DNA from: a bacterium
GTDB lineage: Bacteria > Sumerlaeota > Sumerlaeia > SLMS01
Assembly (NCBI GenBank): GCA_016125005.1
Contig: WGMQ01000008.1
Location: 44,606 to 108,605 of the forward strand
Direction of reading: 5' to 3'
DNA: 64,000 nucleotides
Positions 1 to 64,000 of the stretch are shown piece after piece. The notes below the pieces were generated by a model that was not told the origin of the DNA, did no database searches, and saw nothing but the letters and a program-made list of their open reading frames with translations. Made by a program: the position numbers and the translations under genes. How positions within the stretch are numbered: position 1 is the stretch's first letter; each line of letters starts with the position of its first letter.

Positions 1-22
1 ATCGGCGGCTGGGGGAGCGGTC

Positions 23-691
23 ATGCGCTTGGCGTACTTGTCCATTTGGTGGGAAGGACTCTTGGATCCGGCGAAGGCCGTCGCGCTGATCCGCGGGGAT
101 CCGTCTGTTACAGGGTTCGGACGATGGCTGCTCATCATCGTTTTCTTCATGCTCGCCATCTATGGCGTCAGCATGGGGCTGTTCAATAGCGGCCTCGCTG
201 CGGCGGTTTCCGCCGTCAAGCTACCGCTTCTCTATCTCTGCACGCTGCTTGTCTGCTTTCCGGCACTGTACGTTTTCAATCATCAGTCGGGACCGCGCCT
301 GACGGTTCGCCAAACGGGACGCCTGTTGCTCATGGCAGTGAGCGTCAACGCGGTGGCTCTTTGCAGTTTCGCGCCCGTCGGATACTTCTTTGTCCTGACC
401 ACTTCCCGTGACGGGTACGAGTTTCTGGTCCTCATGCACGTGGCGGTGTTTGGATTTGCCGGAGCCATCAGCATCGGCGTCGTGGCGCATTTGTTCTCGG
501 CTGTCTGCCAGGCGACGGGTCGGGCGCTCCGTTGGCAATTTCTACTTTCGTGGGCATTCCTGTATATGCTTGTCGGCACCCAGATGTCCTGGGCGCTGCG
601 TCCGTGGTTCGGTGCCGCGGGCATCGAGTACGAGATCCTGAGGGGCCGCGAAGGTTCCTTCATCCAGGCCGTTTGGGGCCTGCTACACTAG
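23..691 (+). CDS. Yip1-like polytopic membrane protein (about 5 TM, conserved WALRPWF motif)
   Basis: Hydrophobic helices and a Yip1-type layout. It is a tandem paralog of the next gene (shared motif SWALRPWF / AWVLRPF). Confidence 0.5.
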   Translation: MRLAYLSIWWEGLLDPAKAVALIRGDPSVTGFGRWLLIIVFFMLAIYGVSMGLFNSGLAAAVSAVKLPLLYLCTLLVCFPALYVFNHQSGPRLTVRQTGRLLLMAVSVNAVALCSFAPVGYFFVLTTSRDGYEFLVLMHVAVFGFAGAISIGVVAHLFSAVCQATGRALRWQFLLSWAFLYMLVGTQMSWALRPWFGAAGIEYEILRGREGSFIQAVWGLLH

Positions 692-710
692 ACCAAAGGA
701 GGAGTTAATC

Positions 711-1550
711 ATGAGCTTGCCGCCATACCCCGAGGAATCCCTGCCGCCACCGTCGCCGTCTCCGGCCAGGCCGGAGAGCACCGTCGCCCTGCCCCAAGGC
801 TTCTTCGCCAGGCTGGACTTCTTTCTCCAGAATCCCCACGAGATCACCTGCCGTTTGCGCGATGGGAAGGATCTCCCCACGCTGATCCGCATGTTCTTCA
901 CCCTGAGCATCGTGAACTGTGCGATCTACGGCGGGGTCATGGGCGGGAATAACCTGCTCCAAGGGGCGGACATGATCCTGTGGCAGAAGCTGGCCCTTAT
1001 CATCACCACGGGTATCAAGGTGCCCATTCTCTTCCTGCTCACCCTGCTGATCGTGCTGCCGCCGATCTATGTCTCGAACTCGTTCTCGGGAGCCCGCCTT
1101 TCCTTCATGCAGGTCCTTGCCACGCTACTTGGGTCCATCGCACTGGCATCGACGATCCTGGCCAGCCTGGCAACGGTGGCGCTCTTCTTCTCGCTGACGA
1201 CGATGAGCTACGATTTCATCAAGCTGCTGCACGTCGGGTTCTTCGCCTATGCCGGCCTGAGCGGGATTCTGTTCCTCGTGCGGCAACTGGAAGGGGTCAC
1301 GTTGATCATGAAGACCCCGCTTCATTTGCAGGTCGCTTGGCTGATCCTCTACATCTTCGTCGGGACCCAGCTCGCGTGGGTGCTGCGGCCATTCATTGCA
1401 TCGCCCAACGAACCCTTTCAGGTCCTGCGCAGCCGCTCGGGCAGCTTCTACGAATCGGTGCAGCATTCGGCTTTCCTGATGATCACGGGAAAGACCGAAA
1501 AGCCCGGCCCCTCACCGGAGAAACCATCCGCGCGCGAGGAAGGATACTGA
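711..1550 (+). CDS. Yip1-like membrane protein, tandem paralog with Pro-rich N-terminal extension
   Basis: An AGGAGT RBS precedes the ATG at 711. The N-terminus is Pro/Ser-rich, followed by 5 TM helices whose fold resembles the previous ORF. Confidence 0.5.
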   Translation: MSLPPYPEESLPPPSPSPARPESTVALPQGFFARLDFFLQNPHEITCRLRDGKDLPTLIRMFFTLSIVNCAIYGGVMGGNNLLQGADMILWQKLALIITTGIKVPILFLLTLLIVLPPIYVSNSFSGARLSFMQVLATLLGSIALASTILASLATVALFFSLTTMSYDFIKLLHVGFFAYAGLSGILFLVRQLEGVTLIMKTPLHLQVAWLILYIFVGTQLAWVLRPFIASPNEPFQVLRSRSGSFYESVQHSAFLMITGKTEKPGPSPEKPSAREEGY

Positions 1551-1558
1551 GCGCGCCC

Positions 1559-2956
1559 TCAACCCACCGGCAGCCGCAGCTTCGCCACGCACTCCACGTG
1601 GTAGGTCTGCGGGAACATGTCCACCGGCGTTACCTGTTCAAGGCGATATCCAGCCGCGAGGGCGCTCTCCAGATCGCGCGCCATGGTCGTCGGGTTGCAC
1701 GAAACGTATGCCATCACCGGAGCGCGGAGCGCCAAGAGCTGATCGAGGGCCTTCGCATCCATGCCGCCGCGGGGCGGATCGACCACCAGACGGTCGATCC
1801 GTCCCTCGATGGCGTTGACCATCGTCGGGAGCGTCAGGCGCATGTCGCCCGCCATGAAGGTTGCCTTGCCCACCCCGTTGCGCGTGGCGTTCTCCCGCGC
1901 GTCCCAGATGGCTTCCTGGATGATCTCGATTCCGTACAGCTCGCGAACCTGGTCGGAGCAGAAGATGCCGATGGTGCCCGTGCCGCAGTAGGCGTCGAAG
2001 AGCCGCTCGCCGCCGGTCAGCTCCAGCGCCTCGCGGGTCGTCTCGTAAAGCTTCTCCGCACCGAGCGTGTTCGTCTGGAAGAATGACGCCAGCGAGACGC
2101 GGAAGTTGAAGCGCCCGAGCTGTTCCTCGAAGGTCGATTCGCCACGGGTTGCCAGCACCACGCGGGCGCGGGCAATGTCGCTGACCGTGTCGTTGAGACC
2201 CCACGCGAGCCCCTTCAGCGTCGGCTCGGCGGCAAAGAGCGCGTCCGCCATCGCCGCGAAGTCCAGCTTCTCGTCACCGGTCAGCAGCAGCGCGATCAGC
2301 GCGTTCTCCTTCACGCTGTGGCGGATCACAAGCTGCCTCATGCAGCCGGACTGAAGCTCCGGAGTCCAGGCGTCGAGCCCCTGGCGCTCGCCCTCCGCGA
2401 CCGCCGCCCGAAGGATCCTTTCCGACGAATCCGTGGCCAGATGGCATTGCTGGGCATCCAGGATTTCGCGCCAGTTGGACGGACGATGGAACCCGCCGAT
2501 CAGCTTGCCATAGCGGTCGCGCTGGAAGGTGAACTCCATCTTGTTGCGATAGCGCCAGGTCTGCGGGCTTTCGACAAGCGGCCTGAACTCGACCGCATCC
2601 AGTCCCGGGAGCGACCGGAGCGAATCGCGCACGATGCGTTCCTTCGCGGCACGCTGGGCCTCGATGGGGACGTGCTGCCAGGTGCAACCGCCGCACGCTC
2701 CGAAGAGGCTGCAACGGGGCTCGACCCGCATGGGACCGGGCACGACGACTTCCTCAAGTGCCGCCTCGCCGTAGCTGGACTTCGCCTTCACCACGCGAAC
2801 CTTGGCCCGGTCGCCGGGCGCCGCCCCACGGCAAAAGATCACAAAGCCCTCATGCCGACCCACCGCGTCGCCGCCGTAGGCCAACGAATCGAACGTGACT
2901 TCCAGAAGGTCTCCCTTCCGGGGGCGCTTGCGCTGGTCGTCGTTCTTGGGGCTCAT
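1559..2956 (-). CDS. rlmD: 23S rRNA (uracil-C5)-methyltransferase RlmD/RumA (TRAM domain + 4Fe-4S Cys cluster + SAM MTase)
   Basis: TRAM-like N-terminus (GDLLEVTFDSLAYGGDAVGR). Cys cluster CSLFGACGGCTWQH. MTase motifs (DAYCGTGTIG, C-terminal PVDMFPQTYHVECV). The start was moved to the ATG ending at 2956, which has an AAGGAA RBS. The longer track ORF (to 3082) is probably an upstream over-extension. Confidence 0.85.
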   Translation of the reverse strand: MSPKNDDQRKRPRKGDLLEVTFDSLAYGGDAVGRHEGFVIFCRGAAPGDRAKVRVVKAKSSYGEAALEEVVVPGPMRVEPRCSLFGACGGCTWQHVPIEAQRAAKERIVRDSLRSLPGLDAVEFRPLVESPQTWRYRNKMEFTFQRDRYGKLIGGFHRPSNWREILDAQQCHLATDSSERILRAAVAEGERQGLDAWTPELQSGCMRQLVIRHSVKENALIALLLTGDEKLDFAAMADALFAAEPTLKGLAWGLNDTVSDIARARVVLATRGESTFEEQLGRFNFRVSLASFFQTNTLGAEKLYETTREALELTGGERLFDAYCGTGTIGIFCSDQVRELYGIEIIQEAIWDARENATRNGVGKATFMAGDMRLTLPTMVNAIEGRIDRLVVDPPRGGMDAKALDQLLALRAPVMAYVSCNPTTMARDLESALAAGYRLEQVTPVDMFPQTYHVECVAKLRLPVG

Positions 2957-3378
2957 TCGGGATTCCTTACCGGGGCGATTGCGGGCAGATGGTTCGCGAA
3001 CCGCCCCCCGCAGAGCAAGCCCGCGTTTGGCAGGACGAGCAGGGGGGGGCGAGAGGGGGGTGCAGCTCCTCACCCAACCCATTGGTGGGCACGCACCATG
3101 TCTGGATCATCACCAAGGCGTTGATAAGTTCCGACGCGTGTCCCGGCAGGGACAACTGACTGTAGCCTGCCAATTCATTGGCGGGAACCGATTGATTGGG
3201 AATTCTCGTGCCGGATGGCACGACCGAAGGACGCGGTCGGCGCAAGATATGGCCGGGGCTCAGGCGTGCCATCCGGCACGCACTTTCACACAAACCCTCT
3301 GCAGGCTGCCCTTGAAACGGCCGGCTACCTCGGGCGTCCCATCGGGACGTTCCTACGGACGGTTTCATCCCCACAATC

Positions 3379-3485
3379 CGCTCGACAAACAGCTTTACGT
3401 TCGCGACCGTTGACCGGTGGTTGAACGACGATCAGGTGGGGTTGGTGATGGCGGAATCGAACAGCTCGGGGAGCCTCGCGGTGCT
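3379..3485. repeat. Direct repeat copy 1 (about 108 bp) upstream of a small membrane-protein gene
   Basis: ccgctcgacaaacagctttacgttcgcgaccgttgaccggtggttgaacgacgatcagg... is about 88% identical to copy 2 at 3936-4043. Confidence 0.8.
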
Positions 3486-3556
3486 CCCTTTCTCTATCGT
3501 AACCCGTGGAGGCCCGTTTTTGCGACCTTCGGTGAAGGAGAGAGGGATAGCCCCAT

Positions 3557-3916
3557 ATGCTAGGACAACGAACCCCCTTCGGCGATTCTCGGCTCACTGC
3601 GGTTTGGTTGTCTGGTCCATTGGGTGCGGGCGTGGGAGGTGTCATTGGCCTGAAGTACCTCTACCTCGATGGCGCTCTCGGTCTGCTTGGGGCGCTTGTT
3701 GGATTGTTCAACGGGTTTGCCCTGGGTCTCTTTCTTCTATTGATAGTTCCGGCAAAGGATCCGGTTCTGTCGGGAGCCGTTGCGTGTGGGCTTGGGGCGG
3801 CCACACTGCTTCTATTGCCATCGTTTGACCCCCTGCTGGACGGAGCGATTTCGAATGTTGTGGTTCCGATTTACTTCGCGTTGCTCGCCCCCCGTGTAGG
3901 AGTAGCGCGCGAGTGA
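3557..3916 (+). CDS. Small Gly/Leu-rich membrane protein (119 aa)
   Basis: ORF with 3 predicted TM helices. It lies immediately downstream of repeat copy 1. The RBS is weak. Confidence 0.35.
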   Translation: MLGQRTPFGDSRLTAVWLSGPLGAGVGGVIGLKYLYLDGALGLLGALVGLFNGFALGLFLLLIVPAKDPVLSGAVACGLGAATLLLLPSFDPLLDGAISNVVVPIYFALLAPRVGVARE

Positions 3917-3935
3917 CCGTCCCCGCCCTGCAAAG

Positions 3936-4043
3936 CCGCTCGACAAACAGCCTCACGTTCGCGACCGTTGATCGGCGGTTGAGCGACGATCAGGCGGGGT
4001 CGGTGTTGGCTGGGTCGAACCGCTCGGGGAGCCTTGCGATGCG
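3936..4043. repeat. Direct repeat copy 2 (about 108 bp)
   Basis: Second copy of the 3379-3485 element. It is followed by a second small membrane-protein gene. Confidence 0.8.
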
Positions 4044-4159
4044 GCATGATCAGGACGCCTTCGGCAACAGGCAGAGGTCGTGGTAGCTTGGAAACCTCGG
4101 CTTGGCGGTCCCATTTCATCTCCCAATTGTGAGCCATATAGAGGGTGGAGGACTCAAGA

Positions 4160-4326
4160 TGCCGTCGGTCAGTCGTCGCACATTGGTTGGTCTCCTGATT
4201 GCGGGCGGAGCTGTTCTTGTGCTCGGAATTGGTTTCGGTTCCCCCCTACGGGAGTTTGTGATCGGTGCGGGCGCCGGGTTGCTTGGAGTGTCGGCTGTCT
4301 GGCTCGTGGGTTCTTTCGCGCGCTGA
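4160..4326 (+). CDS. Small Gly-rich membrane protein (55 aa from ATG with GGAGGA RBS)
   Basis: A strong GGAGGA RBS lies 6 nt upstream of the ATG at 4160. The product is a two-TM Gly-rich peptide, analogous to the 3557 ORF. Confidence 0.35.
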
Positions 4327-4440
4327 CCGCCGTTTTCGGGGCTGTTCCCAGTACCGCTTGCAACCGGCGGGGCTGCGCTGCAAGGTCCTCGCGAGTTCAC
4401 GAGGCTCCGCTGCGCGGGGCCCCCGGAGGCAGTTTCGTTC

Positions 4441-6015
4441 ATGGGCAAGCCACTGGTCGCGGTCGTTTTGGGAACGCGGGCCGATTTCAACGTCATGAAG
4501 CGGTCGCTCGAATCGCTTCGCGTCATGGGCGTCCCTTATGTGTTTGAGATGGCTTCGGCCTGGAAGACGCCGGACCGCTTGGCGCGATTCGCCACCGGGG
4601 CCATCGACCAGGGAATCGAGGTCATCATCTGCGCCAGCGGCGGCTCTGCGGCCATTGCGGGCGTGATCGCCAGCCACACGACGCTCCCGGTCATCGCCAT
4701 CCCCATCGATGCGACTCCGCTTCGCGGCCAGGACGCGCTGTATAGCCTCGTGCAGTCTCCGCCCGGGCACCCCGTCGCTGTCGTCGGGATCAACAACAGC
4801 GAGAACGCCGTCCTCCTCGCCACGCAGATCCTCGCGAATAAATATCCGAGATTCCGTCAGGTGCTCCACCACGCCCGCACGGTGGCGGCCCAGAAGATCG
4901 AGGCCACCTGGAAGGAGCTCGCCAACGAGTATCCGGACCTCTGCCAGGTGGAGAAGACCGCGCCGAATCTTGGCCGCGGCACCGCCTCCGACCGTGAGAC
5001 GGATCCGGGGGACGACGTGACGCCCGCGCCCGATCAACCGACAGCGCTCAACCCGGACCGCATCCGGCCCGGCGCGACTCTTGGCCGCCCCAATCCCCTC
5101 CCGCGCATTGATGCGGAGGCCCTCGTCGCCACTCCCGAGCCCCAGGAACCCGGCAACCAGACGGAAGACCGCACGCCGGACTTCGAGGACAACAAGACCA
5201 ACGTTCGCCCCATCCCCGATTTTCCTCCGCCGCCTCGTCTTTCCGACCTGACTCCCCTTGCCGTTCCCGAGCGCCCCATCCGCGTGCAGGACACCCCGCT
5301 CGATGTGGAGCGCATTTCTCCGCCCACCCCCTTCGACAAGGCCATCAATCTGGCTGAGGCCTATGTCGATACGAAGGTCTTCCAGATCAAGCATGACGAT
5401 CCGGACGAGGACGTGCTGGCGCATGCCATGATGGTTCTTCTGGAGGGCGGCATCGTCGCCTTCCCGACCGACACGGTCTACGGCCTCGCCGCGGACGCCA
5501 CGAATGCCAGCGCCGTGAAGCGTCTATACGAGACCAAGGGGCACGAGGCCAGCCGCAAGTCTCTCTCCGTTCTCATCCACTCGCAGGACCTGCTCGAGAC
5601 ACTCGTTCGCGAAGTGCCCGCCTCGATCGAATCGGTGCTCGAGAAGCATTGGCCGGGTGGTCTTTCCGTGCTCTTCTACAAACACCCCAACGTGCTGCCG
5701 ACCGTGAGCGAATCGCCGTCGATTGCCGTGCGCATCCCCAACGACCCGCTGGCGCTCAAGGTGCTGGAACTGGTGGGGCGCCCGTTGGTCGTCATCAACG
5801 CGTCGTTGGGATCCTCGCCAGCGGCGGTCGACGCGCGCCATGTGCTGGATCGCTTCGAGGGGAAGATCAACTGCGTCCTCGACGCCGGGCCGTGCAAGAC
5901 CGGCAGCACGTCGACGGTTCTCAGTGTGTTGTCGGAACCTTTCGAGATCCTGCGCGACGGCGCCGTCCCCGCATCCGATATTCGCAAGATTCTCGGCGGG
6001 CGTCTGAAAGAGTGA
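4441..6015 (+). CDS. Fusion protein: N-terminal PurE-like (AIR carboxylase/N5-CAIR mutase fold) + Pro-rich linker + C-terminal TsaC/YrdC/Sua5-like threonylcarbamoyl-AMP synthase domain
   Basis: N-terminus: VAVVLGTRADFNVM...GIEVIICASGGSAAIAGVIASHTTLPVIAIPI...VAVVGINN (PurE family). C-terminus: GGIVAFPTDTVYGLAADATNASAVKRLYETKGHEASRKSLSVLI (YrdC signature). About 120 aa between the domains are Pro-rich and low-complexity. Confidence 0.8.
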   Translation: MGKPLVAVVLGTRADFNVMKRSLESLRVMGVPYVFEMASAWKTPDRLARFATGAIDQGIEVIICASGGSAAIAGVIASHTTLPVIAIPIDATPLRGQDALYSLVQSPPGHPVAVVGINNSENAVLLATQILANKYPRFRQVLHHARTVAAQKIEATWKELANEYPDLCQVEKTAPNLGRGTASDRETDPGDDVTPAPDQPTALNPDRIRPGATLGRPNPLPRIDAEALVATPEPQEPGNQTEDRTPDFEDNKTNVRPIPDFPPPPRLSDLTPLAVPERPIRVQDTPLDVERISPPTPFDKAINLAEAYVDTKVFQIKHDDPDEDVLAHAMMVLLEGGIVAFPTDTVYGLAADATNASAVKRLYETKGHEASRKSLSVLIHSQDLLETLVREVPASIESVLEKHWPGGLSVLFYKHPNVLPTVSESPSIAVRIPNDPLALKVLELVGRPLVVINASLGSSPAAVDARHVLDRFEGKINCVLDAGPCKTGSTSTVLSVLSEPFEILRDGAVPASDIRKILGGRLKE

Positions 6016-6028
6016 GAACACTCCGCCC

Positions 6029-6910
6029 ATGACGGTCGTCTTCCTCAACGGCCAATTCGTCGACCAGCAGGACGCCGCCCTCGATCCGCTGGACCGCGGG
6101 GTGATGCTGGGCGATGGAATCTTCGAAACGATTCGGTTCGAGGAAGGCCACCTGCTGTTTCACGTCGCCCATTTTGCGCGGCTGGGGCGTAACGCCCGCA
6201 TCGTCGAGATCCCCTGGAACATGCCACCGGAGGAACTGCTCGCCCTCTGCCAGCAAGTGATCGACGCCAACAAGCTGCATCGTGGGCGATTGCGCATCAC
6301 GGTCACCCGTGGCGAGCTTGGTGCCAGCCCCGAGATCGGAGCCGCCAGCGGGGCCCCGACCGTCATCATCCACGCCACCTCCATCAACCAGGACGCGCTG
6401 GAATCCCAGCGCCAGCGCGGCTGGACCGCGACCGTGGCGCCCTTTCCCGTCAATCATCAGTCTCCCTTGGCTGCCGTGAAATCGACCAGCTATCAGGCGA
6501 ATCTGCTCGCGCGTCACACTGCTCGCCGCGATGGCTTTGACGAGGCGATCCTGCTCAACACGGATGGATTGCTGGCGGAAGGCGCCATGACCAACCTTTT
6601 CGTGGTCAAGGATGGGCGCGTGCTCACGCCACCTGTCCACGATGGCGCTTTGCCGGGAATATTGCGGCTCAAGCTTGGTATCATCTGTGCGCGGCTCGGC
6701 ATTCCCTGGGCCGAGGAATCGATCGCGTTGGAGCAACTGCTGGATGCCGACGAAGCCTTCCTGACCAACGTGGTCGTGGAGGTCATGCCCCTGGTCAAGG
6801 TTCGTGACCGGCGCATTGGGAGCGGTTCTCCCGGCGAGGTGGCCGACCGGCTTCAGCGGGCACACCGACTCGATGTTGACCAATTTCTTGCGACGATGCG
6901 GAAAGGATGA
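6029..6910 (+). CDS. Class IV (fold type IV) PLP aminotransferase, probably aminodeoxychorismate lyase (PabC) or a branched-chain/D-amino-acid aminotransferase relative
   Basis: Motifs typical of class IV aminotransferases: LDRGVMLGDGIFETIR, EAFLTNVVVEVMPLV. The 293-aa size is compatible with ADC lyase. Confidence 0.7.
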   Translation: MTVVFLNGQFVDQQDAALDPLDRGVMLGDGIFETIRFEEGHLLFHVAHFARLGRNARIVEIPWNMPPEELLALCQQVIDANKLHRGRLRITVTRGELGASPEIGAASGAPTVIIHATSINQDALESQRQRGWTATVAPFPVNHQSPLAAVKSTSYQANLLARHTARRDGFDEAILLNTDGLLAEGAMTNLFVVKDGRVLTPPVHDGALPGILRLKLGIICARLGIPWAEESIALEQLLDADEAFLTNVVVEVMPLVKVRDRRIGSGSPGEVADRLQRAHRLDVDQFLATMRKG

Positions 6911-6916
6911 AGCACG

Positions 6917-7520
6917 CGTGGGATTCGACGATATTCTCAAGAAACTCCTGAAGGGCGCCGCGAAGGGTGCCTTTGCGAAGGAGCATCGCAAGCGGCGTCG
7001 TCCCTCTTGGGAGGAGCAGGTCGCCTCGCGCGTGATCTCCGCCGTCGATGCCTACGTGGCGGGCCAGACCTCCGCACGCCAGACGCCACCGCCTGCGCCG
7101 CCGATGCCGCCTGCGGCGAGCACCGTTGCGAGTGTGCCGCCGCCGCTACCGCAGCAGGCGAGTCACCCCGCCGACGCCCGTGCCCTCACCATCATGCGCG
7201 CCATGGTCGCGGCCGCCAACGCGGACCACGAAATCGACGAGCACGAGCGCCGTCGAATCTTCGAGAAGGCCGAATTCATGGGCCTGAGCGACAGCGATCG
7301 TCGCTTGGTCCATGCGGAGTTCGAGCGACCCCACTCGGTCGCTGCCATCGCTCGTGAGGTGGGCGGTGACGCGGCACTCAGTCGGCAGGTCTATCTGGCG
7401 GCGTTGCTCGTCGTGGATCTCGACACGCAGTGCGAACGCATGTTCCTGACGCGACTCGCCATCGCCCTCGGGCTCCCGCCGAGCGAGGTGCAGGAACTGC
7501 ACGAGCAGGGCGAACTCTAG
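6917..7520 (+). CDS. TerB-like/DUF533-family protein (tellurite-resistance TerB fold) with Pro/Ala-rich N-terminal region
   Basis: C-terminal region MRAMVAAANADHEIDEHERRRIFEKAEFMGLSD...YLAALLVVDLD resembles TerB/DUF533. A GTG start with a GGAAAGGA RBS was chosen. The track ORF (from 6804) overlaps the previous gene. Confidence 0.5.
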
Positions 7521-7527
7521 CAGCGTC

Positions 7528-10500
7528 TCAGAATACCATCCAGATTTCGCCGACCGACGCATCCTGTGCGACCTGAATCGACATGCTCAGCGACGTCATG
7601 CCTGGAACGTCCGTCCATCCGGAAAGTTCCAGTGTCTGACCCGCCAGCGAGGACGGGATCGTGATCGTCAGCTCCGTCGACTCGCCCGGAAGGATCGTGG
7701 GGCGCGGGTGCGCCGCAATGACCGCTGGCACACCACCGGCGAAACGAAGCTGGCCGATATTCAGCGGCCCGAAGCCACTGTTCTCGATCGTATAGACAGC
7801 TGTCACTTCATCCGCGGCACCAGGAATGGTCACCGTGTCTGAGAAGCCAGCCAGCGGCGTGGCGTTTCGGGTGATCGTGACGGCAGGCAGACCCGCATCG
7901 CTTCCGTCCAGCGACCGGAGGTACGCTGTCAGGTTCGCCAGTTCCTCGGTCGTGAAGCCGCGCACGTGGGCGCCTGCAGCCGCCAGGTGATCGGGCGTCA
8001 CGATGCGGACCTCGTCCACGCTCAATCCACCCGACGGCCCGTTCTTCAGGACCGTCACGGTGTTCGTGCCTGCGGCAAACGCGATGGGGAAGCGGGCGAT
8101 GCGCCACTCGTTCGGCAGGTAGCTAGGGTTGTTGCCCGTCATCGGGAACGCCGCAGTGTTCGTGTTGGCGCCGATGCGAACGCCGAAGTTGCCGGTCGCA
8201 TAGCTCATGCTGTATCGGACGTCCACATAGCCTGTTCCTGCGGTGGATGAGACGATCCCCTCGAAGTTCAGGATACCGAGTTCATCGAAGCCAACGAACG
8301 CCCCCTGGTGCCACTCCTTCATGGGTGCCCAGTCGACTGTCTCGACGCTGACGGCACTGCTGGAAGTCGCGTCCTCCGCCTGCACGAGCAGTCCTCCAGC
8401 CGTGGTGAAGACCTCCTCAAGGGTCGTTGCGCTTCCGTTGTGCAGGTAGGGTGCCGAGTCGTGAAGGCCCAGCAACGTTGGCGTGTCTATACCGGTCAGC
8501 GTCGCGCCAAGGCGCGAGCCCGAGGCCACGTTCATGGTGCCGACGTCGTGCATGGTCCTGTCGGTGAAATCGGTCGCCGGGGAATGGCAGGACGCGCAGT
8601 TGTTCGCGGCAAAGAGGGCCTGTCCGGCAAGCGCCGCGGCACTGAGCGACCCATCGGATTGGCGATGGGGGCTGCGTGGCAGATGGCTGGTGCCGAGCGA
8701 GGCAACATAGGCCGCGAGTGCGTCCAGGTCCTCGCTGTGACCCGCCTTCGGTGCGCCGAGCGTGTCCATCAGGCTGGCCCAGTCGGAGTCCTGCAGGAAG
8801 CCCTCGCCGCCGAAGCCGTTGCGGATGTCGTTCTCGAAGTCCTGGATTTCGTCGAAGTTCGCGCTCCAGTGCACGTTGCCGTGCCAGGTCCCCGAGCGGC
8901 CGCGAAGGTCCGCCGTGTTACGGAATCCTTCGCCGCGATTTGTGAAGTCCCAGGTCCTGCCATCGTGTCCACCGGCGACGTGACAGGTCGCGCAGCTCAT
9001 GTAGCCCTCGGCACTCATGCGCGGGTCGGATGCGTGATAGAAGATCTGCTTCCCAAGGAGCACTTCATCGTGCAGCAATTCACGAGCGACCACCGGGATG
9101 GCTTGCGACGCGACGTTGCCATTGCCCGAGACGATGAAGGCATCGGCGCCCAGCACCGTTATCGTGCGATCCATGAAGTCGGCTGTATAGACACGGCTCG
9201 TCGACGGATCGACGACAAGTCCCTGTGGTGCCAGACCCGTCTGCCAGCGGGTCGAGATCGTGCCGGGGTCACTGGGATTGAAGAAGTCCAATACATCCAG
9301 GACCGCGACCTGCGCGTTGCCTTGCAGCGAGATGAAGGCGTAGTCACCGAGGGGGCTGAAATCGATCGCGGTGGGGGAGTCGCTGTTGTCTATATCGAGA
9401 CGATAGCTTGTGTCCTCGGCCCCCGAAGCCAGATTCACCAGCATCATCATCGCGCGGACCGTGTTGTCCTGTGAGAGGGCCTGATTGGGAGCCGAGAAGG
9501 TGCCACGCTCGGTGTTGTCCTTCTTGCCCACAATCCACGCCCATTCCCCGTCCGGTGAGATGTTGATACCGGCCAGATAGTTGGGCACACCGCGGCCGCC
9601 CGCGCTGCTATCGACGGTGTGGCTGCGTGCGAGGCGAATGGTTCGCGTCAGCGTCAGCGTCATCGTGCCGAGCGCCACATCGTAGACCGATCCTTGGTGC
9701 TCGCCGGAAATGAACCGCGTGATCAGCGCACGAGTGCCGTCGTGGGTGATCGCGATGGCGCGCGGATAAGGGCCGAGCACCACGCTGTGCGTTTGCACCC
9801 GTGTCGTCGCATCGAAGCGCCGCAGCGTGCCGTCGCCTTCGCACGACACGAGGAGGGCGCTGCCATTCGGCAGTGCGGCCACCGCCACAGGGCGTGAGCC
9901 GTAACCGGTGCCCATCGTCGCGATCAGCGCGCCGGTTGCGGCATTGAGTACATGAAGCTCGTCACTCTCGCTCGATGCGACCCACAGGGTCCCGTCTCCG
10001 GGAAGCGCGACGCTCATGGGATGCTTTCCAACGGCACTTTCCCAGAGGATCGCGTTGGTCGCCGTTACGACGGCGGTTACCGTCCGCGCATCAGGGTTGG
10101 CTGTATAGACAGTACCAGAAACCGAATCAATCGTGATCATGCTGCTGCGCGTTGCCCCCGGGTTGGCGGGAGGCGTCAACACGCTGATGGTCCTCGACAC
10201 GGCGTTCAGCGAACCCTGCGCGTCGCGCACCTGGACGGTCACCTGATAATGGCCTGCGGCTGTATAGACATGATTCGCGGACGTTGCCGCGCCCCAATCG
10301 GTCCTCGCTGTTCCATCGCCAAAGTCCACGCGATACTCCACGGCACCACCCTCAGGATCGCTGCCCGACCACGACAGCGCGACCGAGGCACCGGGCTGCG
10401 CGACTTCCGGCGACGCGATCACTGCGCCCACCATGGGCGGCTGGTTCCCTGCGCCGAGCGAGGCCCCAGTCGAGAAGGTGAAGCTGTACGCCTCCAGCGG

Positions 10501-11979
10501 ATTCCCCATCGCGTCCTGAATCGCGGCGGTCAGCAGCACCTCGTAGGTCGTGTTCTGCGCGAGGGGACTTTGCGGAGTCACTGTCAGTAGCTTGCCCTGA
10601 CCGAAGGAATGCCAGGTCGGCACCGGATCGCCGCCCAGCGGCCGCACGATCAGCGAGACACCATCCACGATGGTCTCGGTCCGAAGCGTCTCGGGGATCG
10701 AAAGTGTAATCGGGCAGACCGTGGAGAAGTTCGTCTGTCCCGCCGTCGGCACGTGGTAGAGCACGTAAGGCGAGCGCGTGTCCGGCTCGGCCTGATGGGC
10801 CCAGATCGCCATACCCGGCCCCAGCGTCCCGTAGCCGCCCGTGAAGACGAGATTCCCCACCGGCAAGGCGAACTGGCTCGCGTCGAGCGTCACATCGTTC
10901 GTCGCCAACGTCAGCTCGACCTCGAAGGTCCGCATGTCGATCTTGTAGTTGTTCATGAAGGCGTACTCGTCCTGGAACGTCACGTACTGATTCGATCCGG
11001 GAAGGTTCCGATCAGCCACGACCTTGAGGTCGGTCGGATCGGAAAAGTCCACCACCATAAAGCCCGCCTGGCTACCCGGCCCGCCCTCATTGTCGCGGCG
11101 CGGGAAGAAGACGTAGTGCCCGTAGACCTCGGGCCAGTAGCCGCCGGGGTTCTCCTCCTTCAGCACATCCAGCAGGATGGGATTCGTCGGGTCCGAAATG
11201 TCATAGGTGCAGACACCCGTGCCGGTCATGTCGGCTGCATAGACCAGGATATTCCCCATGATGAACGGAAAGCCCACCACGCCGGTCTGACCCAGATGAT
11301 CCCAGCTGTGAAGGATCGCGGGACCGGTGCGGGCTCCACCGTTCGCCCAATCATAGATATACTGACCCGGGCCGCGTCGCACGGCGATGAAGGAATTGCC
11401 GCCGACGGGGCTGTAGCTCCAGAAGTCCTCCACGCCCCAGGGCGATTGGGTCCCCGAACGATTGATCCCGCCGACGAGAAGCCCCGTGTCCTCGATGTCA
11501 GCGTGCGTCAGGCCACTGCCTAGAATCGCCGGACCGCTTCCGCCAATGCGAAAGCTGTTCACCCAATGATCGTCCGATCCATCGCAGAGCGATCCGTCGC
11601 CGCTCACGCAATGCGGCCCGATGTATAGATCGTTCCCCGAATGGAAGTAGGCGTGGGCATGAAAGCCGGTTGCTCGGAAGGGAAACACAGTCACCTGGGG
11701 AGAGGCCGGATCGCTGACGTCGTATAGACGCACCAAGTTGTCGGCGCCCCCCTGGCTTCCGGGGGCCTCGGGAACGGTGATGATGCGATCGCCGTGAAAG
11801 GCGATGATGGCGGTGCGGCCCTGCTCGGGCGAAATCGGTCCGGAAATCAACTCACCGGGTGTGCGCGCGACGTTCGGGAACGGAATGGCCAAGGCAAACT
11901 GGGCGGGCGCGATTGCTGCAAGAACCAGGATGCGGGATACTAGGGCTGTGGGGGTCACGGGAGGGAGACGCTTCCTCAA
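7528..11979 (-). CDS. Very large secreted multidomain protein: signal peptide, beta-propeller/YVTN-like repeats, PKD domain, and a di-haem cytochrome c peroxidase-like domain (two CxxCH motifs)
   Basis: Haem motifs CATCHVAGGHDGRTW and CASCHSPATDF. PKD-like segment YRVDFGDGTAR...HVYTAAGHYQVTVQV. A signal-peptide-like N-terminus. The track start is a TTG; an in-frame GTG at about 11958 is an alternative. Confidence 0.75.
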   Translation of the reverse strand: MRKRLPPVTPTALVSRILVLAAIAPAQFALAIPFPNVARTPGELISGPISPEQGRTAIIAFHGDRIITVPEAPGSQGGADNLVRLYDVSDPASPQVTVFPFRATGFHAHAYFHSGNDLYIGPHCVSGDGSLCDGSDDHWVNSFRIGGSGPAILGSGLTHADIEDTGLLVGGINRSGTQSPWGVEDFWSYSPVGGNSFIAVRRGPGQYIYDWANGGARTGPAILHSWDHLGQTGVVGFPFIMGNILVYAADMTGTGVCTYDISDPTNPILLDVLKEENPGGYWPEVYGHYVFFPRRDNEGGPGSQAGFMVVDFSDPTDLKVVADRNLPGSNQYVTFQDEYAFMNNYKIDMRTFEVELTLATNDVTLDASQFALPVGNLVFTGGYGTLGPGMAIWAHQAEPDTRSPYVLYHVPTAGQTNFSTVCPITLSIPETLRTETIVDGVSLIVRPLGGDPVPTWHSFGQGKLLTVTPQSPLAQNTTYEVLLTAAIQDAMGNPLEAYSFTFSTGASLGAGNQPPMVGAVIASPEVAQPGASVALSWSGSDPEGGAVEYRVDFGDGTARTDWGAATSANHVYTAAGHYQVTVQVRDAQGSLNAVSRTISVLTPPANPGATRSSMITIDSVSGTVYTANPDARTVTAVVTATNAILWESAVGKHPMSVALPGDGTLWVASSESDELHVLNAATGALIATMGTGYGSRPVAVAALPNGSALLVSCEGDGTLRRFDATTRVQTHSVVLGPYPRAIAITHDGTRALITRFISGEHQGSVYDVALGTMTLTLTRTIRLARSHTVDSSAGGRGVPNYLAGINISPDGEWAWIVGKKDNTERGTFSAPNQALSQDNTVRAMMMLVNLASGAEDTSYRLDIDNSDSPTAIDFSPLGDYAFISLQGNAQVAVLDVLDFFNPSDPGTISTRWQTGLAPQGLVVDPSTSRVYTADFMDRTITVLGADAFIVSGNGNVASQAIPVVARELLHDEVLLGKQIFYHASDPRMSAEGYMSCATCHVAGGHDGRTWDFTNRGEGFRNTADLRGRSGTWHGNVHWSANFDEIQDFENDIRNGFGGEGFLQDSDWASLMDTLGAPKAGHSEDLDALAAYVASLGTSHLPRSPHRQSDGSLSAAALAGQALFAANNCASCHSPATDFTDRTMHDVGTMNVASGSRLGATLTGIDTPTLLGLHDSAPYLHNGSATTLEEVFTTAGGLLVQAEDATSSSAVSVETVDWAPMKEWHQGAFVGFDELGILNFEGIVSSTAGTGYVDVRYSMSYATGNFGVRIGANTNTAAFPMTGNNPSYLPNEWRIARFPIAFAAGTNTVTVLKNGPSGGLSVDEVRIVTPDHLAAAGAHVRGFTTEELANLTAYLRSLDGSDAGLPAVTITRNATPLAGFSDTVTIPGAADEVTAVYTIENSGFGPLNIGQLRFAGGVPAVIAAHPRPTILPGESTELTITIPSSLAGQTLELSGWTDVPGMTSLSMSIQVAQDASVGEIWMVF

Positions 11980-11997
11980 GTTTTTTCCGGAGGAAGC
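11970..11997 (-). terminator. Hairpin (8-bp GC-rich stem gcttcctc/gaggaagc, T-rich loop) downstream of the EamA gene, overlapping the start region of the 1483-aa gene
   Basis: An inverted repeat is seen in the sequence, but no clear U-tract on the minus transcript. It could be a terminator or attenuator. Confidence 0.25.
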
Positions 11998-12035
11998 TTA
12001 TGCCGTCATGTCAAACTCGTCAACAGGCGAAACTC

Positions 12036-13031
12036 CTACCCCTGCTTGGGCCCACCATCCTTCACGGGGACGCGCTCGCGGGAGAGCAACGTCGCCCGAG
12101 CCATCGTATAGTTCACCACGGCCACACCAAGCAGTACCACCGCACCGCCGCCGACCATCCATGGTGTCACTCGCTCATTGAGCAGCAGCACTCCCACCGC
12201 CAGCGCGACCACTGTATTCAGGTAGGTCGTCGTCCCGGCTACGTCGGCGGGAAGCGTCATCACTACATACATATAGCTGACGTACCCGAGCCACGAGCCG
12301 ACGACAATCAGGTGGATCACTGCGCCAATGGCGGCCGGGGAGATCTCGCGCACCTGCCAACTCCCAGAGAGCGTGCAGACGATCGCCGCCGCCACGCCTC
12401 CCGCCAGGCTCTGCGCCGCTGCGGTCATGAGCGGATGCGTACCGGGTCGGTAGCGCTTGGCGATGAAGCTCCCGAGCGCCCATGAAAGCGGCGACAGTAC
12501 CAGCGCCCCCATCGCCCACCAGAACATCGGCCCGCGCACCGACTCGCCCGCCGTGTGGCCTCCGCCGAGCGCCTCGCGCACGTCTGGATAGACAATCACA
12601 AACAGCCCCATGAATCCCACCGCCAGCCCCGCCCAGGCCAGCCGTGGAACCCGCTCGCCTGCGAACGCCGAAAGGCCCGCAAAGATCAGCGGCGCCGAGT
12701 TCACCATCAGCGCCGCGAAGACGCTGTCCACGTGCTGTTGGGCCCATGCCACCAACACATTCGCGCAGCACAGCAACAGGCATCCAACGGGAGCCAGCCG
12801 CAGCCAATCGCGTCGTGATGGAAACTGGATTCCGAAGCATCGCAGCGCCACCATCAGCGCGGCCCCGGCAAACACGAAGCGGATCGCCGCCAGCGTCAGC
12901 GGAGGAAACGCCGTGGTCGCCACCTTGATCCCCGCATAGGTCGTCCCCCACGCGATGCTCACGCAGACGTAGGCGGCAAGGGACAGGTACTTCCGCTTCG
13001 CCACCGGCGGTCTCTCGGGGATTGTCGTCAA
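12036..13031 (-). CDS. EamA/DMT-family (drug/metabolite) transporter, 10 TM
   Basis: Two EamA-like halves with a hydrophobic 10-helix profile. It overlaps purQ by 4 nt, suggesting an operon. Confidence 0.75.
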   Translation of the reverse strand: MTTIPERPPVAKRKYLSLAAYVCVSIAWGTTYAGIKVATTAFPPLTLAAIRFVFAGAALMVALRCFGIQFPSRRDWLRLAPVGCLLLCCANVLVAWAQQHVDSVFAALMVNSAPLIFAGLSAFAGERVPRLAWAGLAVGFMGLFVIVYPDVREALGGGHTAGESVRGPMFWWAMGALVLSPLSWALGSFIAKRYRPGTHPLMTAAAQSLAGGVAAAIVCTLSGSWQVREISPAAIGAVIHLIVVGSWLGYVSYMYVVMTLPADVAGTTTYLNTVVALAVGVLLLNERVTPWMVGGGAVVLLGVAVVNYTMARATLLSRERVPVKDGGPKQG

Positions 13032-13699
13032 GCTTTCGCCAATGCACCCATCAGGGAGTCGAAGATCACGCGCCCATCGACGCCACCCAGTTCCGTCTCC
13101 ATGGCACGTTCCGGGTGCGGCATCATGCCGAGCACGTTCCCCTCGCGGTTCATGATCCCCGCGATGGAGGCCACCGATCCGTTCGGGTTGTCGGCGTACT
13201 CGAACACCACCTGCCCGTTGTCCTGGAGCGACTTCAGGCCGTCGTTGTCGATGAAGTAATTCCCCTCTCCGTGGGCGATCGGGACGCGGAGTCGCTGGCC
13301 CGCCGACGCGGCGTTCGAAAACGCTGTGCCCGCCTGCTTCACCACCAGATCCGTCCAGAGGCAGCGGAACTTGAGGCCACTGTTACGATGAAGGGCGCCG
13401 GGAAGCAGTCCCGCCTCGCAGAGAATCTGGAAGCCGTTGCAGACGCCTAGGACCAGGCCGCCGCGGCTCGCGTGCTCGCGAACCGATTCCATCGCGCGGG
13501 AAAAGCGCGCCAGCGCGCCACAACGCAGGTAGTCACCGTAGCTGAAGCCACCCGGCACGGCGATCAGGTCCACGGGCTCCGTGAGGACGTCCGAATGCCA
13601 GAGCTTCACCAGATCCCAGCCCATCAACTTCACGGCACGGTGCATGTCCTGGTCACAGTTCGAACCGGGGAATGTGATGACGGCCACCTTGAGTGACAT
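13028..13699 (-). CDS. purQ: Phosphoribosylformylglycinamidine synthase subunit PurQ (glutaminase)
   Basis: VAVITFPGSNCDQDM, GVCNGFQILCEAGLLPG (Cys nucleophile), MPHPER... Confidence 0.9.
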   Translation of the reverse strand: MSLKVAVITFPGSNCDQDMHRAVKLMGWDLVKLWHSDVLTEPVDLIAVPGGFSYGDYLRCGALARFSRAMESVREHASRGGLVLGVCNGFQILCEAGLLPGALHRNSGLKFRCLWTDLVVKQAGTAFSNAASAGQRLRVPIAHGEGNYFIDNDGLKSLQDNGQVVFEYADNPNGSVASIAGIMNREGNVLGMMPHPERAMETELGGVDGRVIFDSLMGALAKA

Positions 13700-13712
13700 G
13701 GGTCAGGCTCCT

Positions 13713-14429
13713 TCAGGAAATCTGGCGCACTTCGGCGCCGTGGTCGTGCCCGATGACGAGGGCCTTGCAATAGCCGATGAACAGGCCCGTTTCCATCACA
13801 CCAACAACCGTCTTCAGCCGCTGCTGCATCGCCATGGGATTGGCGATCCCGTTCGAAAATCGACAATCGACGATGTAGTGCCCCTCATCGGTCAGGAAGG
13901 TCGCACCATCCGCGCCCGTGCGCAGCCGTGTCTCGCATCCTAATGCCGTCAGCTTGGCGATGGTTGTCTCATGTCCGAATCGGACGATCTCCACCGGCAG
14001 GCGAAAGCCCAGACCAAGCCGTTCCACCAGCTTTGATTCGTCCACCACGATCAAGTGACGACGCGACCAATCGGCCACCATCTTCTCACGGAGCAATGCA
14101 CCGCCGCCCCCCTTGATCATCGCGCCATCGCGGGTCACTTCGTCCGCGCCATCGATGTATAGATCGATGCGATGATCGCGACCCAGCGGGATGATTGGTA
14201 CGCCATGCTCCGCGGCCAGCGTCTCCGTTGCCTTGGAGGTGCAGACTCCCTTGATCTGGAGCCCCTGCTCGCGCACGCGCTTTCCAAGTGCCTCGACCAG
14301 ATAGGCCGCCGTGGAGCCCGTTCCCAGGCCCACGACCATTCCCTGCTCCACGTGCGCCGCGGCTGCAAAGCCCGCATGCTTCTTTTGTTCTGCTGCGCCC
14401 ACCATCGGCTCCTTGCCCGTCCCGACCAC
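13713..14429 (-). CDS. rpiA: Ribose-5-phosphate isomerase A
   Basis: GLGTGSTAAY, DLYIDGADEV, KGGGGALLREK motifs. Confidence 0.85.
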   Translation of the reverse strand: MVGTGKEPMVGAAEQKKHAGFAAAAHVEQGMVVGLGTGSTAAYLVEALGKRVREQGLQIKGVCTSKATETLAAEHGVPIIPLGRDHRIDLYIDGADEVTRDGAMIKGGGGALLREKMVADWSRRHLIVVDESKLVERLGLGFRLPVEIVRFGHETTIAKLTALGCETRLRTGADGATFLTDEGHYIVDCRFSNGIANPMAMQQRLKTVVGVMETGLFIGYCKALVIGHDHGAEVRQIS

Positions 14430-15329
14430 TTAGTGGCCGAGGTAGTGTTTCCGGTAGCACTTGTTGAGCGTGTGCGCGCTCTGGTACATCGAATTGGGGC
14501 TCATGAAGTGGCTGAACTCGAACGTGATCAGCTTGTCCACCCCTGCCTCGCGCGCCGCGTCGATCTTGAACTTCAACTTCGGCCAACCGATGGGAGGAAA
14601 CTTGATCGGCATGTCCCGGTCAAACGATTCGACGTTCGACCACGAGGTGATCTTGTGCCGACGGGCCAGTTCGGCGTTCGCCTGCAGGTAGTCCTTCAGC
14701 ACCGGATAGTCCACATGCCCGTCCTGGAAGGCCACGATGTCCACCAGCCCCTGGATGCGCGAGAAAACCTGACCCCACTCCTTCTCGTGCTGATCCAGGC
14801 TGATCGCGTCGTCGAACTGCTTGATCCCCTTGATGTACGGGGAAATCAGGATCGGGAGCTGCCGCAGCCCGCGCAGGTGATTGGCCAACTGCTCGTAGAC
14901 CTTCATCACCCCTTCGTCGAAGCTGTTGATCTCATGGCACATGTACCAGCCCTGGAAGGCCTTGCGGTGCCCGTACTTGGCAAAGAACTCGTCACAGAAG
15001 GCGCGATTGATGTCGACCTCCTTCTGGGGCTGACCGCTGTGCCAGTACTCGCCCGAGTCGTAGGTCCCGAAGAAGAGCTTCATGCCATTGGCTTCCGCTT
15101 CCGTCAGGAAGATGTCCACCAGGTCATAGCCCGTCAGCAGATGCGGATGGCGCTTGCGCAGCACCTGCGAATCGAAGGTGCAGCGATCCTTGTAGCCCGC
15201 GCGGATGATGATAACCGTGTCGATGCCGATGTCCTTCATGGCGCGGAAGTCCGCCGCCCACTCCTCCGGGCCCCAGTTCTGATAGGGAATATCGTGAGTG
15301 ATCTCATCCAGGAAGGTTCCAGTAATCAT
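14430..15329 (-). CDS. DUF4434-like TIM-barrel (glycoside-hydrolase-like) protein
   Basis: MITGTFLDEITHDIPYQNWGPEEWAADFRAMKDIGIDTVIIIRAGY... resembles the DUF4434 family. The start was set at the ATG with an AGGACGAGG RBS. Its stop abuts the rpiA start. GC is slightly lower (about 57%). Confidence 0.55.
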   Translation of the reverse strand: MITGTFLDEITHDIPYQNWGPEEWAADFRAMKDIGIDTVIIIRAGYKDRCTFDSQVLRKRHPHLLTGYDLVDIFLTEAEANGMKLFFGTYDSGEYWHSGQPQKEVDINRAFCDEFFAKYGHRKAFQGWYMCHEINSFDEGVMKVYEQLANHLRGLRQLPILISPYIKGIKQFDDAISLDQHEKEWGQVFSRIQGLVDIVAFQDGHVDYPVLKDYLQANAELARRHKITSWSNVESFDRDMPIKFPPIGWPKLKFKIDAAREAGVDKLITFEFSHFMSPNSMYQSAHTLNKCYRKHYLGH

Positions 15330-15434
15330 GACACACCTCGTCCTTTCACGCGACAGGCAATGGCCGGGCATCCCCGGACGCCCGGGAGCATGGCAACCAA
15401 GCGACCGGGGGAAAGGGGATTTTGGAGGGGGAGA

Positions 15435-16070
15435 TCAGTGTATAGGGGGACTTTGGAAGAGTCGCTGGACCCACTGGACAAGTTGGTCGGCAACTGGCGA
15501 GTCTGACCTGATATAGCCGTGGCCGATCGCCTTCCCATATGGCACGCCCGGTACTTCCTGCCACGCCAGCCATGTATGCAGCAGCGCCTTGCGCCTGGCG
15601 CCATCGGCAAACAGGCGTTCGGCAGCAGGAATGGCGTCGACGGAACTCGTAGCGTAGGAGTATAGCCATGAATCCGTTGGAACCAGCGGGAGGATGAAGT
15701 CTTCCAACGCGCCAGCCGAACGGTTGTCGGGCATCAACCATGCCCCAAATCTCGGCAGTAGCAACGACGGCTCTGCCTGGATAATCGTTCCCAACGGGTC
15801 GGCCGAATATGGCACATTTGGATAACCCTTTTCCATCAAGATCTTCCGTACTTTCTCCCAGCATCTCTGCACACTCGTATCCGCATCGACCACGATTCCA
15901 ACGACGTCGCCATCGCTCCCCTTCAGATGGCCGGGAAGAATTCTGAGAAGCGGATCGATCCCTTTACAGTCCTTGACTGTTTCAATTGGTGGGACGCGTC
16001 GGCGCTGGCACAGGTTTGAGACGACGTGCAGGTCATCGTTCCCCTCAAAGAGCAGCACTTGAGTGCCCAT
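15435..16070 (-). CDS. Small TOPRIM-like protein (DUF4276/RloB-like), partner of upstream ABC-type ATPase
   Basis: N-terminal LLFEGNDD (TOPRIM hhhEGxxD motif) and GIVVDADTS (DxD motif). Its start is 2 nt from the ATPase stop, so translation is coupled. Local GC is about 45-55%, against about 65% in the flanking sequence. Confidence 0.55.
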   Translation of the reverse strand: MGTQVLLFEGNDDLHVVSNLCQRRRVPPIETVKDCKGIDPLLRILPGHLKGSDGDVVGIVVDADTSVQRCWEKVRKILMEKGYPNVPYSADPLGTIIQAEPSLLLPRFGAWLMPDNRSAGALEDFILPLVPTDSWLYSYATSSVDAIPAAERLFADGARRKALLHTWLAWQEVPGVPYGKAIGHGYIRSDSPVADQLVQWVQRLFQSPPIH

Positions 16071-16072
16071 GC

Positions 16073-17299
16073 TCAGCGGACCTCGATCCGTTCTTGAGCG
16101 ACGACTTCCAATTCCTCGCCCCGGAAATAAGTGGGAACGATTTCATCGCCGACTCGTGTCAGCCGCAGCAGCAGACCCGCGTCCTCCTCCTCGGACTCCG
16201 ACGCTGCCTGCTGAAACGCCTCCACAGCGTCCCAACTATGCGAGGTGGCGAAGACCTGCACGTCCAGCTTCTTGGCGAGTTGGAAAACCAGCCGCCATGC
16301 GTCGTATTGGACGGTGTGGTGCAGGCCGTTCTCGAACTCGTCGATAAGGAGGAGTCCGCCCTCCACATTGACCATCGAAAGGATGATACCGAACAGGCGA
16401 TTGATGCCGTCGCCCAAAGACCTGAGCGCGACAGGTCGGAGGAAGCGATCGACTCTAGCAACTGCGATACGCTCTGATTCAGCATTCTCCACCATGCCCA
16501 CGCCCCTGATGGATGGATCGATAAGCCTTAGGGCCTCGACGACCTGCTCCTCTCGATCTGTCAGGGCCACCATATCCCAAAGCCTTCCCAGTCGCCTCTG
16601 CGGTTGAGCGATCGCGGCATGAATGAGCAGTGAGGCACACCGGGCAGGCCGTGCTTGCCTGTCCAGTTTGCCTCGCAAGCATTCCACTGTAGCTTCGTAG
16701 TCGGTATCGGTCCCGATTTCGTCATCCTCGTGCTTGCGGGTAACGGTTCCGCTCCACTGAGTCGCTGTGGGGGGGATTCGAGCTGTACCAAGCTCATCGG
16801 TTGTCTGAAGTGGACCGACCTCTCGGGCCGATCCCATGTACAGCTGTATGCCAGTCTTCCCACACTCCGTGGTGCCCTCAATCGATAGGGGATGACTCGC
16901 GCTGGCAAGCTCGTAATTCCAGAAAAGGCTGCTGAACTCCGCAAGAAAGCGGTCAGGAGTGATGAGATCCCCCTTCCCCAGAAACATGGATAGCTCACCA
17001 CGAATCCTCTGGAGTTCGCCTATCATGTGAAACGAACCGTTAGTCGCGAATATACTGAGCGCCTCAAGCACCGACGACTTGCCCGTATTGTTCCGCCCCG
17101 TGATCATGTTCACACGGGCGAGGTTCTCCAGGCGCAGTTCCCGGAAGGCCCGAAAGTTCTTGATCGTTAAACTCGTTAGCGGCGCCGCCACGTCTGTCGT
17201 TCCTGACCGCGAAAGGGAATCGGTGGGCGACGTGATCAGATTGTCGCCCCGTTTGATGGTCAGGCTCTTCCTTTCCGCCCGGAATGCAAGCCCTACCAT
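16073..17299 (-). CDS. ABC/AAA_21-family (OLD/RloA/AriA-like) ATPase
   Basis: Start of ABC ATPase fold LTIKNFRAFRELRLENLARVNMITGRNNTGKSSVLEAL (Walker A). Walker B LLLIDEFENGLH. H-loop ATSHS. The N-terminal extension in the track ORF may be an overcall. Confidence 0.8.
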   Translation of the reverse strand: MVGLAFRAERKSLTIKRGDNLITSPTDSLSRSGTTDVAAPLTSLTIKNFRAFRELRLENLARVNMITGRNNTGKSSVLEALSIFATNGSFHMIGELQRIRGELSMFLGKGDLITPDRFLAEFSSLFWNYELASASHPLSIEGTTECGKTGIQLYMGSAREVGPLQTTDELGTARIPPTATQWSGTVTRKHEDDEIGTDTDYEATVECLRGKLDRQARPARCASLLIHAAIAQPQRRLGRLWDMVALTDREEQVVEALRLIDPSIRGVGMVENAESERIAVARVDRFLRPVALRSLGDGINRLFGIILSMVNVEGGLLLIDEFENGLHHTVQYDAWRLVFQLAKKLDVQVFATSHSWDAVEAFQQAASESEEEDAGLLLRLTRVGDEIVPTYFRGEELEVVAQERIEVR

Positions 17300-17889
17300 A
17301 CCCAGTCGCTTCCCCCCTGATTTGAACCGTCCCTCCCAGATCTACCGCCCATTATCGTTGCCCCGCCCGAGGGGCATCTCTCCCCCTACCTCCTGAGTGA
17401 GAGACGACGTGAACGCTGTCCTCGGTCTTGACCGACCCCACAACTGTTCACGCCGTCTTCCCGGCCGACCGCCCTATCGTTGGCTTCATGACCACCGCGC
17501 GATGCTTGCTGTGTCGCGCTGGCTCTGGGTGGGATGGAACCGGCGGGGCGACCAAGGCACTCGCTCGGGATGATCGCCTCCGCGGGCAAGGGGTTGGCAG
17601 GCCTCGTTGAGCGGCAGGATCGACAATCGACGGAGGCGTCCAACATGCCCGGCGCGCCTCCGCCCGTCCCTACTCCCATTCGCAATCCCATGACAGCCAC
17701 GGAATCCCTGTTGCATCGGCACGGGGGAGGTCCGTAACGTCCCGCGCCCCGAGTTTGTGAAAATAATCACAACCCGGATTCATCGCGGGCGTTGACGCGG
17801 AACCCGGCCCTTCGCACAAAAGGGGCCGTTCATCCGCCGCGTTCGGTGCGCAGGCGCACCACACATTCGCACACCAGAGCATCCACCAC

Positions 17890-20586
17890 ATGGCTGATCA
17901 AACCGTCCACCCATCCCTGAAGCCCGGCACCGAGGATATCAGGTTCTTCCTGAACGACCGGGAGGTCGTGGGCAAAAAAGGTGAAACGATCATCACCGTG
18001 GCTGCCCGCGAGGGCGTCTACATCCCGCACTATTGCTGGCACCCGTCGCTCAGCGTCGCGGGCAACTGCCGCCTGTGCCTCGTGGAGGTCCACCTCCCCG
18101 ATCCGCGCAACCCCGATGCGCCCGCCAAACCTGCTCCCAAGCCCGTCATCGGCTGCCAGACCCCGATCAGCAACGGCCTTCGCGTCTATACCGAGTCCAA
18201 GGTCGCCCAGGAATGCCAGCAGGGCATGATGGAGTTCCTGCTCGTCAACCACCCGCTCGACTGCCCCATCTGCGACCGCGGCGGCGAGTGCCAGCTCCAG
18301 CGCTACTCCATGGAGTACGGCGCCGGGCACACGCGCATGGCCGACGAGAAGCGCAAGTTCCACAAGCCCCAGGCCGACCCCCTCATCGACATCGAGCGCA
18401 ACCGCTGCATCATGTGTACCCGCTGCGTCCGCTTCAACGACGAGGTCGGTGGCGAGCACGTCATGGGCGTCTTCGACCGCGGCGAGGGGAACTACATCGG
18501 CACCTTCGGCCAGGGCCCCGTCTCCAACATCCTGTCCGGCAACATCATCGACATTTGCCCCGTCGGCTGCCTCACCTCCCGTCCCTTCCGCTTCAAGGCC
18601 CGTGTTTGGGAACTCGCCCAGACCCAGTCCACCAGCATCTGGGACGCCTCTGGTGCCAAGGTAACCCACTGGACGCGCAATCGCAAGCTGATGCGCACCA
18701 CGCCCCCCTCCCGCAAGGCCCACGACCGCTACACGGTCAACGAGGACACGGAGGAGTTCATCGACAACATCACCCGCTTTGGGTCCGACTTCGGCCTGCA
18801 CGCGGATCGTTGGGACGAGAGCCGCATCCGCATCGGCGGAACGCTGATCCCGGGCGCCTTCGTCGAGGCGGTTCGCCAGGCGGCCGGCTCGCTCGCCAAG
18901 ACCAAGGTCAACCATGGCGCCGATTCCATCGCGGTCCTCGTGTCGCCCCGCGCCACGATGGAAGAGGGCTTCCTCGCCGCCAAGTTTGCCCGCACGGTGA
19001 TCGGCAACGACAACGTGGACTGGCGCATGAGCTTTGCCACGGCGGCCTCCGCCGACGCGGCTTCGCTGGCTTTCCAGCACGCTGACGGTGACCTGAACGA
19101 CGGCTTCAGTGCCGTGGTCCTGGTCAACGGCGACTACCTGCATCAGGTCCCGACTTTTGCCATGCGCGTGAAGGAATATGCGCGCCTGAACAACAAGCCG
19201 GTCATCATGATCGGCCACCACCATGACGCCTACTTCTCCAAGTGTGCCGGTCGCCGTCAGTACGGCTGCCGTCCCGCGGAGACCTCCCGCGCGCTTGAGT
19301 TGCTGTCCCTCGCCATCAAGGGCGATGCGGCGGGCAACGGCGAACTGGCGAAGATCTTCTCCGTCGCCGAGTCCGAGGTTGCCTCGCTGGTCGATCTGCT
19401 GAAGGGAGTCGCCGGCAAGGCGCTCCTGATCCAAAGCCTCGAAGATATGAACGGCGCCTACCTGCCGTCGGAAGTTCCCGCGGCCCTGACGCTCAAGGCT
19501 GCCCTCGGCGCCACTTGGAAGTACATTCCCGTGCTTCGCGACCGTAATGCCTTCGGCCTGTACGCTGTCGGCGCCCAGCCCGGACGCCTCCCCGGCAGCG
19601 AGGAAGCGGTTCGCAAGGCTTGGAAAATCAATGAGAAGGCGCAGATTCCGACCGCCGGTGGCCAGCACGCCCGCGATCTGGTCGCCGCCATCGAGGAAGG
19701 GCGCATCAAGGGCCTCCTCGCCCTCGGCGCCGATGTGCTTTACAGCTACCCCGATCAGGACCGGCTCCTCGCGGCTCTGGAGAAGCTGGAAACCTTCGTG
19801 GTCTCCGACCTCTTCAATTCCGAGATCACCCGCCGCGCCACGGTTTTCTTTGCCGCCGCCTCCAACCTGGAGCGCGATGGCGTGATGGCTGACCTGGAAG
19901 GCAACCTGGCCCGTCTCAAGGATGTGGACGGCCCGACCGGTGGCGCTCGCCCCGATTGGGAGACCCTAACCGGCATCGCGACCATGATGGGTTCGACCGC
20001 CTTTGCCTACGAGTCCGTCGAGGACGTCTTCAACGAAATGATCCGTCTCGTGGCTCCCGGCTTCCGTGGCAGCTTCACAGGACTGGAACTCGCCGGACCG
20101 GCCAACGACCACTCGGTGCAGGATCCCGGTGGTGCCCGCCGCCGTACCCCGGCCTACAACCCCGGCGACTATCGCGTCGACGGCGCGCATTTGCGCTGGT
20201 CGTCCGAGCCCTTTGCCGGTGCGATTCCCGCTGTTGCCGCCGAGGCGCCCGCCGCCGCCGGTCAGTTCCTCCTGACTTGGGGCGAGCACGTGCAGGGCGA
20301 CGACTACCACCTGAACCACGCCTCGATTGCTCACCTGCTGAAGGCCAAGCCCTACGTCGAGGTTCATCCGGCGGATGCGGCGACCCTCGCGCTGGAGGAC
20401 GGCAAGCGTGCCGTGCTGACCGTCGGGACCGAGTCCATCGAGGTCACGGCACGGGTCCGCAAAGGCCCTGCTCAGGGAACGCTTTATTTCCCGGCAGGTC
20501 TGGGCGGGCTCAAGCTGACGGGCTTGGGCGAATCGTTGACGGCAGGGCTTCAACCCGCGTTGGAGACGGAGTTGGCCTCCGTTTGA
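17890..20586 (+). CDS. nuoG: NADH-quinone oxidoreductase subunit G (long form with molybdopterin-oxidoreductase-like C-terminal domain)
   Basis: 2Fe-2S motif CWHPSLSVAGNCRLCLVEV. 4Fe-4S motifs NHPLDCPICDRGGECQLQ and CIMCTRCVRF. 898 aa. Confidence 0.9.
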   Translation: MADQTVHPSLKPGTEDIRFFLNDREVVGKKGETIITVAAREGVYIPHYCWHPSLSVAGNCRLCLVEVHLPDPRNPDAPAKPAPKPVIGCQTPISNGLRVYTESKVAQECQQGMMEFLLVNHPLDCPICDRGGECQLQRYSMEYGAGHTRMADEKRKFHKPQADPLIDIERNRCIMCTRCVRFNDEVGGEHVMGVFDRGEGNYIGTFGQGPVSNILSGNIIDICPVGCLTSRPFRFKARVWELAQTQSTSIWDASGAKVTHWTRNRKLMRTTPPSRKAHDRYTVNEDTEEFIDNITRFGSDFGLHADRWDESRIRIGGTLIPGAFVEAVRQAAGSLAKTKVNHGADSIAVLVSPRATMEEGFLAAKFARTVIGNDNVDWRMSFATAASADAASLAFQHADGDLNDGFSAVVLVNGDYLHQVPTFAMRVKEYARLNNKPVIMIGHHHDAYFSKCAGRRQYGCRPAETSRALELLSLAIKGDAAGNGELAKIFSVAESEVASLVDLLKGVAGKALLIQSLEDMNGAYLPSEVPAALTLKAALGATWKYIPVLRDRNAFGLYAVGAQPGRLPGSEEAVRKAWKINEKAQIPTAGGQHARDLVAAIEEGRIKGLLALGADVLYSYPDQDRLLAALEKLETFVVSDLFNSEITRRATVFFAAASNLERDGVMADLEGNLARLKDVDGPTGGARPDWETLTGIATMMGSTAFAYESVEDVFNEMIRLVAPGFRGSFTGLELAGPANDHSVQDPGGARRRTPAYNPGDYRVDGAHLRWSSEPFAGAIPAVAAEAPAAAGQFLLTWGEHVQGDDYHLNHASIAHLLKAKPYVEVHPADAATLALEDGKRAVLTVGTESIEVTARVRKGPAQGTLYFPAGLGGLKLTGLGESLTAGLQPALETELASV

Positions 20587-20751
20587 CGGGGGTGAAGTGA
20601 CAGGAAGCGGGGCCGGAAGTGGTCCAGTCTGCGATTGACTCACCTCGGTTGGGTCACCTTAAGTTCCGCGTCCTCAAGGTAGGGTTTGTGAATTTTTTCT
20701 CAAACTGGCCGGGCATGAGTGCGTCCGCCACACCACGACAGGCTAAAGGGC

Positions 20752-22185
20752 ATGCAATTTCTCTTTGATTTCTTGGGACAATTCATCGGTGGTCCGGCCA
20801 ACGCCTTCATGGTGGTGGTCGCGCTGATCAAGATCGCTCTGATCCTGGGCGGTATCCTGCAAGTCGTCCCCTTCATCATCCTTTTCGAGCGCAAGATCAT
20901 CAGCTGGGTGCAGGACCGACCCGGCCCGAACCGCGCTGGTCCCTGGGGCGTTCTCCACGGCATCCTCGACGGTGCGAAGCTCTTCTTCAAGGAGACGATC
21001 ACCCCGTCGGGCGTCGATAAGTCCCTCTACCTGCTCGCTCCTGTCATCGTCGTCATTCCCGCGTTTGTCGCGCTTTGCCTCGTGCCGGTTGGCCCCATCA
21101 TCGAGGGCTCTCACCTGGCGGCGCTGGCCAACTTCTTCGGCCTCGATCCGGCGATGGTCGGTCCTTCCGGCCAGATCAACCGGATTGCCTTCGCGATCAC
21201 CAACCCCAACGTCGGCATCCTCTACGTTCTCGCGATCACCTCAGTGGGCGTCTACGGGATAACGTTGGCCGGTTGGGCGTCCAACAACAAGTGGTCGCTC
21301 CTCGGCGGCATCCGTGCCTCCGCCCAGATGATCAGCTACGAAATCACGCTCTCCCTTGCCATCATTTCGGCGATTCTCCTCTCGGGGAGCCTCAATCTGT
21401 ACGACATCATCGGCTCTCAGACCGCCCCGATGAATGGCGCATCGGTCAATCCGCTCGCGTTCCTTCACTGGCACGTCTTCGCGGCGCCGGTGGCGTTCCT
21501 GCTGTTCATCGTTGCCATGTTCGCCGAGACCAACCGCGTGCCGTTTGACTTGGCGGAAGCGGAGCCGGAACTGACCGGTGGCTTCCACACCGAATACTCG
21601 TCGATGCGCTTCGCGCTGTTCTTCCTCGCCGAGTACGTCAACATGATCATCGTCAGCGCCATGTGCTCCACGCTGTTCCTTGGCGGCTACCTCGGGCCGG
21701 TCATGCTCGACTGGGATCAGTGGGCACAGTGGGCCAGCAACCTGGTTCCGCCGCAGACCGCGGGACTGTACCCGCTCGTTGTCATCGCTGGCTACCTCGC
21801 TGGCCCGGCGGTGATCTTCCCGGCCAAGATCGCCTTCTTCCTGTTCCTGTTCATCTTCGCCCGCGCCACGCTCCCCCGTTTCCGCTACGACCAGCTAATG
21901 AACCTTGGTTGGAAGCAGCTCCTGCCGATCGGTCTCGTGAACTTCGTGCTCGTGGCCATTACGGTCGGCATCGACCTCGCGATCCGTGCAGGAATGGACG
22001 GCGGGCTCGAGGCGAACAAACACATGCTGCTGACCTCCAAGCTGACCCTTGGTGCTGTCACACTCGCGCTCCTGCTGATCTACGACCGCTTTGTGCTGAC
22101 CCGCAACCGGCAGAAGATGCTGGCCAGTGAGTACCGCGGGCTCGGCGCCCGTCGCGACTACCCGACGCCGTTTGTGGCGTCGTGA
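20752..22185 (+). CDS. nuoH: NADH-quinone oxidoreductase subunit H (with C-terminal extension)
   Basis: GWASNNKWSLLGGIRASAQMISYEITLSL, and AFLLFIVAMFAETNRVPFDLAEAEPEL with the ETNR...PFDL...E-ELxxG motif. The start was set at MQFLFDF. Confidence 0.9.
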   Translation: MQFLFDFLGQFIGGPANAFMVVVALIKIALILGGILQVVPFIILFERKIISWVQDRPGPNRAGPWGVLHGILDGAKLFFKETITPSGVDKSLYLLAPVIVVIPAFVALCLVPVGPIIEGSHLAALANFFGLDPAMVGPSGQINRIAFAITNPNVGILYVLAITSVGVYGITLAGWASNNKWSLLGGIRASAQMISYEITLSLAIISAILLSGSLNLYDIIGSQTAPMNGASVNPLAFLHWHVFAAPVAFLLFIVAMFAETNRVPFDLAEAEPELTGGFHTEYSSMRFALFFLAEYVNMIIVSAMCSTLFLGGYLGPVMLDWDQWAQWASNLVPPQTAGLYPLVVIAGYLAGPAVIFPAKIAFFLFLFIFARATLPRFRYDQLMNLGWKQLLPIGLVNFVLVAITVGIDLAIRAGMDGGLEANKHMLLTSKLTLGAVTLALLLIYDRFVLTRNRQKMLASEYRGLGARRDYPTPFVAS

Positions 22186-22214
22186 TCCGGCGAAAGACCT
22201 GAGGAGAACCACCT

Positions 22215-22763
22215 GTGATCTTCGAACTGCTCAAGGGCCTGAACATCGCCGCCCACCACATGGTCCGCTACATGGCGGGACCGGGAAACGTGACCGTGGA
22301 GTATCCGGAGGTGAAGCGCGAGCAGCCTCCCTTCTTCCGTGGACGTCACCGCCTGCAACGCTACAAGGACGGTCTCGAGCGCTGCGTCGGTTGCGCGCTC
22401 TGTGCTGCCGTTTGTCCCTCGGAGGCCATCTATCTTGAGGCCGCCGAGAACACCCCCGAGCACCGCGTCTCGGCGGGGGAGCGCTACGCCGAGGTCTACC
22501 AGATCCATCTGCTCCGCTGCATCTTCTGCGGATTCTGCGAGGAAGCCTGCCCCGAGAATGCCATCATCATGGGACCGAGCTTCGAGTTGGCCATGAGCAA
22601 GCGCACCGACTTTATCGCCGACAAGGGCGACATGCTGGACGCCCCCGAGAAGGGCTTCGGCGACTACCACGAGTACGATCCTTACATTTCACACGTCACC
22701 GCCGAGTCGGACAAGAAGGCAAAGGCTGATCCGTGGGACAAGTCCCACGCGGCCGGGCATTGA
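22215..22763 (+). CDS. nuoI: NADH-quinone oxidoreductase subunit I (2x[4Fe-4S] ferredoxin)
   Basis: CVGCALCAAVCP and CIFCGFCEEACP. GTG start. Confidence 0.9.
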   Translation: MIFELLKGLNIAAHHMVRYMAGPGNVTVEYPEVKREQPPFFRGRHRLQRYKDGLERCVGCALCAAVCPSEAIYLEAAENTPEHRVSAGERYAEVYQIHLLRCIFCGFCEEACPENAIIMGPSFELAMSKRTDFIADKGDMLDAPEKGFGDYHEYDPYISHVTAESDKKAKADPWDKSHAAGH

Positions 22764-22810
22764 GATTTCAAGGGCGCCCATGACGGGCCACCACGACTGA
22801 AACGGAAACC

Positions 22811-23374
22811 TTGATGGAACTGATCATCTACTACACTCTCTTCGCGATCACGGTCGGGTTCGCGCTCGGTGTTCTCCTCAACAAGAACACCGTGAAGAGC
22901 GCCATGAGCCTCGTCGGCGTCATGATCTGCCTGGCCGCGAACTTCCTGCTCATGCGCCAGGAGTTCGTCGCCTTCATCCAGATCATCGTCTACGCGGGCG
23001 CCATCATGGTGCTCTTCCTCTTCGTCATCATGCTGCTGAACCTGCGCGAGCGCGAGACCACGCCGTGGTACCTGCGCAGCACGCGGTTCTGGGGTGGGGC
23101 GCTTGGACTGACGTTCTTCTTCGTGATGGCGTGGGGGCTTCAGGTCTTCAGTGCTGGCACGACGGAGCCCGCCATGGCAGCGGTCCAGGCTGACCTGGCC
23201 GCGAGGAACACCCCTGAGATTACCGTCCTCTCCACGAAGATGATCACGCACTACATCGTCCCCTTCCTGCTCACCTCGGTGTTGCTGCTGGTGGCGGTGA
23301 TCGGGGCCATTGTCATGGCCCGCCGTCAGGACGAGGACGGCAACGAAATCCTGGTCGAAGACGAGGTGGCTTGA
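22811..23374 (+). CDS. nuoJ: NADH-quinone oxidoreductase subunit J
   Basis: Typical NuoJ N-terminus (LIIYYTLFAITVGFALGVLL...VYAGAIMVLFLFVIMLL). Confidence 0.85.
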   Translation: MMELIIYYTLFAITVGFALGVLLNKNTVKSAMSLVGVMICLAANFLLMRQEFVAFIQIIVYAGAIMVLFLFVIMLLNLRERETTPWYLRSTRFWGGALGLTFFFVMAWGLQVFSAGTTEPAMAAVQADLAARNTPEITVLSTKMITHYIVPFLLTSVLLLVAVIGAIVMARRQDEDGNEILVEDEVA

Positions 23375-23377
23375 TCC

Positions 23378-23683
23378 ATGCAGGAGATTTTCGTCAGCAA
23401 TCTGGTCCTCAGCGCCCTGCTCTTCACCATTGGCATCCTGGGTGTCATGTGGAAGCGAAACGCCATTTCACTCTTCATGAGCGTTGAACTGATGCTCAAC
23501 GCCGCGAACCTCGCGTTCGTGTCGTTCGCCTACCAGATGGGCCTCCTCAGCGGGGGCATTCTGGTGCTCTTCATCATGACCGTCGCCGCCGCCGAGGCAG
23601 GCGTCGGGCTCGCCATCTTCATTTCCATGTTCCGTGCCAAGCGCCACATCCGTGTGGACGAGCACGACATGCTCCACGGCTAA
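23378..23683 (+). CDS. nuoK: NADH-quinone oxidoreductase subunit K
   Basis: 101 aa with 3 TM helices. SVELMLNAANLAFV motif. Confidence 0.9.
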   Translation: MQEIFVSNLVLSALLFTIGILGVMWKRNAISLFMSVELMLNAANLAFVSFAYQMGLLSGGILVLFIMTVAAAEAGVGLAIFISMFRAKRHIRVDEHDMLHG

Positions 23684-23715
23684 CGGAAAGGGAATCTGCG
23701 AACAACGCGCCAACC

Positions 23716-25308
23716 ATGACGACACTCGCGCTTATCCAAGCCTACGTTCCGAACATTCACCCCGCCCACATCATGCCTTTCCTGGTGATGCTTGTCGGTG
23801 CGATTCTCTGCCTGATCTTCGACGCCATGAGCGACAAGCAGGGGAGCCGCGACCTGCTCCCCTGGGTGGCGGGAAGCACGCTCGTTGCCACCATCATGAG
23901 CCTCCTGATCGGATTCATGCCTTACAACAGGCTCTTCGCCGAAGAGACCTTCCGGGCTGACACCTTCAGCGTCCTCGGTTCCATCACGATCATGCTCGCC
24001 TGTCTGCTTGCCGTGATCATGGGTCCCGCACTGGTGAGCCGCCGCAACATACCCAGCGGCGAGTTCTACACGCTCATTGTCTTTGTTGCCTTCGGTGGCA
24101 TGACGATGGCTTTGTCGAACGAGCTGCTGACCGCCTTCATCGCCCTCGAAATCATGTCGCTCTCGCTGTATGTGCTGACAGGTATTGATCGCCGCAGCTC
24201 CCGAGCCTCCGAGGCCGCCTTCAAGTACTTCATTCTCGGCGCCTTCGCCTCCGCCTTCCTGGTGCTGGGCATCGGCTTTATCTTCGGCGCCACTCACACG
24301 ACCCACCTGCACGAGATTGCCGCCGTCCTCGGCGAGGGTTCCGTTGACCTGGTCAACGGCGGAGCGGCGGCCCTCAACCCGATCTGGATCTTCGTCGGCT
24401 TCGCTCTTCTCTTCGTCGGCATGTGCTTCAAGCTGAGCCTCGCCCCCTTCCACATGTGGGCGCCGGACGTCTATGAAGGTGCAAACACGCCGACCGTTGT
24501 GATGATTGCAACCTCGTCGAAGATCGCCGCCTTCGCGCTGATGGTCCACATCGTTGCTGCGTTGGCCCGCTGGGACCTGTTCGCGGAGGGCGCCACCTAC
24601 CTCGTCGGTTTCGTGGCTCTCGTCTCAATGATCTGGGGTAACCTCGGTGCGCTCGTTCAATCGAACTTCAAGCGCATGATGGCGTACTCCTCCGTTGCGC
24701 AAACCGGCTACATGGCGCTCGCGCTCATGGTGCTGATTGCCCTTCCGGGCCAACTGGAGGGTGCCAAACTCGCCGCCGCCGAGGAAGCCATCAAGAACGC
24801 GATCGTCCTTTACCTCGTCGGCTACACGGTGATGAGCGCCCTGGCTCTCGGCATCGCCTGGCTGATCGGTGGCGAAGGTCACATGGCCGGTTACCGCGGC
24901 CTCGTCTTCCGCAACCCGATCGCCGCCACCGGCATGGCCGTCGCCATGTTCAGCCTTGTTGGTATCGGCTTCACGCCCCCCACCATCGGGTTCATGGGCA
25001 AGTTCTACCTCTTCAAGGAAGCCGTTCAGTACAACTTCACCGCGCTGGCTGCCATCGCCGTGGTGACCTCCGTGATCTCGGCTTTCTACTACCTGAATCT
25101 GGTGGTCACGATGTTCATGCGCGAGGAGACCGAGGAAGCGGGCGTTCGTCTCGCCTGCATGCGCGAGCAGACCTTCCGCCTGGCCAGCTCCGACGCCCTC
25201 ACCCGCGTCGCCATGGCTTCCTGCACCGCCCTGATCTTCCTGCTCGGGTTCTTCCCGAACTCGCTTTTTCTGATCGCCGACGCGATCAAGGAAGGGTTCC
25301 TGCGCTAA
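23716..25308 (+). CDS. nuoN: NADH-quinone oxidoreductase subunit N (antiporter-like), located before nuoL/nuoM
   Basis: FHMWAPDVYEGANTPTVVMIATSSK (NuoN signature), 14 TM, and the typical NuoN C-terminus. Confidence 0.8.
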   Translation: MTTLALIQAYVPNIHPAHIMPFLVMLVGAILCLIFDAMSDKQGSRDLLPWVAGSTLVATIMSLLIGFMPYNRLFAEETFRADTFSVLGSITIMLACLLAVIMGPALVSRRNIPSGEFYTLIVFVAFGGMTMALSNELLTAFIALEIMSLSLYVLTGIDRRSSRASEAAFKYFILGAFASAFLVLGIGFIFGATHTTHLHEIAAVLGEGSVDLVNGGAAALNPIWIFVGFALLFVGMCFKLSLAPFHMWAPDVYEGANTPTVVMIATSSKIAAFALMVHIVAALARWDLFAEGATYLVGFVALVSMIWGNLGALVQSNFKRMMAYSSVAQTGYMALALMVLIALPGQLEGAKLAAAEEAIKNAIVLYLVGYTVMSALALGIAWLIGGEGHMAGYRGLVFRNPIAATGMAVAMFSLVGIGFTPPTIGFMGKFYLFKEAVQYNFTALAAIAVVTSVISAFYYLNLVVTMFMREETEEAGVRLACMREQTFRLASSDALTRVAMASCTALIFLLGFFPNSLFLIADAIKEGFLR

Positions 25309-25311
25309 GCG

Positions 25312-25656
25312 ATGCTCTCCACCTGCCGCTGCTCCAGCCAAGCCGAAGCCTCCCTGCGGACCCTCATGGGCCTGCCCGAGGCCACGCGCATTGCTGGCGT
25401 CGAGCTGGAGTTCAAGGAACTGCCTTACTTCATCGTTTCCCGCGCCAAGGTCCGCTGGGACCCGGCGATGGGCGACATCAATGTGATTCAAATCGACCGC
25501 ATCAACGACCAGGGACTCGTGGTGGATACACGGGTACTGGCCGATGACGAGACCGATGGCGAGCCGGGCCAGCTCACGTTCATTCCTTGGCCCAACGTCG
25601 TTTCCCTTTCCATCACACGCGCCCCAGAGGGCGGAAAAGGATCTGAGCAGGCATGA
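25312..25656 (+). CDS. Hypothetical small protein inserted between nuoN and nuoL (start uncertain, possibly ATG at 25366)
   Basis: An ORF fills a 345-bp gap inside the nuo cluster. There is no recognisable domain, and it is acidic. Codon usage looks plausible but the RBS is weak. Confidence 0.3.
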   Translation: MLSTCRCSSQAEASLRTLMGLPEATRIAGVELEFKELPYFIVSRAKVRWDPAMGDINVIQIDRINDQGLVVDTRVLADDETDGEPGQLTFIPWPNVVSLSITRAPEGGKGSEQA

Positions 25657-28142
25657 TCGATTACGTCTGGCTCCTCCCCCTGATCATGGCCATTGCGGCC
25701 GCGATCAATGGCTTCGGGTGCCGATTCCTCGGCAAGCTGGCTGGCTATATCGCCGCCGGTGCCATGGCCGTTACCTTCATCATCGCGGCCGCGGTCTTCC
25801 TTCAGGTCAAGAACAACGCCCCGCACGTCGGCCACGGCCACGAACATGCAGCAGGCGACGCGCATCACGGCGGGGCCGACTCGCATGGCTATCATGGCAC
25901 GCTCCTCGAACGCTGGAACGCTGCCGACATAGCCGGAGATGCATCCTACAAGGCCGCCATCAAGGCTGAGCATCACTTCGTCAAAGCCAGCGGCCAGCCT
26001 TGGGACACCGACTTCCGCGAAGGCCTCGGCGGTTACGTTCCCCTTTGGACCTGGTTTGAGATCCCGGGCGCTCTCGGTGATCACGACCTCAAGGTCGAGA
26101 TGGCCTTCCATGTCGACCAGCTCTCCTCGATCTTCCTGCTCTTCATCAGCTTCGTCGGCACGCTCGTCTTCGTCTATGCCAACGGCTACATGAAGGAGCA
26201 CCACGACGGCCACGAAGTCCTCGATGAAGGCTTCGCGCGCTTCTTCTCCTATCTGGCGCTCTTCGCGGCGTCGATGTACACGCTGATCCTTGGCGCCAAC
26301 TTCGCCGTGATGTTCATCGGCTGGGAAGGCGTGGGTCTCTGCTCCTACCTGCTGATCGGTTACTACTTCGATCGCCGCTTCAGCGCCAAGCTGATGTGCG
26401 CCGACGCGGGCAAGAAGGCCTTTGTCGCGAACCGCGTGGGGGACTTCGGCCTCATGCTCGGCATGTTCCTCCTCTTCTGGGGACTGGGCACGCTCGACTT
26501 CCAGACAATCATCTCGATCCTTACTTCCGGTGAGGCACCTGCTGCCTTCGGCTACTCGGGCGCCATCATCACCGCAGCCACCCTGCTGCTGTTCCTGGGC
26601 GCGACCGGCAAGAGCGCCCAGATTCCGCTGTTCGTTTGGCTGCCCGACGCCATGGCGGGTCCGACCCCGGTTTCCGCCCTGATCCACGCCGCCACGATGG
26701 TTACCGCGGGCATCTACATGCTCGCCCGGCTCAACGTGCTGTACATGCTGTCCCCGACGACCATGCTGGTGGTGGCGATCGTGGGTGGCCTGACCGCACT
26801 GGTGGCAGCGTTCGTCGGCCTGACGCAGCGCGGCATCAAGAAGATCCTCGCCTACTCGACCGTCTCGCAGCTCGGCTACATGTTCCTCGCGATGGGCGTT
26901 GGTGCCTTCGCCGCGGGCGTGTTCCACGTCTTCACGCACGCCTTCTTCAAGGCCTGCCTCTTCCTCGCCGCCGGATCGATCATCCACGCGCTGCACCATG
27001 AGGAAGACGTCTTCAAGATGGGCGGCCTGAAGTCGAAGATGCCCCTCACCTTCGCCGCCTACGGTTTGGCGACGCTGGCAATCGCTGGTATCTTCCCCTT
27101 CGCCGGTTTCTGGTCGAAGGACGAGATCCTGTATATGACCTACCTCGCCAGCACCGGCGGCGATAAGGTGTATCTGGTCCTCTACATCATGGGCGTGCTG
27201 ACCGCCGCCATGACCGCCTTCTACATGGGTCGCTCGCTGGTTCTTCCCTTCTTTGGCAAGACCCGCATGGAGCACGAGGCTCACGGCCATGACCATCACC
27301 ACCACGGTCACGATGACCATGGCCATGGTCAGGACGATCATGGTCACGACGACCACGGCCATCACCACGGCATTCCTTACGAGAAGGTGAAGGAGTCCTC
27401 GCCGGTCATGACGTCGGTTCTTCTGACGCTTGCCGTGGCCTCCTGCCTCGTCGGTTTCCTGAACGTCCCCAAGGCCCTCAACATGGGCTTCCTGCCCGAC
27501 AGCGTGTTCCACCACTTCCTGGCCCCCGTGACTGATCGCGGAGCGCTCTACGTGGCCAGCCAGCAGTTCGGGTTTGCTGAAACGACCGCTCCCTACGGTG
27601 CTGACGTGGTCGGCGGAAACATCGTCGATGGCGTTGTTGCTGAGCACAGCAGCAGCAAGGAGCAGTTGATGGCGGTGTTCTCCGTCATCGTGGCGGCTCT
27701 CGGCCTGTTCCTCGCCTGGTGGCTGTATAGCTCGGGCGACCTGAAGAAGTCCGAGAACCTGGCGCGCAAGCCCCTGCTCTCCTCGCTCTGGTCGGTCTCC
27801 TGGAACGCTTGGTGGTGGGACGACATCTACGACGCGTTGTTTGTGCGCGGTGGGATGCGTCTATACGATGCGGTCCTATGGTTCGACAAGACGATCATCG
27901 ATGGCTTCCTCGTCCTCGGCGTGGGCAACCTTTGCCGCCGTATCGGCGTCGAGTTCCGTCGCCTTCAGAACGGCCAGGTGCAGGTCTACGGCCTCGTGAT
28001 GGTGCTGGGCGTGTGCCTTTTCCTCCTCTACTTCGCCATCGGTCTCGCGCAGTTCCTGGGCGATGCGAAGGTGACCCAGAAGCCGCAGAATAGCCGCCGC
28101 GTCGGTGCCGTTGCCGCGCAGGTTGACGTCGTAAATCGCTAA
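25653..28142 (+). CDS. nuoL: NADH-quinone oxidoreductase subunit L (long form, with His-rich insertions)
   Basis: LFVWLPDAMAGPTPVSALIHAATMVTAG (NuoL signature). 829 aa. His-rich segments HVGHGHEHAAGDAHHGG and MEHEAHGHDHHHHGHDDHGHGQDDHGHDDHGHHHG. Confidence 0.9.
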   Translation: MIDYVWLLPLIMAIAAAINGFGCRFLGKLAGYIAAGAMAVTFIIAAAVFLQVKNNAPHVGHGHEHAAGDAHHGGADSHGYHGTLLERWNAADIAGDASYKAAIKAEHHFVKASGQPWDTDFREGLGGYVPLWTWFEIPGALGDHDLKVEMAFHVDQLSSIFLLFISFVGTLVFVYANGYMKEHHDGHEVLDEGFARFFSYLALFAASMYTLILGANFAVMFIGWEGVGLCSYLLIGYYFDRRFSAKLMCADAGKKAFVANRVGDFGLMLGMFLLFWGLGTLDFQTIISILTSGEAPAAFGYSGAIITAATLLLFLGATGKSAQIPLFVWLPDAMAGPTPVSALIHAATMVTAGIYMLARLNVLYMLSPTTMLVVAIVGGLTALVAAFVGLTQRGIKKILAYSTVSQLGYMFLAMGVGAFAAGVFHVFTHAFFKACLFLAAGSIIHALHHEEDVFKMGGLKSKMPLTFAAYGLATLAIAGIFPFAGFWSKDEILYMTYLASTGGDKVYLVLYIMGVLTAAMTAFYMGRSLVLPFFGKTRMEHEAHGHDHHHHGHDDHGHGQDDHGHDDHGHHHGIPYEKVKESSPVMTSVLLTLAVASCLVGFLNVPKALNMGFLPDSVFHHFLAPVTDRGALYVASQQFGFAETTAPYGADVVGGNIVDGVVAEHSSSKEQLMAVFSVIVAALGLFLAWWLYSSGDLKKSENLARKPLLSSLWSVSWNAWWWDDIYDALFVRGGMRLYDAVLWFDKTIIDGFLVLGVGNLCRRIGVEFRRLQNGQVQVYGLVMVLGVCLFLLYFAIGLAQFLGDAKVTQKPQNSRRVGAVAAQVDVVNR

Positions 28143-28166
28143 GGAACTCAGGAGTCCCTCCCACCG

Positions 28167-29957
28167 ATGCCGTTGCTGACACTGATCATCTTCATCCCGA
28201 TTGTGCTGGGTGCGATTGCGTCCTTCGCGCTTCCCGCCAAGCAGGTCAAATGGGGTGCCCTCGGCATCGCCATCCTCGACCTCTTGCTGATCCTCTTCGC
28301 GGCGTTCGGCGGAGGCTACAAGTGGTCCGGCGCCGAGAAAATCGACGTCGAGATCTTCGGCTCCACGTATAGCACTCCGTTCCAGCTCCGCGAATCGATC
28401 GCGTGGCTTGACCAGTTCCAGATCGCCTACACGGTCGGCGCCGACAACCTGTCGATGCTGATGATCGTGCTCGCCGGCGTGCTCCTCATCTTCGGCGTCC
28501 TCTGCTCCTGGAACGCCATCGAGCACCGCGAGAAGGAATTTTTCTTCTGCCTCATGGCGCTCCAGACCGGCATCCTCGGCACCTTCCTCGCCCTCGACAT
28601 GTTCCTGTTCTACATGTTCTGGGAACTGATGCTCATCCCGCTGTACTTCATGGTGGGCATCTGGGGTTCGAAGAACCGCATCTACGCCACCATGAAGTTC
28701 GTGCTCTACACGCTGGTCGGCTCGGTGCTGATGCTGATCGCGATCATCTGGATGTACTACAACAACGGCTTCTTCAACGGCGCCATGCGCGACCTGGAGA
28801 TTGTTCGTACCTACTCCTACGAAGTCATGATGGCCACCCAGCATCAGGCGGGCACCACGGGCACCTTCGCCTCGTCGCTCTTCCCCTTCCTGGCGCTCTT
28901 CCTGGCCTTCGCGATCAAGGTTCCGCTCTTCCCGCTGCACACCTGGTTGCCGGACGCCCACACCGAGGCCCCGACCGCTGGCTCGGTGATCCTCGCGGGT
29001 ATCCTGCTCAAGACCGGCGGCTACGGCATCATCCGCTTCTGCGTCCCCCTCTTCCCCGAGGCGGCCGTCTCCTGCGGCCCGGTCTTCATCTGGCTCTCGG
29101 TGATTGCCATCATCTACGGCGCCATGACCGCAATCGTGCAGACCGACATCAAGCGCCTCGTCGCCTACTCTTCCGTGTCGCACATGGGCTTCGTGATCCT
29201 CGGTATCTTCAGCTTCAACTCCGCGGGCATGTCGGGCGCCATCCTCCAGATGATCAACCACGGCATCTCGACCAGCGGCTTGTTCCTCGCGGTCGGCATG
29301 ATTTACGAGCGCACCCACACCCGCAATCTGGCGGACTTCGGCGGTCTGGCGAAGACCCTTCCGGTCTACGCTGCGCTGACGATGGTGATGGTGCTCAGCT
29401 CCGTCGGTCTCCCCGGCCTCAACGGCTTCCTCGGCGAGTTCAACATCCTGCTGGGTTCCATGAACGCCCACCCGATCCTGCTTCAGGCTCAGGACGAAAG
29501 CTCCTTCGCCGCGAGCATGGGCATGACCCAGTACACTTGGCTCGTCGCCGGTGCCGCCGCCACGGGCGTGATCCTTGGCGCTGTCTACCTGCTCATCATG
29601 TACCAGCGCACCTTCTTCGGACCGCTCGATGTCGAGAAGAACGGCGACCTGAAGGATCTGGAGCCACGCGAATGGGGCCAGCTTGGTGTCCTCGCCGCCG
29701 CGGCCGTCGTGATCGGTCTCGCACCGGGTACCCTGTTCAACGCGATCCAACCCGCCTCGGATGCCGCACTGGCTCCGCTGGCCAAGCCCCTCCAGCTAAC
29801 GCCCGCCCACATTGCCTCGCGTGAGGCCGCCAAGGCGGTCGCAGCGCCTGTTGCACCCGCTGAGCCCGCTCACGCCGAACCTGCTGCCACAGAGCAGCAC
29901 GGCGAGGATAGCGGCCACGATCACGCCCACGAGGGCGAGGGAGCCCACTCCCACTGA
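28167..29957 (+). CDS. nuoM: NADH-quinone oxidoreductase subunit M (His/acidic-rich C-terminal tail)
   Basis: LHTWLPDAHTEAPTAGSVILAGILLK (NuoM signature). C-terminal tail ...AEPAHAEPAATEQHGEDSGHDHAHEGEGAHSH. Confidence 0.9.
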   Translation: MPLLTLIIFIPIVLGAIASFALPAKQVKWGALGIAILDLLLILFAAFGGGYKWSGAEKIDVEIFGSTYSTPFQLRESIAWLDQFQIAYTVGADNLSMLMIVLAGVLLIFGVLCSWNAIEHREKEFFFCLMALQTGILGTFLALDMFLFYMFWELMLIPLYFMVGIWGSKNRIYATMKFVLYTLVGSVLMLIAIIWMYYNNGFFNGAMRDLEIVRTYSYEVMMATQHQAGTTGTFASSLFPFLALFLAFAIKVPLFPLHTWLPDAHTEAPTAGSVILAGILLKTGGYGIIRFCVPLFPEAAVSCGPVFIWLSVIAIIYGAMTAIVQTDIKRLVAYSSVSHMGFVILGIFSFNSAGMSGAILQMINHGISTSGLFLAVGMIYERTHTRNLADFGGLAKTLPVYAALTMVMVLSSVGLPGLNGFLGEFNILLGSMNAHPILLQAQDESSFAASMGMTQYTWLVAGAAATGVILGAVYLLIMYQRTFFGPLDVEKNGDLKDLEPREWGQLGVLAAAAVVIGLAPGTLFNAIQPASDAALAPLAKPLQLTPAHIASREAAKAVAAPVAPAEPAHAEPAATEQHGEDSGHDHAHEGEGAHSH

Positions 29958-29982
29958 TGGCCCTCAGGCTGCGCTGAATCTT

Positions 29983-30007
29983 CCGACCCCCTCCGCGAGG
30001 GGGTCGG
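29983..30007 (+). terminator. GC-rich hairpin (ccgacccc-ctccgcga-gggggtcgg) downstream of nuoM, a candidate intrinsic terminator of the nuo cluster
   Basis: Perfect 8-bp stem with a 7-nt loop, 26 nt after the nuoM stop. The trailing T-tract is weak (cgcatttcagg). Confidence 0.45.
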
Positions 30008-30035
30008 CGCATTTCAGGATGACCCACTTGGCGGC

Positions 30036-30860
30036 TTGCCGCCCACTAGCAGGACCCACCCCAATTCCGCTGGACAGACCATCATGTCCCACACCATCGA
30101 TCCGATCATCATCGACAACATGGGCGCGGATCCAGACGTTGAGTGGATCGTCCATGTTCCGCTGGTCGTCATCCGCAGCGAACCCGACTTCACCTCGCCC
30201 ATCATCGGACAACTGACCATCGGCAGCGCCTGTCGCGGCGTACCGGTTCACGAGCGCACCAGCGACACCGAGTGGCTCCGGCTCGGCTCCACCGGGTTCA
30301 TTTCCCTGACCCAGCTTCACCGCATTCATCCCGCCAACGCGGTCGAGGGCGCTGGAATCCGCATCGGCACCGAGGCGGTGAATCGCTGGTGGGGGCTTCC
30401 CGCCGACTACGAACCCACCGACCTGGTCGACATCCCTTCCGCCTATCACATGGGGCGCGAGGACCGCCGTTATTTGCTCCGCACCGCCGCCGTGGAGTCG
30501 CTTGTGGCCATGCTGGCCGAGGCCCGCAACCACGGCATCGACATCCGCGCTGGCTCGACCTATCGCTCCTGGACCTACCAGAAGGGACTCTTTGACCGAG
30601 CCGTCGAAAAGGACGGTCCCAGCCAGCGCTATAGTGCACCTCCTGGTCACAGCGAGCACCAGCTCGGCACCGCCGCGGACCTGACCGATGTGGGCGGGCG
30701 CCACTTCATCGAGGAGTCCTTCGGCGACACGCCGCACTATCGCTGGCTTGTCGAGCACGCCGCCGCCTACGGCTGGCGTCAGTCCTACACCGTGGACAAC
30801 ATCCCGCAGACCGGCTACATCTGCGAGCCTTGGCACTGGCGCTATCACGGAGAGCCCTGA
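30036..30860 (+). CDS. Peptidase M15 (VanY/D-Ala-D-Ala carboxypeptidase-like) with N-terminal SH3-like domain
   Basis: GSTYRSWTYQKGLF, SAPPGHSEHQLGTAADL, EPWHWRY: the Zn-ligand pattern of M15B/VanY. Confidence 0.75.
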   Translation: MPPTSRTHPNSAGQTIMSHTIDPIIIDNMGADPDVEWIVHVPLVVIRSEPDFTSPIIGQLTIGSACRGVPVHERTSDTEWLRLGSTGFISLTQLHRIHPANAVEGAGIRIGTEAVNRWWGLPADYEPTDLVDIPSAYHMGREDRRYLLRTAAVESLVAMLAEARNHGIDIRAGSTYRSWTYQKGLFDRAVEKDGPSQRYSAPPGHSEHQLGTAADLTDVGGRHFIEESFGDTPHYRWLVEHAAAYGWRQSYTVDNIPQTGYICEPWHWRYHGEP

Positions 30861-30936
30861 CATCGCCTCGGCAAGTGGTCCCGATTTCGCAGGCTGGTGA
30901 TCGACTGTACGGAGCATCCGGCGCCGGGAGGCACCC

Positions 30937-31704
30937 ATGAGCGAACTCGCCCCGACCATCCGATTCTCCAACCGGGTGGACGACTATCGCCGCTTCCGCC
31001 CGACCTATCCCGCGGCTGTCATCGACCTGTTGAAGTCCCGCGTCGCGCCGAGACCTGACGCGCAGGTGGCTGACGTGGGCAGCGGCACGGGCATCTTTGC
31101 GCGGCTGCTCCTGGAATCGGGCTATCGCGTTGTGGCCATTGAACCGAACCGCGACATGGCGGCCGTTGCCACGTCGGAGCTCGCGTCGTTTCCCGGCTTC
31201 CGTCTGCTTCACGCCCCCGCCGAGGAACTGCCGCTCGACACAGCTTCCGTCGACCTGATCACCGTCGCCCAGGCGTTCCACTGGTTCGACCCGGAGCGGG
31301 TGCGCGTCGAGTTCCTTCGCGTGCTGAAGCCCGGTGGGTTGGTCGCTCTCGTGTGGAACGAGCGTCGCCGCGAGTCGGAGTTCGACTGCACCTTCGACGA
31401 CCTGCTTCACCGCAAGGGGACCGACTACACCGCGGTGAATCCTCGCGTGACAGGGCGCGCCAAGATGGACCTTTTCTGGCACAACGAGGACCGGGACTTT
31501 TACGTCTTTCCAAACAGCCAGTCCCTCGACCGCGAGGCCTTCCACGGTCGCGTTGCCTCGGCGTCCTACACCCCCGCGCCGGGCTCGCCCGAGTTCCCCG
31601 CGTTTCACGCGGAGGTCGACCGCCTCTTCGATCGTTTCCAACAGGATGGATTTGTCGAAATACGCTATGACTGCGAAGTCTACATCGGGCGCCCACGCCC
31701 CTGA
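30937..31704 (+). CDS. Class I SAM-dependent methyltransferase (Methyltransf_11-like)
   Basis: ADVGSGTGIFARLLLESGYRVVAIEPNRDM, LKPGGLVALVWN. Confidence 0.75.
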   Translation: MSELAPTIRFSNRVDDYRRFRPTYPAAVIDLLKSRVAPRPDAQVADVGSGTGIFARLLLESGYRVVAIEPNRDMAAVATSELASFPGFRLLHAPAEELPLDTASVDLITVAQAFHWFDPERVRVEFLRVLKPGGLVALVWNERRRESEFDCTFDDLLHRKGTDYTAVNPRVTGRAKMDLFWHNEDRDFYVFPNSQSLDREAFHGRVASASYTPAPGSPEFPAFHAEVDRLFDRFQQDGFVEIRYDCEVYIGRPRP

Positions 31705-31729
31705 CCAATTCCTGCTCGCCGGAGAGCGC

Positions 31730-33544
31730 ATGACCCTCCCGACGTTCCGCTCCATTCGCCCGCTGACGCTCCTTTCCGCACTCCTCGCCAGCGCCGCATC
31801 GGCCCAGACGGTGACCACCCTCACCGACCTGGTGACGGCCACTGACGCTCTCGGGCGCACCATGCCGGATGCTTCCACCGTTCCAGAGCCCCGCGCCGAC
31901 CGCGTCGTGGGCATCTTCTACTTCCTCTGGATGGGCGAGCACGGCGAGTTCTACCACACCGATCCCGGCAGGCCCGAACCGGCCACGCCGGCGGGGGAGG
32001 AGCCGCCTCCTGCTCCCTACGACATCACACGCATCCTCGCCGCCAACCCTACCAATCCTGCTTGGGGACCGCTCCATGCGTTCCACTTCTGGGGCGAGCC
32101 CCAGTTTGGTTACTACCTTTCCAGCGACGAGTTCGTCATGGCGCGCCACGTCCAGATGCTCGGCGACATCGGCGTCGACGTGCTCTTCCTCGACGTCTCG
32201 AACGGGTATAGCTACCCGAACAACTACCTGAAGCTCTGCACCATCCTCGAGTCCCTCCGCGACGCGGGCCGCCCCGTCCCCAAGATCACCTTCCTCGCCT
32301 ACAACAACGCCCCGGTGTCCGTGCAGGCCGTCTGGCGCGACTTCTATTCGAAGGGGCTCCACCGCGATTGCTGGTTCCTCTGGGAGGGCAAGCCGCTCAT
32401 CCTAACGCCCCCCGCCTCGATTCCGCCCGAGGCCGCCGACTTCTTTACTGTCCGCGAGTCCTGGGCCTGGTCCGACCCCAACCAGTGGTTCGGCAACGGC
32501 CATGAGAAGTGGCCCTGGCTCGACAACACGCCCCAGGCCTTCGGCTGGGACACGGACCCGACCCAGCCGACCGCCATGCCGGTCGCCGCCGCCGGCCACC
32601 CCGTCACCAACGTCGGTCGAAGCCACCACGGCGGCGCACAGCCCGCCGGGGCCGACCTGCACAGCGAGCAGGGACTCTACTTCGACGAGCAGTGGCAGCA
32701 GGCCCTCAAGCGCGACCCCCGACTTGTCTTCGTCACCGGCTGGAACGAATGGGTCGCCATGCGGTTCGAAAGCGACGGCAATATGCACATGGGCGGCAAG
32801 CGCGTGCCCAAGGGCGGGTCTTTCTTCGTCGACCAGTACACGCAGGAGTTCAGCCGCGACATCGAACCCATGCGCGGAGGCCACGGCGACAACTACTACT
32901 ATCAGCTCGCCGCCAACATTCGCCGCTTCAAGGGGATCGAACGAGCCCAACCGACCAGCGCTCCCGTGACCATCACCATCGACGGCGATCCCGCCGAATG
33001 GGTCGCGGTCACTCCCCGCTACCTCGACGACCCCACCGACACGCAACACCGCGACCACCGCGGCTGGGGCCGGGAGGGCGTCTATCGCAACAGCACGGGG
33101 CGGAACAACATCGTCTCCGCCCAGGTGGCCCGCGACGATCGCTCCGTCTACTTCCTCGTGGAAACCCGCGACCCGCTCACGCCCCGCGAAGGCGACCAGT
33201 GGATGCGCCTCTACATTGACCTCGACCGGGACCACACCACCGGCTGGAACGGCTACGACTACCTCGTCAACCGAACCGCCACACCCGACGACACCGCCAG
33301 CGTCGAGCGCTATCAGGACGGCCAATGGGTCCCCACCGGCCACGCCAGCATCGCCCAGTCATCCAACGCCATCGAACTGGCCATCCCTCGCGAATTGCTC
33401 GGTGACAAGGCGCCTGTCCGCATGAACTTCAAATGGACCGACAACATGCACGACTCCAACGACATCGCCGACTGGCTGCAGTACGGCGACGCGGCGCCGC
33501 TGGGGCGGTTTAGCTATCGGTATGGGGAGCAGGGGGACGAGTGA
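31730..33544 (+). CDS. Secreted TIM-barrel glycoside-hydrolase-like protein with C-terminal beta-sandwich domain (family uncertain)
   Basis: Signal peptide MTLPTFRSIRPLTLLSALLASAASAQ with a GGAGAG RBS. The portion of the track ORF upstream of this overlaps the MTase gene out of frame. Conserved region GIFYFLWMGEHGE...FHFWGEPQFGYYLSSDEFVMARHVQMLGDIGVDVLFLDVSNG. Confidence 0.5.
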   Translation: MTLPTFRSIRPLTLLSALLASAASAQTVTTLTDLVTATDALGRTMPDASTVPEPRADRVVGIFYFLWMGEHGEFYHTDPGRPEPATPAGEEPPPAPYDITRILAANPTNPAWGPLHAFHFWGEPQFGYYLSSDEFVMARHVQMLGDIGVDVLFLDVSNGYSYPNNYLKLCTILESLRDAGRPVPKITFLAYNNAPVSVQAVWRDFYSKGLHRDCWFLWEGKPLILTPPASIPPEAADFFTVRESWAWSDPNQWFGNGHEKWPWLDNTPQAFGWDTDPTQPTAMPVAAAGHPVTNVGRSHHGGAQPAGADLHSEQGLYFDEQWQQALKRDPRLVFVTGWNEWVAMRFESDGNMHMGGKRVPKGGSFFVDQYTQEFSRDIEPMRGGHGDNYYYQLAANIRRFKGIERAQPTSAPVTITIDGDPAEWVAVTPRYLDDPTDTQHRDHRGWGREGVYRNSTGRNNIVSAQVARDDRSVYFLVETRDPLTPREGDQWMRLYIDLDRDHTTGWNGYDYLVNRTATPDDTASVERYQDGQWVPTGHASIAQSSNAIELAIPRELLGDKAPVRMNFKWTDNMHDSNDIADWLQYGDAAPLGRFSYRYGEQGDE

Positions 33545-33772
33545 TGAAACTTGTGATGAAGCGGCTTGCGTCATGCAAGGCGGCACCGTGGGGAACCGGA
33601 GCAAGGCAGCCTCAGATCAGCTGATCAGGACTCGCCATTGCGATAGCTTGACCCTGAATCCCTTCTCCGTAATCCCCCCTGTCGAATTTAGTGGTCTTCC
33701 AAAGGGCAGATGCTTCAATCTCACGGTGTCATCTTGCAAAAAGATGTCGATTGTTTGGGGACGGATTGATCG

Positions 33773-36343
33773 ATGCCTGAGTCTCGGGAGTTAAAGTCCA
33801 CGGAATCGTCGAATGTGCGGCAGCTGATTGCGGCGGTGGCGCTTGAGTTGCACCAACGTCTGCGTTGGGAGATGGTGGTCCTGGGGTGGCCGGTGCGGGA
33901 TGGAGGGACGCAGCGCTGTCTGATCGTCTCGCGTTCCCGAGATGGGGGGGTCTCGGTTCACGCGACCGAGTGTTCGCCGACCCGGCTTTTCCGCCGAACA
34001 ATGGAAGGGCGGGGAGTCCTGGTGGACGCCGCCGAAGAGCTTGAAATACTGACCCCTCTGCCGGTTTCGTCGGCTCAGACACGGCCCTGCTCCACGGTGA
34101 GCGTCCCGATTCGCTCGTCGAACGGGGACTGCATGGCCGTGGTCGAGTTGCATCGGGCCAGCGCGCCCGCCTTCACTGCAAACGACCTTCAGGTCGCTCA
34201 GGAAAGTCTTCACCAGCGCAGCCAGTTGCTATCCGTGATGATCAAGTTGGAGGAGCGCGAGCAGGAGTGGGAGTTCAGTCGTCGGGCACTCGAACGAATT
34301 GGCGTCGTCGTGTATGAGCGCAGTTACCTGACGCGGCAGCTCCGCTGGGCCGGGGACGGGTTGGAGCGCCTGACGGGGTACTCGCGCGAGGAACTGACGC
34401 CGGAACTCTGGCGGCAGATGACCCAGGAGGTGGTCCTGCGCCACGAACCACCAGGGACCTCACTTGATGACGCGGTCGCTCGGGGACTTTCAGGCGCCAC
34501 CACCGAGTGGTTGGCGGAGATACGCTTCAAGACCAAGTTGGGGAGTGATCGATGGTTGCTGGATTCCTCCATCGCGGTGAGGGATCCGGCAGGACATCCG
34601 CTGGGGAGCGTGGGGATTCTCCAGGACATCACTGCGACACGCCAGGCCTCCCGCCTGCGCGAGCACCTGAACCAGATCATGCCGCGGATCGCCGCCCTTG
34701 GCTCGAGCCGCGACATTGCCGCGGCCACGCTTCAAGCGATCCGTGCCTTGGTGCCGTGGGATTGCGCCATGATGCTGGTCGGACTTCGACAAGATAACAC
34801 TTGTCGGATCGCGTATCTGGTAGATACCGATGAGGATGGACATGAGAAGGAGTTCACCGACACCTACCCCGCCACCCACACGATTGGGACGGACGTGACA
34901 GAGCTGATCATCCTGCACCCGCTCGTCAACAGAGGCGAGAGCGGTGGCAGCGGTCCTACGCCATCGCTTCCCCACGTTGGTTTCGTTAATCGCCGCTCAC
35001 GGTCGCTCATGTTCGCCCCGATGAACCTCGGTGGGGATCGCCCCATTGGGATCGTGTCTATACAGAGCTATGGGGATACGCCGTATACGGAGGGCGACCT
35101 GGAGACGTTGCGGGTCTTCACCGCCCACTGCGCCGAAGCGGTGGCTCGGGCCGTCGCCGAGGAGCAACGCGGTCGCCTCCAGGAGTTGGCGCGTTCCTCG
35201 GAAAAGCTGGAGTCGCTCGGTGTGCTGGCAGGCGGCATCGCGCATGAGTTCAACAACCTGCTCTCGGCGATCCTTGGCAACGTGGGGCTGATCCGGCTCG
35301 ACTATCCCGAGGATACTCCCGCTGCATCGGGCGCGCGCGCCATTGAGGAGGCGGCCCTGCGCATGCGCGACCTCACGCGCCAGATGCTCGCTTTCTCCGG
35401 CAGGACCAAGTCCCATCCCGAGGACACACGCGTTGAGACCCTCATCGCCGAAGTCCGCGAGTTGGTTCGCCTGTCCATCGGGATTGAGCGCAAGATTCAG
35501 TGGGGTGACCCTCCGACCGGACTATCGCTGCGATGCGATGCCACTCAGATCAAGCAGGCGCTGCTCAACATCCTCCGCAATGCCGTGGAGGCCTCCCGCG
35601 CCTCGGACGAACCCATCTGCGTCACGATCGTGGTACGACAGGTCACCGAGTCCAGCAGGACGGCCATCGAGCCGCACCATCCTCCCGCAAGCGGCGACTA
35701 TCTGCTGATCTCGGTGGAGGACTACGGCGAAGGAATGACGGAGACCACCAAGGCGCGGCTGACGGACCCGTTCTTTAGCACCCGCTTCCAGGGACGAGGC
35801 CTTGGCATGGCCACGGTGAAGGGAATCATCGATGCACATCGCGGCGGCCTTGGAGTCATCAGCGAGCCGGGCGATGGCGCCGTCGTCACTCTTTACCTTC
35901 CCCTGTCTGCCAGCCAGAATGCCAGCGCAGTGAGCGGTGTTGCCGGAGAGTCAGTGCCGGCCCGCCTGAGCGGACGAATCCTCATCGTGGATGACGAGCC
36001 CTCGGTCATCGACGTGGCGACGCGGTTCCTCCAGCGGCTCGGCTTGCGCTCCGTGCCAAGCGTCGCCCCACAGACGGCGTTGGATCTGTTCCGCCGCGCT
36101 CCGCATGACTTCGATGCAGCGCTGATCGACGTGACGATGCCGGGCATGGACGGTATCGAGCTGACCCGTCAGTTGCGGGTGGCTGCACCGCGGCTGCCCA
36201 TCGTGCTCATGAGTGGATTCTCGGCTCTGGACGTCCGCGAGCACTTCCAGGGAGAGGAAGGAATTTACTTCGTGGAGAAGCCCTTTGGTCTCGATCGCAT
36301 CCACGGTGTGTTGGCAAGGGCCCTCGGCGGGGCGCCGCGATGA
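33773..36343 (+). CDS. Hybrid sensor histidine kinase/response regulator with GAF and PAS-like sensory domains
   Basis: H-box GIAHEFNNLLSAILGN. HATPase G-boxes (DYGEGM, GRGLGMA). C-terminal receiver ILIVDDEP...DAALIDVTMPGMDGIEL. Confidence 0.85.
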   Translation: MPESRELKSTESSNVRQLIAAVALELHQRLRWEMVVLGWPVRDGGTQRCLIVSRSRDGGVSVHATECSPTRLFRRTMEGRGVLVDAAEELEILTPLPVSSAQTRPCSTVSVPIRSSNGDCMAVVELHRASAPAFTANDLQVAQESLHQRSQLLSVMIKLEEREQEWEFSRRALERIGVVVYERSYLTRQLRWAGDGLERLTGYSREELTPELWRQMTQEVVLRHEPPGTSLDDAVARGLSGATTEWLAEIRFKTKLGSDRWLLDSSIAVRDPAGHPLGSVGILQDITATRQASRLREHLNQIMPRIAALGSSRDIAAATLQAIRALVPWDCAMMLVGLRQDNTCRIAYLVDTDEDGHEKEFTDTYPATHTIGTDVTELIILHPLVNRGESGGSGPTPSLPHVGFVNRRSRSLMFAPMNLGGDRPIGIVSIQSYGDTPYTEGDLETLRVFTAHCAEAVARAVAEEQRGRLQELARSSEKLESLGVLAGGIAHEFNNLLSAILGNVGLIRLDYPEDTPAASGARAIEEAALRMRDLTRQMLAFSGRTKSHPEDTRVETLIAEVRELVRLSIGIERKIQWGDPPTGLSLRCDATQIKQALLNILRNAVEASRASDEPICVTIVVRQVTESSRTAIEPHHPPASGDYLLISVEDYGEGMTETTKARLTDPFFSTRFQGRGLGMATVKGIIDAHRGGLGVISEPGDGAVVTLYLPLSASQNASAVSGVAGESVPARLSGRILIVDDEPSVIDVATRFLQRLGLRSVPSVAPQTALDLFRRAPHDFDAALIDVTMPGMDGIELTRQLRVAAPRLPIVLMSGFSALDVREHFQGEEGIYFVEKPFGLDRIHGVLARALGGAPR

Positions 36344-36345
36344 CC

Positions 36346-38379
36346 TTATTCAGGCCGTGCCGCGAAGTCACCGCGGTTTTCCTCGAGGGCTTCGAAGAAC
36401 CCGGCGACTGTCCCCACCGCGTCGTTGCGGTTGCGTGTCATCGGCAGGGGAGTGGCGCGTTCATGTTGGATGCGCGAGGCCGATAGTTCCGCCTCCGACG
36501 GGAACGCGCGCCGATCGATGAAGTAGGAACTCATTCGCCGCTCACCCGCCAATTCCTTGGCCTTCTTCTTCACGCTGGCGGCCCGTTGTGAAAGGAGGCT
36601 TGGGTGGGCAGGGCTCCCCGCCGCACCGTTCCCATTGATCACAGCCAGCGACAGCGTGACCAACGGAACCCACGCCTCATCACCTTGGCGATTCGTGGAG
36701 GTATACCCTCCCGCCGCTACGTGCTCCGGCTGGAAGAGGCCGAACTTGAGTTGGTCGAAGTGGGTGCATGCCTCACGCAGGCGCTCCTCCTCCGCTGTAC
36801 CGTGGGCGATAATGATGAAGTCATCCCCGCCCAGGTGCCCGAGTCGCGTGTCGCCACCCACCGCATGGATGAACTGGCTGAGGACCTTGCCAGCCAGACG
36901 GATCATGTCGTCACCGGCAATGAACCCGTATATGTCGTTGTATTCCTTGAATCGATCCAGGTCCGCGTAGATGACTGTATAGACAGGCGAGCGAAGCGCA
37001 TCGGAGATCCAGCGTTCGATGGCGTGATTTCCGGGAAGACCCGTGAGCGGGTTCGTGTCCAGCGCGCGACGCAGCCCCAACTCGTAGGAGCGGGTGATGA
37101 GCGCCTTCATAGTGATGGTGCCGATGTAGCGCTTCGTCGAATCGACGACCAGAACGGGATCGTATAGATTCTCCTGCGGGCGATCCATCGCGAGCCGCGC
37201 CAGCAACTCCAGCGCGAACTGCTCATCGATGATCAGCAGGTCCTTTTTCGCAAAAGTATCCACCAGCTGGGTCTGGAAAAGCGGGAAGCCATAGGGACCC
37301 GTTGTCTGCGCATGAAAATGCTGCCGCGTCAGCAGACCGACCGGCACGCCGGAATCCGTAATGACGATGTGGTCTAGGTGGGCATTCCCCTCGAAGAGTT
37401 CCCCGATCTCTGCACAGGTCATGAATTGGGCGGGAACCACATGCGAGCTGATCACCATGCCCGCGATCGAGTCGTCATAGACCTGCCGCGCGTACTGGTA
37501 GCGCTTCACGCGATCCTGCATGGAGCTCATGATATTGACCGCAGGGACCAGCGGCTCGCTCTCCGGCATCCCGAAGAGGAAGCCCTGAACGAAGCGCACC
37601 CCGAGGCGCATGAGACACTCAAGCTCCTCCCAGTACTCAACTCCCTCGGCGATCACGCGGCTATCGACGCTCGAGGCGAAGGCCACCACCGACTTCACGA
37701 GATGCTGACGATATGGGTCCAGCTGGATGCTGTGAATGAGAGCCCGGTCGAGCTTCAGGAACTGGGGCCGGACCTCAAGCAGGTGCAGCAGACTGGCCGG
37801 GCCGCATCCGTAATCATCAAGCGCGAACACATGTCCATCCCTTGCCAGGGCCCGGACCATTTCCCCCATAACATGGTCCTCCACGCGGGGAGCGGACTCG
37901 CTGAACTCCAGGACCACACACTTCTCGGGCAGTTCGTATACGCGCAAGTTGGCCGGGGAGAGCTCCTCCAGCAGCGCCTGCTCACCGAAAAAGACGGGGG
38001 AGACATTCACGAAAAATTTGCATCGCTCCCGCTGTTCGGGGGACAGCGAGCGCAGCTTGCGAAACGCCGTCTTGAGACAGAGGAACTCGAACTCAAGTCC
38101 CACCCCGAGGCGCTGCGCTCTCGGAAACAGGTCGTCCGGCATTTCCAGCGGTGGACGCCCGCGCATCACCACCTCGTAGCCAAAGACCGCTCCCACCGTC
38201 AGGTCCACAATCGGCTGGAAGTAGGGGACCAGCGCCTCATGCATGATCAGGAGGCGCAGGAATTCATCCAGCTCCGCCTCCTCCACGGTGGAGCGCGCAA
38301 ATCCGAAGGCGATCATTTCCTGATAATCGTCCACACAACACCTCGCGCCACCGGAAAACCGGCGACCCCTTGTTGCCAA
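36346..38379 (-). CDS. EAL-GGDEF c-di-GMP turnover protein (N-terminal EAL phosphodiesterase, central sensor-like region, C-terminal GGDDF cyclase-like domain)
   Basis: HEALVPYFQPIVDL (EAL motif) and ...LGHLGGDDFIIIA (GGDEF variant). It is convergent with the histidine kinase. Confidence 0.85.
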   Translation of the reverse strand: MATRGRRFSGGARCCVDDYQEMIAFGFARSTVEEAELDEFLRLLIMHEALVPYFQPIVDLTVGAVFGYEVVMRGRPPLEMPDDLFPRAQRLGVGLEFEFLCLKTAFRKLRSLSPEQRERCKFFVNVSPVFFGEQALLEELSPANLRVYELPEKCVVLEFSESAPRVEDHVMGEMVRALARDGHVFALDDYGCGPASLLHLLEVRPQFLKLDRALIHSIQLDPYRQHLVKSVVAFASSVDSRVIAEGVEYWEELECLMRLGVRFVQGFLFGMPESEPLVPAVNIMSSMQDRVKRYQYARQVYDDSIAGMVISSHVVPAQFMTCAEIGELFEGNAHLDHIVITDSGVPVGLLTRQHFHAQTTGPYGFPLFQTQLVDTFAKKDLLIIDEQFALELLARLAMDRPQENLYDPVLVVDSTKRYIGTITMKALITRSYELGLRRALDTNPLTGLPGNHAIERWISDALRSPVYTVIYADLDRFKEYNDIYGFIAGDDMIRLAGKVLSQFIHAVGGDTRLGHLGGDDFIIIAHGTAEEERLREACTHFDQLKFGLFQPEHVAAGGYTSTNRQGDEAWVPLVTLSLAVINGNGAAGSPAHPSLLSQRAASVKKKAKELAGERRMSSYFIDRRAFPSEAELSASRIQHERATPLPMTRNRNDAVGTVAGFFEALEENRGDFAARPE

Positions 38380-38488
38380 CCGGCTTCAGGTGACTGACCT
38401 GAACACCACGTTGCAGCGCCGTTCTCTCCCGTCAATGGCAGAGAGAAGGCGATGACGCGATTGTTCTATGAAGAAAACCTTTGTGGAT

Positions 38489-40213
38489 TTACTCTCCCTC
38501 GGCCTCTTCGTCGATGTTGGCCCCCGTGGCTTTCGGGAAGAACGGCGACACAGCCATGATGGTTAGCAACGACACGGCCGTTCCGATCGGCGCGTGCCAC
38601 GGCCAGTTAATGCTGATCCAGGCCGGGCCAAACGTCTCCGTCGCTTGACGCAGCATTGTGAAAATCACCATGAAGGCCACCGATACCGCCATGCCGATCG
38701 CGACGGGAATCCAGTTCCCGCGCCTCCAGATGAGCCCATAAAGGAAGGCGCCCAGCACGGCGCCAGCTGTCAGGCCTGCCAGTTCGAAGGCCAGGGCGAA
38801 GATCGACGTGGCAGCCTTGCACAGGTACGCCACGGCGAAGAGCAGGATGCCGCTGACGACGACCGCCACGCGCGAGAGGAACAGGTCGCGGGCCTCGTTG
38901 TCCTTTCCGCCGCGGAGTGGCCGCAGGAAGTCCATCACCACGATGGAGCCCATGGCGCTCAGCGCCGACGAGACGCTCGACATGGCCGCCGCCAGGATCG
39001 CTGCCATCAGGAATCCCTTCATGACCGACGGCATGTGCTCGATGATGAAGACCGGGAAGACATAGTCGGCCTTCGGAGTTCCCACGCCCGTGACGGCACC
39101 GACACTCGCCGGATCCCACGGCATGATCGCGAATTGGAAACCGTTCAGTCGATAGTAGGCGAGGAGGCAAACACCCACCAGCAGGAACATCAGGAACTGG
39201 GGAGCGATGATGAGGGCGCTGGTCATCATCGCGCGGCGCCCGTCGCGCGTGTCGCGGCAACCGAGCACCCGCTGCACGTTGAGCTGGTCGAACCCGAGCG
39301 CAAACACGATCCCGATCGGCACCGCGATCAGGCCCATCACCAGGTTGAACGGACCCGCCATCACGTTGGAGAACTGCTGCCCGAGCCAGGACCACTGGCT
39401 GGCATCGGAGCGGGGGAGCATGTTGGCTGCCTCCTCGCCCGCGGGCACCCGGCCCGAATTGAACCACTCCATCGCCGGCCCGGCGACTTCGCGCACCGCC
39501 GCCCAGCCGGTCGCACCCGAGGGAGCCGCCAGGTCGCCGTGCAGCAGCGTCGGGATGTACAGCACCGAGAAGATCCCCGCCCCCGCGAAGATGAAGAACT
39601 GCACCATGTCCGTCCACACCACCGCCTTGATGCCGCCAATGGCTGTATAGACAAGCGCGAAGAGCAGGATGATGATGATCCCGTGGTCGATGGAGAAGCT
39701 CGACGTCAGCTCATAGGTCCGCATCACCATCATGAGCGGAATTGCCGTCACCAGCACCCGGACGCCCGCGCCGAGCGTCATCCCAAGGAACGAGACCGCT
39801 GCCGCCGCCATGCGTGCGTTTGGCCCAAAGGCCCGCGTCAGAAGCTGGTACGTTGTATAGACATCACCCTTGAAGTAGTAGGGGACGATCCACCAGGCGA
39901 TGATCACGCGGCCGATAAGGTGCCCCACCACGATCATCATGAAGAACATCGTGCCGCCGGATAGGGAGAACGCACCGTCCTGGATGCTCAGCGTTCCCAT
40001 CGCCATCGCGGGGACGCCGATCATGGTCAGTGCGCTGGTCTCTGTCGCGACGATGCTGAGCCCCACCACCCACCAGGGCATCGACCGACCGCCCAGGAAG
40101 TAGTCCCGCTTCGTGGATTGACCGCGGGACATCCAAAGTCCCACCGCCATCACCACCACAATATAGCAGAGCACAACGGCCCAGTCCACCAACCCGAACG
40201 ACGCATGACCCAC
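38489..40213 (-). CDS. Sodium:solute symporter family (SSF) transporter
   Basis: 574 aa with about 13-14 TM helices and an SSF-type N-terminus (GGRSMPWWVVGLSIVATETSALTMIGVPA). Confidence 0.85.
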   Translation of the reverse strand: MGHASFGLVDWAVVLCYIVVVMAVGLWMSRGQSTKRDYFLGGRSMPWWVVGLSIVATETSALTMIGVPAMAMGTLSIQDGAFSLSGGTMFFMMIVVGHLIGRVIIAWWIVPYYFKGDVYTTYQLLTRAFGPNARMAAAAVSFLGMTLGAGVRVLVTAIPLMMVMRTYELTSSFSIDHGIIIILLFALVYTAIGGIKAVVWTDMVQFFIFAGAGIFSVLYIPTLLHGDLAAPSGATGWAAVREVAGPAMEWFNSGRVPAGEEAANMLPRSDASQWSWLGQQFSNVMAGPFNLVMGLIAVPIGIVFALGFDQLNVQRVLGCRDTRDGRRAMMTSALIIAPQFLMFLLVGVCLLAYYRLNGFQFAIMPWDPASVGAVTGVGTPKADYVFPVFIIEHMPSVMKGFLMAAILAAAMSSVSSALSAMGSIVVMDFLRPLRGGKDNEARDLFLSRVAVVVSGILLFAVAYLCKAATSIFALAFELAGLTAGAVLGAFLYGLIWRRGNWIPVAIGMAVSVAFMVIFTMLRQATETFGPAWISINWPWHAPIGTAVSLLTIMAVSPFFPKATGANIDEEAEGE

Positions 40214-40306
40214 GAAAAGAGCCCCCCATCAGAATCTCTTGCAACCGGCTAAACGTGCCAGACGGTCAGAGAGGGGCAAGTGTAGGATTTGGATCGTGCC
40301 AAGCCG

Positions 40307-41038
40307 TCACGCGCGGCGCAGCAGACCCATCGGCGTACATTCCGCGCCCTGGCCGAGCGGGTTGTCCTTCAGCGCGCGCTGGACCATGTCCTTGTTCACG
40401 CCACGGCTGCACCCCAGAACCCACGAGCCGCCGACGTCGTTCACGTCCACGATGGCACAGGCGATTCCGAGGCGATCTGCGATGTTCTGGGCGACGCCCT
40501 CCGGGTCCTTCGGGCCAAGGATCACGCAGTCGAGCTGCAGCGGGGAGGTCGATGCCGCGTCGATGGTCGCGGCCTGCGGACCGGCAATGCGATAGAAGTC
40601 ACCCTTGCGGCCCACCAGCTTGCCGAGCGCCCCCACGACGGCGGCCAGCCAGATGCGCGCGGCGCCGCACTCGTTCACCGCGCACTGCATCGACGACGGA
40701 CGGCGCAGCCCGATCCCGTAGGGCACCTTTGCCACGCAGCGCCACAGCACCCAGGCGGTGAAACCGATCTTGATGTCCGCCTCGCGCAGGGCGCGTCCCT
40801 GCGTCACAGCCACGGCCTTCTCGGAGATGAACAGGATGTCCCCCTGCTTGTGCATCGGCACCGCATAGGCCTGGATCGTCTCGATCAGATCGGACGATTC
40901 CGTCAGTCGATGAGTTTTCACCGGAACGCGCAGGAAATCGCCCTCGGCGAGGGAGATGACCGCCTTGCGGTTGGGATTCACGGCGACTTCGGAAGCGGCA
41001 ACAGACGGGATGGCAACGGGAGCGGCAGCGATACTCAT
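40307..41038 (-). CDS. CofE-like (F420-0:gamma-glutamyl ligase family fold) protein of unknown substrate
   Basis: GDILFISEKAVAVTQGRAL resembles the CofE/F420-ligase family SEKxVAxSQGR core. The match is weak and made without alignment tools. Confidence 0.35.
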   Translation of the reverse strand: MSIAAAPVAIPSVAASEVAVNPNRKAVISLAEGDFLRVPVKTHRLTESSDLIETIQAYAVPMHKQGDILFISEKAVAVTQGRALREADIKIGFTAWVLWRCVAKVPYGIGLRRPSSMQCAVNECGAARIWLAAVVGALGKLVGRKGDFYRIAGPQAATIDAASTSPLQLDCVILGPKDPEGVAQNIADRLGIACAIVDVNDVGGSWVLGCSRGVNKDMVQRALKDNPLGQGAECTPMGLLRRA

Positions 41039-41140
41039 GAACGGGACTCCTCCACGGGGACTGAATCAGGGCGATGACCCCCCCGGCACCGCAAGACGGT
41101 CAAGATAAATGGGGACAGAATTCTCCGCCGCGATCGGTGG

Positions 41141-43030
41141 TCAGCCGTCCACTTCCTCGGTGATTTCCTCGACCAAATGATCGAACTGCGCCGCGGTCAG
41201 GTGAGGGCGGAGGTGAATGAGGGCCTGATCCACACGGTCGATGGAATCGAGCTGATGAGTGCGCGCCACCGCCTGGGCGCGGAGTGCCTCGGCCACCGCT
41301 GCTTCGTGGCCCTGTTGCAGGTGGAGGAGTTCCGATAGCCGCAGGTGAATATCCACGCGTCGCCCATGATGGCGCGTATGGCGGAGCGCCTTCGATTCCT
41401 GCCCGAAGCTCGTGATCGCCTGGGCCACGTCATCGTCATCCAGCCGCAGCAACGCTCTCTCGTGCCAGATGTCCGCCACGAGGTTCATGGCGCGGGCATT
41501 TTGCGCCGCGCGCAGCGCCTTCAGGAGCAGATCGTCACAGTCGGTGGCGGCCTGCTGGAGGCGAAACGCCCGGGCGATCATCAGGCTCGACTCGGCGATG
41601 CCGGCCTGGTCCGACGTTTCCCCGAAGAGCGTGCGCGCCCGACGCCCCCACTTGAGCGCCTCGTCCAGTTCCCGCGTCTTGATGCAGAGCCGCGCCAGTT
41701 CCACGCAGGCCGCCGCCTCCGCGGGGCGGTGATCGAACTGACGCGCGGTGCCGAGCGCAAAGAACAACTGGTCGCGCGCCTCTTCCACGCGGCCCTCCGT
41801 CACGAATGCGATCGCAAGCAGCACCTGAAGCTCCGCCAGCGCCGGGTAGCGCAACCCCGCCTCGCGCTGGTGATCCAACACCAGGCGGATCACCTGAAGG
41901 GCCTCGAAGGCGCGTCCTTCATCGATCAGAAGCCGTGCCGCGCAGTTGGCCGTATCCAACTCGGCCTCGTGCAACTTGTGAGCGGTCGCCAAGGCCCGCG
42001 CGCGCAGAAACTCTGAAATCGCCAAATCGAAGCGGCCAAGCTCGCGATGGGCGATGGCCGCCGCGCTGATGGCTAGCACCAACTCCGCCATGTTGCCGGT
42101 CCGCTCCAGCAACTCCTCACTGCGGCGATAGGATTCGATAGCCCGGCCAAAGGCACCGCGCTTCAGGAAGTACTGGCCGATCAACGAGCGCACCTCCGCC
42201 TCCAGCTCCATGTCCTCCGCGCAGCGCCCCGCCGCACCGGCCGCGGCGAGCAACCGCAGTCCGCTTTCGCTTTGGCGGATGACCAACGATTTCCCGACGC
42301 AGCGCAGGAAGGCCGCCAGCGCGGATCGTAGCTCCGGCGCGACGTCCTCCACCGCTTCCCAATCCTCCACCCACTCGTACTCCTCCAGACCCGCCAAGCC
42401 CTCCATCAGGTCGACGGCCATCTCCCACGCGGCCAGGATGTTGGCGTGGCGCCAGTGCCGCGGTGATAGCCCGCCCTGGTCCGCCACCTGAACCTCCGCA
42501 ACGCGCGCGAAGTGATTCACGACGCGAAGCCGCAGGTTCTCCTGCTCCAACTCGTTCAGGAAATCGACCCCCTCGAAGCTCAGCCGCATGGGAAAGGGGA
42601 TGCAGTAATGGTCCTCGTTCACGAGGTGGATCAGTACCCCGAGGCGCGCCGCCTGCCCGAGCGCTGCACGCACTTCCTCGCGCCGGGGATCACCGGGGGA
42701 TGGAATCTCGCCCGTGGCCAGCGCCGCCGCATCCGCCACGTCGAACTCTCCCCCGAGTTGGAGGCAACACCGCAGCAGCACGTTGGTCAGAGGGGATCGC
42801 TGCTTGAGCCGACGGAGGCTCTCCAGGACCCAGGCGGTACAGATTTCCATGAGGCGCCGCTGGGGGAGACCCAGTACCCATTCGGCCAGCGGTTCTCCCT
42901 CCTCGGGCCGCTCCTCGGGCGGGAGCATGGCGAGTAAATCAGGCTGGCGCGTGGCCAGATGGGGAAGGAACTCGTGGATGTGATGAATCTCATGTCCTTC
43001 CGACACAAAGAACCCCCAGGCAAACGTCAC
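41141..43030 (-). CDS. TPR-like alpha-helical repeat protein (possible regulator or scaffold)
   Basis: Multiple A/L-rich helical hairpins of about 34 aa in the C-terminal half. No enzymatic motif was recognised. Confidence 0.45.
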   Translation of the reverse strand: MTFAWGFFVSEGHEIHHIHEFLPHLATRQPDLLAMLPPEERPEEGEPLAEWVLGLPQRRLMEICTAWVLESLRRLKQRSPLTNVLLRCCLQLGGEFDVADAAALATGEIPSPGDPRREEVRAALGQAARLGVLIHLVNEDHYCIPFPMRLSFEGVDFLNELEQENLRLRVVNHFARVAEVQVADQGGLSPRHWRHANILAAWEMAVDLMEGLAGLEEYEWVEDWEAVEDVAPELRSALAAFLRCVGKSLVIRQSESGLRLLAAAGAAGRCAEDMELEAEVRSLIGQYFLKRGAFGRAIESYRRSEELLERTGNMAELVLAISAAAIAHRELGRFDLAISEFLRARALATAHKLHEAELDTANCAARLLIDEGRAFEALQVIRLVLDHQREAGLRYPALAELQVLLAIAFVTEGRVEEARDQLFFALGTARQFDHRPAEAAACVELARLCIKTRELDEALKWGRRARTLFGETSDQAGIAESSLMIARAFRLQQAATDCDDLLLKALRAAQNARAMNLVADIWHERALLRLDDDDVAQAITSFGQESKALRHTRHHGRRVDIHLRLSELLHLQQGHEAAVAEALRAQAVARTHQLDSIDRVDQALIHLRPHLTAAQFDHLVEEITEEVDG

Positions 43031-43077
43031 CGAAACGTCGCCCAGGGGTCCTCATCCGGCAAGGTAAAACAGGCGTT

Positions 43078-46000
43078 CTACCGCATCATCCATCCCTCGC
43101 GGCTGGAGGGATCGAGTCCCTCGACCACGGTGAGCGATCGTCCGATCGGGATCGCTTGCAGCAGCAGGTCGGGCACACCAGCGGCCTGTCGCTCCACCGT
43201 GTATAGAATGCTATACGAGCCTGACCACTGGAGTCTCTCCGCCGGGAGCAGGCCGATCCAGCGACCGGGTGTAGTCGGATCGGGGCCCAGGGGAATTTCG
43301 ATGTAACCAGTGATAGGGTTTCCCTCTCCAGCGAGAGGGCGCCCAAACGCCACATAGGCACGGACGGTCCCCGAGTCGTTGGGGCCAAGCTGGCACCAGA
43401 GCTCGAAGTCGGTCGGCTCCTCGATCGTGGCGTCCGGCCTGGCGTTGAGCAGCTCCGGAGGCAGGGCCGCGAAGGAGGCCACCTCACCGATGCGCCAATT
43501 GATGGCCACCAATCCGTCACGGCCAGTCTGCACGCCGTCGCCATCATCGTCAAAGATCGGTCGCTGGGGCGCATCGATGGGGGTGTTCATCGCCACAATA
43601 AATCCGCGGGCAACCGCATAGGACGAATTGAAGTCGAGACCAGAAAAGACGGAGGAGAGGAACGAGTGAATGAAGGAGACGTTGCCCACGGCGCCGCCAT
43701 AGGATGCCAGTCGGTCAATCTCCGTCGAGGCGATGACAAGACGGCGTGTTCCCGGAGGCGAACCCGCGCACCGCGCGACGAAGCCGCCAGCATAGCACAT
43801 GTCCACCACCACCGCCAGCTCCGTCAGCGGATCGGTTCCCGATTGTACAGCGTCGAGCCATCCATCGAACTGTGAGGCCAGCAGACCTTCCCTCGGGACG
43901 GTAGTCCCATCCAGGAGGAACAACCAGTCATCCGTCCCAACGCGCTCTCCATGGTCGAGCAGGAAGACAGTGACCTTGCGTGCGTCGCGGGCCCAACTGC
44001 TCATACCCTGCTCCAGGCTGGCTCTCGTTGCCGGTCCGTCTACACCCGCCGTGGCGCCAAAGGCGGAAAGGTACAGAATGTTGTCAGCGCTGATTCCACG
44101 ACTCGTGGCAACGCGATAGGCATAGTTCGCCAGGTCGCGGGTCTGCTGGGCGATCCCATTGCCCAGATAGTTACCGCCGCCGGCAACGATGATGACCTTC
44201 TCCTTGGTGCGCTGTGAGGGCACCGGCGTGGGAACGGGAGTCGGGCTTGGCGTCGGGGTGGGCGGCGCTCCGGGGACGCAGCAATTCACCGTCACGCGGA
44301 AGCGACTCACATCCGTCAGGTCACCATAAATGTCCCGCGCGCGCAGGTGGAGCCAATAGGTTCCATCCGCCTGTCCCGGCTGGTTCAGGAAGAGGTTCCG
44401 CGTCGTCCGGCTTGTCTCGGTCGGGATCGTGTCCTCGTTCGAATCTAGCTCGAAGAAGTAGTTTCCATCCAGATAGGCTGGCTCGGCAACCGACCACCCA
44501 AAGACCAGGTTTCGCCCGTAGGCGTTGCGCGGGTCCGGGTGGCTGGAGGACTGGATGACGGGCGCAGCAACCAAGCGGATATGGATGGGGAAGTGTGCGA
44601 CGTCGGACAACTCACCATATCGAGTCACGCTGCGGACGTGCAAATAGCTGGTTCCAACAGGCAGCAGGCCTACGTTGAGCAAGGTTCCCGTCGTTGAGTC
44701 ATCCGACTCTCCCGGCATGGTGTCCGGCTCCTGATCGACTGTATAGACAAACCTTGTCGCGGTCGCATCTGGGTCGACGAGTGCCGCCAGCGCGTCCCGC
44801 CTCGCATACGCCGTTATCCGCGATGGATGCGTGCTGGAGGACACCAAGGGCGCTGCCGCACCGGATCGGATGTTGATGCGGAAGGAGGTCGTTGGCGAGA
44901 GCAGCCCGTACTGATCCTGGTAGCGAACATGCAGGTAATGGGTGCCCGGCAGCAGACCCGAGAAGTTTCCGCCGGATGATGTCGTGAAGGTTCCCCGGGA
45001 CAGCGGATCCTCCGAAGACTGGTCGCTCAGCAGATAGTAAAACCCCGCGGTTGTATCCGGAGCAGCGAGCCCCTTGTCTTGACGCAACACGGGTGGAGTC
45101 CATGAGGCCGTAACCTCGCGCGCCGCATACTCCCGCCCCTGATCGGGATGGGTGCTCGACGTGACTGAGGGGGTCGCCTCCGTCACGATGAACCCGTGGT
45201 GAGTCGTCTCGGACCAGTTGCCGAGACGGTCCTCCGCCTGCACATGGAGCCAATACCATCCCGATGCAAAAGGTCCAAAGCGAACCTGCGCGTTCGCCGT
45301 TGTGAAGTCGTCCGCGCTCAGTTGGGTTTCCGGGCTGCTGTCGATCCTCATGCGGAAGCGCGTATAGCTATCCGACGGAATCCCGGCCGGGGGGAGGATG
45401 TTGGCGATGAACTCGCGATTGAGGAACGGTTGGCTACTGTTTGGGTGCGTGGAACTGCTCACCACCGGGGCGCCTGCCACCCGGATCAGCCAAGTGACTT
45501 GGCGACTCGGGATCGTATTGTTGTCCTGATCCAGCGGCACCAGATGATAGTACCACAGGCCCGGCGTGAGGTTCAGTTGCGCAAAGTCGCGGCGCTGCGT
45601 CAGTTCCCCGTTCAGGAACGTGACAGTTGTCGAGGGAGACCTGTCGAGCAACTGGAAGAACCGCCCTGTCCCACCAACTTGGAAGTTCGGCCAAGTGATC
45701 GAGAAGTTGGGTTGGTGAAAGCCGTACTTCTGGGTCGGGTGCGAGGGGGAGATCAGGCGGTAATAGCGATCCTCGAAGAAGTCGGGGAGTAGGTTTCCGT
45801 TCTGGTCATCGAAGCCATCCCGGACCCCGTTTCCGTCGCGATCCTCGAACGCGTCCGCCAACCCGTTTCCATCCAGATCCAGGAAGGCTTCGAAGACACG
45901 GTCGCCGTCATAATCGGTGAATGCCTCGGCGATTCCGTCGCCGTCATAGTCGGTGAATCCCTCAGCAATCCCGTCGCCATCATAGTCCGTGAAGGCCTCG

Positions 46001-48522
46001 GGAATACCATCCTCATCAAGATCGAGGAACGCCTCCAGAATGCCGTCGCCGTTGAAATCGGTGAACGCCTCAGGGATCGCGTCGCCGTCGCCGGCTCGGT
46101 CGGCGAGAGCCTCCGGAATCCCGTCGCCATCGAAGTCCTGGAGGGCGTCCGGGGTTCCGTCGCCATTGAAGTCCACCATGCCTTCGGGGATCCCATCGCC
46201 GTCGTAGTCCCGCAGCATCTCCGGCGTGCCGTCGCCGTTGAAGTCCGTGAAGACATCCGGCTTCCCATCGCCGTTGAAGTCCTCGAAAAAGTCCGGCATG
46301 CCGTTCTCGTTGAAGTCCTGCAAGCCCTCCGGAAGACCGTCGCCGTTGTAGTCACGCATGGCTTCCGGGTAGCCGGGCGGGCTGAAGACCGTCAGGAACT
46401 CCGGACGGCCGTTTCCATCATAGTCCGTCAGGCACTCCGGCTTCCCGTCGCCGTTGAAATCGGTGAAGAAGTCCCAGCGACCATCGCCATTTACATCCAG
46501 GAATGCCTCTGGACGTCCGTCGCCATTCGCATCGATGAAGGCCTCCGGGATTCCGTTGCCGTCATAGTCGAGAAGGGCCTCCGGTGTTCCGGTCCCGATG
46601 TAGCGAACAAGTACCTCTGGAACCTGATCGCCGTTTCGGTCCGTCAGTGCCTCGGGAACGCCATCTCCATCAAAGTCGTCCAGACCTTCCGGAATCCCGT
46701 TGCCGTCCCGATCGAGGAAGAAGAGCAACTGGCCATTGCCCGAGCGGTACTGAAAAGCGTCCGGAACCCCATTCCGATTAAAGTCCTCGAATGCGTCGGG
46801 CATTCCGTCCTCATCGAAATCTTCGAGCGCCTCCGGCATCCCGTTGCCGTCGAAGTCCGTGAAGACCTCGGGGATGGTGCGCCCGCTGTTGGTGATGATA
46901 AAGATCTCCACTCGCCCATCGGAATTCGTGTCGAAGTAGAGATCCGGGCTCCCGTTGCGATCGCGGTCGGCGAGCGCGTCCGGTATGCCGTCACCATCGT
47001 AGTCGGTGAAGGCCTCCGGTTTCCCGTCGCCGTCGTAGTCGGTGAAGCTCTCGTAACGTCCATCGCCATTGAAGTCCGTGAACGCTTCGGGAATGGCGTC
47101 ATTATCGCCCGGTCCTGTCCGATCCACGAAGGCATCGGGGAATCCGTTCCCGTCAAAGTCCTCCAGCGCATCGGGAATCGCGTTCCCGTTGAAATCGCGC
47201 ATCCCCTCCGGCACGCCATCACCATCGTGGTCGGTCAGGAATTCGGGTCGCCCATTGCCGTTGTAGTCCGTCAGGCACTCCGGTCGCCCATCGCCGTTGA
47301 AATCGGTGAAGAGGTCCCACTTGCCATCACCGTTGAAATCGACAAACGCCTCGGGTTTGCCGTCGCCGTTGACATCGGTGAAGACCTCGGGCTTTCCGTC
47401 CCCGTTGTAGTCGACGAAGGCCTCGGGAGTGCCGGTTCCCACGTGGCGCTTGAGCGCCTCGGGTCGACCATCGCCATCCTTGTCGGTCAGCGCCTCCGGA
47501 ACACCGTTGTCGTCGAAGTCAGCCAGCCCATCGGGGATGCCGTCCCCATCCCTGTCCATGAAGAAGAGGAGCTTCCCGTTGCCCGCGCGGAACTGGAAGG
47601 CATCCGGCACGCGTCCGGCATCCCGGTCATGGTCCTCGAAGGCATCCGGCACGCCGTCCTCGTCGAAGTCCGCCAGCGCCTCCGGCATCCCATCACCGTC
47701 GTAGTCGACGAAGGCCTCTGGCACCGCCCCTCCGTTGGTGCGCACGAAGATCTCGACCTGACCATCGGCATTCGTGTCGAAGACCAAGTCAGGGCTGCCA
47801 TCACCGTTCCGATCCTCCAGGGCATCGGGAACTCCGTCGCCGTCGAAGTCGGTGAATCCCTCGGGGATCCCGTCACCATCATAGTCGGTGAAGAATTCAC
47901 GGCGGCCATCTCCATCAAAGTCGACGAAGGCTTCGGGGATCGAGTTGCTGTCCCCAGACCGGTCCAGGAATGCCTCTGGTATGCCGTTCCCGTCATAGTC
48001 CTTCAGCGCCTCGGGCACCCCATCCCCATCGAAGTCCATCAGGGAGTAGGGAACCCCATCCGCATCCCACGAATCGAAGAAGTCGGGAACGCCGTCGCCA
48101 TCGAAGTCGGTGAAGGCATCGGGCCGCCCCAACTGGTCCTTGTCGAAATCCTCGAAGGCGTCCGGTAATCCGTTGCCGTTGTAGTCCCTGAGGATCTCGG
48201 CAAAACCATCCCCATTCGCGTCGGTCAGGGGATCCGGGAAGCCATCCTCAAATAAGTCCGAGAAGGCATCCGCCAGACCGTCGCTATTGAGATCCGCAAA
48301 GGCCTCGGGAGTGCCGTCATTGTCGAAGTCCGTGAAGCCGTCTGCCCGACCGTCATTGTCATAGTCGGCGAAGAGCACGTTGGGGAGGGCCATCGTGGCG
48401 GGCGATGTGCTCAACAATTGTGGGGGGGATGCAGCGCCGCCCGCCCCTGCGCTACCGGGGTTGGGCACGAGCAAACAAAGGAAGGCGGCAAGCGACAGCA
48501 CTGTGTTTGTCTTACTCTGCAT
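43078..48522 (-). CDS. Giant secreted protein (about 1815 aa): signal peptide, about 60 tandem Ca-binding DxDxDG (TSP3-like) 15-aa repeats, about 5 Ig/FN3-like SSTHP domains, Pro/Thr linker, C-terminal legumain-like (C13 caspase-fold) peptidase domain
   Basis: Start set at MQSKTNTVLSLAAFLC (signal peptide), immediately after the stop of the FGE gene. Repeats FTDFDGDGVPEAF... C-terminus VIIVAGGGNYLGNGIAQQTRDLANYAYRV...LLDHGE...VVDMCYAGG, matching legumain/C13 His and Cys catalytic contexts. Confidence 0.8.
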   Translation of the reverse strand: MQSKTNTVLSLAAFLCLLVPNPGSAGAGGAASPPQLLSTSPATMALPNVLFADYDNDGRADGFTDFDNDGTPEAFADLNSDGLADAFSDLFEDGFPDPLTDANGDGFAEILRDYNGNGLPDAFEDFDKDQLGRPDAFTDFDGDGVPDFFDSWDADGVPYSLMDFDGDGVPEALKDYDGNGIPEAFLDRSGDSNSIPEAFVDFDGDGRREFFTDYDGDGIPEGFTDFDGDGVPDALEDRNGDGSPDLVFDTNADGQVEIFVRTNGGAVPEAFVDYDGDGMPEALADFDEDGVPDAFEDHDRDAGRVPDAFQFRAGNGKLLFFMDRDGDGIPDGLADFDDNGVPEALTDKDGDGRPEALKRHVGTGTPEAFVDYNGDGKPEVFTDVNGDGKPEAFVDFNGDGKWDLFTDFNGDGRPECLTDYNGNGRPEFLTDHDGDGVPEGMRDFNGNAIPDALEDFDGNGFPDAFVDRTGPGDNDAIPEAFTDFNGDGRYESFTDYDGDGKPEAFTDYDGDGIPDALADRDRNGSPDLYFDTNSDGRVEIFIITNSGRTIPEVFTDFDGNGMPEALEDFDEDGMPDAFEDFNRNGVPDAFQYRSGNGQLLFFLDRDGNGIPEGLDDFDGDGVPEALTDRNGDQVPEVLVRYIGTGTPEALLDYDGNGIPEAFIDANGDGRPEAFLDVNGDGRWDFFTDFNGDGKPECLTDYDGNGRPEFLTVFSPPGYPEAMRDYNGDGLPEGLQDFNENGMPDFFEDFNGDGKPDVFTDFNGDGTPEMLRDYDGDGIPEGMVDFNGDGTPDALQDFDGDGIPEALADRAGDGDAIPEAFTDFNGDGILEAFLDLDEDGIPEAFTDYDGDGIAEGFTDYDGDGIAEAFTDYDGDRVFEAFLDLDGNGLADAFEDRDGNGVRDGFDDQNGNLLPDFFEDRYYRLISPSHPTQKYGFHQPNFSITWPNFQVGGTGRFFQLLDRSPSTTVTFLNGELTQRRDFAQLNLTPGLWYYHLVPLDQDNNTIPSRQVTWLIRVAGAPVVSSSTHPNSSQPFLNREFIANILPPAGIPSDSYTRFRMRIDSSPETQLSADDFTTANAQVRFGPFASGWYWLHVQAEDRLGNWSETTHHGFIVTEATPSVTSSTHPDQGREYAAREVTASWTPPVLRQDKGLAAPDTTAGFYYLLSDQSSEDPLSRGTFTTSSGGNFSGLLPGTHYLHVRYQDQYGLLSPTTSFRINIRSGAAAPLVSSSTHPSRITAYARRDALAALVDPDATATRFVYTVDQEPDTMPGESDDSTTGTLLNVGLLPVGTSYLHVRSVTRYGELSDVAHFPIHIRLVAAPVIQSSSHPDPRNAYGRNLVFGWSVAEPAYLDGNYFFELDSNEDTIPTETSRTTRNLFLNQPGQADGTYWLHLRARDIYGDLTDVSRFRVTVNCCVPGAPPTPTPSPTPVPTPVPSQRTKEKVIIVAGGGNYLGNGIAQQTRDLANYAYRVATSRGISADNILYLSAFGATAGVDGPATRASLEQGMSSWARDARKVTVFLLDHGERVGTDDWLFLLDGTTVPREGLLASQFDGWLDAVQSGTDPLTELAVVVDMCYAGGFVARCAGSPPGTRRLVIASTEIDRLASYGGAVGNVSFIHSFLSSVFSGLDFNSSYAVARGFIVAMNTPIDAPQRPIFDDDGDGVQTGRDGLVAINWRIGEVASFAALPPELLNARPDATIEEPTDFELWCQLGPNDSGTVRAYVAFGRPLAGEGNPITGYIEIPLGPDPTTPGRWIGLLPAERLQWSGSYSILYTVERQAAGVPDLLLQAIPIGRSLTVVEGLDPSSREGWMMR
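45980..48410 (-). repeat. Tandem array of about 45-bp coding repeats (DxDxDGxPE Ca-binding loops) inside the giant gene
   Basis: More than 50 consecutive 15-codon units share the D-[FY]-[DN]-G-[DN]-G-x-P-[ED]-[AG]-[FL] pattern. Approximate boundaries. Confidence 0.7.
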
Positions 48523-49657
48523 GATCCTCGCCTCCCTTCTCCTCACCAGATGGGGGAACTTCCGAAGACTTGGTCCCAGGGAGACTTGCACCGGCGGGGA
48601 TATAAAGGCGGAAACCAACCTCGTCCGAGGTGGCATCGCGAAGGATCGCGCGACGCTCGCTGGCTCCGCACCACTGGAAGGGAGAATTCCAACTGCCGCC
48701 CTTGGCAATGGTCGGTGAATCGGTGAACTCCCAAACATTCCCGTGCATGTCGTAGAGGCCCCAGGCGTTGGGTCGCTTACGGCCCACGGTCGACGGCCCC
48801 GATGAACTATTGTCGAGAGACCAGCACAGGGCACTCGTCGACGGAGGAGCCGCTCCACCCATGGTGGCATTAACGGTGAAGTCGGCGAACTCCCCCGTGC
48901 CACCGGCCCGACAAGCGTACTCCCACGCGGCTTCGCTCGGGAGCGAAAGCGCCGCGATGCCGGTCTTGGCGCGCAATCGCTGGAAAAAACCAGCGCCGTA
49001 ATCGCCACCGTTGGTCAATTCATCCCACGAGATCCCCGTCGCCGGATAGGAACCGGATGTGCCCGGCAGTTCCCCTGTCACTCGTGCATACTCCTCAGCC
49101 GTAACCTCATAGGCGCCCATCCAGGATCCATCAGGAAGCTCTCGAAGCACGAGTTCCCAACTGTTGGGGAAAGGCTTGGTTTCGGAGTACGTAACCGGGT
49201 AGCCTGTTGATGAAGGGCCACTTGCAACGCTGATTCCCATGTACCTGCCCGGGGCGATTCTCCCCGTGTCGCTGGCACGGACGTATAGTTGAATGTCACT
49301 CCGCGAGAAAACATAGGGAATGTCCGCCGAGGCCAGCCAGGTCAGTCGATAGGTCCCTGGTGCGAAACGTTTGTTGGTCCAGCTACGCCCCGGCACGCCA
49401 AGCGTGCTGATCTCGTACCATGTCAGAGACGAGGCCGGATTGGTTCCGTACCCGTCCGCGTTCGGCGCGTGAGTCCACAGGTCCAGCCAGCACGAGTCAC
49501 CATCCGCATCAGCCAGCGTGAAGGTGATGTCGACCCGGCGCAGGTTGGCCTGTCCCGTCACGGTGTATGATACATTAGAAACGACCGGGTCAGCCGCCAG
49601 CGCCGCAAACGGCAGGCAGGCCAGTGCCAAAATTCCCATCAATCTGGGTATCATCAT
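48512..49657 (-). CDS. Secreted FGE/SUMF1-domain (formylglycine-generating-enzyme-like) protein
   Basis: Signal peptide MMIPRLMGILALACLPFAALA. FGE-sulfatase domain motifs PSEAAWEYACRAGGTGEF and RKRPNAWGLYDMHGNVWEFT. Its stop overlaps the start region of the giant gene. Confidence 0.8.
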   Translation of the reverse strand: MMIPRLMGILALACLPFAALAADPVVSNVSYTVTGQANLRRVDITFTLADADGDSCWLDLWTHAPNADGYGTNPASSLTWYEISTLGVPGRSWTNKRFAPGTYRLTWLASADIPYVFSRSDIQLYVRASDTGRIAPGRYMGISVASGPSSTGYPVTYSETKPFPNSWELVLRELPDGSWMGAYEVTAEEYARVTGELPGTSGSYPATGISWDELTNGGDYGAGFFQRLRAKTGIAALSLPSEAAWEYACRAGGTGEFADFTVNATMGGAAPPSTSALCWSLDNSSSGPSTVGRKRPNAWGLYDMHGNVWEFTDSPTIAKGGSWNSPFQWCGASERRAILRDATSDEVGFRLYIPAGASLPGTKSSEVPPSGEEKGGEDHAE

Positions 49658-49781
49658 CGGCTCGCGGCCCCTCCTATGCGGCAGTGGTGCACACCAGGAC
49701 TTAATTCAGTGTGCACATTTTTTGCCGCAACCTGACACGGAGGTCAATAGCTACTGGGGAGTGAGTCAGCGGGCGGACCGC

Positions 49782-50990
49782 TCAGAAATTGAACTGGTGA
49801 AACGAGCCACCGCCCCCCTCGTCGAAGAACTCGCCGAAGTACATGATCAGCGCGATCACGATGATCGCCGCCAGCACCGCCAGCGTGATCTTGATCCAGC
49901 TCCAGGGACGTTCCCCCTGCACCTCGCCCGTCTGCGCGTTGATGAGTACGCGAAACGTCTTCTGGTGGTACTGGTACGCCGACAGCCAGATCGGTAGCAG
50001 CAGGTGCTTGAAGGTGATGCCGGTATAGCTCGTGTCCATGCTGCTGATTGTTTGCACATCGCCGCCGATGTCGCGACGGATCAGCATCTCGATGGTCGGC
50101 TTCATGAAGTCCTTGGCGCGATCGAAACCCTGCTCGGCATCCACCTGATAGCGCTCCACGCGGAATCCCGTCACCAGTTCCGGTTGGTAGTCCTTCACCT
50201 GATGCAGTTCCCACGGCTCCAGCGCATGGACCAGCTTGTCGGGAAGCCCCTGCGAGGCGCAGACGAGCACATCATCGAACCAGTGCTGCACACGCCCGCT
50301 GGCCGGGCGCCAGCGCGTCTTCTGCACCGTGCGGGTGTTCCCTTTGCTGTCGCGCACCGTCTCGTAATAATGATCCCCGCGCATCCCCGTATAGAACGTC
50401 ACCGTATAGCTGTCGTAGGTCCAGAAGGGGACGTACATGCCGTCTATACGACCAAGGTTGGCGAGCTTCTTCAGGTCGTTGGGGGCGAACCACCGGCTTG
50501 CAACCCACTTCGAGAAAAGGTCGCGCGCCTCCTTGTTCTCGACGCGAAACGGGAGGACCCCCTGCGGTGCCATCATGGGGCGGTCGCTGCGGACAGGGTT
50601 CTCGACGGGCGTGCCGCAGAACGTGCAGCGATCCGCCGCGACCGACGCGGGAATCATCGAGACCGCCGCGCACTTGGGACACTTTACCTCCAGCGCCCCG
50701 TTGCCGATGACCTCGGGCACCAGCCGCGCGTTGTGGAAGTATTCCTTGTAGGAAAGCTCCCGCACCTCCTCGCGCGTGGTGGGGATCTGCTGTGAATTGC
50801 CGCAGTAGGGGCACTTCAGCGCGGTCTGTCCGGGGGCGAACTCGAGCGCCGCGCCGCAGCCGCTGCACGGGAAGTGATGGTCCTTCCGTTCCGGCGCGAT
50901 GCGCTGCACCACAGGCGCGGTGCGCTCTTCGGTGGCGCGTCGCTTCGACGGCTTGGGTGGTGGCGTGAAGGGGTAGGGATTCAACTCCAT
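49782..50990 (-). CDS. Double zinc-ribbon protein with C-terminal TM anchor
   Basis: CSGCGAALEF...CPYCGN and CPKCAAVS...CTFCGTPV. C-terminal hydrophobic helix ITLAVLAAIIVIALIMYF. Confidence 0.5.
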   Translation of the reverse strand: MELNPYPFTPPPKPSKRRATEERTAPVVQRIAPERKDHHFPCSGCGAALEFAPGQTALKCPYCGNSQQIPTTREEVRELSYKEYFHNARLVPEVIGNGALEVKCPKCAAVSMIPASVAADRCTFCGTPVENPVRSDRPMMAPQGVLPFRVENKEARDLFSKWVASRWFAPNDLKKLANLGRIDGMYVPFWTYDSYTVTFYTGMRGDHYYETVRDSKGNTRTVQKTRWRPASGRVQHWFDDVLVCASQGLPDKLVHALEPWELHQVKDYQPELVTGFRVERYQVDAEQGFDRAKDFMKPTIEMLIRRDIGGDVQTISSMDTSYTGITFKHLLLPIWLSAYQYHQKTFRVLINAQTGEVQGERPWSWIKITLAVLAAIIVIALIMYFGEFFDEGGGGSFHQFNF

Positions 50991-50996
50991 CGGGGG

Positions 50997-52163
50997 TCAG
51001 AGGGACGGCGGAAAGGGTGGCGGCACCGCCGCGAAAAGCGACGCCAGCTCGGGAAGCGTTCCCGCGGCAACCCAACCCGCCATGCCCGCCTTCCAGACCA
51101 GCGTGTCGCGTCCGACGCGACCCTGCTGCACGGCAGCGGCCAGCGCCGCCGCATCGAAAGGACCGGCCTGCTGGCCGTTGATGCCCGCAAACCACTGCGC
51201 GGCCGCCGGGAGCGGCGGCGGTGCAGCGGGAGGGGTCGCTTGCGGCGCCATCGCACTGGCTACCTGTTGTCCGATGGCCATGCCGGCGCCAAGACCCATC
51301 CCGACGCCCGCTCCGCCACCCGGATTGCCCGCCGCGAGCGTGATCGCGTTGGCCGCCTGGAGCTTCGTGTACTGGTCGAGGTTCCCGAGGATCCCCATCG
51401 AGGCGCGCTTGTCCAGCACCCCCTCCAGTTCCGGCGGCAGCGAGATATTCTCGATCACAAACATCGGGAAGGAGAGCCCCATCGGGGCGAACTCCTCGTT
51501 GAGTCGCTTCTGGATCAGGCCACTGAATTGGTCGAGGCTCGCCGCCATGTCGAGCACCGGCACACCCGCCGCGGCCACGGCCTGCGTGAAGCGCGTCACC
51601 ACGCTGCTACGCAGTTGCTCGGCGATTTCATAGGTCTGGAGCGCCGGGTCCGTGGACACCAGTTCGCGTAGCAGCTTGACCGGGTCGCTCACCTGGATTG
51701 CATAGCTGCCGAACGCTCGCACCCGCACGGGGCCGAACTCCGCGTCGCGAATCATGATGGGGTTTTGCGTCCCCCACTTCATGCCGGTGAAACGGCGCGT
51801 CGAGACGTAGTAAACGTCCGCCTTGAAGGGGGACTCGAAGCCGTGCTTCCACCCCTGCAACGTGCCGAGGATCGGCAGCACGCGCGTTTCCAGCGTGTAG
51901 GTCCCGGGGCCGAAGCTGTCGCCGATGAAGCCATAGGTCTGGCCGTTGGCGGTCTCGATGGCAACCATCTGCGGCGGCACGTTGGCCGCGGGGAGCGCGC
52001 CCATGCTCAGGAACAGCGCCCGCTGTCCCTCGCGGACGATGAGCTTCGCCCCGTTCTTGATCGAGTTGTTCCGATGCGGGAATTTCCAGCAGAGCGTGTC
52101 GTCCTCGTTCTGCTGCTGCCACTCGATGATCTCGATGAATTCGTTGGTCAGGAATCCGAACAT
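50997..52163 (-). CDS. SPFH/Band-7-like (virion-core-protein-type) protein with C-terminal DUF4339 (GYF-like) domain
   Basis: N-terminus MFGFLTNEFIEIIEWQ is typical of this SPFH subfamily. C-terminus WFAGINGQQAGPFDAAALAAAVQQGRVGRDTLVWKAGMAGW (DUF4339-like). The start was moved to an ATG with a GGAGG RBS. Confidence 0.65.
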   Translation of the reverse strand: MFGFLTNEFIEIIEWQQQNEDDTLCWKFPHRNNSIKNGAKLIVREGQRALFLSMGALPAANVPPQMVAIETANGQTYGFIGDSFGPGTYTLETRVLPILGTLQGWKHGFESPFKADVYYVSTRRFTGMKWGTQNPIMIRDAEFGPVRVRAFGSYAIQVSDPVKLLRELVSTDPALQTYEIAEQLRSSVVTRFTQAVAAAGVPVLDMAASLDQFSGLIQKRLNEEFAPMGLSFPMFVIENISLPPELEGVLDKRASMGILGNLDQYTKLQAANAITLAAGNPGGGAGVGMGLGAGMAIGQQVASAMAPQATPPAAPPPLPAAAQWFAGINGQQAGPFDAAALAAAVQQGRVGRDTLVWKAGMAGWVAAGTLPELASLFAAVPPPFPPSL

Positions 52164-52215
52164 GGTGGGCCTCCGGCGATGGGCTGGCTGTACTACGCTC
52201 ACCGAACAGGTTTAT

Positions 52216-52605
52216 TCAATCCTCACCGCGGGGCAACACCGCTTTGGGATCAGGCCCATCGCTGGGCGAGGTCGTCGCCGCCTTGAATCGGCTTCCCCAT
52301 GCACGGAGCGTTTCGATCGACGGGATCGTGGTCATGCCAAGCTCGGTGATGCAGTACTCAACCTGAGGCGGGTTGGTGGGGTGGACCTTGCGGGAAATGA
52401 GACCGTCACTCTCCATCTCCCGCAGTTGCTCGGCCAGGGTCTTGTCCCTCACCCCCGGGCCGAGACTGCGTCGCAACTCTGCGTACCGAAGGTTCTGCTC
52501 CTTCAACCGCCACAGGATCGGCATCTTCCACTTTCCGCCGATCACGTCGAGTGCCAACTCCACAGGATTCTCGTACTTCTTGCCGCGATGGACAAAGGCG
52601 GGCAT
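52216..52605 (-). CDS. HxlR-family transcriptional regulator
   Basis: ALDVIGGKWKMPILWRL...LREMESDGLISRKVHPTNPPQVEYCITELG. It is divergent from the DJ-1 fusion gene. Confidence 0.8.
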   Translation of the reverse strand: MPAFVHRGKKYENPVELALDVIGGKWKMPILWRLKEQNLRYAELRRSLGPGVRDKTLAEQLREMESDGLISRKVHPTNPPQVEYCITELGMTTIPSIETLRAWGSRFKAATTSPSDGPDPKAVLPRGED

Positions 52606-52707
52606 CCGGACTTACCTCGACGTGAGTTCCTAACTTACAGGTGCATTCTTGACGGCTGGACCAAACGAGCCTACAACACCACTCATCCTGCCTGTGGAGC
52701 AAAAAGT

Positions 52708-54069
52708 ATGAGCCGAAGAGTCCTGATGATCGTTTCCAGCCCGGCCGTTTCGTCGCTGACCGGCTGGCCCGTTGGTTTTTGGGCGTCCGAGCTGATTCAC
52801 CCCTGGCATGAGTTCATCATCCGTGGATACGATGTCACGATCGCCAGCCCCCGTGGGGGAGCCGTGATTCTGGATCCGTGGTCCGACCCTCGTGACCCGT
52901 CCGGCTACTCCAAAGACGACCTGCTCAGCCTCCAGTACCTCAGCGACCCCGCCTTTGTCGCCCGCCTTCAGTCGACAGCGCCAATCGCTGACATGAAGAT
53001 GGACGACTTCGACGCGATCGTCGTGACCGGCGGTCAGGGGCCGATGTTCACCTTTGCCGACGAGAAACCGCTCCATCGGCTCTTCGAGGATTTTCATTAT
53101 CGGGGGAAAGTGGCCGCAGCGCTCTGTCACGGGACTTCGCTGCTGCTCCACCTCACCAAGCCCGATGGCTCGCCCTTCGTTTCAGGGATGCGCATGACCG
53201 GATTCACCAACACGGAGGAGGAGTACGCCGCCGCCGCAGTGGGTCAAAAGCTGGTCCCGTTTCAGATCGAGGACGAGGCGCGTCGACTCGGCGCGGACTT
53301 CGTTGCCGGCAAGGCCTTCGCCCCCCACGCGATCCGCGACGGAAATCTGGTGACCGGACAACAGCAGCATAGTGGCCGCGAGGTCGCGACACTGGTCATC
53401 GATGCCCTGGAGAACGGGGCGCCGATGAATATCGCCTTCATCGGCATCGGCAAGGTGGGGGCCGCGCTCGCCGAGGCACTGTCGCGTGCGGGGAATCAAA
53501 TCCTTGTGGGCGCGAAACCCGACTCCGCTTCCGCCCGAGAGGTAACATCGGCCAATCCCCACTACAACCACCTCCCACCGGAGGCCGCGGTGGCGCGCGC
53601 ATCGGTCGTGTTTCTTGCCACGCCCTTTGGCGCCGCGGAGGAAGCACTCAAGCCGCTGGCCGAATCCCTCGCGGGCAAGATTCTGGTCGATTGCACCAAC
53701 CCCGTCGGCGCCGGACTTTCCCATGCGCTCGACAGCCGGACTTCCGGGTCGGAGCTGATTCAGCGTCTGGTGCCCGGAGCCCGAGTCGTCAAAGCATTCA
53801 CCGTCTATGGGTACGAGAACTTTGCCGATGCCCAATACCCCGGTTACGGCTCGCTCCTGCCGGGGATGCCCATCACGGGCGATGATCCCGGCGCAAAGCG
53901 TGTGGTCGCGCGCCTGTGCCGACAGGTCGGCTTCGAAGCCATCGATGCGGGCGCGCTTTCGTGCAGCGTACACCTCGAGCACGCCACCTTGCTTTGGATC
54001 AAGATGGCACGGGTCAACGGCTACGGAAACGGATTCACCTGGGGATTCCTCCGCCGGGAGAACCGTTAA
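52708..54069 (+). CDS. Fusion: DJ-1/PfpI-family (class I glutamine-amidotransferase-like, Cys nucleophile) + NADP(H)-binding F420_oxidored/ProC-like Rossmann reductase domain
   Basis: N-terminus AAALCHGTSLL (nucleophile elbow). C-terminus MNIAFIGIGKVGAALAEALSRAGNQILVGA (GxGxxG). There is no stop between the domains. GGAG RBS before the ATG at 52708. The part of the track ORF upstream of this is an over-extension. Confidence 0.7.
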   Translation: MSRRVLMIVSSPAVSSLTGWPVGFWASELIHPWHEFIIRGYDVTIASPRGGAVILDPWSDPRDPSGYSKDDLLSLQYLSDPAFVARLQSTAPIADMKMDDFDAIVVTGGQGPMFTFADEKPLHRLFEDFHYRGKVAAALCHGTSLLLHLTKPDGSPFVSGMRMTGFTNTEEEYAAAAVGQKLVPFQIEDEARRLGADFVAGKAFAPHAIRDGNLVTGQQQHSGREVATLVIDALENGAPMNIAFIGIGKVGAALAEALSRAGNQILVGAKPDSASAREVTSANPHYNHLPPEAAVARASVVFLATPFGAAEEALKPLAESLAGKILVDCTNPVGAGLSHALDSRTSGSELIQRLVPGARVVKAFTVYGYENFADAQYPGYGSLLPGMPITGDDPGAKRVVARLCRQVGFEAIDAGALSCSVHLEHATLLWIKMARVNGYGNGFTWGFLRRENR

Positions 54070-54076
54070 GCGCGGA

Positions 54077-54964
54077 TCAACCCTGAACCCGCCGGATAGC
54101 ACTTTCCAGCGTGTTGCTGAGCAGCATGGCGATGGTCATGGGGCCGACGCCGCCGGGGACCGGGGTGATGGCTCCTGCGACTGCGGCGGCGCCGTCGAAT
54201 TCCACGTCGCCTGTCAGGCGGTAGCCCTTCGGCGTCGAGGGATCTTCGAGCTTGTTGATGCCAACGTCGATCACGGTGGCACCGGGCTTGATCATGTCGG
54301 CGGTGATGGCGTGGGCCTTGCCGATGGCCGCCACCAGGATGTCCGCCTGGCGACACACGGCACCGAGGTCCGCCGTCCGGCTGTGGCACACGGTCACGGT
54401 CGCGTCGCCGCCCTTCCCCTTGTTGACCAGGAGCTGGGCCATGGGCTTGCCGACCAGGTTGCTGCGTCCAACCACGACCGCGTGGACTCCCGCGGTCTTG
54501 ATGCCGCTACGAATCAGCAGTTGCTGCACCCCGAGCGGCGTGCAGGGGACGAAGCCGGGAATGCCCGATGCAAGACGACCGGCGCTGATAGTCGTGAGGC
54601 CGTCGACGTCCTTGTCGGGGGAGATGGTCTCGATCACGCGGCGCTCGCTGATGTGCGCCGGGAGGGGGAGCTGCACTAGGATGCCGTGGATCGCGGGATC
54701 GTTGTTCAGGCGCTGCACCTCGGCGAGGAGACCCGCCTCGCTGACGTCGCCCGGCAGGTCGATCTGCACCGAGTGAAAGCCCGCTTCCTTGCACGCCTTG
54801 GTCTTGCTGCCGACGTAGGCTTTCGACGCCGGGTTGTCGCCGACCAGGATCACTCCAAGGCCCGGTGCCGCGTGTCCCTTGGCAACCAACTCGGCGGCAC
54901 CCAGGCGAACTTCCTCGCGCACCTCGGCGGCGATTTTCTTTCCATCGATCAGCTTGGCGGACAT
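54077..54964 (-). CDS. folD: Bifunctional 5,10-methylene-THF dehydrogenase/cyclohydrolase
   Basis: [12 protein letters not shown]...[17 protein letters not shown]...[13 protein letters not shown], ...[14 protein letters not shown]. The start was trimmed to MSAK. Confidence 0.9.
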
Positions 54965-55049
54965 GGCATTCCTGCTCCGTGAAGTTTCAAGAAACAGAGG
55001 AGAGGCTGAACTCTGCCACAACCGCGGGGAAAGCAGGATTCGCGGGAAT

Positions 55050-57095
55050 TTACCCGCGGGCACGCCACGAGGTGGAGCTGACCGAACAACTCCGGAGCAC
55101 CCCATGGTCGATGTGATCCACCAGTTCCTTCAGCTCGTGCTCATCGAGATAGCGCAGCAGATGTTGGCCGCGCAGCGACGGCATCCAGCCCTGCGCGCTG
55201 GTGGACGTGATCGCGAAGAGCAGGTCGACGTTGTCGGGATTCCCCTCCTGCGTGAACGAGGACCGCTCGTCGGGAAAGAGGCGCACGCGTCCGGCCTCGA
55301 CCGGCGTGTTGGGGCAGACGAGCTGGACGCGACCGCTGCTGCCAAAAAGGATCAGGCTCGTGTGGCCAGTGGCGCCGGGCTGGAAGCAGATGCGAACCCG
55401 CTGGCCCGTGGCCCATGCATGCTCCTCATGACGCTTCGCCACGCCGAGATCACGCGTGCTGGGCGGTGTCGCGGTGCTGTGCTCGGTCCATACAGCGCTC
55501 GGGAAGGGGGCAGGCGCACGCAACGCCCCCATGAGGAGCGCGTGCAGCCGGTCCCGTGGTGACAGCGGGGGTGCAGGCGGCGGCGGCGGAGCCACAACCA
55601 CAGGGGCTTCAACCACTGGAACCACGGCGATCGATGTCGGCGTGGGTGCGGGGGTAACGGGTCCAGGAATAGGCGCCGTGAGGGTGCTCGCATGAGCCAC
55701 CACTTTTCGCGGTCGCAGCATCAGTGCCGCCACGACGATCGCCACCAAAAGCAACGGTAGGACCCACATCCACCACTGGATGGAACCCGATGCCACATTT
55801 CGAGAGCCGACCGCCAGGTTTGTCAACGGAGCCGCCGCCACGCCAATTCCGATCAGCGGCTTGATGCGCTCAAAGGTCCGCGCGTGTTCGGAATCGCTCT
55901 CGGTCTGGCCGCTCTCCAGATACTTGATGAGGTCGTATAGATTCGATCCGTCCGCCTTCTGGATCGAGTCCTGGACCCGGTTGAAAGTCTCAGGCGTGTA
56001 GATCGACACATGCTTGTCGGCGATTTGCTTCAGCAGAACGGTGGCGCGCTGCTTGTCCTGCTGGAAGGCGCCGCTGGCAATGTTGTCGATCGCGAGCGGG
56101 ATCAGCCGGGCACCTTCATCGCCCGCATACCAGGGGTTCTGTCGCTTGCCGCGCTGGTTTGCCCATTGTCTGGTACCCTCCGATGCGAGGCCCGCGACCG
56201 TGTCCAGGCGAATGAACCCCGCGTCGTCAGGCGTTGCGGATCGGAGCGCCCGCAGCAGATGGTGTGTATAGACACCATGGCCCAACTGTTCCTCCTCGTG
56301 CGAAAGCTCGGCAGCACCGCAGGCCATGAGGACGGCCATGCCCGCCGCCCGCTCGAACTCGGCCCTGAAGGCTCCCTCCATGGCATTGCTCATGGCTGGA
56401 AGCGAGCGCGTCCCGCCCCCCAGGTTCTCACGGCAAGCGTCGATGATGATCAGGCGCTTCTCGGCGACAGAACTGCCGATGCGCGACTTCACATCCTCCA
56501 ACGCGATGGCTGTCGATTTGACGTAGTTTCGGTCCCCATCCGAAGGCATCACATAGGCCGCGCCGCCCTCCTCAAAGCCGTGGGTCGCCACCGAATAGAA
56601 CACCATGTCCGACGACTGGCGAGGGGCTCCCGCCAGCCAGGTCAGGCCGTCCAGCAGCGTCTTCTTGCGGCCATCAACGCGGGTGGCTCCTGCCGCCACC
56701 AAGGCCGCCAGCTGGGTCTTCGCCTCTTCCGTCGATGGCTCACCCGATAGGGCCAGCCGGACCCTCTCCGGCGGGATCAGCCCCAGCCCGAGAGAGAAGG
56801 CATAGGCAAGCCCGACAGCATCGTTCACCGCAAATCGCAGGTTGGGAATCGCGTCGTTCTGCTCGAACTCTCCGACCCCGATGAAGAGCCCCGCATTACC
56901 CCCTGACGAGACCGGCGACACCGACTCCGATCGGGGACGACCCATCGCTCTCGATCCAATCTGCGCCTGCCCCCCTCCCGGAAGTGCCATGAGCAGGCAT
57001 ACCACAAATGTCAGCAGGCGGGCAAATGTCATGAGCGGACCGGTCCGAAGCAGGGGATGCCCACGGAGGCTATGCCGCTGATCGGATCGGCTCAA
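55050..57095 (-). CDS. Membrane-associated caspase-family (peptidase C14) protein with TM segment, Pro-rich linker and DUF4384-like C-terminal domain
   Basis: Caspase His/Cys dyad context [13 protein letters not shown] and [15 protein letters not shown]. Signal/[22 protein letters not shown]. Mid [22 protein letters not shown]-terminus ...[27 protein letters not shown]. Confidence 0.7.
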
Positions 57096-57130
57096 TCTTA
57101 TTTCACACAGGATTTTTCAGTCGACGTCGA

Positions 57131-57454
57131 TCAATCCAGGAACGCGGCGGTCCGACGGATTTTCTCCGCGATTTGGAGACACTTCTCCCGGTTCGGCGGC
57201 AGCTTCCACTCAAGCTGCACCAGCCGGTCCAGGTGGGCGGCGATCTCGATGGCGGGCATGCGCTTGCGGGCCATGACCGAGAGCGGTCCCACGAAGTCGT
57301 TGTACTCGGATTGGAACCCCGGCAGCCCGCGCAGGCTCAGCGGATCCCATGAATCCAGGATCCGCTTGATCTCCACGCGGATCGTCTTCATGGCCATCTT
57401 GGCGTTCTGCTCTTCGCTGTTGACCGGATCGGGCTGCTGGGGGGTCTTCGCCAT
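57131..57454 (-). CDS. Hypothetical protein (107 aa)
   Basis: The ORF abuts hpt and has no recognisable motif. Confidence 0.35.
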   Translation of the reverse strand: MAKTPQQPDPVNSEEQNAKMAMKTIRVEIKRILDSWDPLSLRGLPGFQSEYNDFVGPLSVMARKRMPAIEIAAHLDRLVQLEWKLPPNREKCLQIAEKIRRTAAFLD

Positions 57455-57460
57455 GATTGG

Positions 57461-58033
57461 TTACTTGCCGCTCTTCTCGTAGATGCGGGGGCTGAGCACG
57501 CCGATGTAGGGCAGGTTGCGGTAGATTTCCGCGTAGTCCAGCCCGTAGCCCACCACGAACTTGTCGTCGAGGTCGAAGCCCTGATACTTGATGTCCACAT
57601 TGGCGGCCCGGCGTGCGACCTTCTTGTAGAGGAGAGCCGCCACCTCCACACTTTCCGGGTGATGAACCTTCAGCAGGTCGCGAATCGCTGCCAGCGTGCG
57701 GCCCGAATCGTAGATGTCCTCGCACACCACAACATGCTTTCCGCGCAGGTTGATCTCCACGTCCTTGGTGATCTGCACGCGGCCGCTGCTGGAGGTGGCG
57801 CTGCCGTAGCTGGAGGCGCCCACCATATCGAAAGAGTGTGGGATGTCGATGGACCGGCTCAGGTCAGAGAGGAAAACTAGTGCGCCGCGGAGAATCCCCA
57901 CCAGCACGAGCGGCTTCCCTTTGTAGTCCGCGGATATCGCCGCCCCCATCTCCTTCACTCGTTCGCCGATCTGCTTTTCGGTGAAAAGGATTTCCTCGAG
58001 ATCGGGATGCATGTTCTTCGTGACCTTTGACAT
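57461..58033 (-). CDS. hpt: Hypoxanthine(-guanine) phosphoribosyltransferase
   Basis: PRPP-binding motif VVVCEDIYDSGRTL. Conserved DFMVGASSYG-type segment (DMVGASSYGS). Confidence 0.9.
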   Translation of the reverse strand: MSKVTKNMHPDLEEILFTEKQIGERVKEMGAAISADYKGKPLVLVGILRGALVFLSDLSRSIDIPHSFDMVGASSYGSATSSSGRVQITKDVEINLRGKHVVVCEDIYDSGRTLAAIRDLLKVHHPESVEVAALLYKKVARRAANVDIKYQGFDLDDKFVVGYGLDYAEIYRNLPYIGVLSPRIYEKSGK

Positions 58034-58072
58034 AGTGGCGAGATGATTCCTGTCAGATGGGGAGGATGGCGC

Positions 58073-58684
58073 TTACTTGCGCATGGTCATGCCGGGCATG
58101 GGTGTTGAATCCTCTTCCTTCTCGAGCTTGCCCTCGTGAAAGTAGAAGATCTTGCCGCGGTCATAGTATTGGTAAATCACCATATTGCGCTTGTTGATGT
58201 CGACCGTGGTCTTGATTTCCATCGGGTCGCCATAGTCACAAAGCGTGCGCAGGTTGTCTGGGAGGTCGCGCTTGACCGGGCCTTTCGGCTCGAACCGGAA
58301 CGCCAGACCCTTCTCCAGATAGATCCACTCAAACTCGGTCTCCGTGCGCTTCTTGCGCTTGTCCCGCTCCAGCCACATCTTCTCGCGCAGCTCGCGCTGG
58401 GTGATCACGCGACCGGTCCGATCATACAGAACCCGGAAGTAGTCGGGCCTGCCGTACTCGTCATAGACGGCCTGTTGGAAGGCTGCCTTGCGCTCATCCT
58501 TGGGCCAGTCCTTCTTGTCGTTCGGCCAGTCGCCCGGCAGGGGAAGCACGTTGATGGAGAAAGTGGGATCGGCCGTCAGGCGACGATTCTTGCCGCCGCC
58601 ACAGCCTGTCGCCAAGCCCAGGCAACCGAACACCACCGCGCAAAAAGCCACAAAACGCCACATCGAAAACGGGCGAGTCATCAT
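58073..58684 (-). CDS. Putative lipoprotein (signal peptide + lipobox LATGC)
   Basis: MWRFVAFCAVVFGCLGLATGCGGG. Confidence 0.5.
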   Translation of the reverse strand: MMTRPFSMWRFVAFCAVVFGCLGLATGCGGGKNRRLTADPTFSINVLPLPGDWPNDKKDWPKDERKAAFQQAVYDEYGRPDYFRVLYDRTGRVITQRELREKMWLERDKRKKRTETEFEWIYLEKGLAFRFEPKGPVKRDLPDNLRTLCDYGDPMEIKTTVDINKRNMVIYQYYDRGKIFYFHEGKLEKEEDSTPMPGMTMRK

Positions 58685-59055
58685 TCGCCGAGCATCTCCT
58701 TGATCTGCCGTTGCTGCTTCTCCGCCTCGGCCAACTTCGCCTCCAGCTGCTCCACCCGGTCGCTCAGCTCCAGAATCTGGGTCATCTGTTCGTGGATGAT
58801 GAGTTCCTTTTCCTGAAGTGCCTCCGACTCGGGAACCGGTGGCCTGTTTGGATCCTCGCTGATCTGGGCCAGAAGCTCCCGGATCATCTCATCCTTCTCG
58901 CGCAGCGCCTCGCCCATCTCGGTGAGCTGGCGTTGCTGCTCGTGGATGACCTCTTCCTTCTCCGCCAGCTTCTGCTGGACGAGCTTGAGGATGTTCGACC
59001 CTTCCATGACTGGTCCACCGTATGCGGGATTGGGAGGCGGAATGGCGAGCGGCAC
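58681..59055 (-). CDS. Coiled-coil protein with internal duplicated heptad segment
   Basis: KEEVIHEQQRQLTEMGEALREKDEMIREL versus KELIIHEQMTQILELSDRVEQLEAKL. It overlaps the lipoprotein gene by 4 nt. Confidence 0.4.
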   Translation of the reverse strand: MPLAIPPPNPAYGGPVMEGSNILKLVQQKLAEKEEVIHEQQRQLTEMGEALREKDEMIRELLAQISEDPNRPPVPESEALQEKELIIHEQMTQILELSDRVEQLEAKLAEAEKQQRQIKEMLGE

Positions 59056-59159
59056 CGGGCCGCCGCGCAGGCAGGTTGAGAAAGGGCCGAAGGGGGGTGG
59101 GTGTCAAGGTTCAGGTCGCCGGGCGGAGCACAGCTTGCGCTCCGCCCGGATCGGCTGCG

Positions 59160-60176
59160 TCACAGGTCGTTGGTCAGCACGATGCGATAGCGTGCCTTGC
59201 CGGAGTGCAGGTGCTCGAACGCATCGTTGGCCTTCGACATGGGGAAGTGCTCCGTGGTTGGCTCGATGCCGTGGCGCCCACAGAACTCGATCATGCGGCC
59301 CGTCGTGGCGGGGCTGCCGAGCGGCGAACCGGAGACGGAGCGCTGACCCGCCACCATGGGGAAGACCGGCAGCGAGATGTCCGGCGCCACGCCAACCAGG
59401 TGCAGGCGCCCGCGCGGCGCCAGCGAATTGATGTACGCGGGCCAGTCGAGCGCCACGTTCACCGTCGAGATGATGAAGTCCAGCGATCCCGCCACGGACT
59501 TCAGCTGGTTGGAGTCGCGCGAGTTCACCACGCGATGGGCGCCGAGGCCCAGCGCCTCCTCGCGCTTGCTGTCGCTCGAGGTGAACGCGATCACCTCGCA
59601 TCCCCACTTGTTCAGGAACTTGAGCGCCAGGTGCCCCAGGCCGCCGATGCCAACGACGCCAACGCGATCGGTTGGCTTTACGCCAAATTGCACGATCGGA
59701 TTGAAGACCGTGATGCCGCCGCAAAAGAGCGGCCCCGCCTTGGCCGGATCCAGCCCCGCCGGGAGCGGTGTCGCCCACTCCTCGTGGCAGCGAACCTTGT
59801 CCGCAAAGCCACCATGGCGACCGATGATCGTCTGCTCTGCTGTCGCGCAAAGGTTATGGTCGCCGCTCATGCACTGGCGACAGGTCATGCACGAGTGGCT
59901 GTACCAGCCCAGGCCCACCGTCTGACCAACCTTCACCATCGTCACGTGTTCTCCCACGCGCCCCACGCGGCCCACCACCTCGTGCCCGGGCACGAAGGGA
60001 TAGGCGGTCATGTGCCAGTCGTTGTCGCGCATGGAAAGGTCGGAATGGCACACCCCACAGTGTGTCACCTCGATCTCAATTTCATGCGGCTTGAGGGAGT
60101 CGGGAAGGGAGAATTCCCACCGCTTCATCTCGCCCTTGGGGCCTTCCGCCGCCATTGCCTTGATCGTCGTTGCCAT
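59160..60176 (-). CDS. Zn-dependent alcohol dehydrogenase (cinnamyl/YahK-like, NADP-dependent MDR family)
   Basis: CGVCHSDLSMRDNDW...GHEVVGRV (catalytic Zn), C-x2-C-x2-C-x7-C structural Zn, and GIGGLGHLALKF (Rossmann). Confidence 0.85.
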   Translation of the reverse strand: MATTIKAMAAEGPKGEMKRWEFSLPDSLKPHEIEIEVTHCGVCHSDLSMRDNDWHMTAYPFVPGHEVVGRVGRVGEHVTMVKVGQTVGLGWYSHSCMTCRQCMSGDHNLCATAEQTIIGRHGGFADKVRCHEEWATPLPAGLDPAKAGPLFCGGITVFNPIVQFGVKPTDRVGVVGIGGLGHLALKFLNKWGCEVIAFTSSDSKREEALGLGAHRVVNSRDSNQLKSVAGSLDFIISTVNVALDWPAYINSLAPRGRLHLVGVAPDISLPVFPMVAGQRSVSGSPLGSPATTGRMIEFCGRHGIEPTTEHFPMSKANDAFEHLHSGKARYRIVLTNDL

Positions 60177-60256
60177 GCGTTCGCTCCAATCGATGAGTTG
60201 GTCGATCTATGCCGCTCTGGTGGGGAAGCAACGGCGGCACCAGCCCGCCTTGAGAA

Positions 60257-60817
60257 TCATTTCTCAACACCCCTCGCACGCCACTCGGGAGCCAACAGCC
60301 CCATGACGTGGAAGTCGCATCGTTCGCCCCGGTGCATCATCGCCTCGCGAAGCGTTCCCTCCAGCACAAAGCCCGCCTTGCGGTAGGCTCGCACCGCGGC
60401 CTCGTTCCCCGTCCAGACGTGCAGATGCAGCCGATGCAGGTTCAGCACATCGAAGGCGTAGGACACCATCGCGGTCGTCGCCTCTCCCGCGTAGCCCTTC
60501 CCCCATTCCTCGCGATCCGCTAGGCAGATGGAGAACACCGCCGCGCCGCTAACCAGGTCCACGCGATGCAGCGCCGTCACGCCGATGGCCCGATCCCCTT
60601 CCCAGAGGCAAATCGCCAGCGGGATGTAGTCGTCGCCCGCCTTGTAGAGCCCGGCGATGCGCTCCGCCTGACGCACGAGCGACGTGGGCGTGTGGGTGAA
60701 GAAGCTCTCCCGCACCGCCGGGTCGTTGTTGCAGGCCGCCAGCAGCGGCGCGTCCGTCGGCTCCAGCGGGCGCAGGTATAGACGTTCGGTTTCGATGAAG
60801 ATATTTTTCATGGGCAT
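60257..60817 (-). CDS. GNAT-family N-acetyltransferase (RimJ/RimL-like)
   Basis: ...VTALHRVDLVSGAAVFSICLADREEWGKGYAGEATTAMVSYAFDVLNLHRLHLHVWTGNEAAVRAYRKAGF. Confidence 0.75.
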   Translation of the reverse strand: MPMKNIFIETERLYLRPLEPTDAPLLAACNNDPAVRESFFTHTPTSLVRQAERIAGLYKAGDDYIPLAICLWEGDRAIGVTALHRVDLVSGAAVFSICLADREEWGKGYAGEATTAMVSYAFDVLNLHRLHLHVWTGNEAAVRAYRKAGFVLEGTLREAMMHRGERCDFHVMGLLAPEWRARGVEK

Positions 60818-60896
60818 CTCCGTTCACTTGCGGCGACCGGCCATCTTCTGCACAGTTCCCGCCGCGGAGGCAAGAACAGGCACAGGGAGGAGTGGC

Positions 60897-62114
60897 ATGG
60901 CAATTCGCAGCGATTTCTGGTTGGCGAACTCGGGCGAGCCCGCGTTGTTGGAGGATCTGAGCACGGCCGGCCTCAGGCTCAGCCAGACGGTCCCGCGACC
61001 GCTCGTCGAAATCCTCAAGCTGTCGAACGGCGGCGTGCCGCGGCGCCGCGCCTGGTGCCCCCCGGGAGCCCGCCGCGCCTGGCTCGTCGACCAGATCCTG
61101 GCGCTCGACGGCATGGAAACGGCCCAGGAACCCTACTCGGCCCTCGTGTTCGCCACCGGAGAGGGCGGCGACTATCTGGTCACCACCGGCAACCGGGTCC
61201 TGCACCGCGGCGCCCGCCTCACCGACCTTGGCGTGCTCCTCGCCGACTTCCTCGAAGGCCTCGTCTACGACGACGCACGCTGGCTCATCGGCATTCGCAA
61301 TCCCGCCGAGCAGAACGCCCTCCTCGAAACGCTCCGCCGCATCACCGGCGGCATCTTTCAGCGCGAATCGGAAAACGAGGAAGGCTTCCGCGCCCACCAC
61401 GGCTCGCTTGCGGACACCGAATCGCCCGGCCGCCCCGCCCGTCTATACATCTATCCAAACCGCGGCGACTACCCCGAGGCGCCCGACTGCCCCTGGATCC
61501 TGGAGGCAGCGATCCGCCTTGAGCAAAGCGAGGAGTGGGCGCGGTCGCTCGAGGGGCACAGCGACTTCGAAATCGTCCTCATCCACCGCCCGCCCGCGGC
61601 GCTCGTCATTGCCCATACCGACATGACCGCTGCCGATGAGGTCCCCCTCACGCCCCCGCCCGGCACCGTCACCACCGCCCCCGTCCCCGACAGCATTCCG
61701 CTCCTCCCGAGCCCCGTCGGCGGCGGCACCGGCAACGATCGCTTTGCCCGCGGTTTGGCCCGCCTCACCGCCATCCACGGCGACCACGGCCTTGGCGTCA
61801 TGAAGAGCCTCGAACCCATCTGCCCGGACCTCGCCCGCTTCATCATCGAGTACCCCTTCGGCGACATCTACTCGCGCCCCGGCCTCGACCCCAAGTCGCG
61901 CCAGATCGCCACCATGGCCTCGCTCGTCACGCTCGGCCACGCCACCTCGGAACTGAAGTCCCACATCCGCGGTTCGCTCAACATCGGCCTCACCCGGACC
62001 GAGATCATCGAGCTGATCCTGCAAATGTCCGTCTACGCCGGATTCCCCGCCTCGATCAACGCCATGCGCGCCGCCCAGGAAGTCTTCGAACAACTCGACA
62101 ACGGACGGGGGTAG
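60897..62114 (+). CDS. Two-domain protein: N-terminal SMI1/KNR4(SUKH)-like domain + C-terminal carboxymuconolactone-decarboxylase (CMD/AhpD-like) domain
   Basis: N-terminus RPLVEILKLSNGGVP (SUKH-like xLxxSNGG). C-terminus FIIEYPFGDIYSRPGLDPKSRQIATMASLVTLGHATSELKSHIRGSLNIGLTRTEIIELILQMSVYAGFP (CMD). The start was set at the ATG at 60897 with a GGGAGGAG RBS. The part of the track ORF upstream of this overlaps the GNAT gene. Confidence 0.55.
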   Translation: MAIRSDFWLANSGEPALLEDLSTAGLRLSQTVPRPLVEILKLSNGGVPRRRAWCPPGARRAWLVDQILALDGMETAQEPYSALVFATGEGGDYLVTTGNRVLHRGARLTDLGVLLADFLEGLVYDDARWLIGIRNPAEQNALLETLRRITGGIFQRESENEEGFRAHHGSLADTESPGRPARLYIYPNRGDYPEAPDCPWILEAAIRLEQSEEWARSLEGHSDFEIVLIHRPPAALVIAHTDMTAADEVPLTPPPGTVTTAPVPDSIPLLPSPVGGGTGNDRFARGLARLTAIHGDHGLGVMKSLEPICPDLARFIIEYPFGDIYSRPGLDPKSRQIATMASLVTLGHATSELKSHIRGSLNIGLTRTEIIELILQMSVYAGFPASINAMRAAQEVFEQLDNGRG

Positions 62115-62231
62115 GGGCGCGCGCATGGCATTCGGCGAGGCACGCCTCGTCCAAGAGACTGCGGGCCGCTTCAAAGTAAGAACCGCAATCTATCCCGAAC
62201 CGCGGAATTGTGGGTGATAAGTGAATAGTCC

Positions 62232-62258
62232 TTGCCCCGACAAGATCTGCTATATACT
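62232..62258 (+). promoter_or_regulatory. Candidate sigma70-like promoter (TTGCCC-15 bp-TATACT) for the low-GC terminal islet
   Basis: Motifs read directly. The spacing is suboptimal (15 bp). It lies about 30 nt upstream of a GGAGGA RBS. Confidence 0.2.
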
Positions 62259-62287
62259 CGAGTGCTTACATACTGGAGGATGTGTCT

Positions 62288-63709
62288 ATGTGTGAGATAA
62301 TTCGCGGCCTGTTGCTTCTATGGATTCTGGCGTCGCCCTCGTTGGTGCTTGGGGCGGAAGCTCTCGGCTCCGCGGAACCGAGAGCGGGCTATTTTGTAGT
62401 GCTTAATAGCCCGATCATCCGATCAGCTGCCGAATCGCCCAGCAGAGATGGGGAGCATGGTGTATTTGTCGAGTCTGCGGTCGCCCGGGCAGATATTCCG
62501 GTTCCAGCCGGACGCTTGTTGGGGCCATATGATTTCTATCCTGATGCTGTTGTTGTGCTTTCCTCGTTGTATACTCTTCAAACAGGTCAATCTGTAGGCA
62601 CCGGGATCCCGGGGCTAGAGGGCGAAGTTGATCAGATTTTCACAATCGGTCAAATCGTCCCGACGGATACTGCGTTGCAAGATCTCCATGCCGAGGCCTA
62701 CTGGCCGAAGGGATTTGCTTTTCCTGGAGTGCAACTTTCGGCATCTCATGGTCTGTGGAAGGATGACAGATACAAGCAGCTGAAAGCACTAGATGTAAGT
62801 GGTCAGAGCGCAGCCTATCAAGCTGCTGTGCGCGAGTCACTTGTGCAGTTGCGTAGCGATCCTGATGATCCGCTCTACGGGTACGCAGCTCTCAATATGG
62901 GAATTTTCAAAATACAATCTGGCGAGTACATCGTCGCATGGGGTTTTTTTCAGCGCATTGTATCCGGATATGCAACTGCCGAGCCGATTCATCAGATTAT
63001 GGCTATGAGGCGCTTGGCTTGGGTGCATCATAAAATGGGCGACAAGCTACGGGCATATCATTACTATACCGATCTGGAGGGGCTCGCGCTGGGTCAAGCC
63101 ACGGCGGTCACGTGCATGACTGAGCGGCTTGGGTTGCTGATGGAACTGGCAGAGCAGAGGCGCTGGGGCTCCCATGAAGATGTCCGCCGAGCAAAGAAGC
63201 AGTTCTACTCAAGAGTTCCGGCCACCTACATTCGTGAGCGGGCTGTAATGGACTTGATTGAGCACGAAAGTTGGGCCCGTCAGCCGAGTCCCGATTATCG
63301 TGAAGCGGCCCGGCTCGGAGAGATCATAATTGACACATATTCAAGCCTAGGGGATCTCCCGCAGAGGGAAGTTGGGCTTGCGATGGAGCAGACTGGAAGG
63401 TACTATGAAATGCTAGGTGAGAATGAAAAGGCGTTGAAGTTTTATGAGGATGTCCTTGCTCTACCTGATTCGATCGAAATCTTTGCAGGAGTGCAGCCGC
63501 AGGCTCGCGCTTTGGCTGGTATGGGAAGAATCGCCGAGAAAGTAGGGGATGCGGATCTGGGATTGCAGCTATTTCGAGATGTCTTAGCAATCTATCCGAA
63601 TTCTGACACTGCGCGTATGATAAAAGCCGGCTATCCAGAGGTGGTGAACACGCTCGCGCCTTCGCCTTGGGCGACGGCTAGAATGAAAAACAAGGAGGCT
63701 GTACGATGA
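62288..63709 (+). CDS. Secreted TPR-like repeat protein encoded in a low-GC region
   Basis: Signal peptide MCEIIRGLLLLWILASPSLVLGAEA. Helical repeat character (YYEMLGENEKALKFYEDVLAL, GMGRIAEKVGDADLGLQLFRDVLAIYP). GC is about 50%, against about 65% for the genome. Confidence 0.5.
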   Translation: MCEIIRGLLLLWILASPSLVLGAEALGSAEPRAGYFVVLNSPIIRSAAESPSRDGEHGVFVESAVARADIPVPAGRLLGPYDFYPDAVVVLSSLYTLQTGQSVGTGIPGLEGEVDQIFTIGQIVPTDTALQDLHAEAYWPKGFAFPGVQLSASHGLWKDDRYKQLKALDVSGQSAAYQAAVRESLVQLRSDPDDPLYGYAALNMGIFKIQSGEYIVAWGFFQRIVSGYATAEPIHQIMAMRRLAWVHHKMGDKLRAYHYYTDLEGLALGQATAVTCMTERLGLLMELAEQRRWGSHEDVRRAKKQFYSRVPATYIRERAVMDLIEHESWARQPSPDYREAARLGEIIIDTYSSLGDLPQREVGLAMEQTGRYYEMLGENEKALKFYEDVLALPDSIEIFAGVQPQARALAGMGRIAEKVGDADLGLQLFRDVLAIYPNSDTARMIKAGYPEVVNTLAPSPWATARMKNKEAVR

Positions 63710-63921
63710 ATGTGGCAAAATGTAAGACCAGTATCTGCGCTGGGGTCGCTTTTCTGTTCTTTACTACGGTCTTGAAGGTCGCCGGATTGGCGGCCGAAGT
63801 GGACCCGACGCCAACCCCCAACCCATCTTGCGGAACTCCGCCTCCGCAGCCACAGGGTACAGATGAGTGGCGAGTAGGTGGCGCATATCATGTTTCAGCA
63901 ACACTAGAGGCAGTCTCATAA
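63706..63921 (+). CDS. Small secreted Pro/Thr-rich peptide (71 aa), translationally coupled to the upstream TPR gene (ATGA overlap)
   Basis: GGAGG RBS. N-terminal hydrophobic signal (ICAGVAFLFFTTVLKVAGLAA). PTPTPNPSCGTPPPQPQG. Confidence 0.4.
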   Translation: MNVAKCKTSICAGVAFLFFTTVLKVAGLAAEVDPTPTPNPSCGTPPPQPQGTDEWRVGGAYHVSATLEAVS

Positions 63922-64000
63922 TCCTCTGGACACTGTTCCCGCCTCGATGAGAAGCCCTGTCGCGCATCTATTTATCGCTGGCAGGACCGTTCCCGATGCG

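Follow-up and report, generated by a model that had tools for sequence, protein, structure and literature searches.

The fusion gene and its product

Positions 4,441 to 6,015 of the 64,000-nucleotide stretch of DNA analysed here (the window) hold a single open reading frame (ORF) on the forward strand, running from an ATG at 4441 to a TGA at 6013-6015 (Table 1). A frameshift or stop that would separate two genes was looked for, and there is none within the ORF. The NCBI protein MBI1290100.1 is identical in sequence to the window protein and is annotated 'threonylcarbamoyl-AMP synthase [bacterium]'. The N-terminus agrees with the family consensus MxxPLVGVVxGS, and the protein has been found twice in identical form, in an NCBI metagenome-assembled genome (MAG) and in an independent Logan assembly. 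The GC3 of the gene is 0.82, with neighbouring genes being similar, and no homopolymer lies at the domain junction. Rfam and promoter scans of the gene region gave no matches.

Pfam places AIRC (PF00731) on residues 6-148 (E 8.4e-44) and Sua5_yciO_yrdC (PF01300) on residues 332-507 (E 8.8e-43). The sequence-only reading of this locus had proposed a PurE-like domain joined to a YrdC domain in one polypeptide, and this is borne out by the uninterrupted ORF, by the domain search of both halves and by the conservation of the architecture in 94 protein clusters. The AlphaFold model has confident domains at residues 1-~175 and ~297-524 with a low-confidence segment between them, a pTM of 0.54 and no confident interface between the PurE-like and YrdC domains. 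The fusion is a real single protein with two folds in one chain. Within the family it belongs to a derived clade, referred to below as the crown.

Table 1. Features of the fusion gene and its product (positions are those of the window)
Feature	Residues	Position	Strand	Basis or remark
GGAGG, Shine-Dalgarno-like, 11 nt 5' of start codon		4425..4429	+	sequence reading
Complete CDS, 524 aa + TGA stop	1-524	4441..6015	+	ORF read from sequence; = MBI1290100.1
PurE-like (AIRC fold) module	1-175	4441..4965	+	PF00731, Foldseek, AF2 pLDDT >90
P-loop GTRAD (canonical GSxSD)		4471..4485	+	PDB alignments, family table
40s loop SAWKTP (canonical SAHRTP)		4555..4572	+	PDB alignments, family table
70s loop ASGGSAAIAG (canonical AGGAAHLPG)		4633..4662	+	PDB alignments, family table
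EYPDLCxxxxTAP extension (module also has a long C-terminal helix)	163-175	4927-4965	+	confidently folded, pLDDT 74-95
Pro-rich low-confidence linker	176-296	4966..5328	+	AF2 model 1 pLDDT ~45-57
Linker motif TDPGxxxTPxP	187-197	4999..5031	+	crown-clade column conservation
Linker motif RIRPGA	207-212	5059..5076	+	crown-clade column conservation
Linker motif LVATPEPQEPG	228-238	5122..5154	+	crown-clade column conservation
FPPPP stretch, then short helix	261-265	5221..5235	+	P262 88%; pLDDT 76-78
YrdC/TsaC-fold module	297-524	5329..6012	+	PF01300, TIGR00057, Foldseek
Thr345, threonine-site residue	345	5470..5472	+	maps to Pa-Sua5 T35
KxR-equivalent K366-G-H368	366-368	5536..5544	+	Pa-Sua5 alignment, family table
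R431, threonine-site residue	431	5731-5733	+	maps to Pa-Sua5 R121
T-SxN-equivalent I452-N453-A454-S455 (canonical T-S-A-N)	452-455	5794..5805	+	Pa-Sua5 alignment, family table
Cys485, crown-specific, 98%; Thr in canonical members	485	5893..5895	+	crown column conservation
S491, threonine-site residue	491	5911-5913	+	maps to Pa-Sua5 S181
R505, threonine-site residue	505	5953-5955	+	maps to Pa-Sua5 R195

The PurE-like half

The N-terminal half belongs to the PurE family rather than to another fold, as had been supposed from the sequence: its PDB sequence matches are class I PurE enzymes (E 1e-24 to 1e-35), and Foldseek superposes it on Acetobacter aceti PurE at 1.1-1.2 A, with TMt ~0.9 to PurE structures. 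Class II PurE was ruled out by the scores, as was LarB (NF033503 score 32.8 bits, below its cut-off of 175). The match to TIGR01162, the curated purE equivalog, is 138.3 bits, below the cut-off of 149.6.

The residues on which PurE catalysis depends have been replaced. The catalytic His of the SAHRTP loop (His45 in E. coli, His41 in L. pneumophila; PMC10484210) is Trp41 here (nt 4561-4563); this position is a studied residue, with H45N, H45Q and H59x mutant structures among the PDB and Foldseek matches. Ala14 of GTRAD takes the place of the P-loop Ser14 that binds phosphate (PMC10484210), the neighbouring Arg13 being a conserved residue specific to the crown, and the second conserved His of PurE, in the 70s loop, is Ala. 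The window protein is therefore very probably no longer a textbook N5-CAIR mutase, and the earlier suspicion that this half is non-canonical or non-catalytic agrees with the Trp for His, the Ala for Ser and the sub-threshold purE score. Crown members share, as a pairwise mean, an identity of 0.61 over the PurE domain, 0.57 over the YrdC domain and 0.31 over the linker. Because the catalytic His has been lost yet conservation equals that of the YrdC half, the PurE half is probably a non-catalytic scaffold. An octamer is compatible with the high conservation of the PurE domain (0.61 identity), the models being of monomers only.

The YrdC half

The C-terminal half has Sua5/TsaC2 as its PDB sequence matches (E ~1e-37) and superposes on T. 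maritima TsaC2 (9dg5) at 1.6 A by Foldseek. It scores 158.3 bits against TIGR00057, an NCBI equivalog with a cut-off of 123.2. Pfam gives no match to the SUA5 C-terminal domain (PF03481), and the protein stops at the YrdC core. YciO was considered as an identity for this half and set aside: the PDB match to YciO is 1e-11 against 1e-37 for Sua5, the Lys is kept, and the protein nests among fused TsaCs that carry the tetrad described next.

The KxR/SxN (KRSN) tetrad is the field's criterion for a functional TsaC/Sua5 and is needed for ATP binding and activity (PMC10321239, PMC4615747, PMC2685093, PMC6004061, PMC10484737). The window protein, with K-G-H ... N-A-S, keeps one of the four residues and has lost three, so that the canonical TsaC assumed by the sequence-only reading is not what lies here. 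The peptides quoted in that reading are all present in the protein; 'KGHEASRKSLSVLI', however, is no intact YrdC signature, and is instead the degraded KxR region, K-G-H. His368 stands where the essential Arg of E. coli TsaC and of TsaN would be, and mutagenesis of that Arg (R52A in E. coli TsaC, R455A in TsaN) abolished function (PMC2685093, PMC10484737, PMC6004061, PMC4615747, PMC10321239). At position 368 the members of the crown differ widely (H, Q, R, K, Y, G or A); only 11 of the 57 keep KGR, 7 have lost the Lys, and four lack the Lys, Arg, Ser and Asn altogether. Loss of the tetrad is commoner in N-terminally extended YrdC proteins (17/51 vs 2/70, p = 5e-6).

Other parts of the site have been retained or newly fixed. 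The threonine-binding residues of Pa-Sua5 are T35, R121, S181 and R195 (PMC6004061), and their counterparts T345, R431, S491 and R505 are invariant across 92 fusions. Positive charge at the phosphate site is maintained in the crown, every loss of K366 falling among members with fixed R427 and R452, and Asn453 is crown-specific (97% in the crown). On balance, the window protein seems somewhat likelier to be something other than a textbook TC-AMP synthase.

The linker

The segment between the two domains had been described as a Pro-rich linker of about 120 aa. Its composition and length stand (121 aa, 21% Pro), but it is no mere spacer: judged by column conservation, it is more than that, with four near-invariant short motifs. 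In the crown, T187 of TDPGxxxTPxP is 93% conserved, and T194 and P195 87%; I208, P210 and G211 of RIRPGA are at 98% and A212 at 95%; and T231, P232, P234, E236 and P237 of LVATPEPQEPG are at 100%. Under a crown-only alignment (model 2), pLDDT rises from ~47 to 64 for RIRPGA and from ~55 to 77 for LVATPEPQEPG. RIRPGA is restricted to the crown, the same clade that lacks the KRSN tetrad. A simple compensation test of covariation between the RIRPGA Arg and the KxR Arg was not significant (p = 0.23). A metagenome scan with a crown-specific linker profile returned one locus.

Distribution, origin and decay of the fusion family

Every named cluster among the 94 that share the PF00731 + PF01300 fusion is from Candidatus Sumerlaeota, which answers the question of distribution raised from the sequence. 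The t6A literature searched makes no mention of a PurE-TsaC fusion, in keeping with the view that this is not a described architecture, and a search for Sumerlaeota literature on purine or t6A genes found nothing relevant.

The fusion is explained by birth from adjacent, overlapping purE and tsaC genes. Locus L009 has a split purE-yrdC-pgpA arrangement, while in L003 and L006 the fused gene adjoins pgpA, with purH also directly upstream in L003. At the split junction of L009 there is an A10 run in which one added A gives a 410-aa fusion, and such a slippery run was possibly the route by which the fusion arose.

Basal members have canonical GSxSD, SAHRTP and AAHLPG together with KxR/SAN, so that both active sites are intact; since both sites are complete and purH adjoins, simple bifunctionality of these members is plausible. 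The crown is nested inside the KRSN-bearing fused TsaCs in a neighbour-joining (NJ) tree that was rooted on the split locus, a locus of uncertain polarity; for the motif states, polarity was judged against PurE and TsaC in general, and not from that root. The presence of His41 requires at least 14 parsimony changes on the family tree. A standalone canonical purE lies beside a fusion with an intact PurE domain in L013, and beside a fusion with a degraded PurE domain in L014. PurE-profile scores in the wider family run from 219 bits down to undetectable, and both domains have degraded past recognition in a sister class that contains Clp_N. The family is a stepwise record in which both sites are at first intact, PurE is dead after a duplicate appears, the linker expands and gains motifs, the TsaC site is remodelled, and the Clp_N class is degraded.

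The idea that all PurE decay goes back to one duplication of purE in the ancestor of the derived clade was considered and rejected: standalone PurE of the P0127 type amounts to 4 clusters only, confined to one small lineage, after which matches drop abruptly to generic PurEs.

Genome context

PurQ, FolD and Hpt are encoded in the window, and the purine pathway has therefore not been lost; the PurQ implies a working PurE elsewhere. We infer that other parts of the genome encode a canonical PurE, and probably a canonical TsaC/Sua5 as well. Neither the 64-kb window nor ~233 kb of related loci showed a further PurE or YrdC-family gene, and a contig search with the standalone PurE of L014 as query gave generic PurEs of all phyla, with no Sumerlaeota locus among the matches listed. 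Around members of the ETFQE group, the intermediate group and the crown, there is no purE, yrdC, purH or pgpA within 10 kb and no conserved operon partner nearby. Shared NCBI accession blocks were looked for as a sign of paralogues in one genome, and none was found. Two candidates for the canonical copies were set aside: for the PurE of the crown, a 170-aa PurE of the P0194 type from a purD-purE-purF-purM operon, whose taxon is uncertain, and for the Sumerlaeota TsaC, the nearest non-fused Sua5 matches, the named ones of which come from other phyla, e.g. Dethiobacter and Oscillospiraceae.

Comparison with known systems

Sua5/TsaC2 is a close parallel: the C-terminal half matches it best in both sequence and structure, and the two share a YrdC head, a second, non-catalytic alpha/beta domain and a conserved linker motif containing Pro-Gly. 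Sua5 uses its linker to close off the active site and its SUA5 domain to stabilise the head (PMC6004061). The extra domain of Sua5, however, is the C-terminal SUA5 (PF03481), whereas that of the window protein is N-terminal and PurE-derived; the tether is ~120 aa here and ~40 in Sua5, the HY motif is absent here, and the KxR/SxN tetrad kept in Sua5 is lost, so that the N-terminal RIRPGA may be likened to PGM by analogy only. By descent the YrdC domain is of the TsaC type (E. coli YrdC), and the chain likewise ends just past the YrdC core; basal fused members also share with TsaC the T-S-A-N with its TsaC-specific Thr and a Lys at the Asn62 position. The window protein differs from TsaC in having K-G-H ... 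I-N-A-S for K-x-R ... T-S-A-N, and in its added N-terminal domain and motif-bearing linker. YciO, a TsaC paralogue whose in-vivo function is not TC-AMP synthesis (PMC4615747, PMC10321239, PMC2685093), resembles it as a YrdC fold that lacks tetrad residues, keeps most of the active site and is auto-annotated as TsaC, but is of different descent and has no fused domain, while the window protein keeps the Lys and has Asn for Ser.

With class I PurE the N-terminal half shares the fold (1.1-1.2 A rmsd) and 35-40% identity, and differs in the three replaced residues and the fused domain. There is a precedent for a PurE octamer core carrying another enzyme domain on each subunit in PAICS, the animal PurE-PurC (PMC10484210); both PAICS domains are active and catalyse consecutive steps, whereas here the partner is from an unrelated pathway and the PurE half, to judge by its residues, is dead. 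In HypF, TobZ and TsaN a YrdC-like domain is also embedded in a larger polypeptide, but these keep KxR/SxN and a Kae1/TsaD-like partner that uses the adenylate, and the window protein has no Kae1-like domain.

Possible functions of the window protein

The reading that we tentatively favour is that of a Sumerlaeota-specific protein descended from a bifunctional PurE-TsaC fusion, with both halves repurposed in the window's branch. It is seen as a repurposed descendant, and not simply as two enzymes, because both halves have lost residues regarded as essential to the textbook reactions yet stay strongly conserved. The dead PurE module would be kept as an oligomerising hub; class I PurE enzymes are all 422-symmetric octamers, and PAICS retains such a core (PMC10484210). 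As many as eight YrdC heads might then extend from the hub, each on a tether of ~120 residues, and the conserved tether motifs may dock back on the YrdC head in a lid-like manner, in the way of the Pro-Gly-Met linker in Sua5, or may alternatively recruit partners. Its residues suggest that the YrdC head could still bind L-threonine and a phosphorylated or adenylated ligand, though presumably not via the canonical ATP/PPi tetrad. For hub, binding and docking alike, the contribution of the models is pLDDT, and the mechanism is a conjectural one. The passing of the TIGR00057 equivalog cut-off counts against repurposing, as do the negative compensation test (p = 0.23), the failure to find a second PurE or YrdC-family gene in the window and related loci, and the restriction of P0127-type standalone PurE to its small lineage, and the intact threonine pocket, the positive charge and the strong purifying selection would equally fit a TC-AMP synthase that is still active.

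A less probable reading, though a substantial one, is that the protein is still the sole TC-AMP synthase of the cell, with a mechanism of a third type in addition to those of TsaC and Sua5. Lys366, Lys373, Asn453 and Cys485 (with Arg427 and Arg452 in the sister subclade) would be the residues around which the ATP/PPi site was rebuilt, and the linker N-terminal to it (IxPGA, TPxPQEPG) would complete the site with a lid comparable to the PGM/HY lid of Sua5, with the dead PurE domain stabilising the protein as the non-catalytic SUA5 domain does in Sua5. TsaC/Sua5 is universal and usually single-copy (PMC10321239, PMC4615747, PMC2685093), and the loci searched hold no other YrdC gene; this reading requires one extra gene (purE), where repurposing requires two. 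The equivalog score, the invariant threonine site and the maintained charge also fit it, as do the occurrence of IRPGA exactly in the clade that loses KRSN, the gain in pLDDT of the conserved linker motifs next to the YrdC domain, and the essential nature of the linker and non-catalytic domain in Sua5 (PMC6004061). Against it stand the loss of function in R52A and R455A, the retention of the tetrad even in the lid-bearing Sua5 (PMC6004061), the variability of residue 368 and the four members without any tetrad residue, and the absence of a covariation signal linking the Arg of the linker with that of KxR. YciO, which has neither the K nor the R, is ~10^4-fold slower in making TC-AMP and fails to complement (PMC2685093, PMC10321239, PMC4615747). 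By our estimate it is rather doubtful that these bacteria have no YrdC-family protein besides the crown type and make TC-AMP with three of the tetrad residues (Arg, Ser and Asn) missing, by means of a rebuilt phosphate site, a lid from the N-terminal tether and a dead PurE octamer as stabilising core.

It is very unlikely that the window protein is a true bifunctional N5-CAIR mutase and TC-AMP synthase in which the TsaC reaction has its CO2 or carboxyl group handled or channelled by PurE, as the sequence-only reading had implied. Both folds are present, TsaC uses bicarbonate or CO2 (PMC6004061), and basal members have both complete active sites and adjoin purH. Yet all three PurE residues are replaced in the window protein, the PurE catalytic residues are those that are decaying, with the His lost repeatedly across the family, and gene adjacency and overlap account for the fusion; moreover, the halves are joined by a disordered tether of ~120 aa in a model with no confident interface, and Sua5 has its bicarbonate site within the YrdC domain (PMC6004061). 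That the gene is a decaying pseudogene, or an artefact of assembly or sequencing, is extremely improbable: split and fused forms are one A apart in the A10 run of a related lineage and so interconvert easily, but the identical protein comes from two independent assemblies, the architecture is common to 94 clusters from many samples, the junction homopolymer is absent and GC3 is like that of the neighbours, and both domains are strongly conserved and have gained new invariant residues.

Significance

Few enzymes are truly universal, and TsaC/Sua5 is among them; its KxR/SxN tetrad is used for recognition in genomes. In the crown, a TsaC-derived protein is called 'threonylcarbamoyl-AMP synthase' by annotation pipelines while failing the tetrad criterion. 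If TC-AMP is made in a new way, the indispensability of the tetrad would be overturned, and were the protein indeed the sole synthase, the universal first enzyme of the t6A pathway would gain a third mechanistic class, spread across a large part of the phylum; if the annotation is wrong, there would be a new function in the YrdC family, comparable to the unsolved problem of YciO. The case is also a practical warning for the annotation of t6A and purine genes in candidate phyla, and the family provides a compact natural series for the study of pseudoenzyme evolution.

Gene and domain structure

The fusion gene is a single reading frame of 524 codons that runs without interruption to a TGA, with GGAGG 11 nt 5' of its ATG. 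The N-terminus agrees with the family consensus MxxPLVGVVxGS, and GC3 (0.82) is similar to that of the adjoining genes. The protein passes the NCBIfam model for threonylcarbamoyl-AMP (TC-AMP) synthase (TIGR00057, 158.3 bits, cut-off 123.2) and falls below that for PurE (TIGR01162, 138.3 against 149.6). Its PurE half matches class I PurE in the PDB (down to 2e-35) and its YrdC half Sua5/TsaC2 (1e-37); LarB (32.8 bits against a cut-off of 175) and YciO (a far weaker PDB match, 1e-11) were rejected as identities. An AlphaFold model built from a 92-sequence alignment (pTM 0.54) has confident domains at residues 1–~175 and ~297–524 with a low-confidence segment between them, and Foldseek places the halves on Acetobacter aceti PurE (1.1–1.2 Å) and Thermotoga maritima TsaC2 (1.6 Å). 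Residues 176–296 are 21% Pro. Since these lines of evidence agree, the sequence-only reading of this gene as a PurE-like domain joined by a Pro-rich linker to a TsaC domain was right; an assembly artefact is an unlikely origin.

Features of the fusion protein, of the surrounding window and of the split-gene locus L009
Feature	Location	Strand	Details
Fusion gene	window 4441-6015	+	524 aa
AIRC/PurE (PF00731)	residues 6-148		Pfam, E 8.4e-44
Sua5_yciO_yrdC (PF01300)	residues 332-507		Pfam, E 8.8e-43
Linker motif EYPDLCxPxxTAP	residues 163-175		folded onto PurE module
Linker motif TDPxxExTPxP	residues 187-197		crown
Linker motif RIRPGA	residues 207-212		I, P and G at 98% in crown
Linker motif LVxTPxPQEPG	residues 228-238		five positions at 100% in crown
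Region 5' of fusion gene, ~1.36 kb	window 3083-4440		no confident gene, Rfam family or sigma-70-like promoter; strong negative AT skew
Small hydrophobic ORFs, the only ones in that region	window 3557-3916, 4102-4326		
Secreted protein, 1483 aa	window 7528-11979	-	Big_5 and PKD Ig-like domains, beta-propeller-like region, di-haem cytochrome c peroxidase/MauG-type module, RoxA-like cytochrome c motifs
PurQ	window 13028-13699	-	314 bits vs 212
PurQ and RpiA, adjacent	window 13028-14429	-	
AAA_15/AAA_21 ATPase, 408 aa	window 16073-17299	-	AbiEii, OLD or RecF-like N-terminus; weak matches to retron/anti-phage effector ATPases; GC3 0.67, below neighbours; may be a defence gene within a small acquired segment
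nuo-type NADH:quinone oxidoreductase operon, long	window 17890-29957	+	first gene an 898-aa NuoG-like subunit
ORF, 1976 aa	window 43078-49008	-	sole match one weak FG-GAP repeat; TPR and F420-ligase-like genes either side
DJ-1/PfpI and F420_oxidored-type NADP oxidoreductase fusion, 707 aa	window 51946-54069	+	
FolD	window 54077-55105	-	
Caspase-domain (Peptidase_C14) protein, 681 aa	window 55050-57095	-	
Hpt	window 57461-58033	-	
purE-yrdC junction	L009 5304-5328		GAC GAA AAA AAA AAG GGC TGA
A10 run	L009 5312-5321		

Distribution and origin of the fusion

The PurE–YrdC fusion is a conserved family and no accident. Among 5.8 billion protein clusters searched, one holds the identical protein (NCBI MBI1290100.1, 'threonylcarbamoyl-AMP synthase [bacterium]') and both Pfam domains were found together in another 93; every named fusion cluster belongs to Candidatus Sumerlaeota, Sumerlaeia or Sumerlaeaceae. 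An exhaustive HMM search covered 1.84 billion representatives; ~75 of them (50% clustering) had two-domain-level scores.

The family arose from adjacent purE and tsaC genes. At locus L009 (GCA_964431755.1), canonical purE (177 aa) and canonical yrdC (240 aa) are separate and overlap by 25 nt, with pgpA next. As pgpA also lies 3' of canonical fusions at loci L003 and L006, and the L003 fusion lies immediately 3' of purH, the fusion derives from a purH-purE-tsaC-pgpA neighbourhood. The L009 yrdC is in the -1 frame relative to purE, and the purE stop and yrdC start span an A10 run in which one added A creates an in-frame 410-aa PurE–YrdC fusion; a -1 ribosomal or transcriptional slip there would likewise give this product. 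The run is the same in three assemblies (L009, L010, L011) and is compatible with either the split or the fused state as ancestor. It could be a programmed slippage site giving both products, or just a one-step mutational path between the two states.

The PurE-like module

The PurE half has lost its catalytic residues while remaining under strong constraint. Aligned with solved PurEs, it reads GTRAD for GSxSD, SAWKTP for SAHRTP and SGGSAAIAG for AGGAAHLPG. The active-site His (Legionella pneumophila His41, E. coli His45) is Trp41, and the Ser that binds substrate phosphate (PMC10484210) is Ala14, which, with the sub-cut-off TIGR01162 score, bears out the earlier suspicion that this half may be non-canonical or non-catalytic. 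The active-site His is kept in 53 of 92 fusions (elsewhere L, Q, W, S, T, Y, F or E), with at least 14 changes on a neighbour-joining tree, and the second PurE His in only 14. Every PurE motif is kept in the basal short-linker clusters P0070-76, P0079, P0081, P0084, P0091 and P0092. Two loci capture the decay: at L013 a standalone canonical purE adjoins a fusion that has kept a canonical PurE domain, and at L014 purH and a standalone canonical purE accompany a fusion reading VADEDE, SAHLMP and TAGREANLPG. This duplication is lineage-specific, found in only 4 clusters.

Within the derived 'crown' clade (P0001-P0061, including the window protein), mean pairwise identity is highest in the PurE-like domain (0.61; YrdC 0.57, linker 0.31), and Arg13, Gly30, Glu36 and Phe50 are crown-specific fixed residues. 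Such conservation despite the loss of catalytic residues points to a maintained non-mutase module. Class I PurE enzymes are all 422-symmetric octamers, and PAICS retains the octamer core bearing a second enzyme (PMC10484210); by analogy, the module may be kept as an oligomerising hub, which would be its simplest role.

The YrdC module

Functional TsaC/Sua5 proteins are defined by a KRSN tetrad (KxR plus SxN). E. coli K50A and R52A do not complement, nor does YciO, which is without the K and R, and TsaN R455A is inactive (PMC10321239; PMC4615747; PMC2685093; PMC6004061; PMC10484737). Mapping through a Pa-Sua5 alignment reveals an intact threonine pocket: T35, R121, S181 and R195 are T345, R431, S491 and R505, invariant across 92 fusions. 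The ATP/PPi-site residues K56, R58, S143, N145, S147 and G148 become K366, H368, N453, S455, G457 and S458, with residues 453-455 equivalent to SxN and Ile452 in place of the TsaC-specific Thr ahead of it. In every short-linker fusion the sequence is K-x-R ... T-S-A-N, and in the monophyletic crown it is K-G-[H/Q/R/K/Y/G/A] ... [I/R]-N-A-[A/S/T], with KGR retained in 11/57 members, Lys gone in 7, and Asn453 (97%) and Cys485 (98%) as crown-specific fixed residues. Lys366 and Lys373 are present in 37/37 members of the window's subclade, and the sister subclade has new invariant arginines at 427 and 452; Lys366 is lost only in the latter (7/23 vs 0/37, p = 6e-4, phylogenetically confounded). Positive charge around the phosphate site is thus maintained, and the site looks rebuilt rather than abandoned.

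The linker

The crown tether (140–240 aa) carries four near-invariant motifs. In an intermediate group (P0063-69, P0086), motifs 1, 2 and 4 are already in place, KGR/SAN is intact and the PurE His has been lost. IxPGA is restricted to the crown and coincides with KRSN loss, which is weak evidence of a connection because it is a single evolutionary event; a test for compensation between the Arg of RIRPGA and that of KxR found none (p = 0.23). In a second model, from a crown-only alignment of residues 196–524, pLDDT rises from ~55 to 77 for the TPEPQ block, to 77–78 for the PPPP block and from ~47 to 64 for RIRPGA, while spacers remain at 50–60, which suggests that the YrdC head is where the motifs dock; there they may act as lid or docking elements. 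Sua5 offers a close functional analogy to motif linker and PurE module: its essential linker hairpin, which contains Pro-Gly-Met, shuts the active site, and its non-catalytic Rossmann-fold SUA5 domain is required for stability (PMC6004061).

The wider family

The exhaustive HMM search, together with Pfam, also turned up a sister class of PurE-like–Clp_N–YrdC architecture (600–685 aa), with members including P0091, P0367, P0372, P0383, P0384, P0386, P0391, P0394, P0400, P0401 and P0405, and PurE-profile scores from 92 bits down to undetectable. Some keep KxR/SAN intact; many others have lost the tetrad in varied ways, together with threonine-site residues, and at least one of these (MBX7245554.1) is from Candidatus Sumerlaeaceae. 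P0356, P0364 and P0375 represent further independent losses of the tetrad. Among new representatives, the full tetrad is absent from 17/51 N-terminally extended YrdC proteins vs 2/70 standalone or Sua5-type proteins (p = 5e-6). The architecture is thus repeatedly retained as catalytic signatures disappear. P0403 (781 aa) joins an N-terminal NTP_transferase and hexapeptide-repeat (GlmU-like) region to a C-terminal canonical YrdC.

Genomic context and function

No second PurE or YrdC gene lies within the 64-kb window. PurQ, FolD and Hpt are encoded there, so de novo purine synthesis has not been given up, and the genome is expected to encode a working PurE elsewhere. The window's genes for purine synthesis and salvage show no linkage to the fusion gene; RpiA is encoded too. 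A class IV aminotransferase gene starts 13 nt past the fusion gene, followed by one for a DUF533 protein, and there is no conserved operon, as neighbours at other crown loci are unrelated.

We lean, tentatively, towards a repurposed protein with a canonical TsaC elsewhere in the genome. To our knowledge, no sole TsaC lacking R, S and N has been reported from thousands of genomes; this speaks for a second canonical gene and against the possible, if doubtful, reading of the fusion protein as the sole, non-canonical TC-AMP synthase. That reading gains from the intact threonine site, the retained positive charge, the new lid-like linker motif and the lack of a second copy in the window or ~233 kb of related loci, and the repurposed reading needs extra gene events. 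CO2 channelling between the halves, hinted at in the sequence-only reading, is unlikely, given a PurE half without catalytic residues and a fusion origin accounted for by gene adjacency.

The YrdC-family fusions named in the t6A papers and reviews searched are SUA5, HemK, Kae1-like (HypF, TobZ) and TsaN. A PurE fusion is unmentioned there, in line with the initial claim of an undescribed architecture, and the literature searched held no description of it or of its degraded tetrad; databases already hold the architecture, auto-annotated as one or other enzyme. The fusion protein is a new variant of the TsaC/YrdC family and of PurE-fold pseudoenzymes.

Follow-up and report, generated by a model that had tools for sequence, protein, structure and literature searches.

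A Sumerlaeota copy of the catalogued candidate defence system PDC-M38, pairing an AbiLi-type ABC ATPase with a DUF3226 protein

The locus and its foreign composition

Two adjacent genes in the window (the whole stretch of DNA that was analysed, 64,000 nt) encode an ABC ATPase and a small DUF3226 protein (Table 1). The TGA stop of the ATPase gene and the ATG start of the DUF3226 gene lie on the same strand and are separated by exactly 2 nt, so that both open reading frames and their spacing were found as given in the preliminary description. The two genes most likely form a self-contained, translationally coupled operon. The true start of the ATPase is probably a GTG at 17191, giving a product of 372 aa, because homologous ATPases are all 364–380 aa long and their alignment begins at about residue 37–41 of the 408-aa frame. 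In addition, an AGGA is located 9 nt 5' of this GTG. Herein, ATPase residue numbers (K38, E285, H318 and others) refer to the 372-aa form, in which K38 corresponds to K74 and E285 to E321 of the 408-aa frame.

Table 1. Coordinates of the genes, motifs and other features of the pair, in window positions; conservation refers to 44 homologues where stated.
Feature	Position	Strand	Remarks
ABC ATPase gene (PDC-M38A / AbiLi-like)	16073..17299	-	longest ORF 408 aa
Walker A / P-loop, GRNNTGKSS	17072..17098	-	G32, N34, N35, G37, K38, S39, S40 invariant, 44 homologues
Hypervariable central ATPase insert	16592..17011	-	about residues 61-200 of the 372-aa form
ABC signature-like motif, LRSLGDGINRL	close to Walker B, on its N-terminal side		R257, G260, D261, G262, N264, R265 invariant
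Walker B and D-loop, LLLIDEFENGLH	16319..16354	-	L281, L282, D284, E285, F286, E287, N288, H291 invariant, 44 homologues
H-loop, ATSHS	16235..16249	-	A315, T316, S317, H318, S319 invariant, 44 homologues
DUF3226 / PDC-M38B gene	15435..16070	-	211 aa; OLD-type Toprim domain and helical domain, predicted nuclease
Toprim glutamate motif, LLFEGNDD	16032..16055	-	E9, G10, D13 at least 90% conserved, 44 homologues
DxD motif D62-A63-D64 (VVDADT), end of strand 3	15879..15887	-	D62, A63 invariant; D64 mostly D, occasionally N
Helical-domain block, GxWxMPDN, GxLEDF, K161, HTWLAWQxxPGxPxG	15516..15745	-	conserved, 44 homologues
Non-coding stretch 5' of the ATPase gene	17300..17700	.	no counterpart in the nearest relative

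The pair does not adjoin rpiA, since a 313-aa DUF4434 gene (14430..15371) stands between them. This gene was rejected as a component of the system because it does not recur at other loci and has a native GC3 of 0.86. On the other side, the previously described gap of 590 nt ahead of nuoG (17300–17889) was recovered, and its open reading frames gave no Pfam match. DNA homology with the relatives L082 and L083 (80%) sets in at 17701 and continues into nuoG. The non-coding stretch preceding this point presumably carries the promoter of the cassette. It had no Rfam match, a scan of the region 5' of the ATPase gene for consensus sigma-70 promoters and terminators yielded nothing above shuffle expectation, and comparison with the upstream regions of other loci revealed no similarity.

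The composition of the pair is foreign to its surroundings. Its GC content is 0.57–0.58 (0.55–0.60 in 400-nt windows) against 0.62–0.68 in the flanks, which upholds the reported low GC but not the value of about 45%, a level never reached. GC3 was found to be a clearer signal than overall GC: the two genes have 0.64 and 0.67, where the window averages 0.80 (sd 0.07), which gives z = -2.2 and -1.75. Six Sumerlaeota relatives (67–84% NuoG identity) lack the pair in front of nuoG, and the best DUF3226 homologue, from a different phylum, is just 51% identical. Horizontal acquisition is supported because of the low GC3, the absence near nuoG in six relatives and a closest identity of only about 50%. 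Placing the insertion between rpiA-purQ and nuoG, as first proposed, goes too far, as rpiA/purQ was found upstream of nuoG in none of the six relatives, and the DUF4434 gene intervenes in the window itself. Since the region 5' of nuoG differs in every relative, those reached via NuoG homologues offered no clean empty site for comparison, and a metagenome scan with NuoG gave no matches. A search for insertion scars around the cassette revealed no tRNA, Rfam element or integrase, and no repeats, whether direct or inverted, that were meaningful.

Family assignment and predicted structure of the two proteins

The ATPase is an SMC/Rad50-head-type ABC ATPase (AAA_15/AAA_21) of the AbiLi lineage. The PADLOC model PDLC04611 (PDC-M38A) matches it at 1.8e-82, with residues 41–408 of the longest frame aligned to model positions 2–383 of 383, and four other PDC-M38A models match at 1e-26 to 1e-44. 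The AbiLi model PDLC02336 is matched over positions 4–340 of 340 (7.4e-63). The Walker A, Walker B and H-loop motifs noted earlier are all present and invariant or nearly so in 44 homologues; together with the signature-like motif, the D-loop and an ABC head fold, they place the protein in the SMC/Rad50-like clade. An IEVR tail at the C-terminus of the ATPase is also invariant. An AF2 model, of medium confidence only, resembles Rad50/SMC heads and is disordered at residues 127–183. This stretch falls within a central insert whose mean top-residue frequency is 0.11–0.42, compared with 0.6–0.78 in the ATPase core (66 paired loci), and which we propose to be a sensing or partner-binding region. 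The best NCBIfam match of the N-terminus is RecF (5.4e-11), an identity that was rejected: at 42 bits the score falls well short of the cut-off of 172, and the alignment is confined to the N-terminal 57 residues around the P-loop.

The 211-aa protein belongs to Pfam DUF3226 (PF11536), with an E-value of 3.3e-56 and 190.8 bits against a gathering cut-off of 27, covering 2–208 of 208. It also matches the PDC-M38B models PDLC04624 (7.2e-46) and PDLC04623 (3e-30), and no other PADLOC family. Taken over both proteins, the Pfam and PADLOC E-values span 1e-20 to 1e-82, far past chance. The DUF4276/RloB-like identity suggested at first has thus given way to DUF3226. The accompanying remark that the protein is not obviously DUF4435 was correct; in Pfam, RloB, DUF4276, DUF4435 and Toprim_OLD gave no match at E <= 0.1. 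Among the best 150 family representatives, all are stand-alone proteins of about 200–275 aa.

Both Toprim-type motifs described from the sequence are present, and E9, G10, D13 and D62 are invariant or at least 90% conserved. The check on structure that had been called for also came out in favour of the proposal: the predicted model displays a Toprim fold, with a central parallel sheet, the glutamate after strand 1 and the DxD motif after strand 3 (the model has a strand at 56–62). Its nearest solved folds are the C-terminal regions of BpOLD and XccOLD, together with GajA (Foldseek E of about 0.015). The link of this protein to known structures rests on fold comparison, as sequence searching failed: a search of the PDB with the protein or the family profile returned nothing meaningful and missed even PH0156, and in an hhalign comparison with P2 Old the motif LLFEGNDD fell on VLLVEGKTE at a weak probability of 6.7% for the Toprim part. 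Within the helical domain, the invariant residues are G109, W111, M113, P114, N116, G120, E123, F125, K161, T166–Q171, P174, G175 and G179. The catalytic-type residues are conserved across the 44 homologues and run in the same order as those of the two-metal site of BpOLD (PMC6755086). By position, E9 and D13 would be equivalent to BpOLD E400 and E404 (PMC6755086), D62 and D64 may correspond to D455 and D457, and E123/D124 and K161 are proposed as equivalents of E508 and K562 by chain order only. Most likely, the protein reproduces the OLD catalytic region as a separate polypeptide, which would retain every acidic metal ligand as well as the conserved lysine, and it is predicted to act as a metal-dependent nuclease effector.

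Pairing, distribution and comparison with known systems

The association of the two genes is highly conserved. The ATPase gene immediately precedes the DUF3226 gene on the same strand, at a distance of 0–49 nt, in 79 of the 80 related loci, which represent more than 15 phyla and whose flanking genes show no relationship otherwise. Sequence divergence of the ATPase is correlated with that of its partner (r = 0.87; Mantel p = 0.001). Clustering at 50% identity divides the DUF3226 branch into about 4,500 clusters, and its occurrence is patchy: among 185,579 species genomes, it was found in at least 586. A conserved third gene was sought in 49 loci by Pfam, PADLOC and all-against-all BLAST of the -1/+1 neighbours, which revealed only synteny among close relatives; in the same loci, no helicase partner (GajB, UvrD) was conserved beside the pair. 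The immediate neighbours, in the window as elsewhere, are mostly housekeeping genes and not defence islands, and approximately 10–15% of them are defence genes (HmaB, MTases, PtuA, PDC-S01/S06). Mostly solitary modules amid housekeeping genes in environmental phyla are unusual for systems of this type. Mobile contexts were also found. On a 6.4-kb ColE plasmid the pair is the sole cargo besides the mob/traD genes and an ORF annotated as a GTPase, on an Acinetobacter plasmid it adjoins RelE/ParE, and in Plesiomonas it follows immediately after P2-like tail genes. The family was unmatched in 50,697 phage records.

The window pair is a member of the widespread and already catalogued candidate system PDC-M38 (Payne et al., bioRxiv 10.1101/2024.01.29.577857). 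Each of the two proteins matches its model, A or B, along the entire length, and the genes are adjacent in the same order, with no structural difference. PDC systems are computational candidates, derived through their embedding in BREX, DISARM or type I RM loci; PDC-M38 stems from copies within RM/BREX/DISARM loci (Payne et al., bioRxiv 10.1101/2024.01.29.577857), whereas the window copy is solitary, located between the DUF4434 gene and nuoG. The preliminary description suggested that the pair may be an uncharacterised variant. This holds insofar as the terms "DUF3226" and "PDC-M38" have no occurrence in 8 million full texts, but the full-length matches place the pair in a system that has been recognised. 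The broader assignment to split ABC-ATPase/Toprim-type cassettes of the OLD/PARIS/AbiL kind is borne out by Pfam, PADLOC and fold comparison.

Among the studied systems, AbiL of Lactococcus lactis shares the AbiLi-type ATPase and an operon of two genes, in which a small effector related to Toprim proteins follows the ATPase. Its effector AbiLii belongs to the RloB family (PMC10440598), whereas the window partner is DUF3226 and has no RloB/AbiLii match at E <= 0.1. PARIS is more distant. AriA models match the window ATPase weakly and partially (2.5e-23, two stretches), AriA is larger and bears coiled-coil inserts, and AriB is a DUF4435 protein of about 35 kDa that carries a dimerisation region of its own. 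Neither window protein has a DUF4435 or AriB match; the pair thus falls outside PARIS. In the OLD proteins (P2 Old and the class 2 BpOLD and XccOLD) and GajA, ATPase and nuclease are fused, while the window pair consists of two separate ORFs. Class 2 OLD and Gabija also have a UvrD-type partner (UvrD/GajB), a helicase that the window pair lacks, and the absence of a Pfam Toprim_OLD match likewise sets it apart from the OLD and Gabija families. The Hma-embedded candidate HEC-01 has the same two-gene layout of ABC ATPase and Toprim protein, but its ATPase models match weakly (2.2e-14) and its B component is unmatched by the 211-aa protein. Payne et al. (bioRxiv 10.1101/2024.01.29.577857) observed no defence by HEC-01, but protection was seen in a later study. 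Furthermore, PH0156 of Pyrococcus horikoshii (PDB 2p62), an uncharacterised structural-genomics protein that adds no mechanism, is only 17% identical and is missed by the bacterial-family HMM.

Proposed function and significance

By analogy with the better-studied ATPase:Toprim pairs, we favour, with a probability of roughly 0.6, a PDC-M38 operon in which a sensor ATPase restrains and then releases a nuclease, resulting in abortive infection. As in PARIS, AbiL and NetFlax, an ATPase oligomer would bind the DUF3226 nuclease and hold it silent. Invasion by a phage or another mobile element would supply a signal that is read via the variable insert and linked to the binding or hydrolysis of ATP. 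The nuclease, thereby freed or activated, would then cleave nucleic acid and stop growth of the infected cell. The leading candidate target would be tRNA, AriB and P2 Old being tRNases freed from ATPase control; DNA, the substrate cut by GajA and BpOLD, would be the alternative. Counted against this explanation were the housekeeping neighbours, the missing phage-record match, the weak sequence link to OLD and the medium-confidence ATPase model, as well as the PADLOC grade of "candidate", the failure of HEC-01 in its first test and the lack of a promoter or terminator consensus.

The pair might instead be a selfish, toxin-antitoxin-like addiction module, with DUF3226 as toxin and the ATPase as antitoxin, kept since its loss kills the cell and having no dedicated anti-phage role. 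The mobilisable ColE plasmid with little other cargo, the RelE/ParE neighbour on a second plasmid and the mostly solitary chromosomal copies all fit such a module, as does the finding that related AAA ATPases neutralise toxic RloB/TOPRIM_OLD partners in classical toxicity-neutralisation assays (PMC10440598). We nevertheless consider it unlikely, as an ATPase of 372 aa whose catalytic apparatus is conserved and whose insert is hypervariable exceeds what neutralisation needs, and the PDC-M38 models were built from copies within defence loci. Addiction and defence are also not mutually exclusive, because many such pairs are abortive-infection systems.

Direct DNA-cleaving exclusion of plasmids or other foreign DNA, in the manner of Wadjet JetD or Gabija GajA and in place of RNA-cleaving abortive infection, appears quite doubtful. 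The closest solved folds are those of DNA nucleases and the PDC models stem from copies inside DNA-targeting systems, yet the ATPase lacks the long coiled coil required for loop extrusion, no GajB/UvrD partner is conserved, and both PARIS, the best-studied split relative, and P2 Old are tRNases. A housekeeping or accessory role in DNA end or gap processing, like that of RecF (ABC ATPase)-RecR (Toprim) or Rad50-Mre11, would agree with the top NCBIfam match, the Rad50/SMC-like head and the frequent housekeeping neighbours, but is highly improbable given the sub-threshold, P-loop-confined RecF score, the patchy spread, the foreign composition, the absence from six close relatives and a plasmid carriage ill-suited to core repair.

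More speculatively, the DUF3226 pairs may represent a distinct fifth branch of OLD-like ABC-ATPase/Toprim immunity, in addition to those of Old, Gabija, PARIS and the class linked to reverse transcriptases. Such a branch would have its own trigger, read through the insert, and its own substrate, such as a particular tRNA, set by the invariant HTWLAWQxxPG surface. Its mostly solitary housekeeping setting could point to functions wider than defence against phages; monitoring of DNA or replication for defects, a role that has lately been suggested for P2 Old, would be one example.

Old, Gabija, PARIS and AbiL are ABC-ATPase/Toprim pairs, which rank with the most common immune modules of bacteria and whose mechanisms are only now coming to light. 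For the Sumerlaeota genome, the result is an upgraded annotation and not a novel kind of system: two "hypothetical/AAA family" genes become a catalogued candidate defence system that was horizontally acquired. For the family, it draws attention to a large DUF3226 branch missing from published lists of Toprim partner families, whose predicted effector would be a minimal OLD catalytic region coupled to an AbiLi-type ATPase with a fast-evolving insert, the part of the ATPase that changes most rapidly. At approximately 1.8 kb, the pair offers a compact system for studying how an ATPase may sense infection and license a nuclease.

A gene pair of the PDC-M38 group

The 408-aa ATPase and the 211-aa protein belong to the PADLOC phage defence candidate PDC-M38, since the former matches PDC-M38A end to end (1.8e-82) and the latter PDC-M38B (7.2e-46); the 211-aa protein is also a full-length DUF3226 member in Pfam (3.3e-56). 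The ATPase was further recognized by AAA_15 (6.7e-23) and AAA_21 (1.4e-20) in Pfam and, again end to end, by AbiLi, the PADLOC model for the AbiL ATPase (7.4e-63). The AriA, GajA, Old, PtuA and HEC-01A models matched it far more weakly than these two PADLOC models, and NCBIfam returned only sub-threshold P-loop matches (RecF, Rad50 and others). The preliminary description had tentatively called the small protein DUF4276/RloB-like, an assignment now replaced by DUF3226: no RloB, DUF4276, DUF4435 or Toprim_OLD match was obtained at E ≤ 0.1 in Pfam and PADLOC, and NCBIfam has no model for it.

PDC-M38 is one of 145 PADLOC candidates whose derivation rests on 'guilt by embedding', the host loci being those of type I RM, BREX and DISARM (bioRxiv 10.1101/2024.01.29.577857), and a full-text literature search found no mention of 'DUF3226' or 'PDC-M38'. 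The earlier proposal of an uncharacterised split ATPase-TOPRIM variant thus holds in part. The pair is split, and its DUF3226 branch is under-described, being missing from the Toprim partners linked to AAA15/21 that a recent survey lists (Toprim_OLD, DUF4435, RloB and DUF4276); yet it is already catalogued as PDC-M38.

All motifs quoted previously were recovered, GRNNTGKSS, LLLIDEFENGLH and ATSHS in the ATPase and LLFEGNDD and VVDADT in the small protein, as were the spacings of 590 nt between pair and nuoG and 2 nt between the two ORFs. Among 44 ATPase homologues, Walker A, a signature-like RSxGDGxNR, the Walker B/D-loop DEFENGxH and the H-loop ATSHSWD are invariant. In the same family alignment, all 44 proteins have I/V-E-V/I-R as their last four residues, E370 and R372 being invariant, and this tail may serve as a nuclease docking site. 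Homologous ATPases are all 364–380 aa long and align from about residue 37–41 of the ORF, so translation likely starts at the GTG at 17191, which is preceded by AGGA, giving 372 aa.

Features of the gene pair and its surroundings in the window
Feature	Position	Strand	Remarks
PurQ-type amidotransferase	13028..13699	-	Downstream of pair
rpiA	13713..14429	-	Downstream of pair
DUF4434 gene	14430..15371	-	Pfam 6.5e-71; downstream of pair
Small-protein ORF, 211 aa	15435..16070	-	Read in sequence; start 2 nt past ATPase TGA
DUF3226 block, residues 161-182	15525..15590	-	
ATPase ORF, 408 aa	16073..17299	-	Read in sequence
ATPase C-terminal motif	16076..16087	-	
nuoG	17890..20586		Divergent from pair; 590 nt upstream of it; nuoH next
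1,483-aa protein	7528..11979	-	Big_5/PKD domains, beta-propeller repeats, di-haem cytochrome c peroxidase/cytochrome c modules
1,976-aa ORF	43078..49008	-	FG-GAP repeats; weak match to Ntox24 (bacterial toxin 24), below threshold; perhaps a surface protein of polymorphic-toxin type
475-aa TPR-repeat protein	62282..63709	+	Strongest compositional outlier in the window (GC 0.53, GC3 0.53, z = -3.8); probably another foreign gene

Predicted Toprim fold and conserved residues

Sequence searches of the PDB with the 211-aa protein gave nothing informative. An AlphaFold model built with 44 homologues was confident (pLDDT 92.6, pTM 0.88) and comprised an alpha/beta domain of 4–5 strands (residues 1–113) followed by five helices. 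The structural comparison with OLD and GajA proposed earlier bore out the expected likeness: the model resembles PH0156 (2p62; 11.2 over 173 residues), the C-terminal catalytic region of BpOLD, the class 2 OLD nuclease of B. pseudomallei (6nk8; 10.5 over 151 of 204), T. scotoductus OLD (8.5 over 123), Retron Ec67 (8.1 over 154) and GajA (7.6 over 142). An OLD-type Toprim fold is therefore the prediction of the tools. Conserved DUF3226 positions are E9-G10-x-x-D13 following strand 1, D62-A63-D64 closing strand 3, W111-x-M-P-D-N116, G120-x-L-E123-D124-F and K161. Both their order and the E...+4 acidic spacing are those of the BpOLD two-metal site, formed by E400, E404, D455, D457 and K562 together with T506/E508, where the helical domain begins (PMC6755086), and P2 Old carries corresponding VEGKTE, ADCDF and GDIE motifs; position-by-position equivalence with BpOLD is inferred from the shared order. 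The block K-A-x-I-H-T-W-L-A-W-Q-x-x-P-G-x-P-x-G-x-A-I, near-invariant across phyla in the DUF3226 family alignment, contains a striking HTWLAWQxxPGxPxG stretch and is more strongly conserved than the metal-binding motifs; nothing in P2 Old obviously corresponds to this block.

Local acquisition and wider distribution

Judged by its NuoG, the genome belongs to Candidatus Sumerlaeota. The only exact matches to the window proteins are in one NCBI MAG and its read set. Downstream, nuoGHIJK is retained in all six relatives (NuoG identity 84, 78, 70, 69, 67 and 67%). In this Sumerlaeota lineage, nuoG leads a nuoGHIJK... operon detached from nuoA-F (L082-L086 and L091-L093, loci from relatives, compared with window 17890-23400). 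The site upstream of nuoG is a variable chromosomal spot, since the neighbour differs among all six relatives and the window's own genome. In the relatives it is a TPR + Chlam_PMP protein, a MATE-like membrane protein, an FGE-sulfatase, a cluster of glycosyltransferases, DUF202 plus a Na/H exchanger, or an unannotated 543-aa protein. Over 17701-17889, the roughly 190 nt that precede nuoG, window DNA shares ~80% identity with the closest Sumerlaeota relative despite the different upstream gene, and homology stops sharply at 17700. The former stretch is a conserved nuoG leader or promoter, and 17300-17700 falls on the side that is foreign or rearranged.

Horizontal acquisition of exactly the two genes is supported by their best homologues, only 44–51% identical and from other phyla, and by a GC3 deficit (0.64 and 0.67, where 37 window ORFs average 0.80, sd 0.07). 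GC3 sets the pair apart more sharply than total GC, which is indeed lower (0.57–0.58, flanks 0.62–0.68) but does not fall to the lower bound of 45% given before; the DUF4434 gene looks native (GC3 0.86). Fixation in the lineage with native composition was not seen, given this deficit and the absence of the pair beside nuoG in 6/6 relatives. The fetched nuoG flanks of these relatives also lack DUF4434, rpiA and purQ, so that no empty site is available for comparison and the insertion between rpiA-purQ and nuoG proposed earlier is not demonstrable. Neither repeats nor a tRNA nor an integrase marks the cassette borders.

A scan with degenerate patterns, in which each species was represented by one genome, placed DUF3226 relatives in at least 586 genomes of Armatimonadota, Chloroflexota, Planctomycetota, Verrucomicrobiota, Spirochaetota, Bacteroidota, Pseudomonadota, Cyanobacteria, Acidobacteriota, Latescibacterota and other phyla, and searching 1.84 billion representatives with a profile yielded 4,544 clusters at E ≤ 1e-3 (1,219 at E ≤ 1e-30). 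The best 150 representatives are all stand-alone proteins of ~200–275 aa. In 79 of the 80 related loci kept, an ATPase homologue immediately precedes the DUF3226 gene on the same strand, at 0–49 nt, the exception having only 91 nt of upstream sequence, and pairwise identities of the two proteins correlate across 66 loci (r = 0.87, Mantel p = 0.001). Flanking genes differ from locus to locus and are mostly housekeeping (methylmalonyl-CoA mutase, aconitase, class II aminoacyl-tRNA synthetase, DnaA, RF3 and HrcA, among others), two being transposases. A defence gene (HmaB, type II MTases, DUF1156 MTase, PDC-S01/S06, Septu PtuA) adjoins the pair in roughly one in seven to one in ten loci; no third conserved component was found at related loci, and DUF4434 recurs at none.

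Eight plasmids carry a DUF3226 relative, and the phage collection contained none. On a 6.4-kb ColE10/MOBQ plasmid of Citrobacter freundii (NZ_CP055541.1), the pair (2466-4312) is the sole cargo besides mob/traD genes and one GTPase-annotated ORF, which would make it a convenient natural construct for experiments; that ORF, annotated 'tRNA modification GTPase', precedes the pair. On a 14-kb Acinetobacter plasmid the pair adjoins RelE/ParE. In Plesiomonas shigelloides (NZ_CP027853.1), it lies at 6856-8600, a few kb past P2-like tail genes (tape measure, tail protein X, gpD-like), a position reminiscent of P2 accessory/defence hotspots.

Proposed mode of action

AbiL depends on its two-gene operon, ATPase first. 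By analogy with this and with related cases, the best-supported model, to which we assign a probability of about 60%, is an ATPase-restrained predicted nuclease acting on the infected cell. An ATPase oligomer would bind the predicted DUF3226 nuclease and keep it inactive; an invader cue, sensed through the variable part of the ATPase and linked to its ATP cycle, would free or activate the nuclease, which would then cut tRNA or DNA and stop the infected cell. In PARIS, AriA sequesters AriB, Ocr triggers its release and AriB cleaves tRNA-Lys (PMC11464382); the tRNase P2 Old opens when its tetramer is destabilised (bioRxiv 10.64898/2026.07.10.737580); and, in E. coli, toxic RloB/TOPRIM_OLD proteins are neutralised by their AAA ATPase partners (PMC10440598). 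Rival readings, each less well supported than this restrained-nuclease model, would make the pair a pure addiction module, a system of direct DNA-level exclusion, or a participant in RecF/RecR-like repair.

The pair would work like AbiL and PARIS but stands outside both because its effector family differs, and it is no OLD or Gabija protein, being split and without a helicase. Altogether, it is a real candidate defence cassette, ordinary for its kind, and its main value lies in offering a compact experimental entry point to the large DUF3226/PDC-M38 family.

Follow-up and report, generated by a model that had tools for sequence, protein, structure and literature searches.

The 64,000-nucleotide window analysed here, from a bacterium of the Sumerlaeota, contains two overlapping genes that a first-pass annotation had read as an operon for a secreted FGE-like protein and a secreted giant protein ending in a caspase-fold peptidase, and it raises the question of what these two products are and whether one acts on the other. 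Both open reading frames lie on the minus strand where that annotation had placed them (Table 1). The start of the giant gene, which had been moved to the ATG at 48522, was borne out: this ATG lies 8 nt downstream of a GGAGG Shine-Dalgarno sequence, and the giant gene's ATGCAGAGTAA overlaps the FGE-like stop codon TAA (48512-48514). Further, an independent gene caller run on a Logan contig yielded identical products of 381 and 1814 aa.

Table 1. Features of the gene pair; nucleotide positions refer to the window, residues to the giant protein.
Feature	Positions	Strand	Residues	Basis or detail
FGE-like gene	48512..49657	-		381-aa exported FGE-fold product; Pfam FGE-sulfatase, PDB profile search, family alignment
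FGE-like protein, signal peptide	49592-49657	-		
FGE-like protein, N-terminal domain	49163-49591	-		~145 aa, no assigned fold
Shortened FGE-sulfatase/C-type-lectin-like domain	48593-49162	-		without catalytic Cys pair
Giant gene	43078..48522	-		1814-aa product; start overlaps FGE-like stop by 11 nt
Sec-type signal peptide	48448..48522	-	1-25	MQSKTNTVLSLAAFLCLLVPNPGSA; inferred from sequence and hydropathy
71 tandem 12-residue repeats	45769..48366	-	53-918	consensus D-[FY]-[DN]-G-[DN]-G-x-P-[ED]-A-[FL]-x
Five ~100-aa modules	44284..45768	-	919-1413	self-alignment; S-[ST]-[ST]-H-P start, G-x-Y-x-L-H-V-R core
Cys-Cys and Pro/Thr-rich linker	44218..44283	-	1414-1435	CCVPGAPPTPTPSPTPVPTPVP
Divergent C13-like (legumain/GPI8-type) clan-CD peptidase domain	43483..44217	-	1436-1680	
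Putative catalytic His codon	43951..43953	-	1524	LLDHGE; C-terminal end of beta-strand 3
Putative catalytic Cys codon	43795..43797	-	1576	VVDMCYAGG; C-terminal end of beta-strand 4
DDDGDG loop	43534..43551	-	1658-1663	directly after catalytic domain
All-beta Ig-like sandwich	43093..43482	-	1681-1810	model DSSP, Foldseek, phmmer coverage
Extreme C-terminal WMMR tag and stop codon	43078..43092	-		family-wide W-x-[LMIFV]-[YFR] motif

The combination of an FGE-like gene with a gene for 12-residue repeats was found by exact look-up a second time, in one other metagenome (L011/L012), the sole further instance; hits from scanning metagenomes with the FGE-like alignment were for the most part generic FGE proteins. 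The closest homologue of the FGE-like protein, P0013, is followed by a gene whose product carries a signal peptide and 12-residue repeats of the same kind, and in P0144 two FGE domains are fused to WD40 repeats and a C13-like module. Because of the 11-nt overlap, the second instance and this domain fusion, the pair looks like a real unit. Both proteins and most of their relatives carry signal peptides. As a whole, the locus is best explained, with slightly better than even confidence, as a translationally coupled two-gene cassette, both products of which would be exported by the predicted Sec route. A reading as a defence system was rejected, since PADLOC gave no matches and both proteins are exported.

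Does the FGE-like protein modify its partner, as had been suggested? In FGE, catalysis depends on a pair of cysteines that bind Cu(I) and lie in a C-terminal loop (Cys336 and Cys341 in the human enzyme). The alignment of the FGE-like family lacks this pair: the Cys-x4-Cys loop is deleted and a GGSW-NSPFQW-C pattern with a single Cys is left, which is also seen in the non-enzymatic TvpA. By comparison with the human FGE sequence, the lone Cys presumably occupies the structural-disulfide position and not one of the catalytic pair. PF03781 was matched with 70.6 bits (cut-off 23.3), over profile positions 101-224 of 255 only, and the profile search against the PDB gave TvpA (8e-37) and PorK (2e-22) ahead of true FGEs (2e-19 or weaker). 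Scores against the NCBIfam models for PvdO, GldK and EgtB amounted to 17-43 bits at cut-offs of 350-500. Since the catalytic loop is missing, TvpA and PorK are the nearest relatives and the FGE target motif [CS]-x-[PA]-x-R does not occur in the giant protein, the proposed modification was dropped. It is highly improbable that the protein nevertheless acts on the giant as a genuine formylglycine-generating enzyme or a related oxidative one: the Pfam match, the NCBI name ("SUMF1/EgtB/PvdO family nonheme iron enzyme") and the tight coupling of the two genes would fit, but the deleted copper-binding loop, the better scores of TvpA and PorK, the NCBIfam equivalog scores far below their cut-offs and the missing target motif all argue against it.

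The FGE-like protein is therefore most likely a non-catalytic binding or recognition partner, as judged from its sequence. TvpA (the Treponema denticola variable protein, PDB 2y3c) and PorK/GldK are likewise exported, non-enzymatic FGE/C-type-lectin folds, but the protein described here has a different N-terminal domain and is not found in a T9SS context; no T9SS genes were seen in the window. A TvpA-like role as target of a diversity-generating retroelement was considered and rejected, as no template/variable repeat pair involving 48512-48700 was found within the 64-kb window.

The giant protein has no hydrophobic segment besides the N-terminal one, which fits a signal peptide and agrees with the proposed secretion. 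The repeat array that follows had been described as more than fifty 15-residue units with about 60 Ca2+-binding loops. The period is in fact 12, the 15-mer having taken in three residues of the adjacent unit; the array counts 71 units, and in 53 of them the calcium-loop motif D-x-[DN]-x-[DN]-G-x-x-[DE] is complete. Exactly 12 aa long are 65 of the 71 units. The array comprises 866 residues with a net charge of -187, and a superrepeat of ~282 aa is laid over the 12-mer (residues 189-470 and 471-752 are 69% identical). A collapse of tandem repeats during assembly, which had been raised as a possible artefact, was excluded: the DNA copies of the repeat are divergent (60-87% identical to each other; longest exact repeat within the array, 23 nt), and the Logan assembly is identical to the window across all 6580 nt.

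[quoted passage not shown] The linear motif is common to thrombospondin type-3 repeats, integrin/FG-GAP "calcium blades" and dockerin EF-loops, but unlike these the array presents one motif per 12 residues over 866 residues, free of intervening strands, helices or disulfides. Other giant surface proteins with Ca2+-binding repeat arrays are described in a preprint (10.1101/2023.11.21.568195), and the largest tandem set cited in PMC3123361 consists of ~21 calcium blades. Short 12-residue arrays, some in proteins that lack any Pfam domain, were found elsewhere with ~5-19 motifs only. The array described here may be the densest and longest Dx[DN]xDG run so far, with 53-71 motifs in 866 residues.

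The only Pfam families matched by the array were FG-GAP_3 (52 bits, two stretches only) and FG-GAP. FG-GAP/VCBS blades have ~60 residues, four strands and no more than a single Dx[DN]xDG loop each. One could read the array as ordinary calcium-blade beta-propellers and the whole protein simply as an adhesin of the integrin type whose protease-like domain is degenerate. FG-GAP/VCBS proteins are indeed most of the database relatives of the repeat segment, and a few irregular units (GKLLFFMDRDGDG) resemble blade strands; however, the Pfam matches are limited to the loop part, a 12-residue period in 65 of 71 units stands against ~60-residue blades with one motif each, similar arrays occur without Pfam domains, and the peptidase dyad (see below) is intact and conserved family-wide, all of which makes this reading very unlikely. 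For the 12-residue repeat no structure or Pfam model exists, and AlphaFold, run on a single superrepeat with an alignment built from the repeats of the protein itself, reached a pLDDT of only 38.8. Since no structural model exists, the array lends itself well to work on how Ca2+ drives folding once a protein is secreted. Without Ca2+ the polyanionic array would probably be unfolded; outside the cell it would probably take up tens of Ca2+ ions and become a stiff spacer.

Self-alignment confirmed the five repeats of about 100 aa that had been noted behind the array, but only three begin with SSTHP; in order, the starts are SPSHP, SSTHP, SSTHP, SSTHP and SSSHP. The best Pfam scores, Y_Y_Y (24 bits) and Big_13 (23 bits), were under the cut-off, and the matches in the PDB were to FN3 and Ig domains, none significant; the modules are probably Ig/FN3-like (Y_Y_Y-like) beta-sandwiches. 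The linker behind them was found as described.

The assignment of the C-terminal domain to the C13 peptidases had relied on the motifs VIIVAGGGNY, LLDHGE and VVDMCYAGG, which are all present. In an AlphaFold model (pLDDT 83) the domain adopts a caspase/hemoglobinase alpha/beta fold that structurally matches legumain best, and the His and Cys are located where strands 3 and 4 end. The profile of the peptidase family aligned DHG on the DHG of legumain and D-x-C-Y-A-G on E-A-C-E-S-G; fold and aligned dyad thus agree with the assignment. The peptidase domain of the window gave no match in Pfam at E <= 10, and the C-terminal domain none among NCBIfam models and PDB sequences; Foldseek with the C-terminal model against the PDB gave Ig-like matches only, with Ig V-set domains at the top, to the C-terminal sandwich. 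Among 20 homologues, 14 matched Peptidase_C13 (PF01650; best E 4.6e-12), with sampled scores of 29.9, 26.1, 24.9 and 23.1 above the gathering score of 22.8 bits and others, at 15-22 bits, below it. The C13 membership of the window's domain is transitive, by way of its homologues and the structure model.

The putative catalytic His and Cys are invariant in 40 of 40 first copies of the domain and are both replaced in tandem second copies; the acidic residue two positions ahead of the Cys (D1574) is kept and nearly invariant in the family. By sequence and model, the dyad of the predicted peptidase is intact. The S1 pocket of the Asn/Asp-specific legumains is formed by Arg44, His45, Glu187 and Asp231; in a manual alignment with the legumain sequence, Arg44/His45 are apparently replaced by a conserved Q/E-T of the family. 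Any proteolytic activity of the giant, like its specificity, is putative. The loop behind the catalytic domain is conserved across the family as PQxPxLDDDGDG and is likely a Ca2+ site of the peptidase module, and the Ig-like sandwich always accompanies the peptidase domain, as judged from the phmmer coverage of homologues. Compared to legumain (MEROPS C13, PF01650), to which it is ~12% identical, the peptidase domain is bacterial, is set in a giant modular protein and has this loop and the all-beta sandwich instead of the helical LSAM prodomain.

How far the family extends cannot be read from counts in the search of a library of 1.84 billion proteins, since the profile included ~100 WD40 columns and most of the 150 matches listed were WD40 proteins; ~31 true members among the matches listed were chosen by match position and confirmed locally. 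In a search for related loci with a narrow alignment, the matches were limited to one Omnitrophota MAG and a handful of others. The module of peptidase and sandwich occurs in many architectures (WD40 propellers, Calx-beta, FN3), often together with a degenerate second copy, and WD40 repeats are present in most relatives.

Clan-CD domains can also act on their own polypeptide, as the CPD does in autoprocessing of MARTX and large clostridial toxins. The C13-like domain could accordingly cleave the giant itself and free or mature an N-terminal Ca2+-repeat/Ig adhesin, instead of degrading foreign proteins. In line with this, the domain terminates a huge secreted protein of many modules and follows a flexible Pro/Thr linker, and the adjacent DDDGDG loop could gate the activity by Ca2+. 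For giant proteins with Ca2+-binding dockerin/TSP3 repeats such a role of C-terminal peptidase-like domains was proposed (10.1101/2023.11.21.568195), and C39-like domains of giant Omnitrophota proteins were suggested to cut their own polypeptide. However, a conserved candidate cleavage site was not found, and the many architectures, often with a degenerate copy, are better explained by an enzyme module of general use that is combined with partners binding the substrate. We consider autoprocessing unlikely, if the least so of the alternatives.

An association of FGE domains with caspase-fold proteins, noted in the first-pass annotation, is documented: bacterial caspase homologues are joined to few domains as often as to WD40 repeats and FGE-sulfatase, which occur in 10.9% and 4.9%, respectively, of bacterial metacaspases (Asplund-Samuelsson et al. 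2012, PMC3501461). Metacaspases/orthocaspases fused to these domains have the same partner repertoire as the proteins described here, but the present peptidase is C13-like and not C14, it is exported and not cytoplasmic, and the FGE domain of the window is a separate protein. Since an FGE fusion was seen in only 1 of ~40 peptidase relatives and FGE-like neighbours are absent beside two other family members, the partnership does not extend to the peptidase family at large; it may instead be a trait of the repeat protein. Because the FGE-like partner is non-catalytic, the association here speaks for binding rather than modification.

A C-terminal tag of the W-x-L-Y type is common to the peptidase family and to unrelated secreted neighbours. 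It may be a sorting signal. Among the C13 enzymes are GPI transamidase and the plant peptide asparaginyl ligases, and by analogy the peptidase could be a transpeptidase that reads the tag, both its own and that of other secreted proteins, and attaches the bearers to a component of the envelope. Residues before and within the tag are, however, not conserved as a P1 site and include no Asn or Asp, the enzyme bears the tag itself, as a passenger would rather than a dedicated sortase, and, unlike for PIGK/GPI8, the C13 subunit of the GPI-anchor transamidase, neither membrane anchor nor partner subunits were seen, so that a sorting enzyme is very improbable. Hardly better are the chances of a bolder proposal, in which the W-x-[LMIFV]-[YF] tag is an undescribed sorting signal of an uncultured lineage, the tag-bearing secreted C13-like peptidases are its legumain-type "sortase" and the 71-unit array adopts a novel solenoid or wire fold that depends on Ca2+ and takes up roughly one ion every 12 residues. 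The gingipains RgpB and Kgp of Porphyromonas resemble the giant in design, combining a clan-CD protease, an Ig-like domain and a C-terminal sorting element with non-catalytic adhesion or spacer modules, but they belong to family C25 and their T9SS C-terminal domain has ~80 residues, in contrast to the 4-6-residue tag of the giant.

In sum, we favour, if only by a little over even chances, a reading of the giant as an exported modular protein, extracellular or on the cell surface, of a Ca2+-loop array, five Ig-like modules, linker, C13-like peptidase with sandwich, and tag. Together with the FGE-like protein it combines familiar components in an unusual and new way and is not a new kind of system. 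The predicted divergent C13 peptidase with its intact dyad, followed by the Ig-like sandwich, would sit at the C-terminal end, and its most likely role would be to cleave foreign or surface proteins outside the cell. Should the tag serve as an anchor, however, the protease would be placed next to the cell and not at the tip of a stalk. The shared tag could lead to a sorting pathway not known so far. The pair turns the long-noted, unexplained association of FGE and caspase-fold domains into a concrete testable case. Further, it reveals a divergent, largely unannotated family of exported bacterial C13-like proteins, most members of which have no Pfam annotation on the peptidase domain and which, with active and pseudo-active paralogues, extends legumain/GPI8-type enzymes to the biology of the bacterial surface.

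The genes for the 381-aa FGE-like protein and the 1814-aa giant overlap by 11 nt, the TAA of the former lying within the fourth codon of the latter (junction GGAGGCGAGGATC-ATGCAGAGTAA), which argues for co-translation. The ATG at 48522, to which the first-pass annotation had moved the start of the giant, is indeed the sensible one: a Shine-Dalgarno-like GGAGG is located 8 nt ahead of it, and in the public Logan assembly of run SRR10063240, which contains the identical 6580 nt, the gene caller gave the same two products. The 381-aa protein is named 'SUMF1/EgtB/PvdO family nonheme iron enzyme [bacterium]' at NCBI, where its gene is part of a 108-kb MAG contig. The G+C content is 60–66% across the whole window and does not shift at the locus. 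The stop of the giant is followed, after 48 nt, by the start of a gene for a 629-aa TPR/MalT-like protein that lacks an obvious signal peptide; this gene may be cotranscribed with the giant's. Two genes of the same strand, upstream of the pair, encode a zinc-ribbon protein of 402 aa, which has a hydrophobic segment at its C-terminal end, and a 401-aa protein with SPFH/Band_7 and GYF_2 domains; their order is identical in the Logan contig. A second caspase-fold protein (681 aa, Peptidase_C14 + DUF4384) is encoded 5.4 kb from the FGE-like gene. Elsewhere in the window, a 110-nt direct repeat (86% identity, copies 558 nt apart) bears no relation to the gene pair.

Table. Coordinates of the gene pair, of other features of the window and of genes at other loci (L-numbers).
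Feature	Location	Strand	Basis or remark
FGE-like ORF, 381 aa	48512-49657	-	ORF reading
Giant ORF, 1814 aa	43078-48522	-	ORF reading
C-terminal end of giant (WMMR)	43078-43092	-	
TPR/MalT-like gene	41141-43030	-	
Zinc-ribbon and SPFH/Band_7 + GYF_2 genes	49782-52202	-	
Peptidase_C14 + DUF4384 gene	55050-57095	-	
Gene of secreted 1483-aa protein	7528-11979	-	
C-terminal end of 1483-aa protein (...EIWMVF)	7528-7548	-	
Direct repeat, two copies	3375-3484; 3933-4042		
Repeat gene after P0013 gene	L011 1499-2620; L012 1499-2614		19 or more Dx[DN]xDG motifs, one every 12 residues; contig ends inside gene
Tag-bearing genes elsewhere	L002 2785-3657 and 8001-9731; L006 3-3182; L007 1-4173		C-terminal motif
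FGE loci with distant caspase/C13-like domain	L077 8816-10426; L027 3292-5124		

Searched alone, the last 379 residues of the giant gave no match among PDB sequences or, with the threshold relaxed to E <= 10, in Pfam. A word-indexed search with this C-terminal module found just nine relatives; an exhaustive profile search added ~31 further family members, with a query profile that was polluted by WD40 columns. Most members are signal-peptide proteins in which long WD40 arrays precede the module, whose constant part is an alpha/beta domain of ~245 residues followed by a beta-sandwich of ~130 residues. The claim that the giant carries a caspase-fold peptidase of the C13 type was borne out, the domain belonging to a divergent subfamily at the limit of what the Pfam model recognises. 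The structural matches, of which legumain was the best, included the ligase-type legumain OaAEP1 (22.1), metacaspase-9 (20.6) and the GPI transamidase PIGK (20.3), followed by CHAT, caspases and gingipains; Foldseek returned Ig-like matches to the beta-sandwich only. The family profile aligned LLDHGE with FTDHGS and VDMCYAGG with IEACESGS of legumain, and 14 of 20 members matched Pfam Peptidase_C13 (best 4.6e-12), some of them above the gathering score of 22.8 bits. Furthermore, the dyad residues, His1524 and Cys1576 in the giant, are invariant in 40/40 first copies of the module. Many relatives have two tandem modules (P0130, P0136, P0139, P0144, P0157, P0158, P0147, P0196 and P0180 among them, all outside the window), and in the second copies His and Cys are replaced jointly, by G-[PDQ] and D-x-P. 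This evolutionary pattern is the strongest argument for a putative working dyad, and the two copies are predicted from these residues to be an active/pseudo-protease pair, which recalls pseudo-orthocaspases. Unlike legumain, the module has no helical prodomain; a PQxPxLDDDGDG loop follows the catalytic domain throughout the family, and the Arg-His of the Asn-specific S1 pocket of legumain appears to be replaced, as judged by manual alignment. In a rival, less likely reading, the peptidase would process the giant itself, as was proposed for peptidase-like domains of other Ca-repeat giants (10.1101/2023.11.21.568195).

The pairing with an FGE-like gene recurs. The FGE-like protein has its closest full-length homologue, P0013 (37% identity), in an unrelated metagenome. 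There, 110 nt downstream of the P0013 gene, lies a signal-peptide gene with the same 12-residue repeats (DHDGDGVPEAFEDHDGNG...); L011/L012 is thus another case of an FGE-like gene paired with a 12-mer-repeat gene. P0144, a relative of the peptidase, has two FGE domains at its N-terminus. At two other loci of the peptidase family that were examined no FGE neighbour was found, and genes unrelated to this pair surround other FGE homologues. Of 80 generic metagenomic FGE-sulfatase loci, two, L077 and L027, encode a distant caspase/C13-like domain, fused to the FGE domain in one and near it in the other; these are more cases of the association. The general link between FGE-sulfatase and caspase-fold proteins in bacteria, which had been cited at first reading, is real: in a survey of bacterial caspase homologues, WD40 and FGE-sulfatase were among the commonest fused domains (PMC3501461). 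It now reaches a C13-like family.

The FGE-like protein matched Pfam FGE-sulfatase with 70.6 bits, over just the central part of the profile, and was far under the cut-offs of the NCBIfam equivalogs PvdO, GldK and EgtB. By profile, its closest solved structures are TvpA (8e-37), a non-enzymatic Treponema variable protein, and PorK (2e-22), a ring protein of the T9SS; true FGEs followed at 2e-19 or weaker. The alignment of close homologues has one Cys only between GGSW and GFR, and not a catalytic pair. Compared with the human SUMF1 sequence, this is presumably the Cys of the structural disulfide, and the loop bearing the two copper-binding cysteines is deleted. A [CS]-x-[PA]-x-R target motif was not found in the giant. 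True FGE chemistry, and with it the earlier suggestion that the protein may modify the giant, is therefore probably wrong, and we conclude that the FGE-like protein is probably an exported binding module rather than a modifying enzyme. A diversity-generating retroelement was dismissed, since the window has no template/variable repeat pair.

Residues 53-918 of the giant tile into 71 units, 65 of them of exactly 12 residues and not of 15, the period first reported. The counts per position are D60, F24/Y17, D38/N26, G52, D45/N19, G61, x, P54, E43/D25, A37, F42/L24, x. The array is 21% Asp, has a net charge of -187 and is overlaid by a superrepeat of ~282 residues (189-470 versus 471-752, 69% identical). 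Since the 36-nt DNA units are mutually only 60–87% identical and the longest exact repeat within the 2.6-kb array is 23 nt, a collapsed-repeat assembly artefact, raised in the first-pass annotation, is very unlikely. The pattern D-x-[DN]-x-[DN]-G-x-x-[DE] was matched by 53/71 units; Rigden et al. reviewed Dx[DN]xDG with an acidic residue two positions beyond as a pattern of calcium ligands, and the largest tandem example they cite has ~21 'calcium blades' (PMC3123361). FG-GAP_3 (52 bits, via the loop motif) was the sole Pfam family matched, in favour of the rival reading as ordinary FG-GAP propellers, but a 12-residue period is incompatible with their ~60-residue blades. Database relatives of one superrepeat were weak (best E 1e-11) and are FG-GAP/VCBS proteins or uncharacterised proteins with ~5–12 similar units in short runs. 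AlphaFold gave one superrepeat a pLDDT of 38.8; the repeat fold and the binding of calcium by the array are therefore putative.

Residues 919-1413 form five mutually alignable modules of ~100 residues, which start with S-[PST]-[ST]-H-P and have the core G-x-Y-x-L-H-V-R; the linker CC-PPTPTPSPTPVPTPVP follows directly. Pfam matches were sub-threshold (Y_Y_Y, 24 bits; Big_13, 23 bits) and FN3/Ig matches in the PDB non-significant; an Ig/FN3-like sandwich is likely.

A C-terminal tag, W-x-[LMIFV]-[YF](-x), ends nearly all intact members of the C13-like family (25/38) as compared to 1/120, 3/114 and 0/120 proteins (0–3%) in control sets; the giant ends with WMMR. No transmembrane helix precedes the tag. 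It is also present on an unrelated secreted protein of the window, of 1483 aa with LVIVD/Big_5/PKD/propeller/di-haem peroxidase domains, and on a CARDB-like protein adjoining a family member in L002 (...AWPLYD). The tag may be a lineage-specific, possibly undescribed sorting or anchoring signal; in another rival, less likely reading, the peptidase domain would have a transamidase-like sorting role linked to it.

With moderate confidence we favour a gingipain-like exported protease instead: the C-terminal module of the giant would cleave, the Ca2+-loaded repeat rod and the Ig-like modules would serve as spacer or adhesion parts, and the FGE-fold partner would bind as a recognition subunit. Since PADLOC gave no defence-system match and both proteins are exported, the pair is unlikely to be a defence system. 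In sum, the locus is made of known kinds of parts in a new combination, and its points of interest are how the putative 12-residue calcium array folds, what the FGE-fold partner does, and the C-terminal tag.
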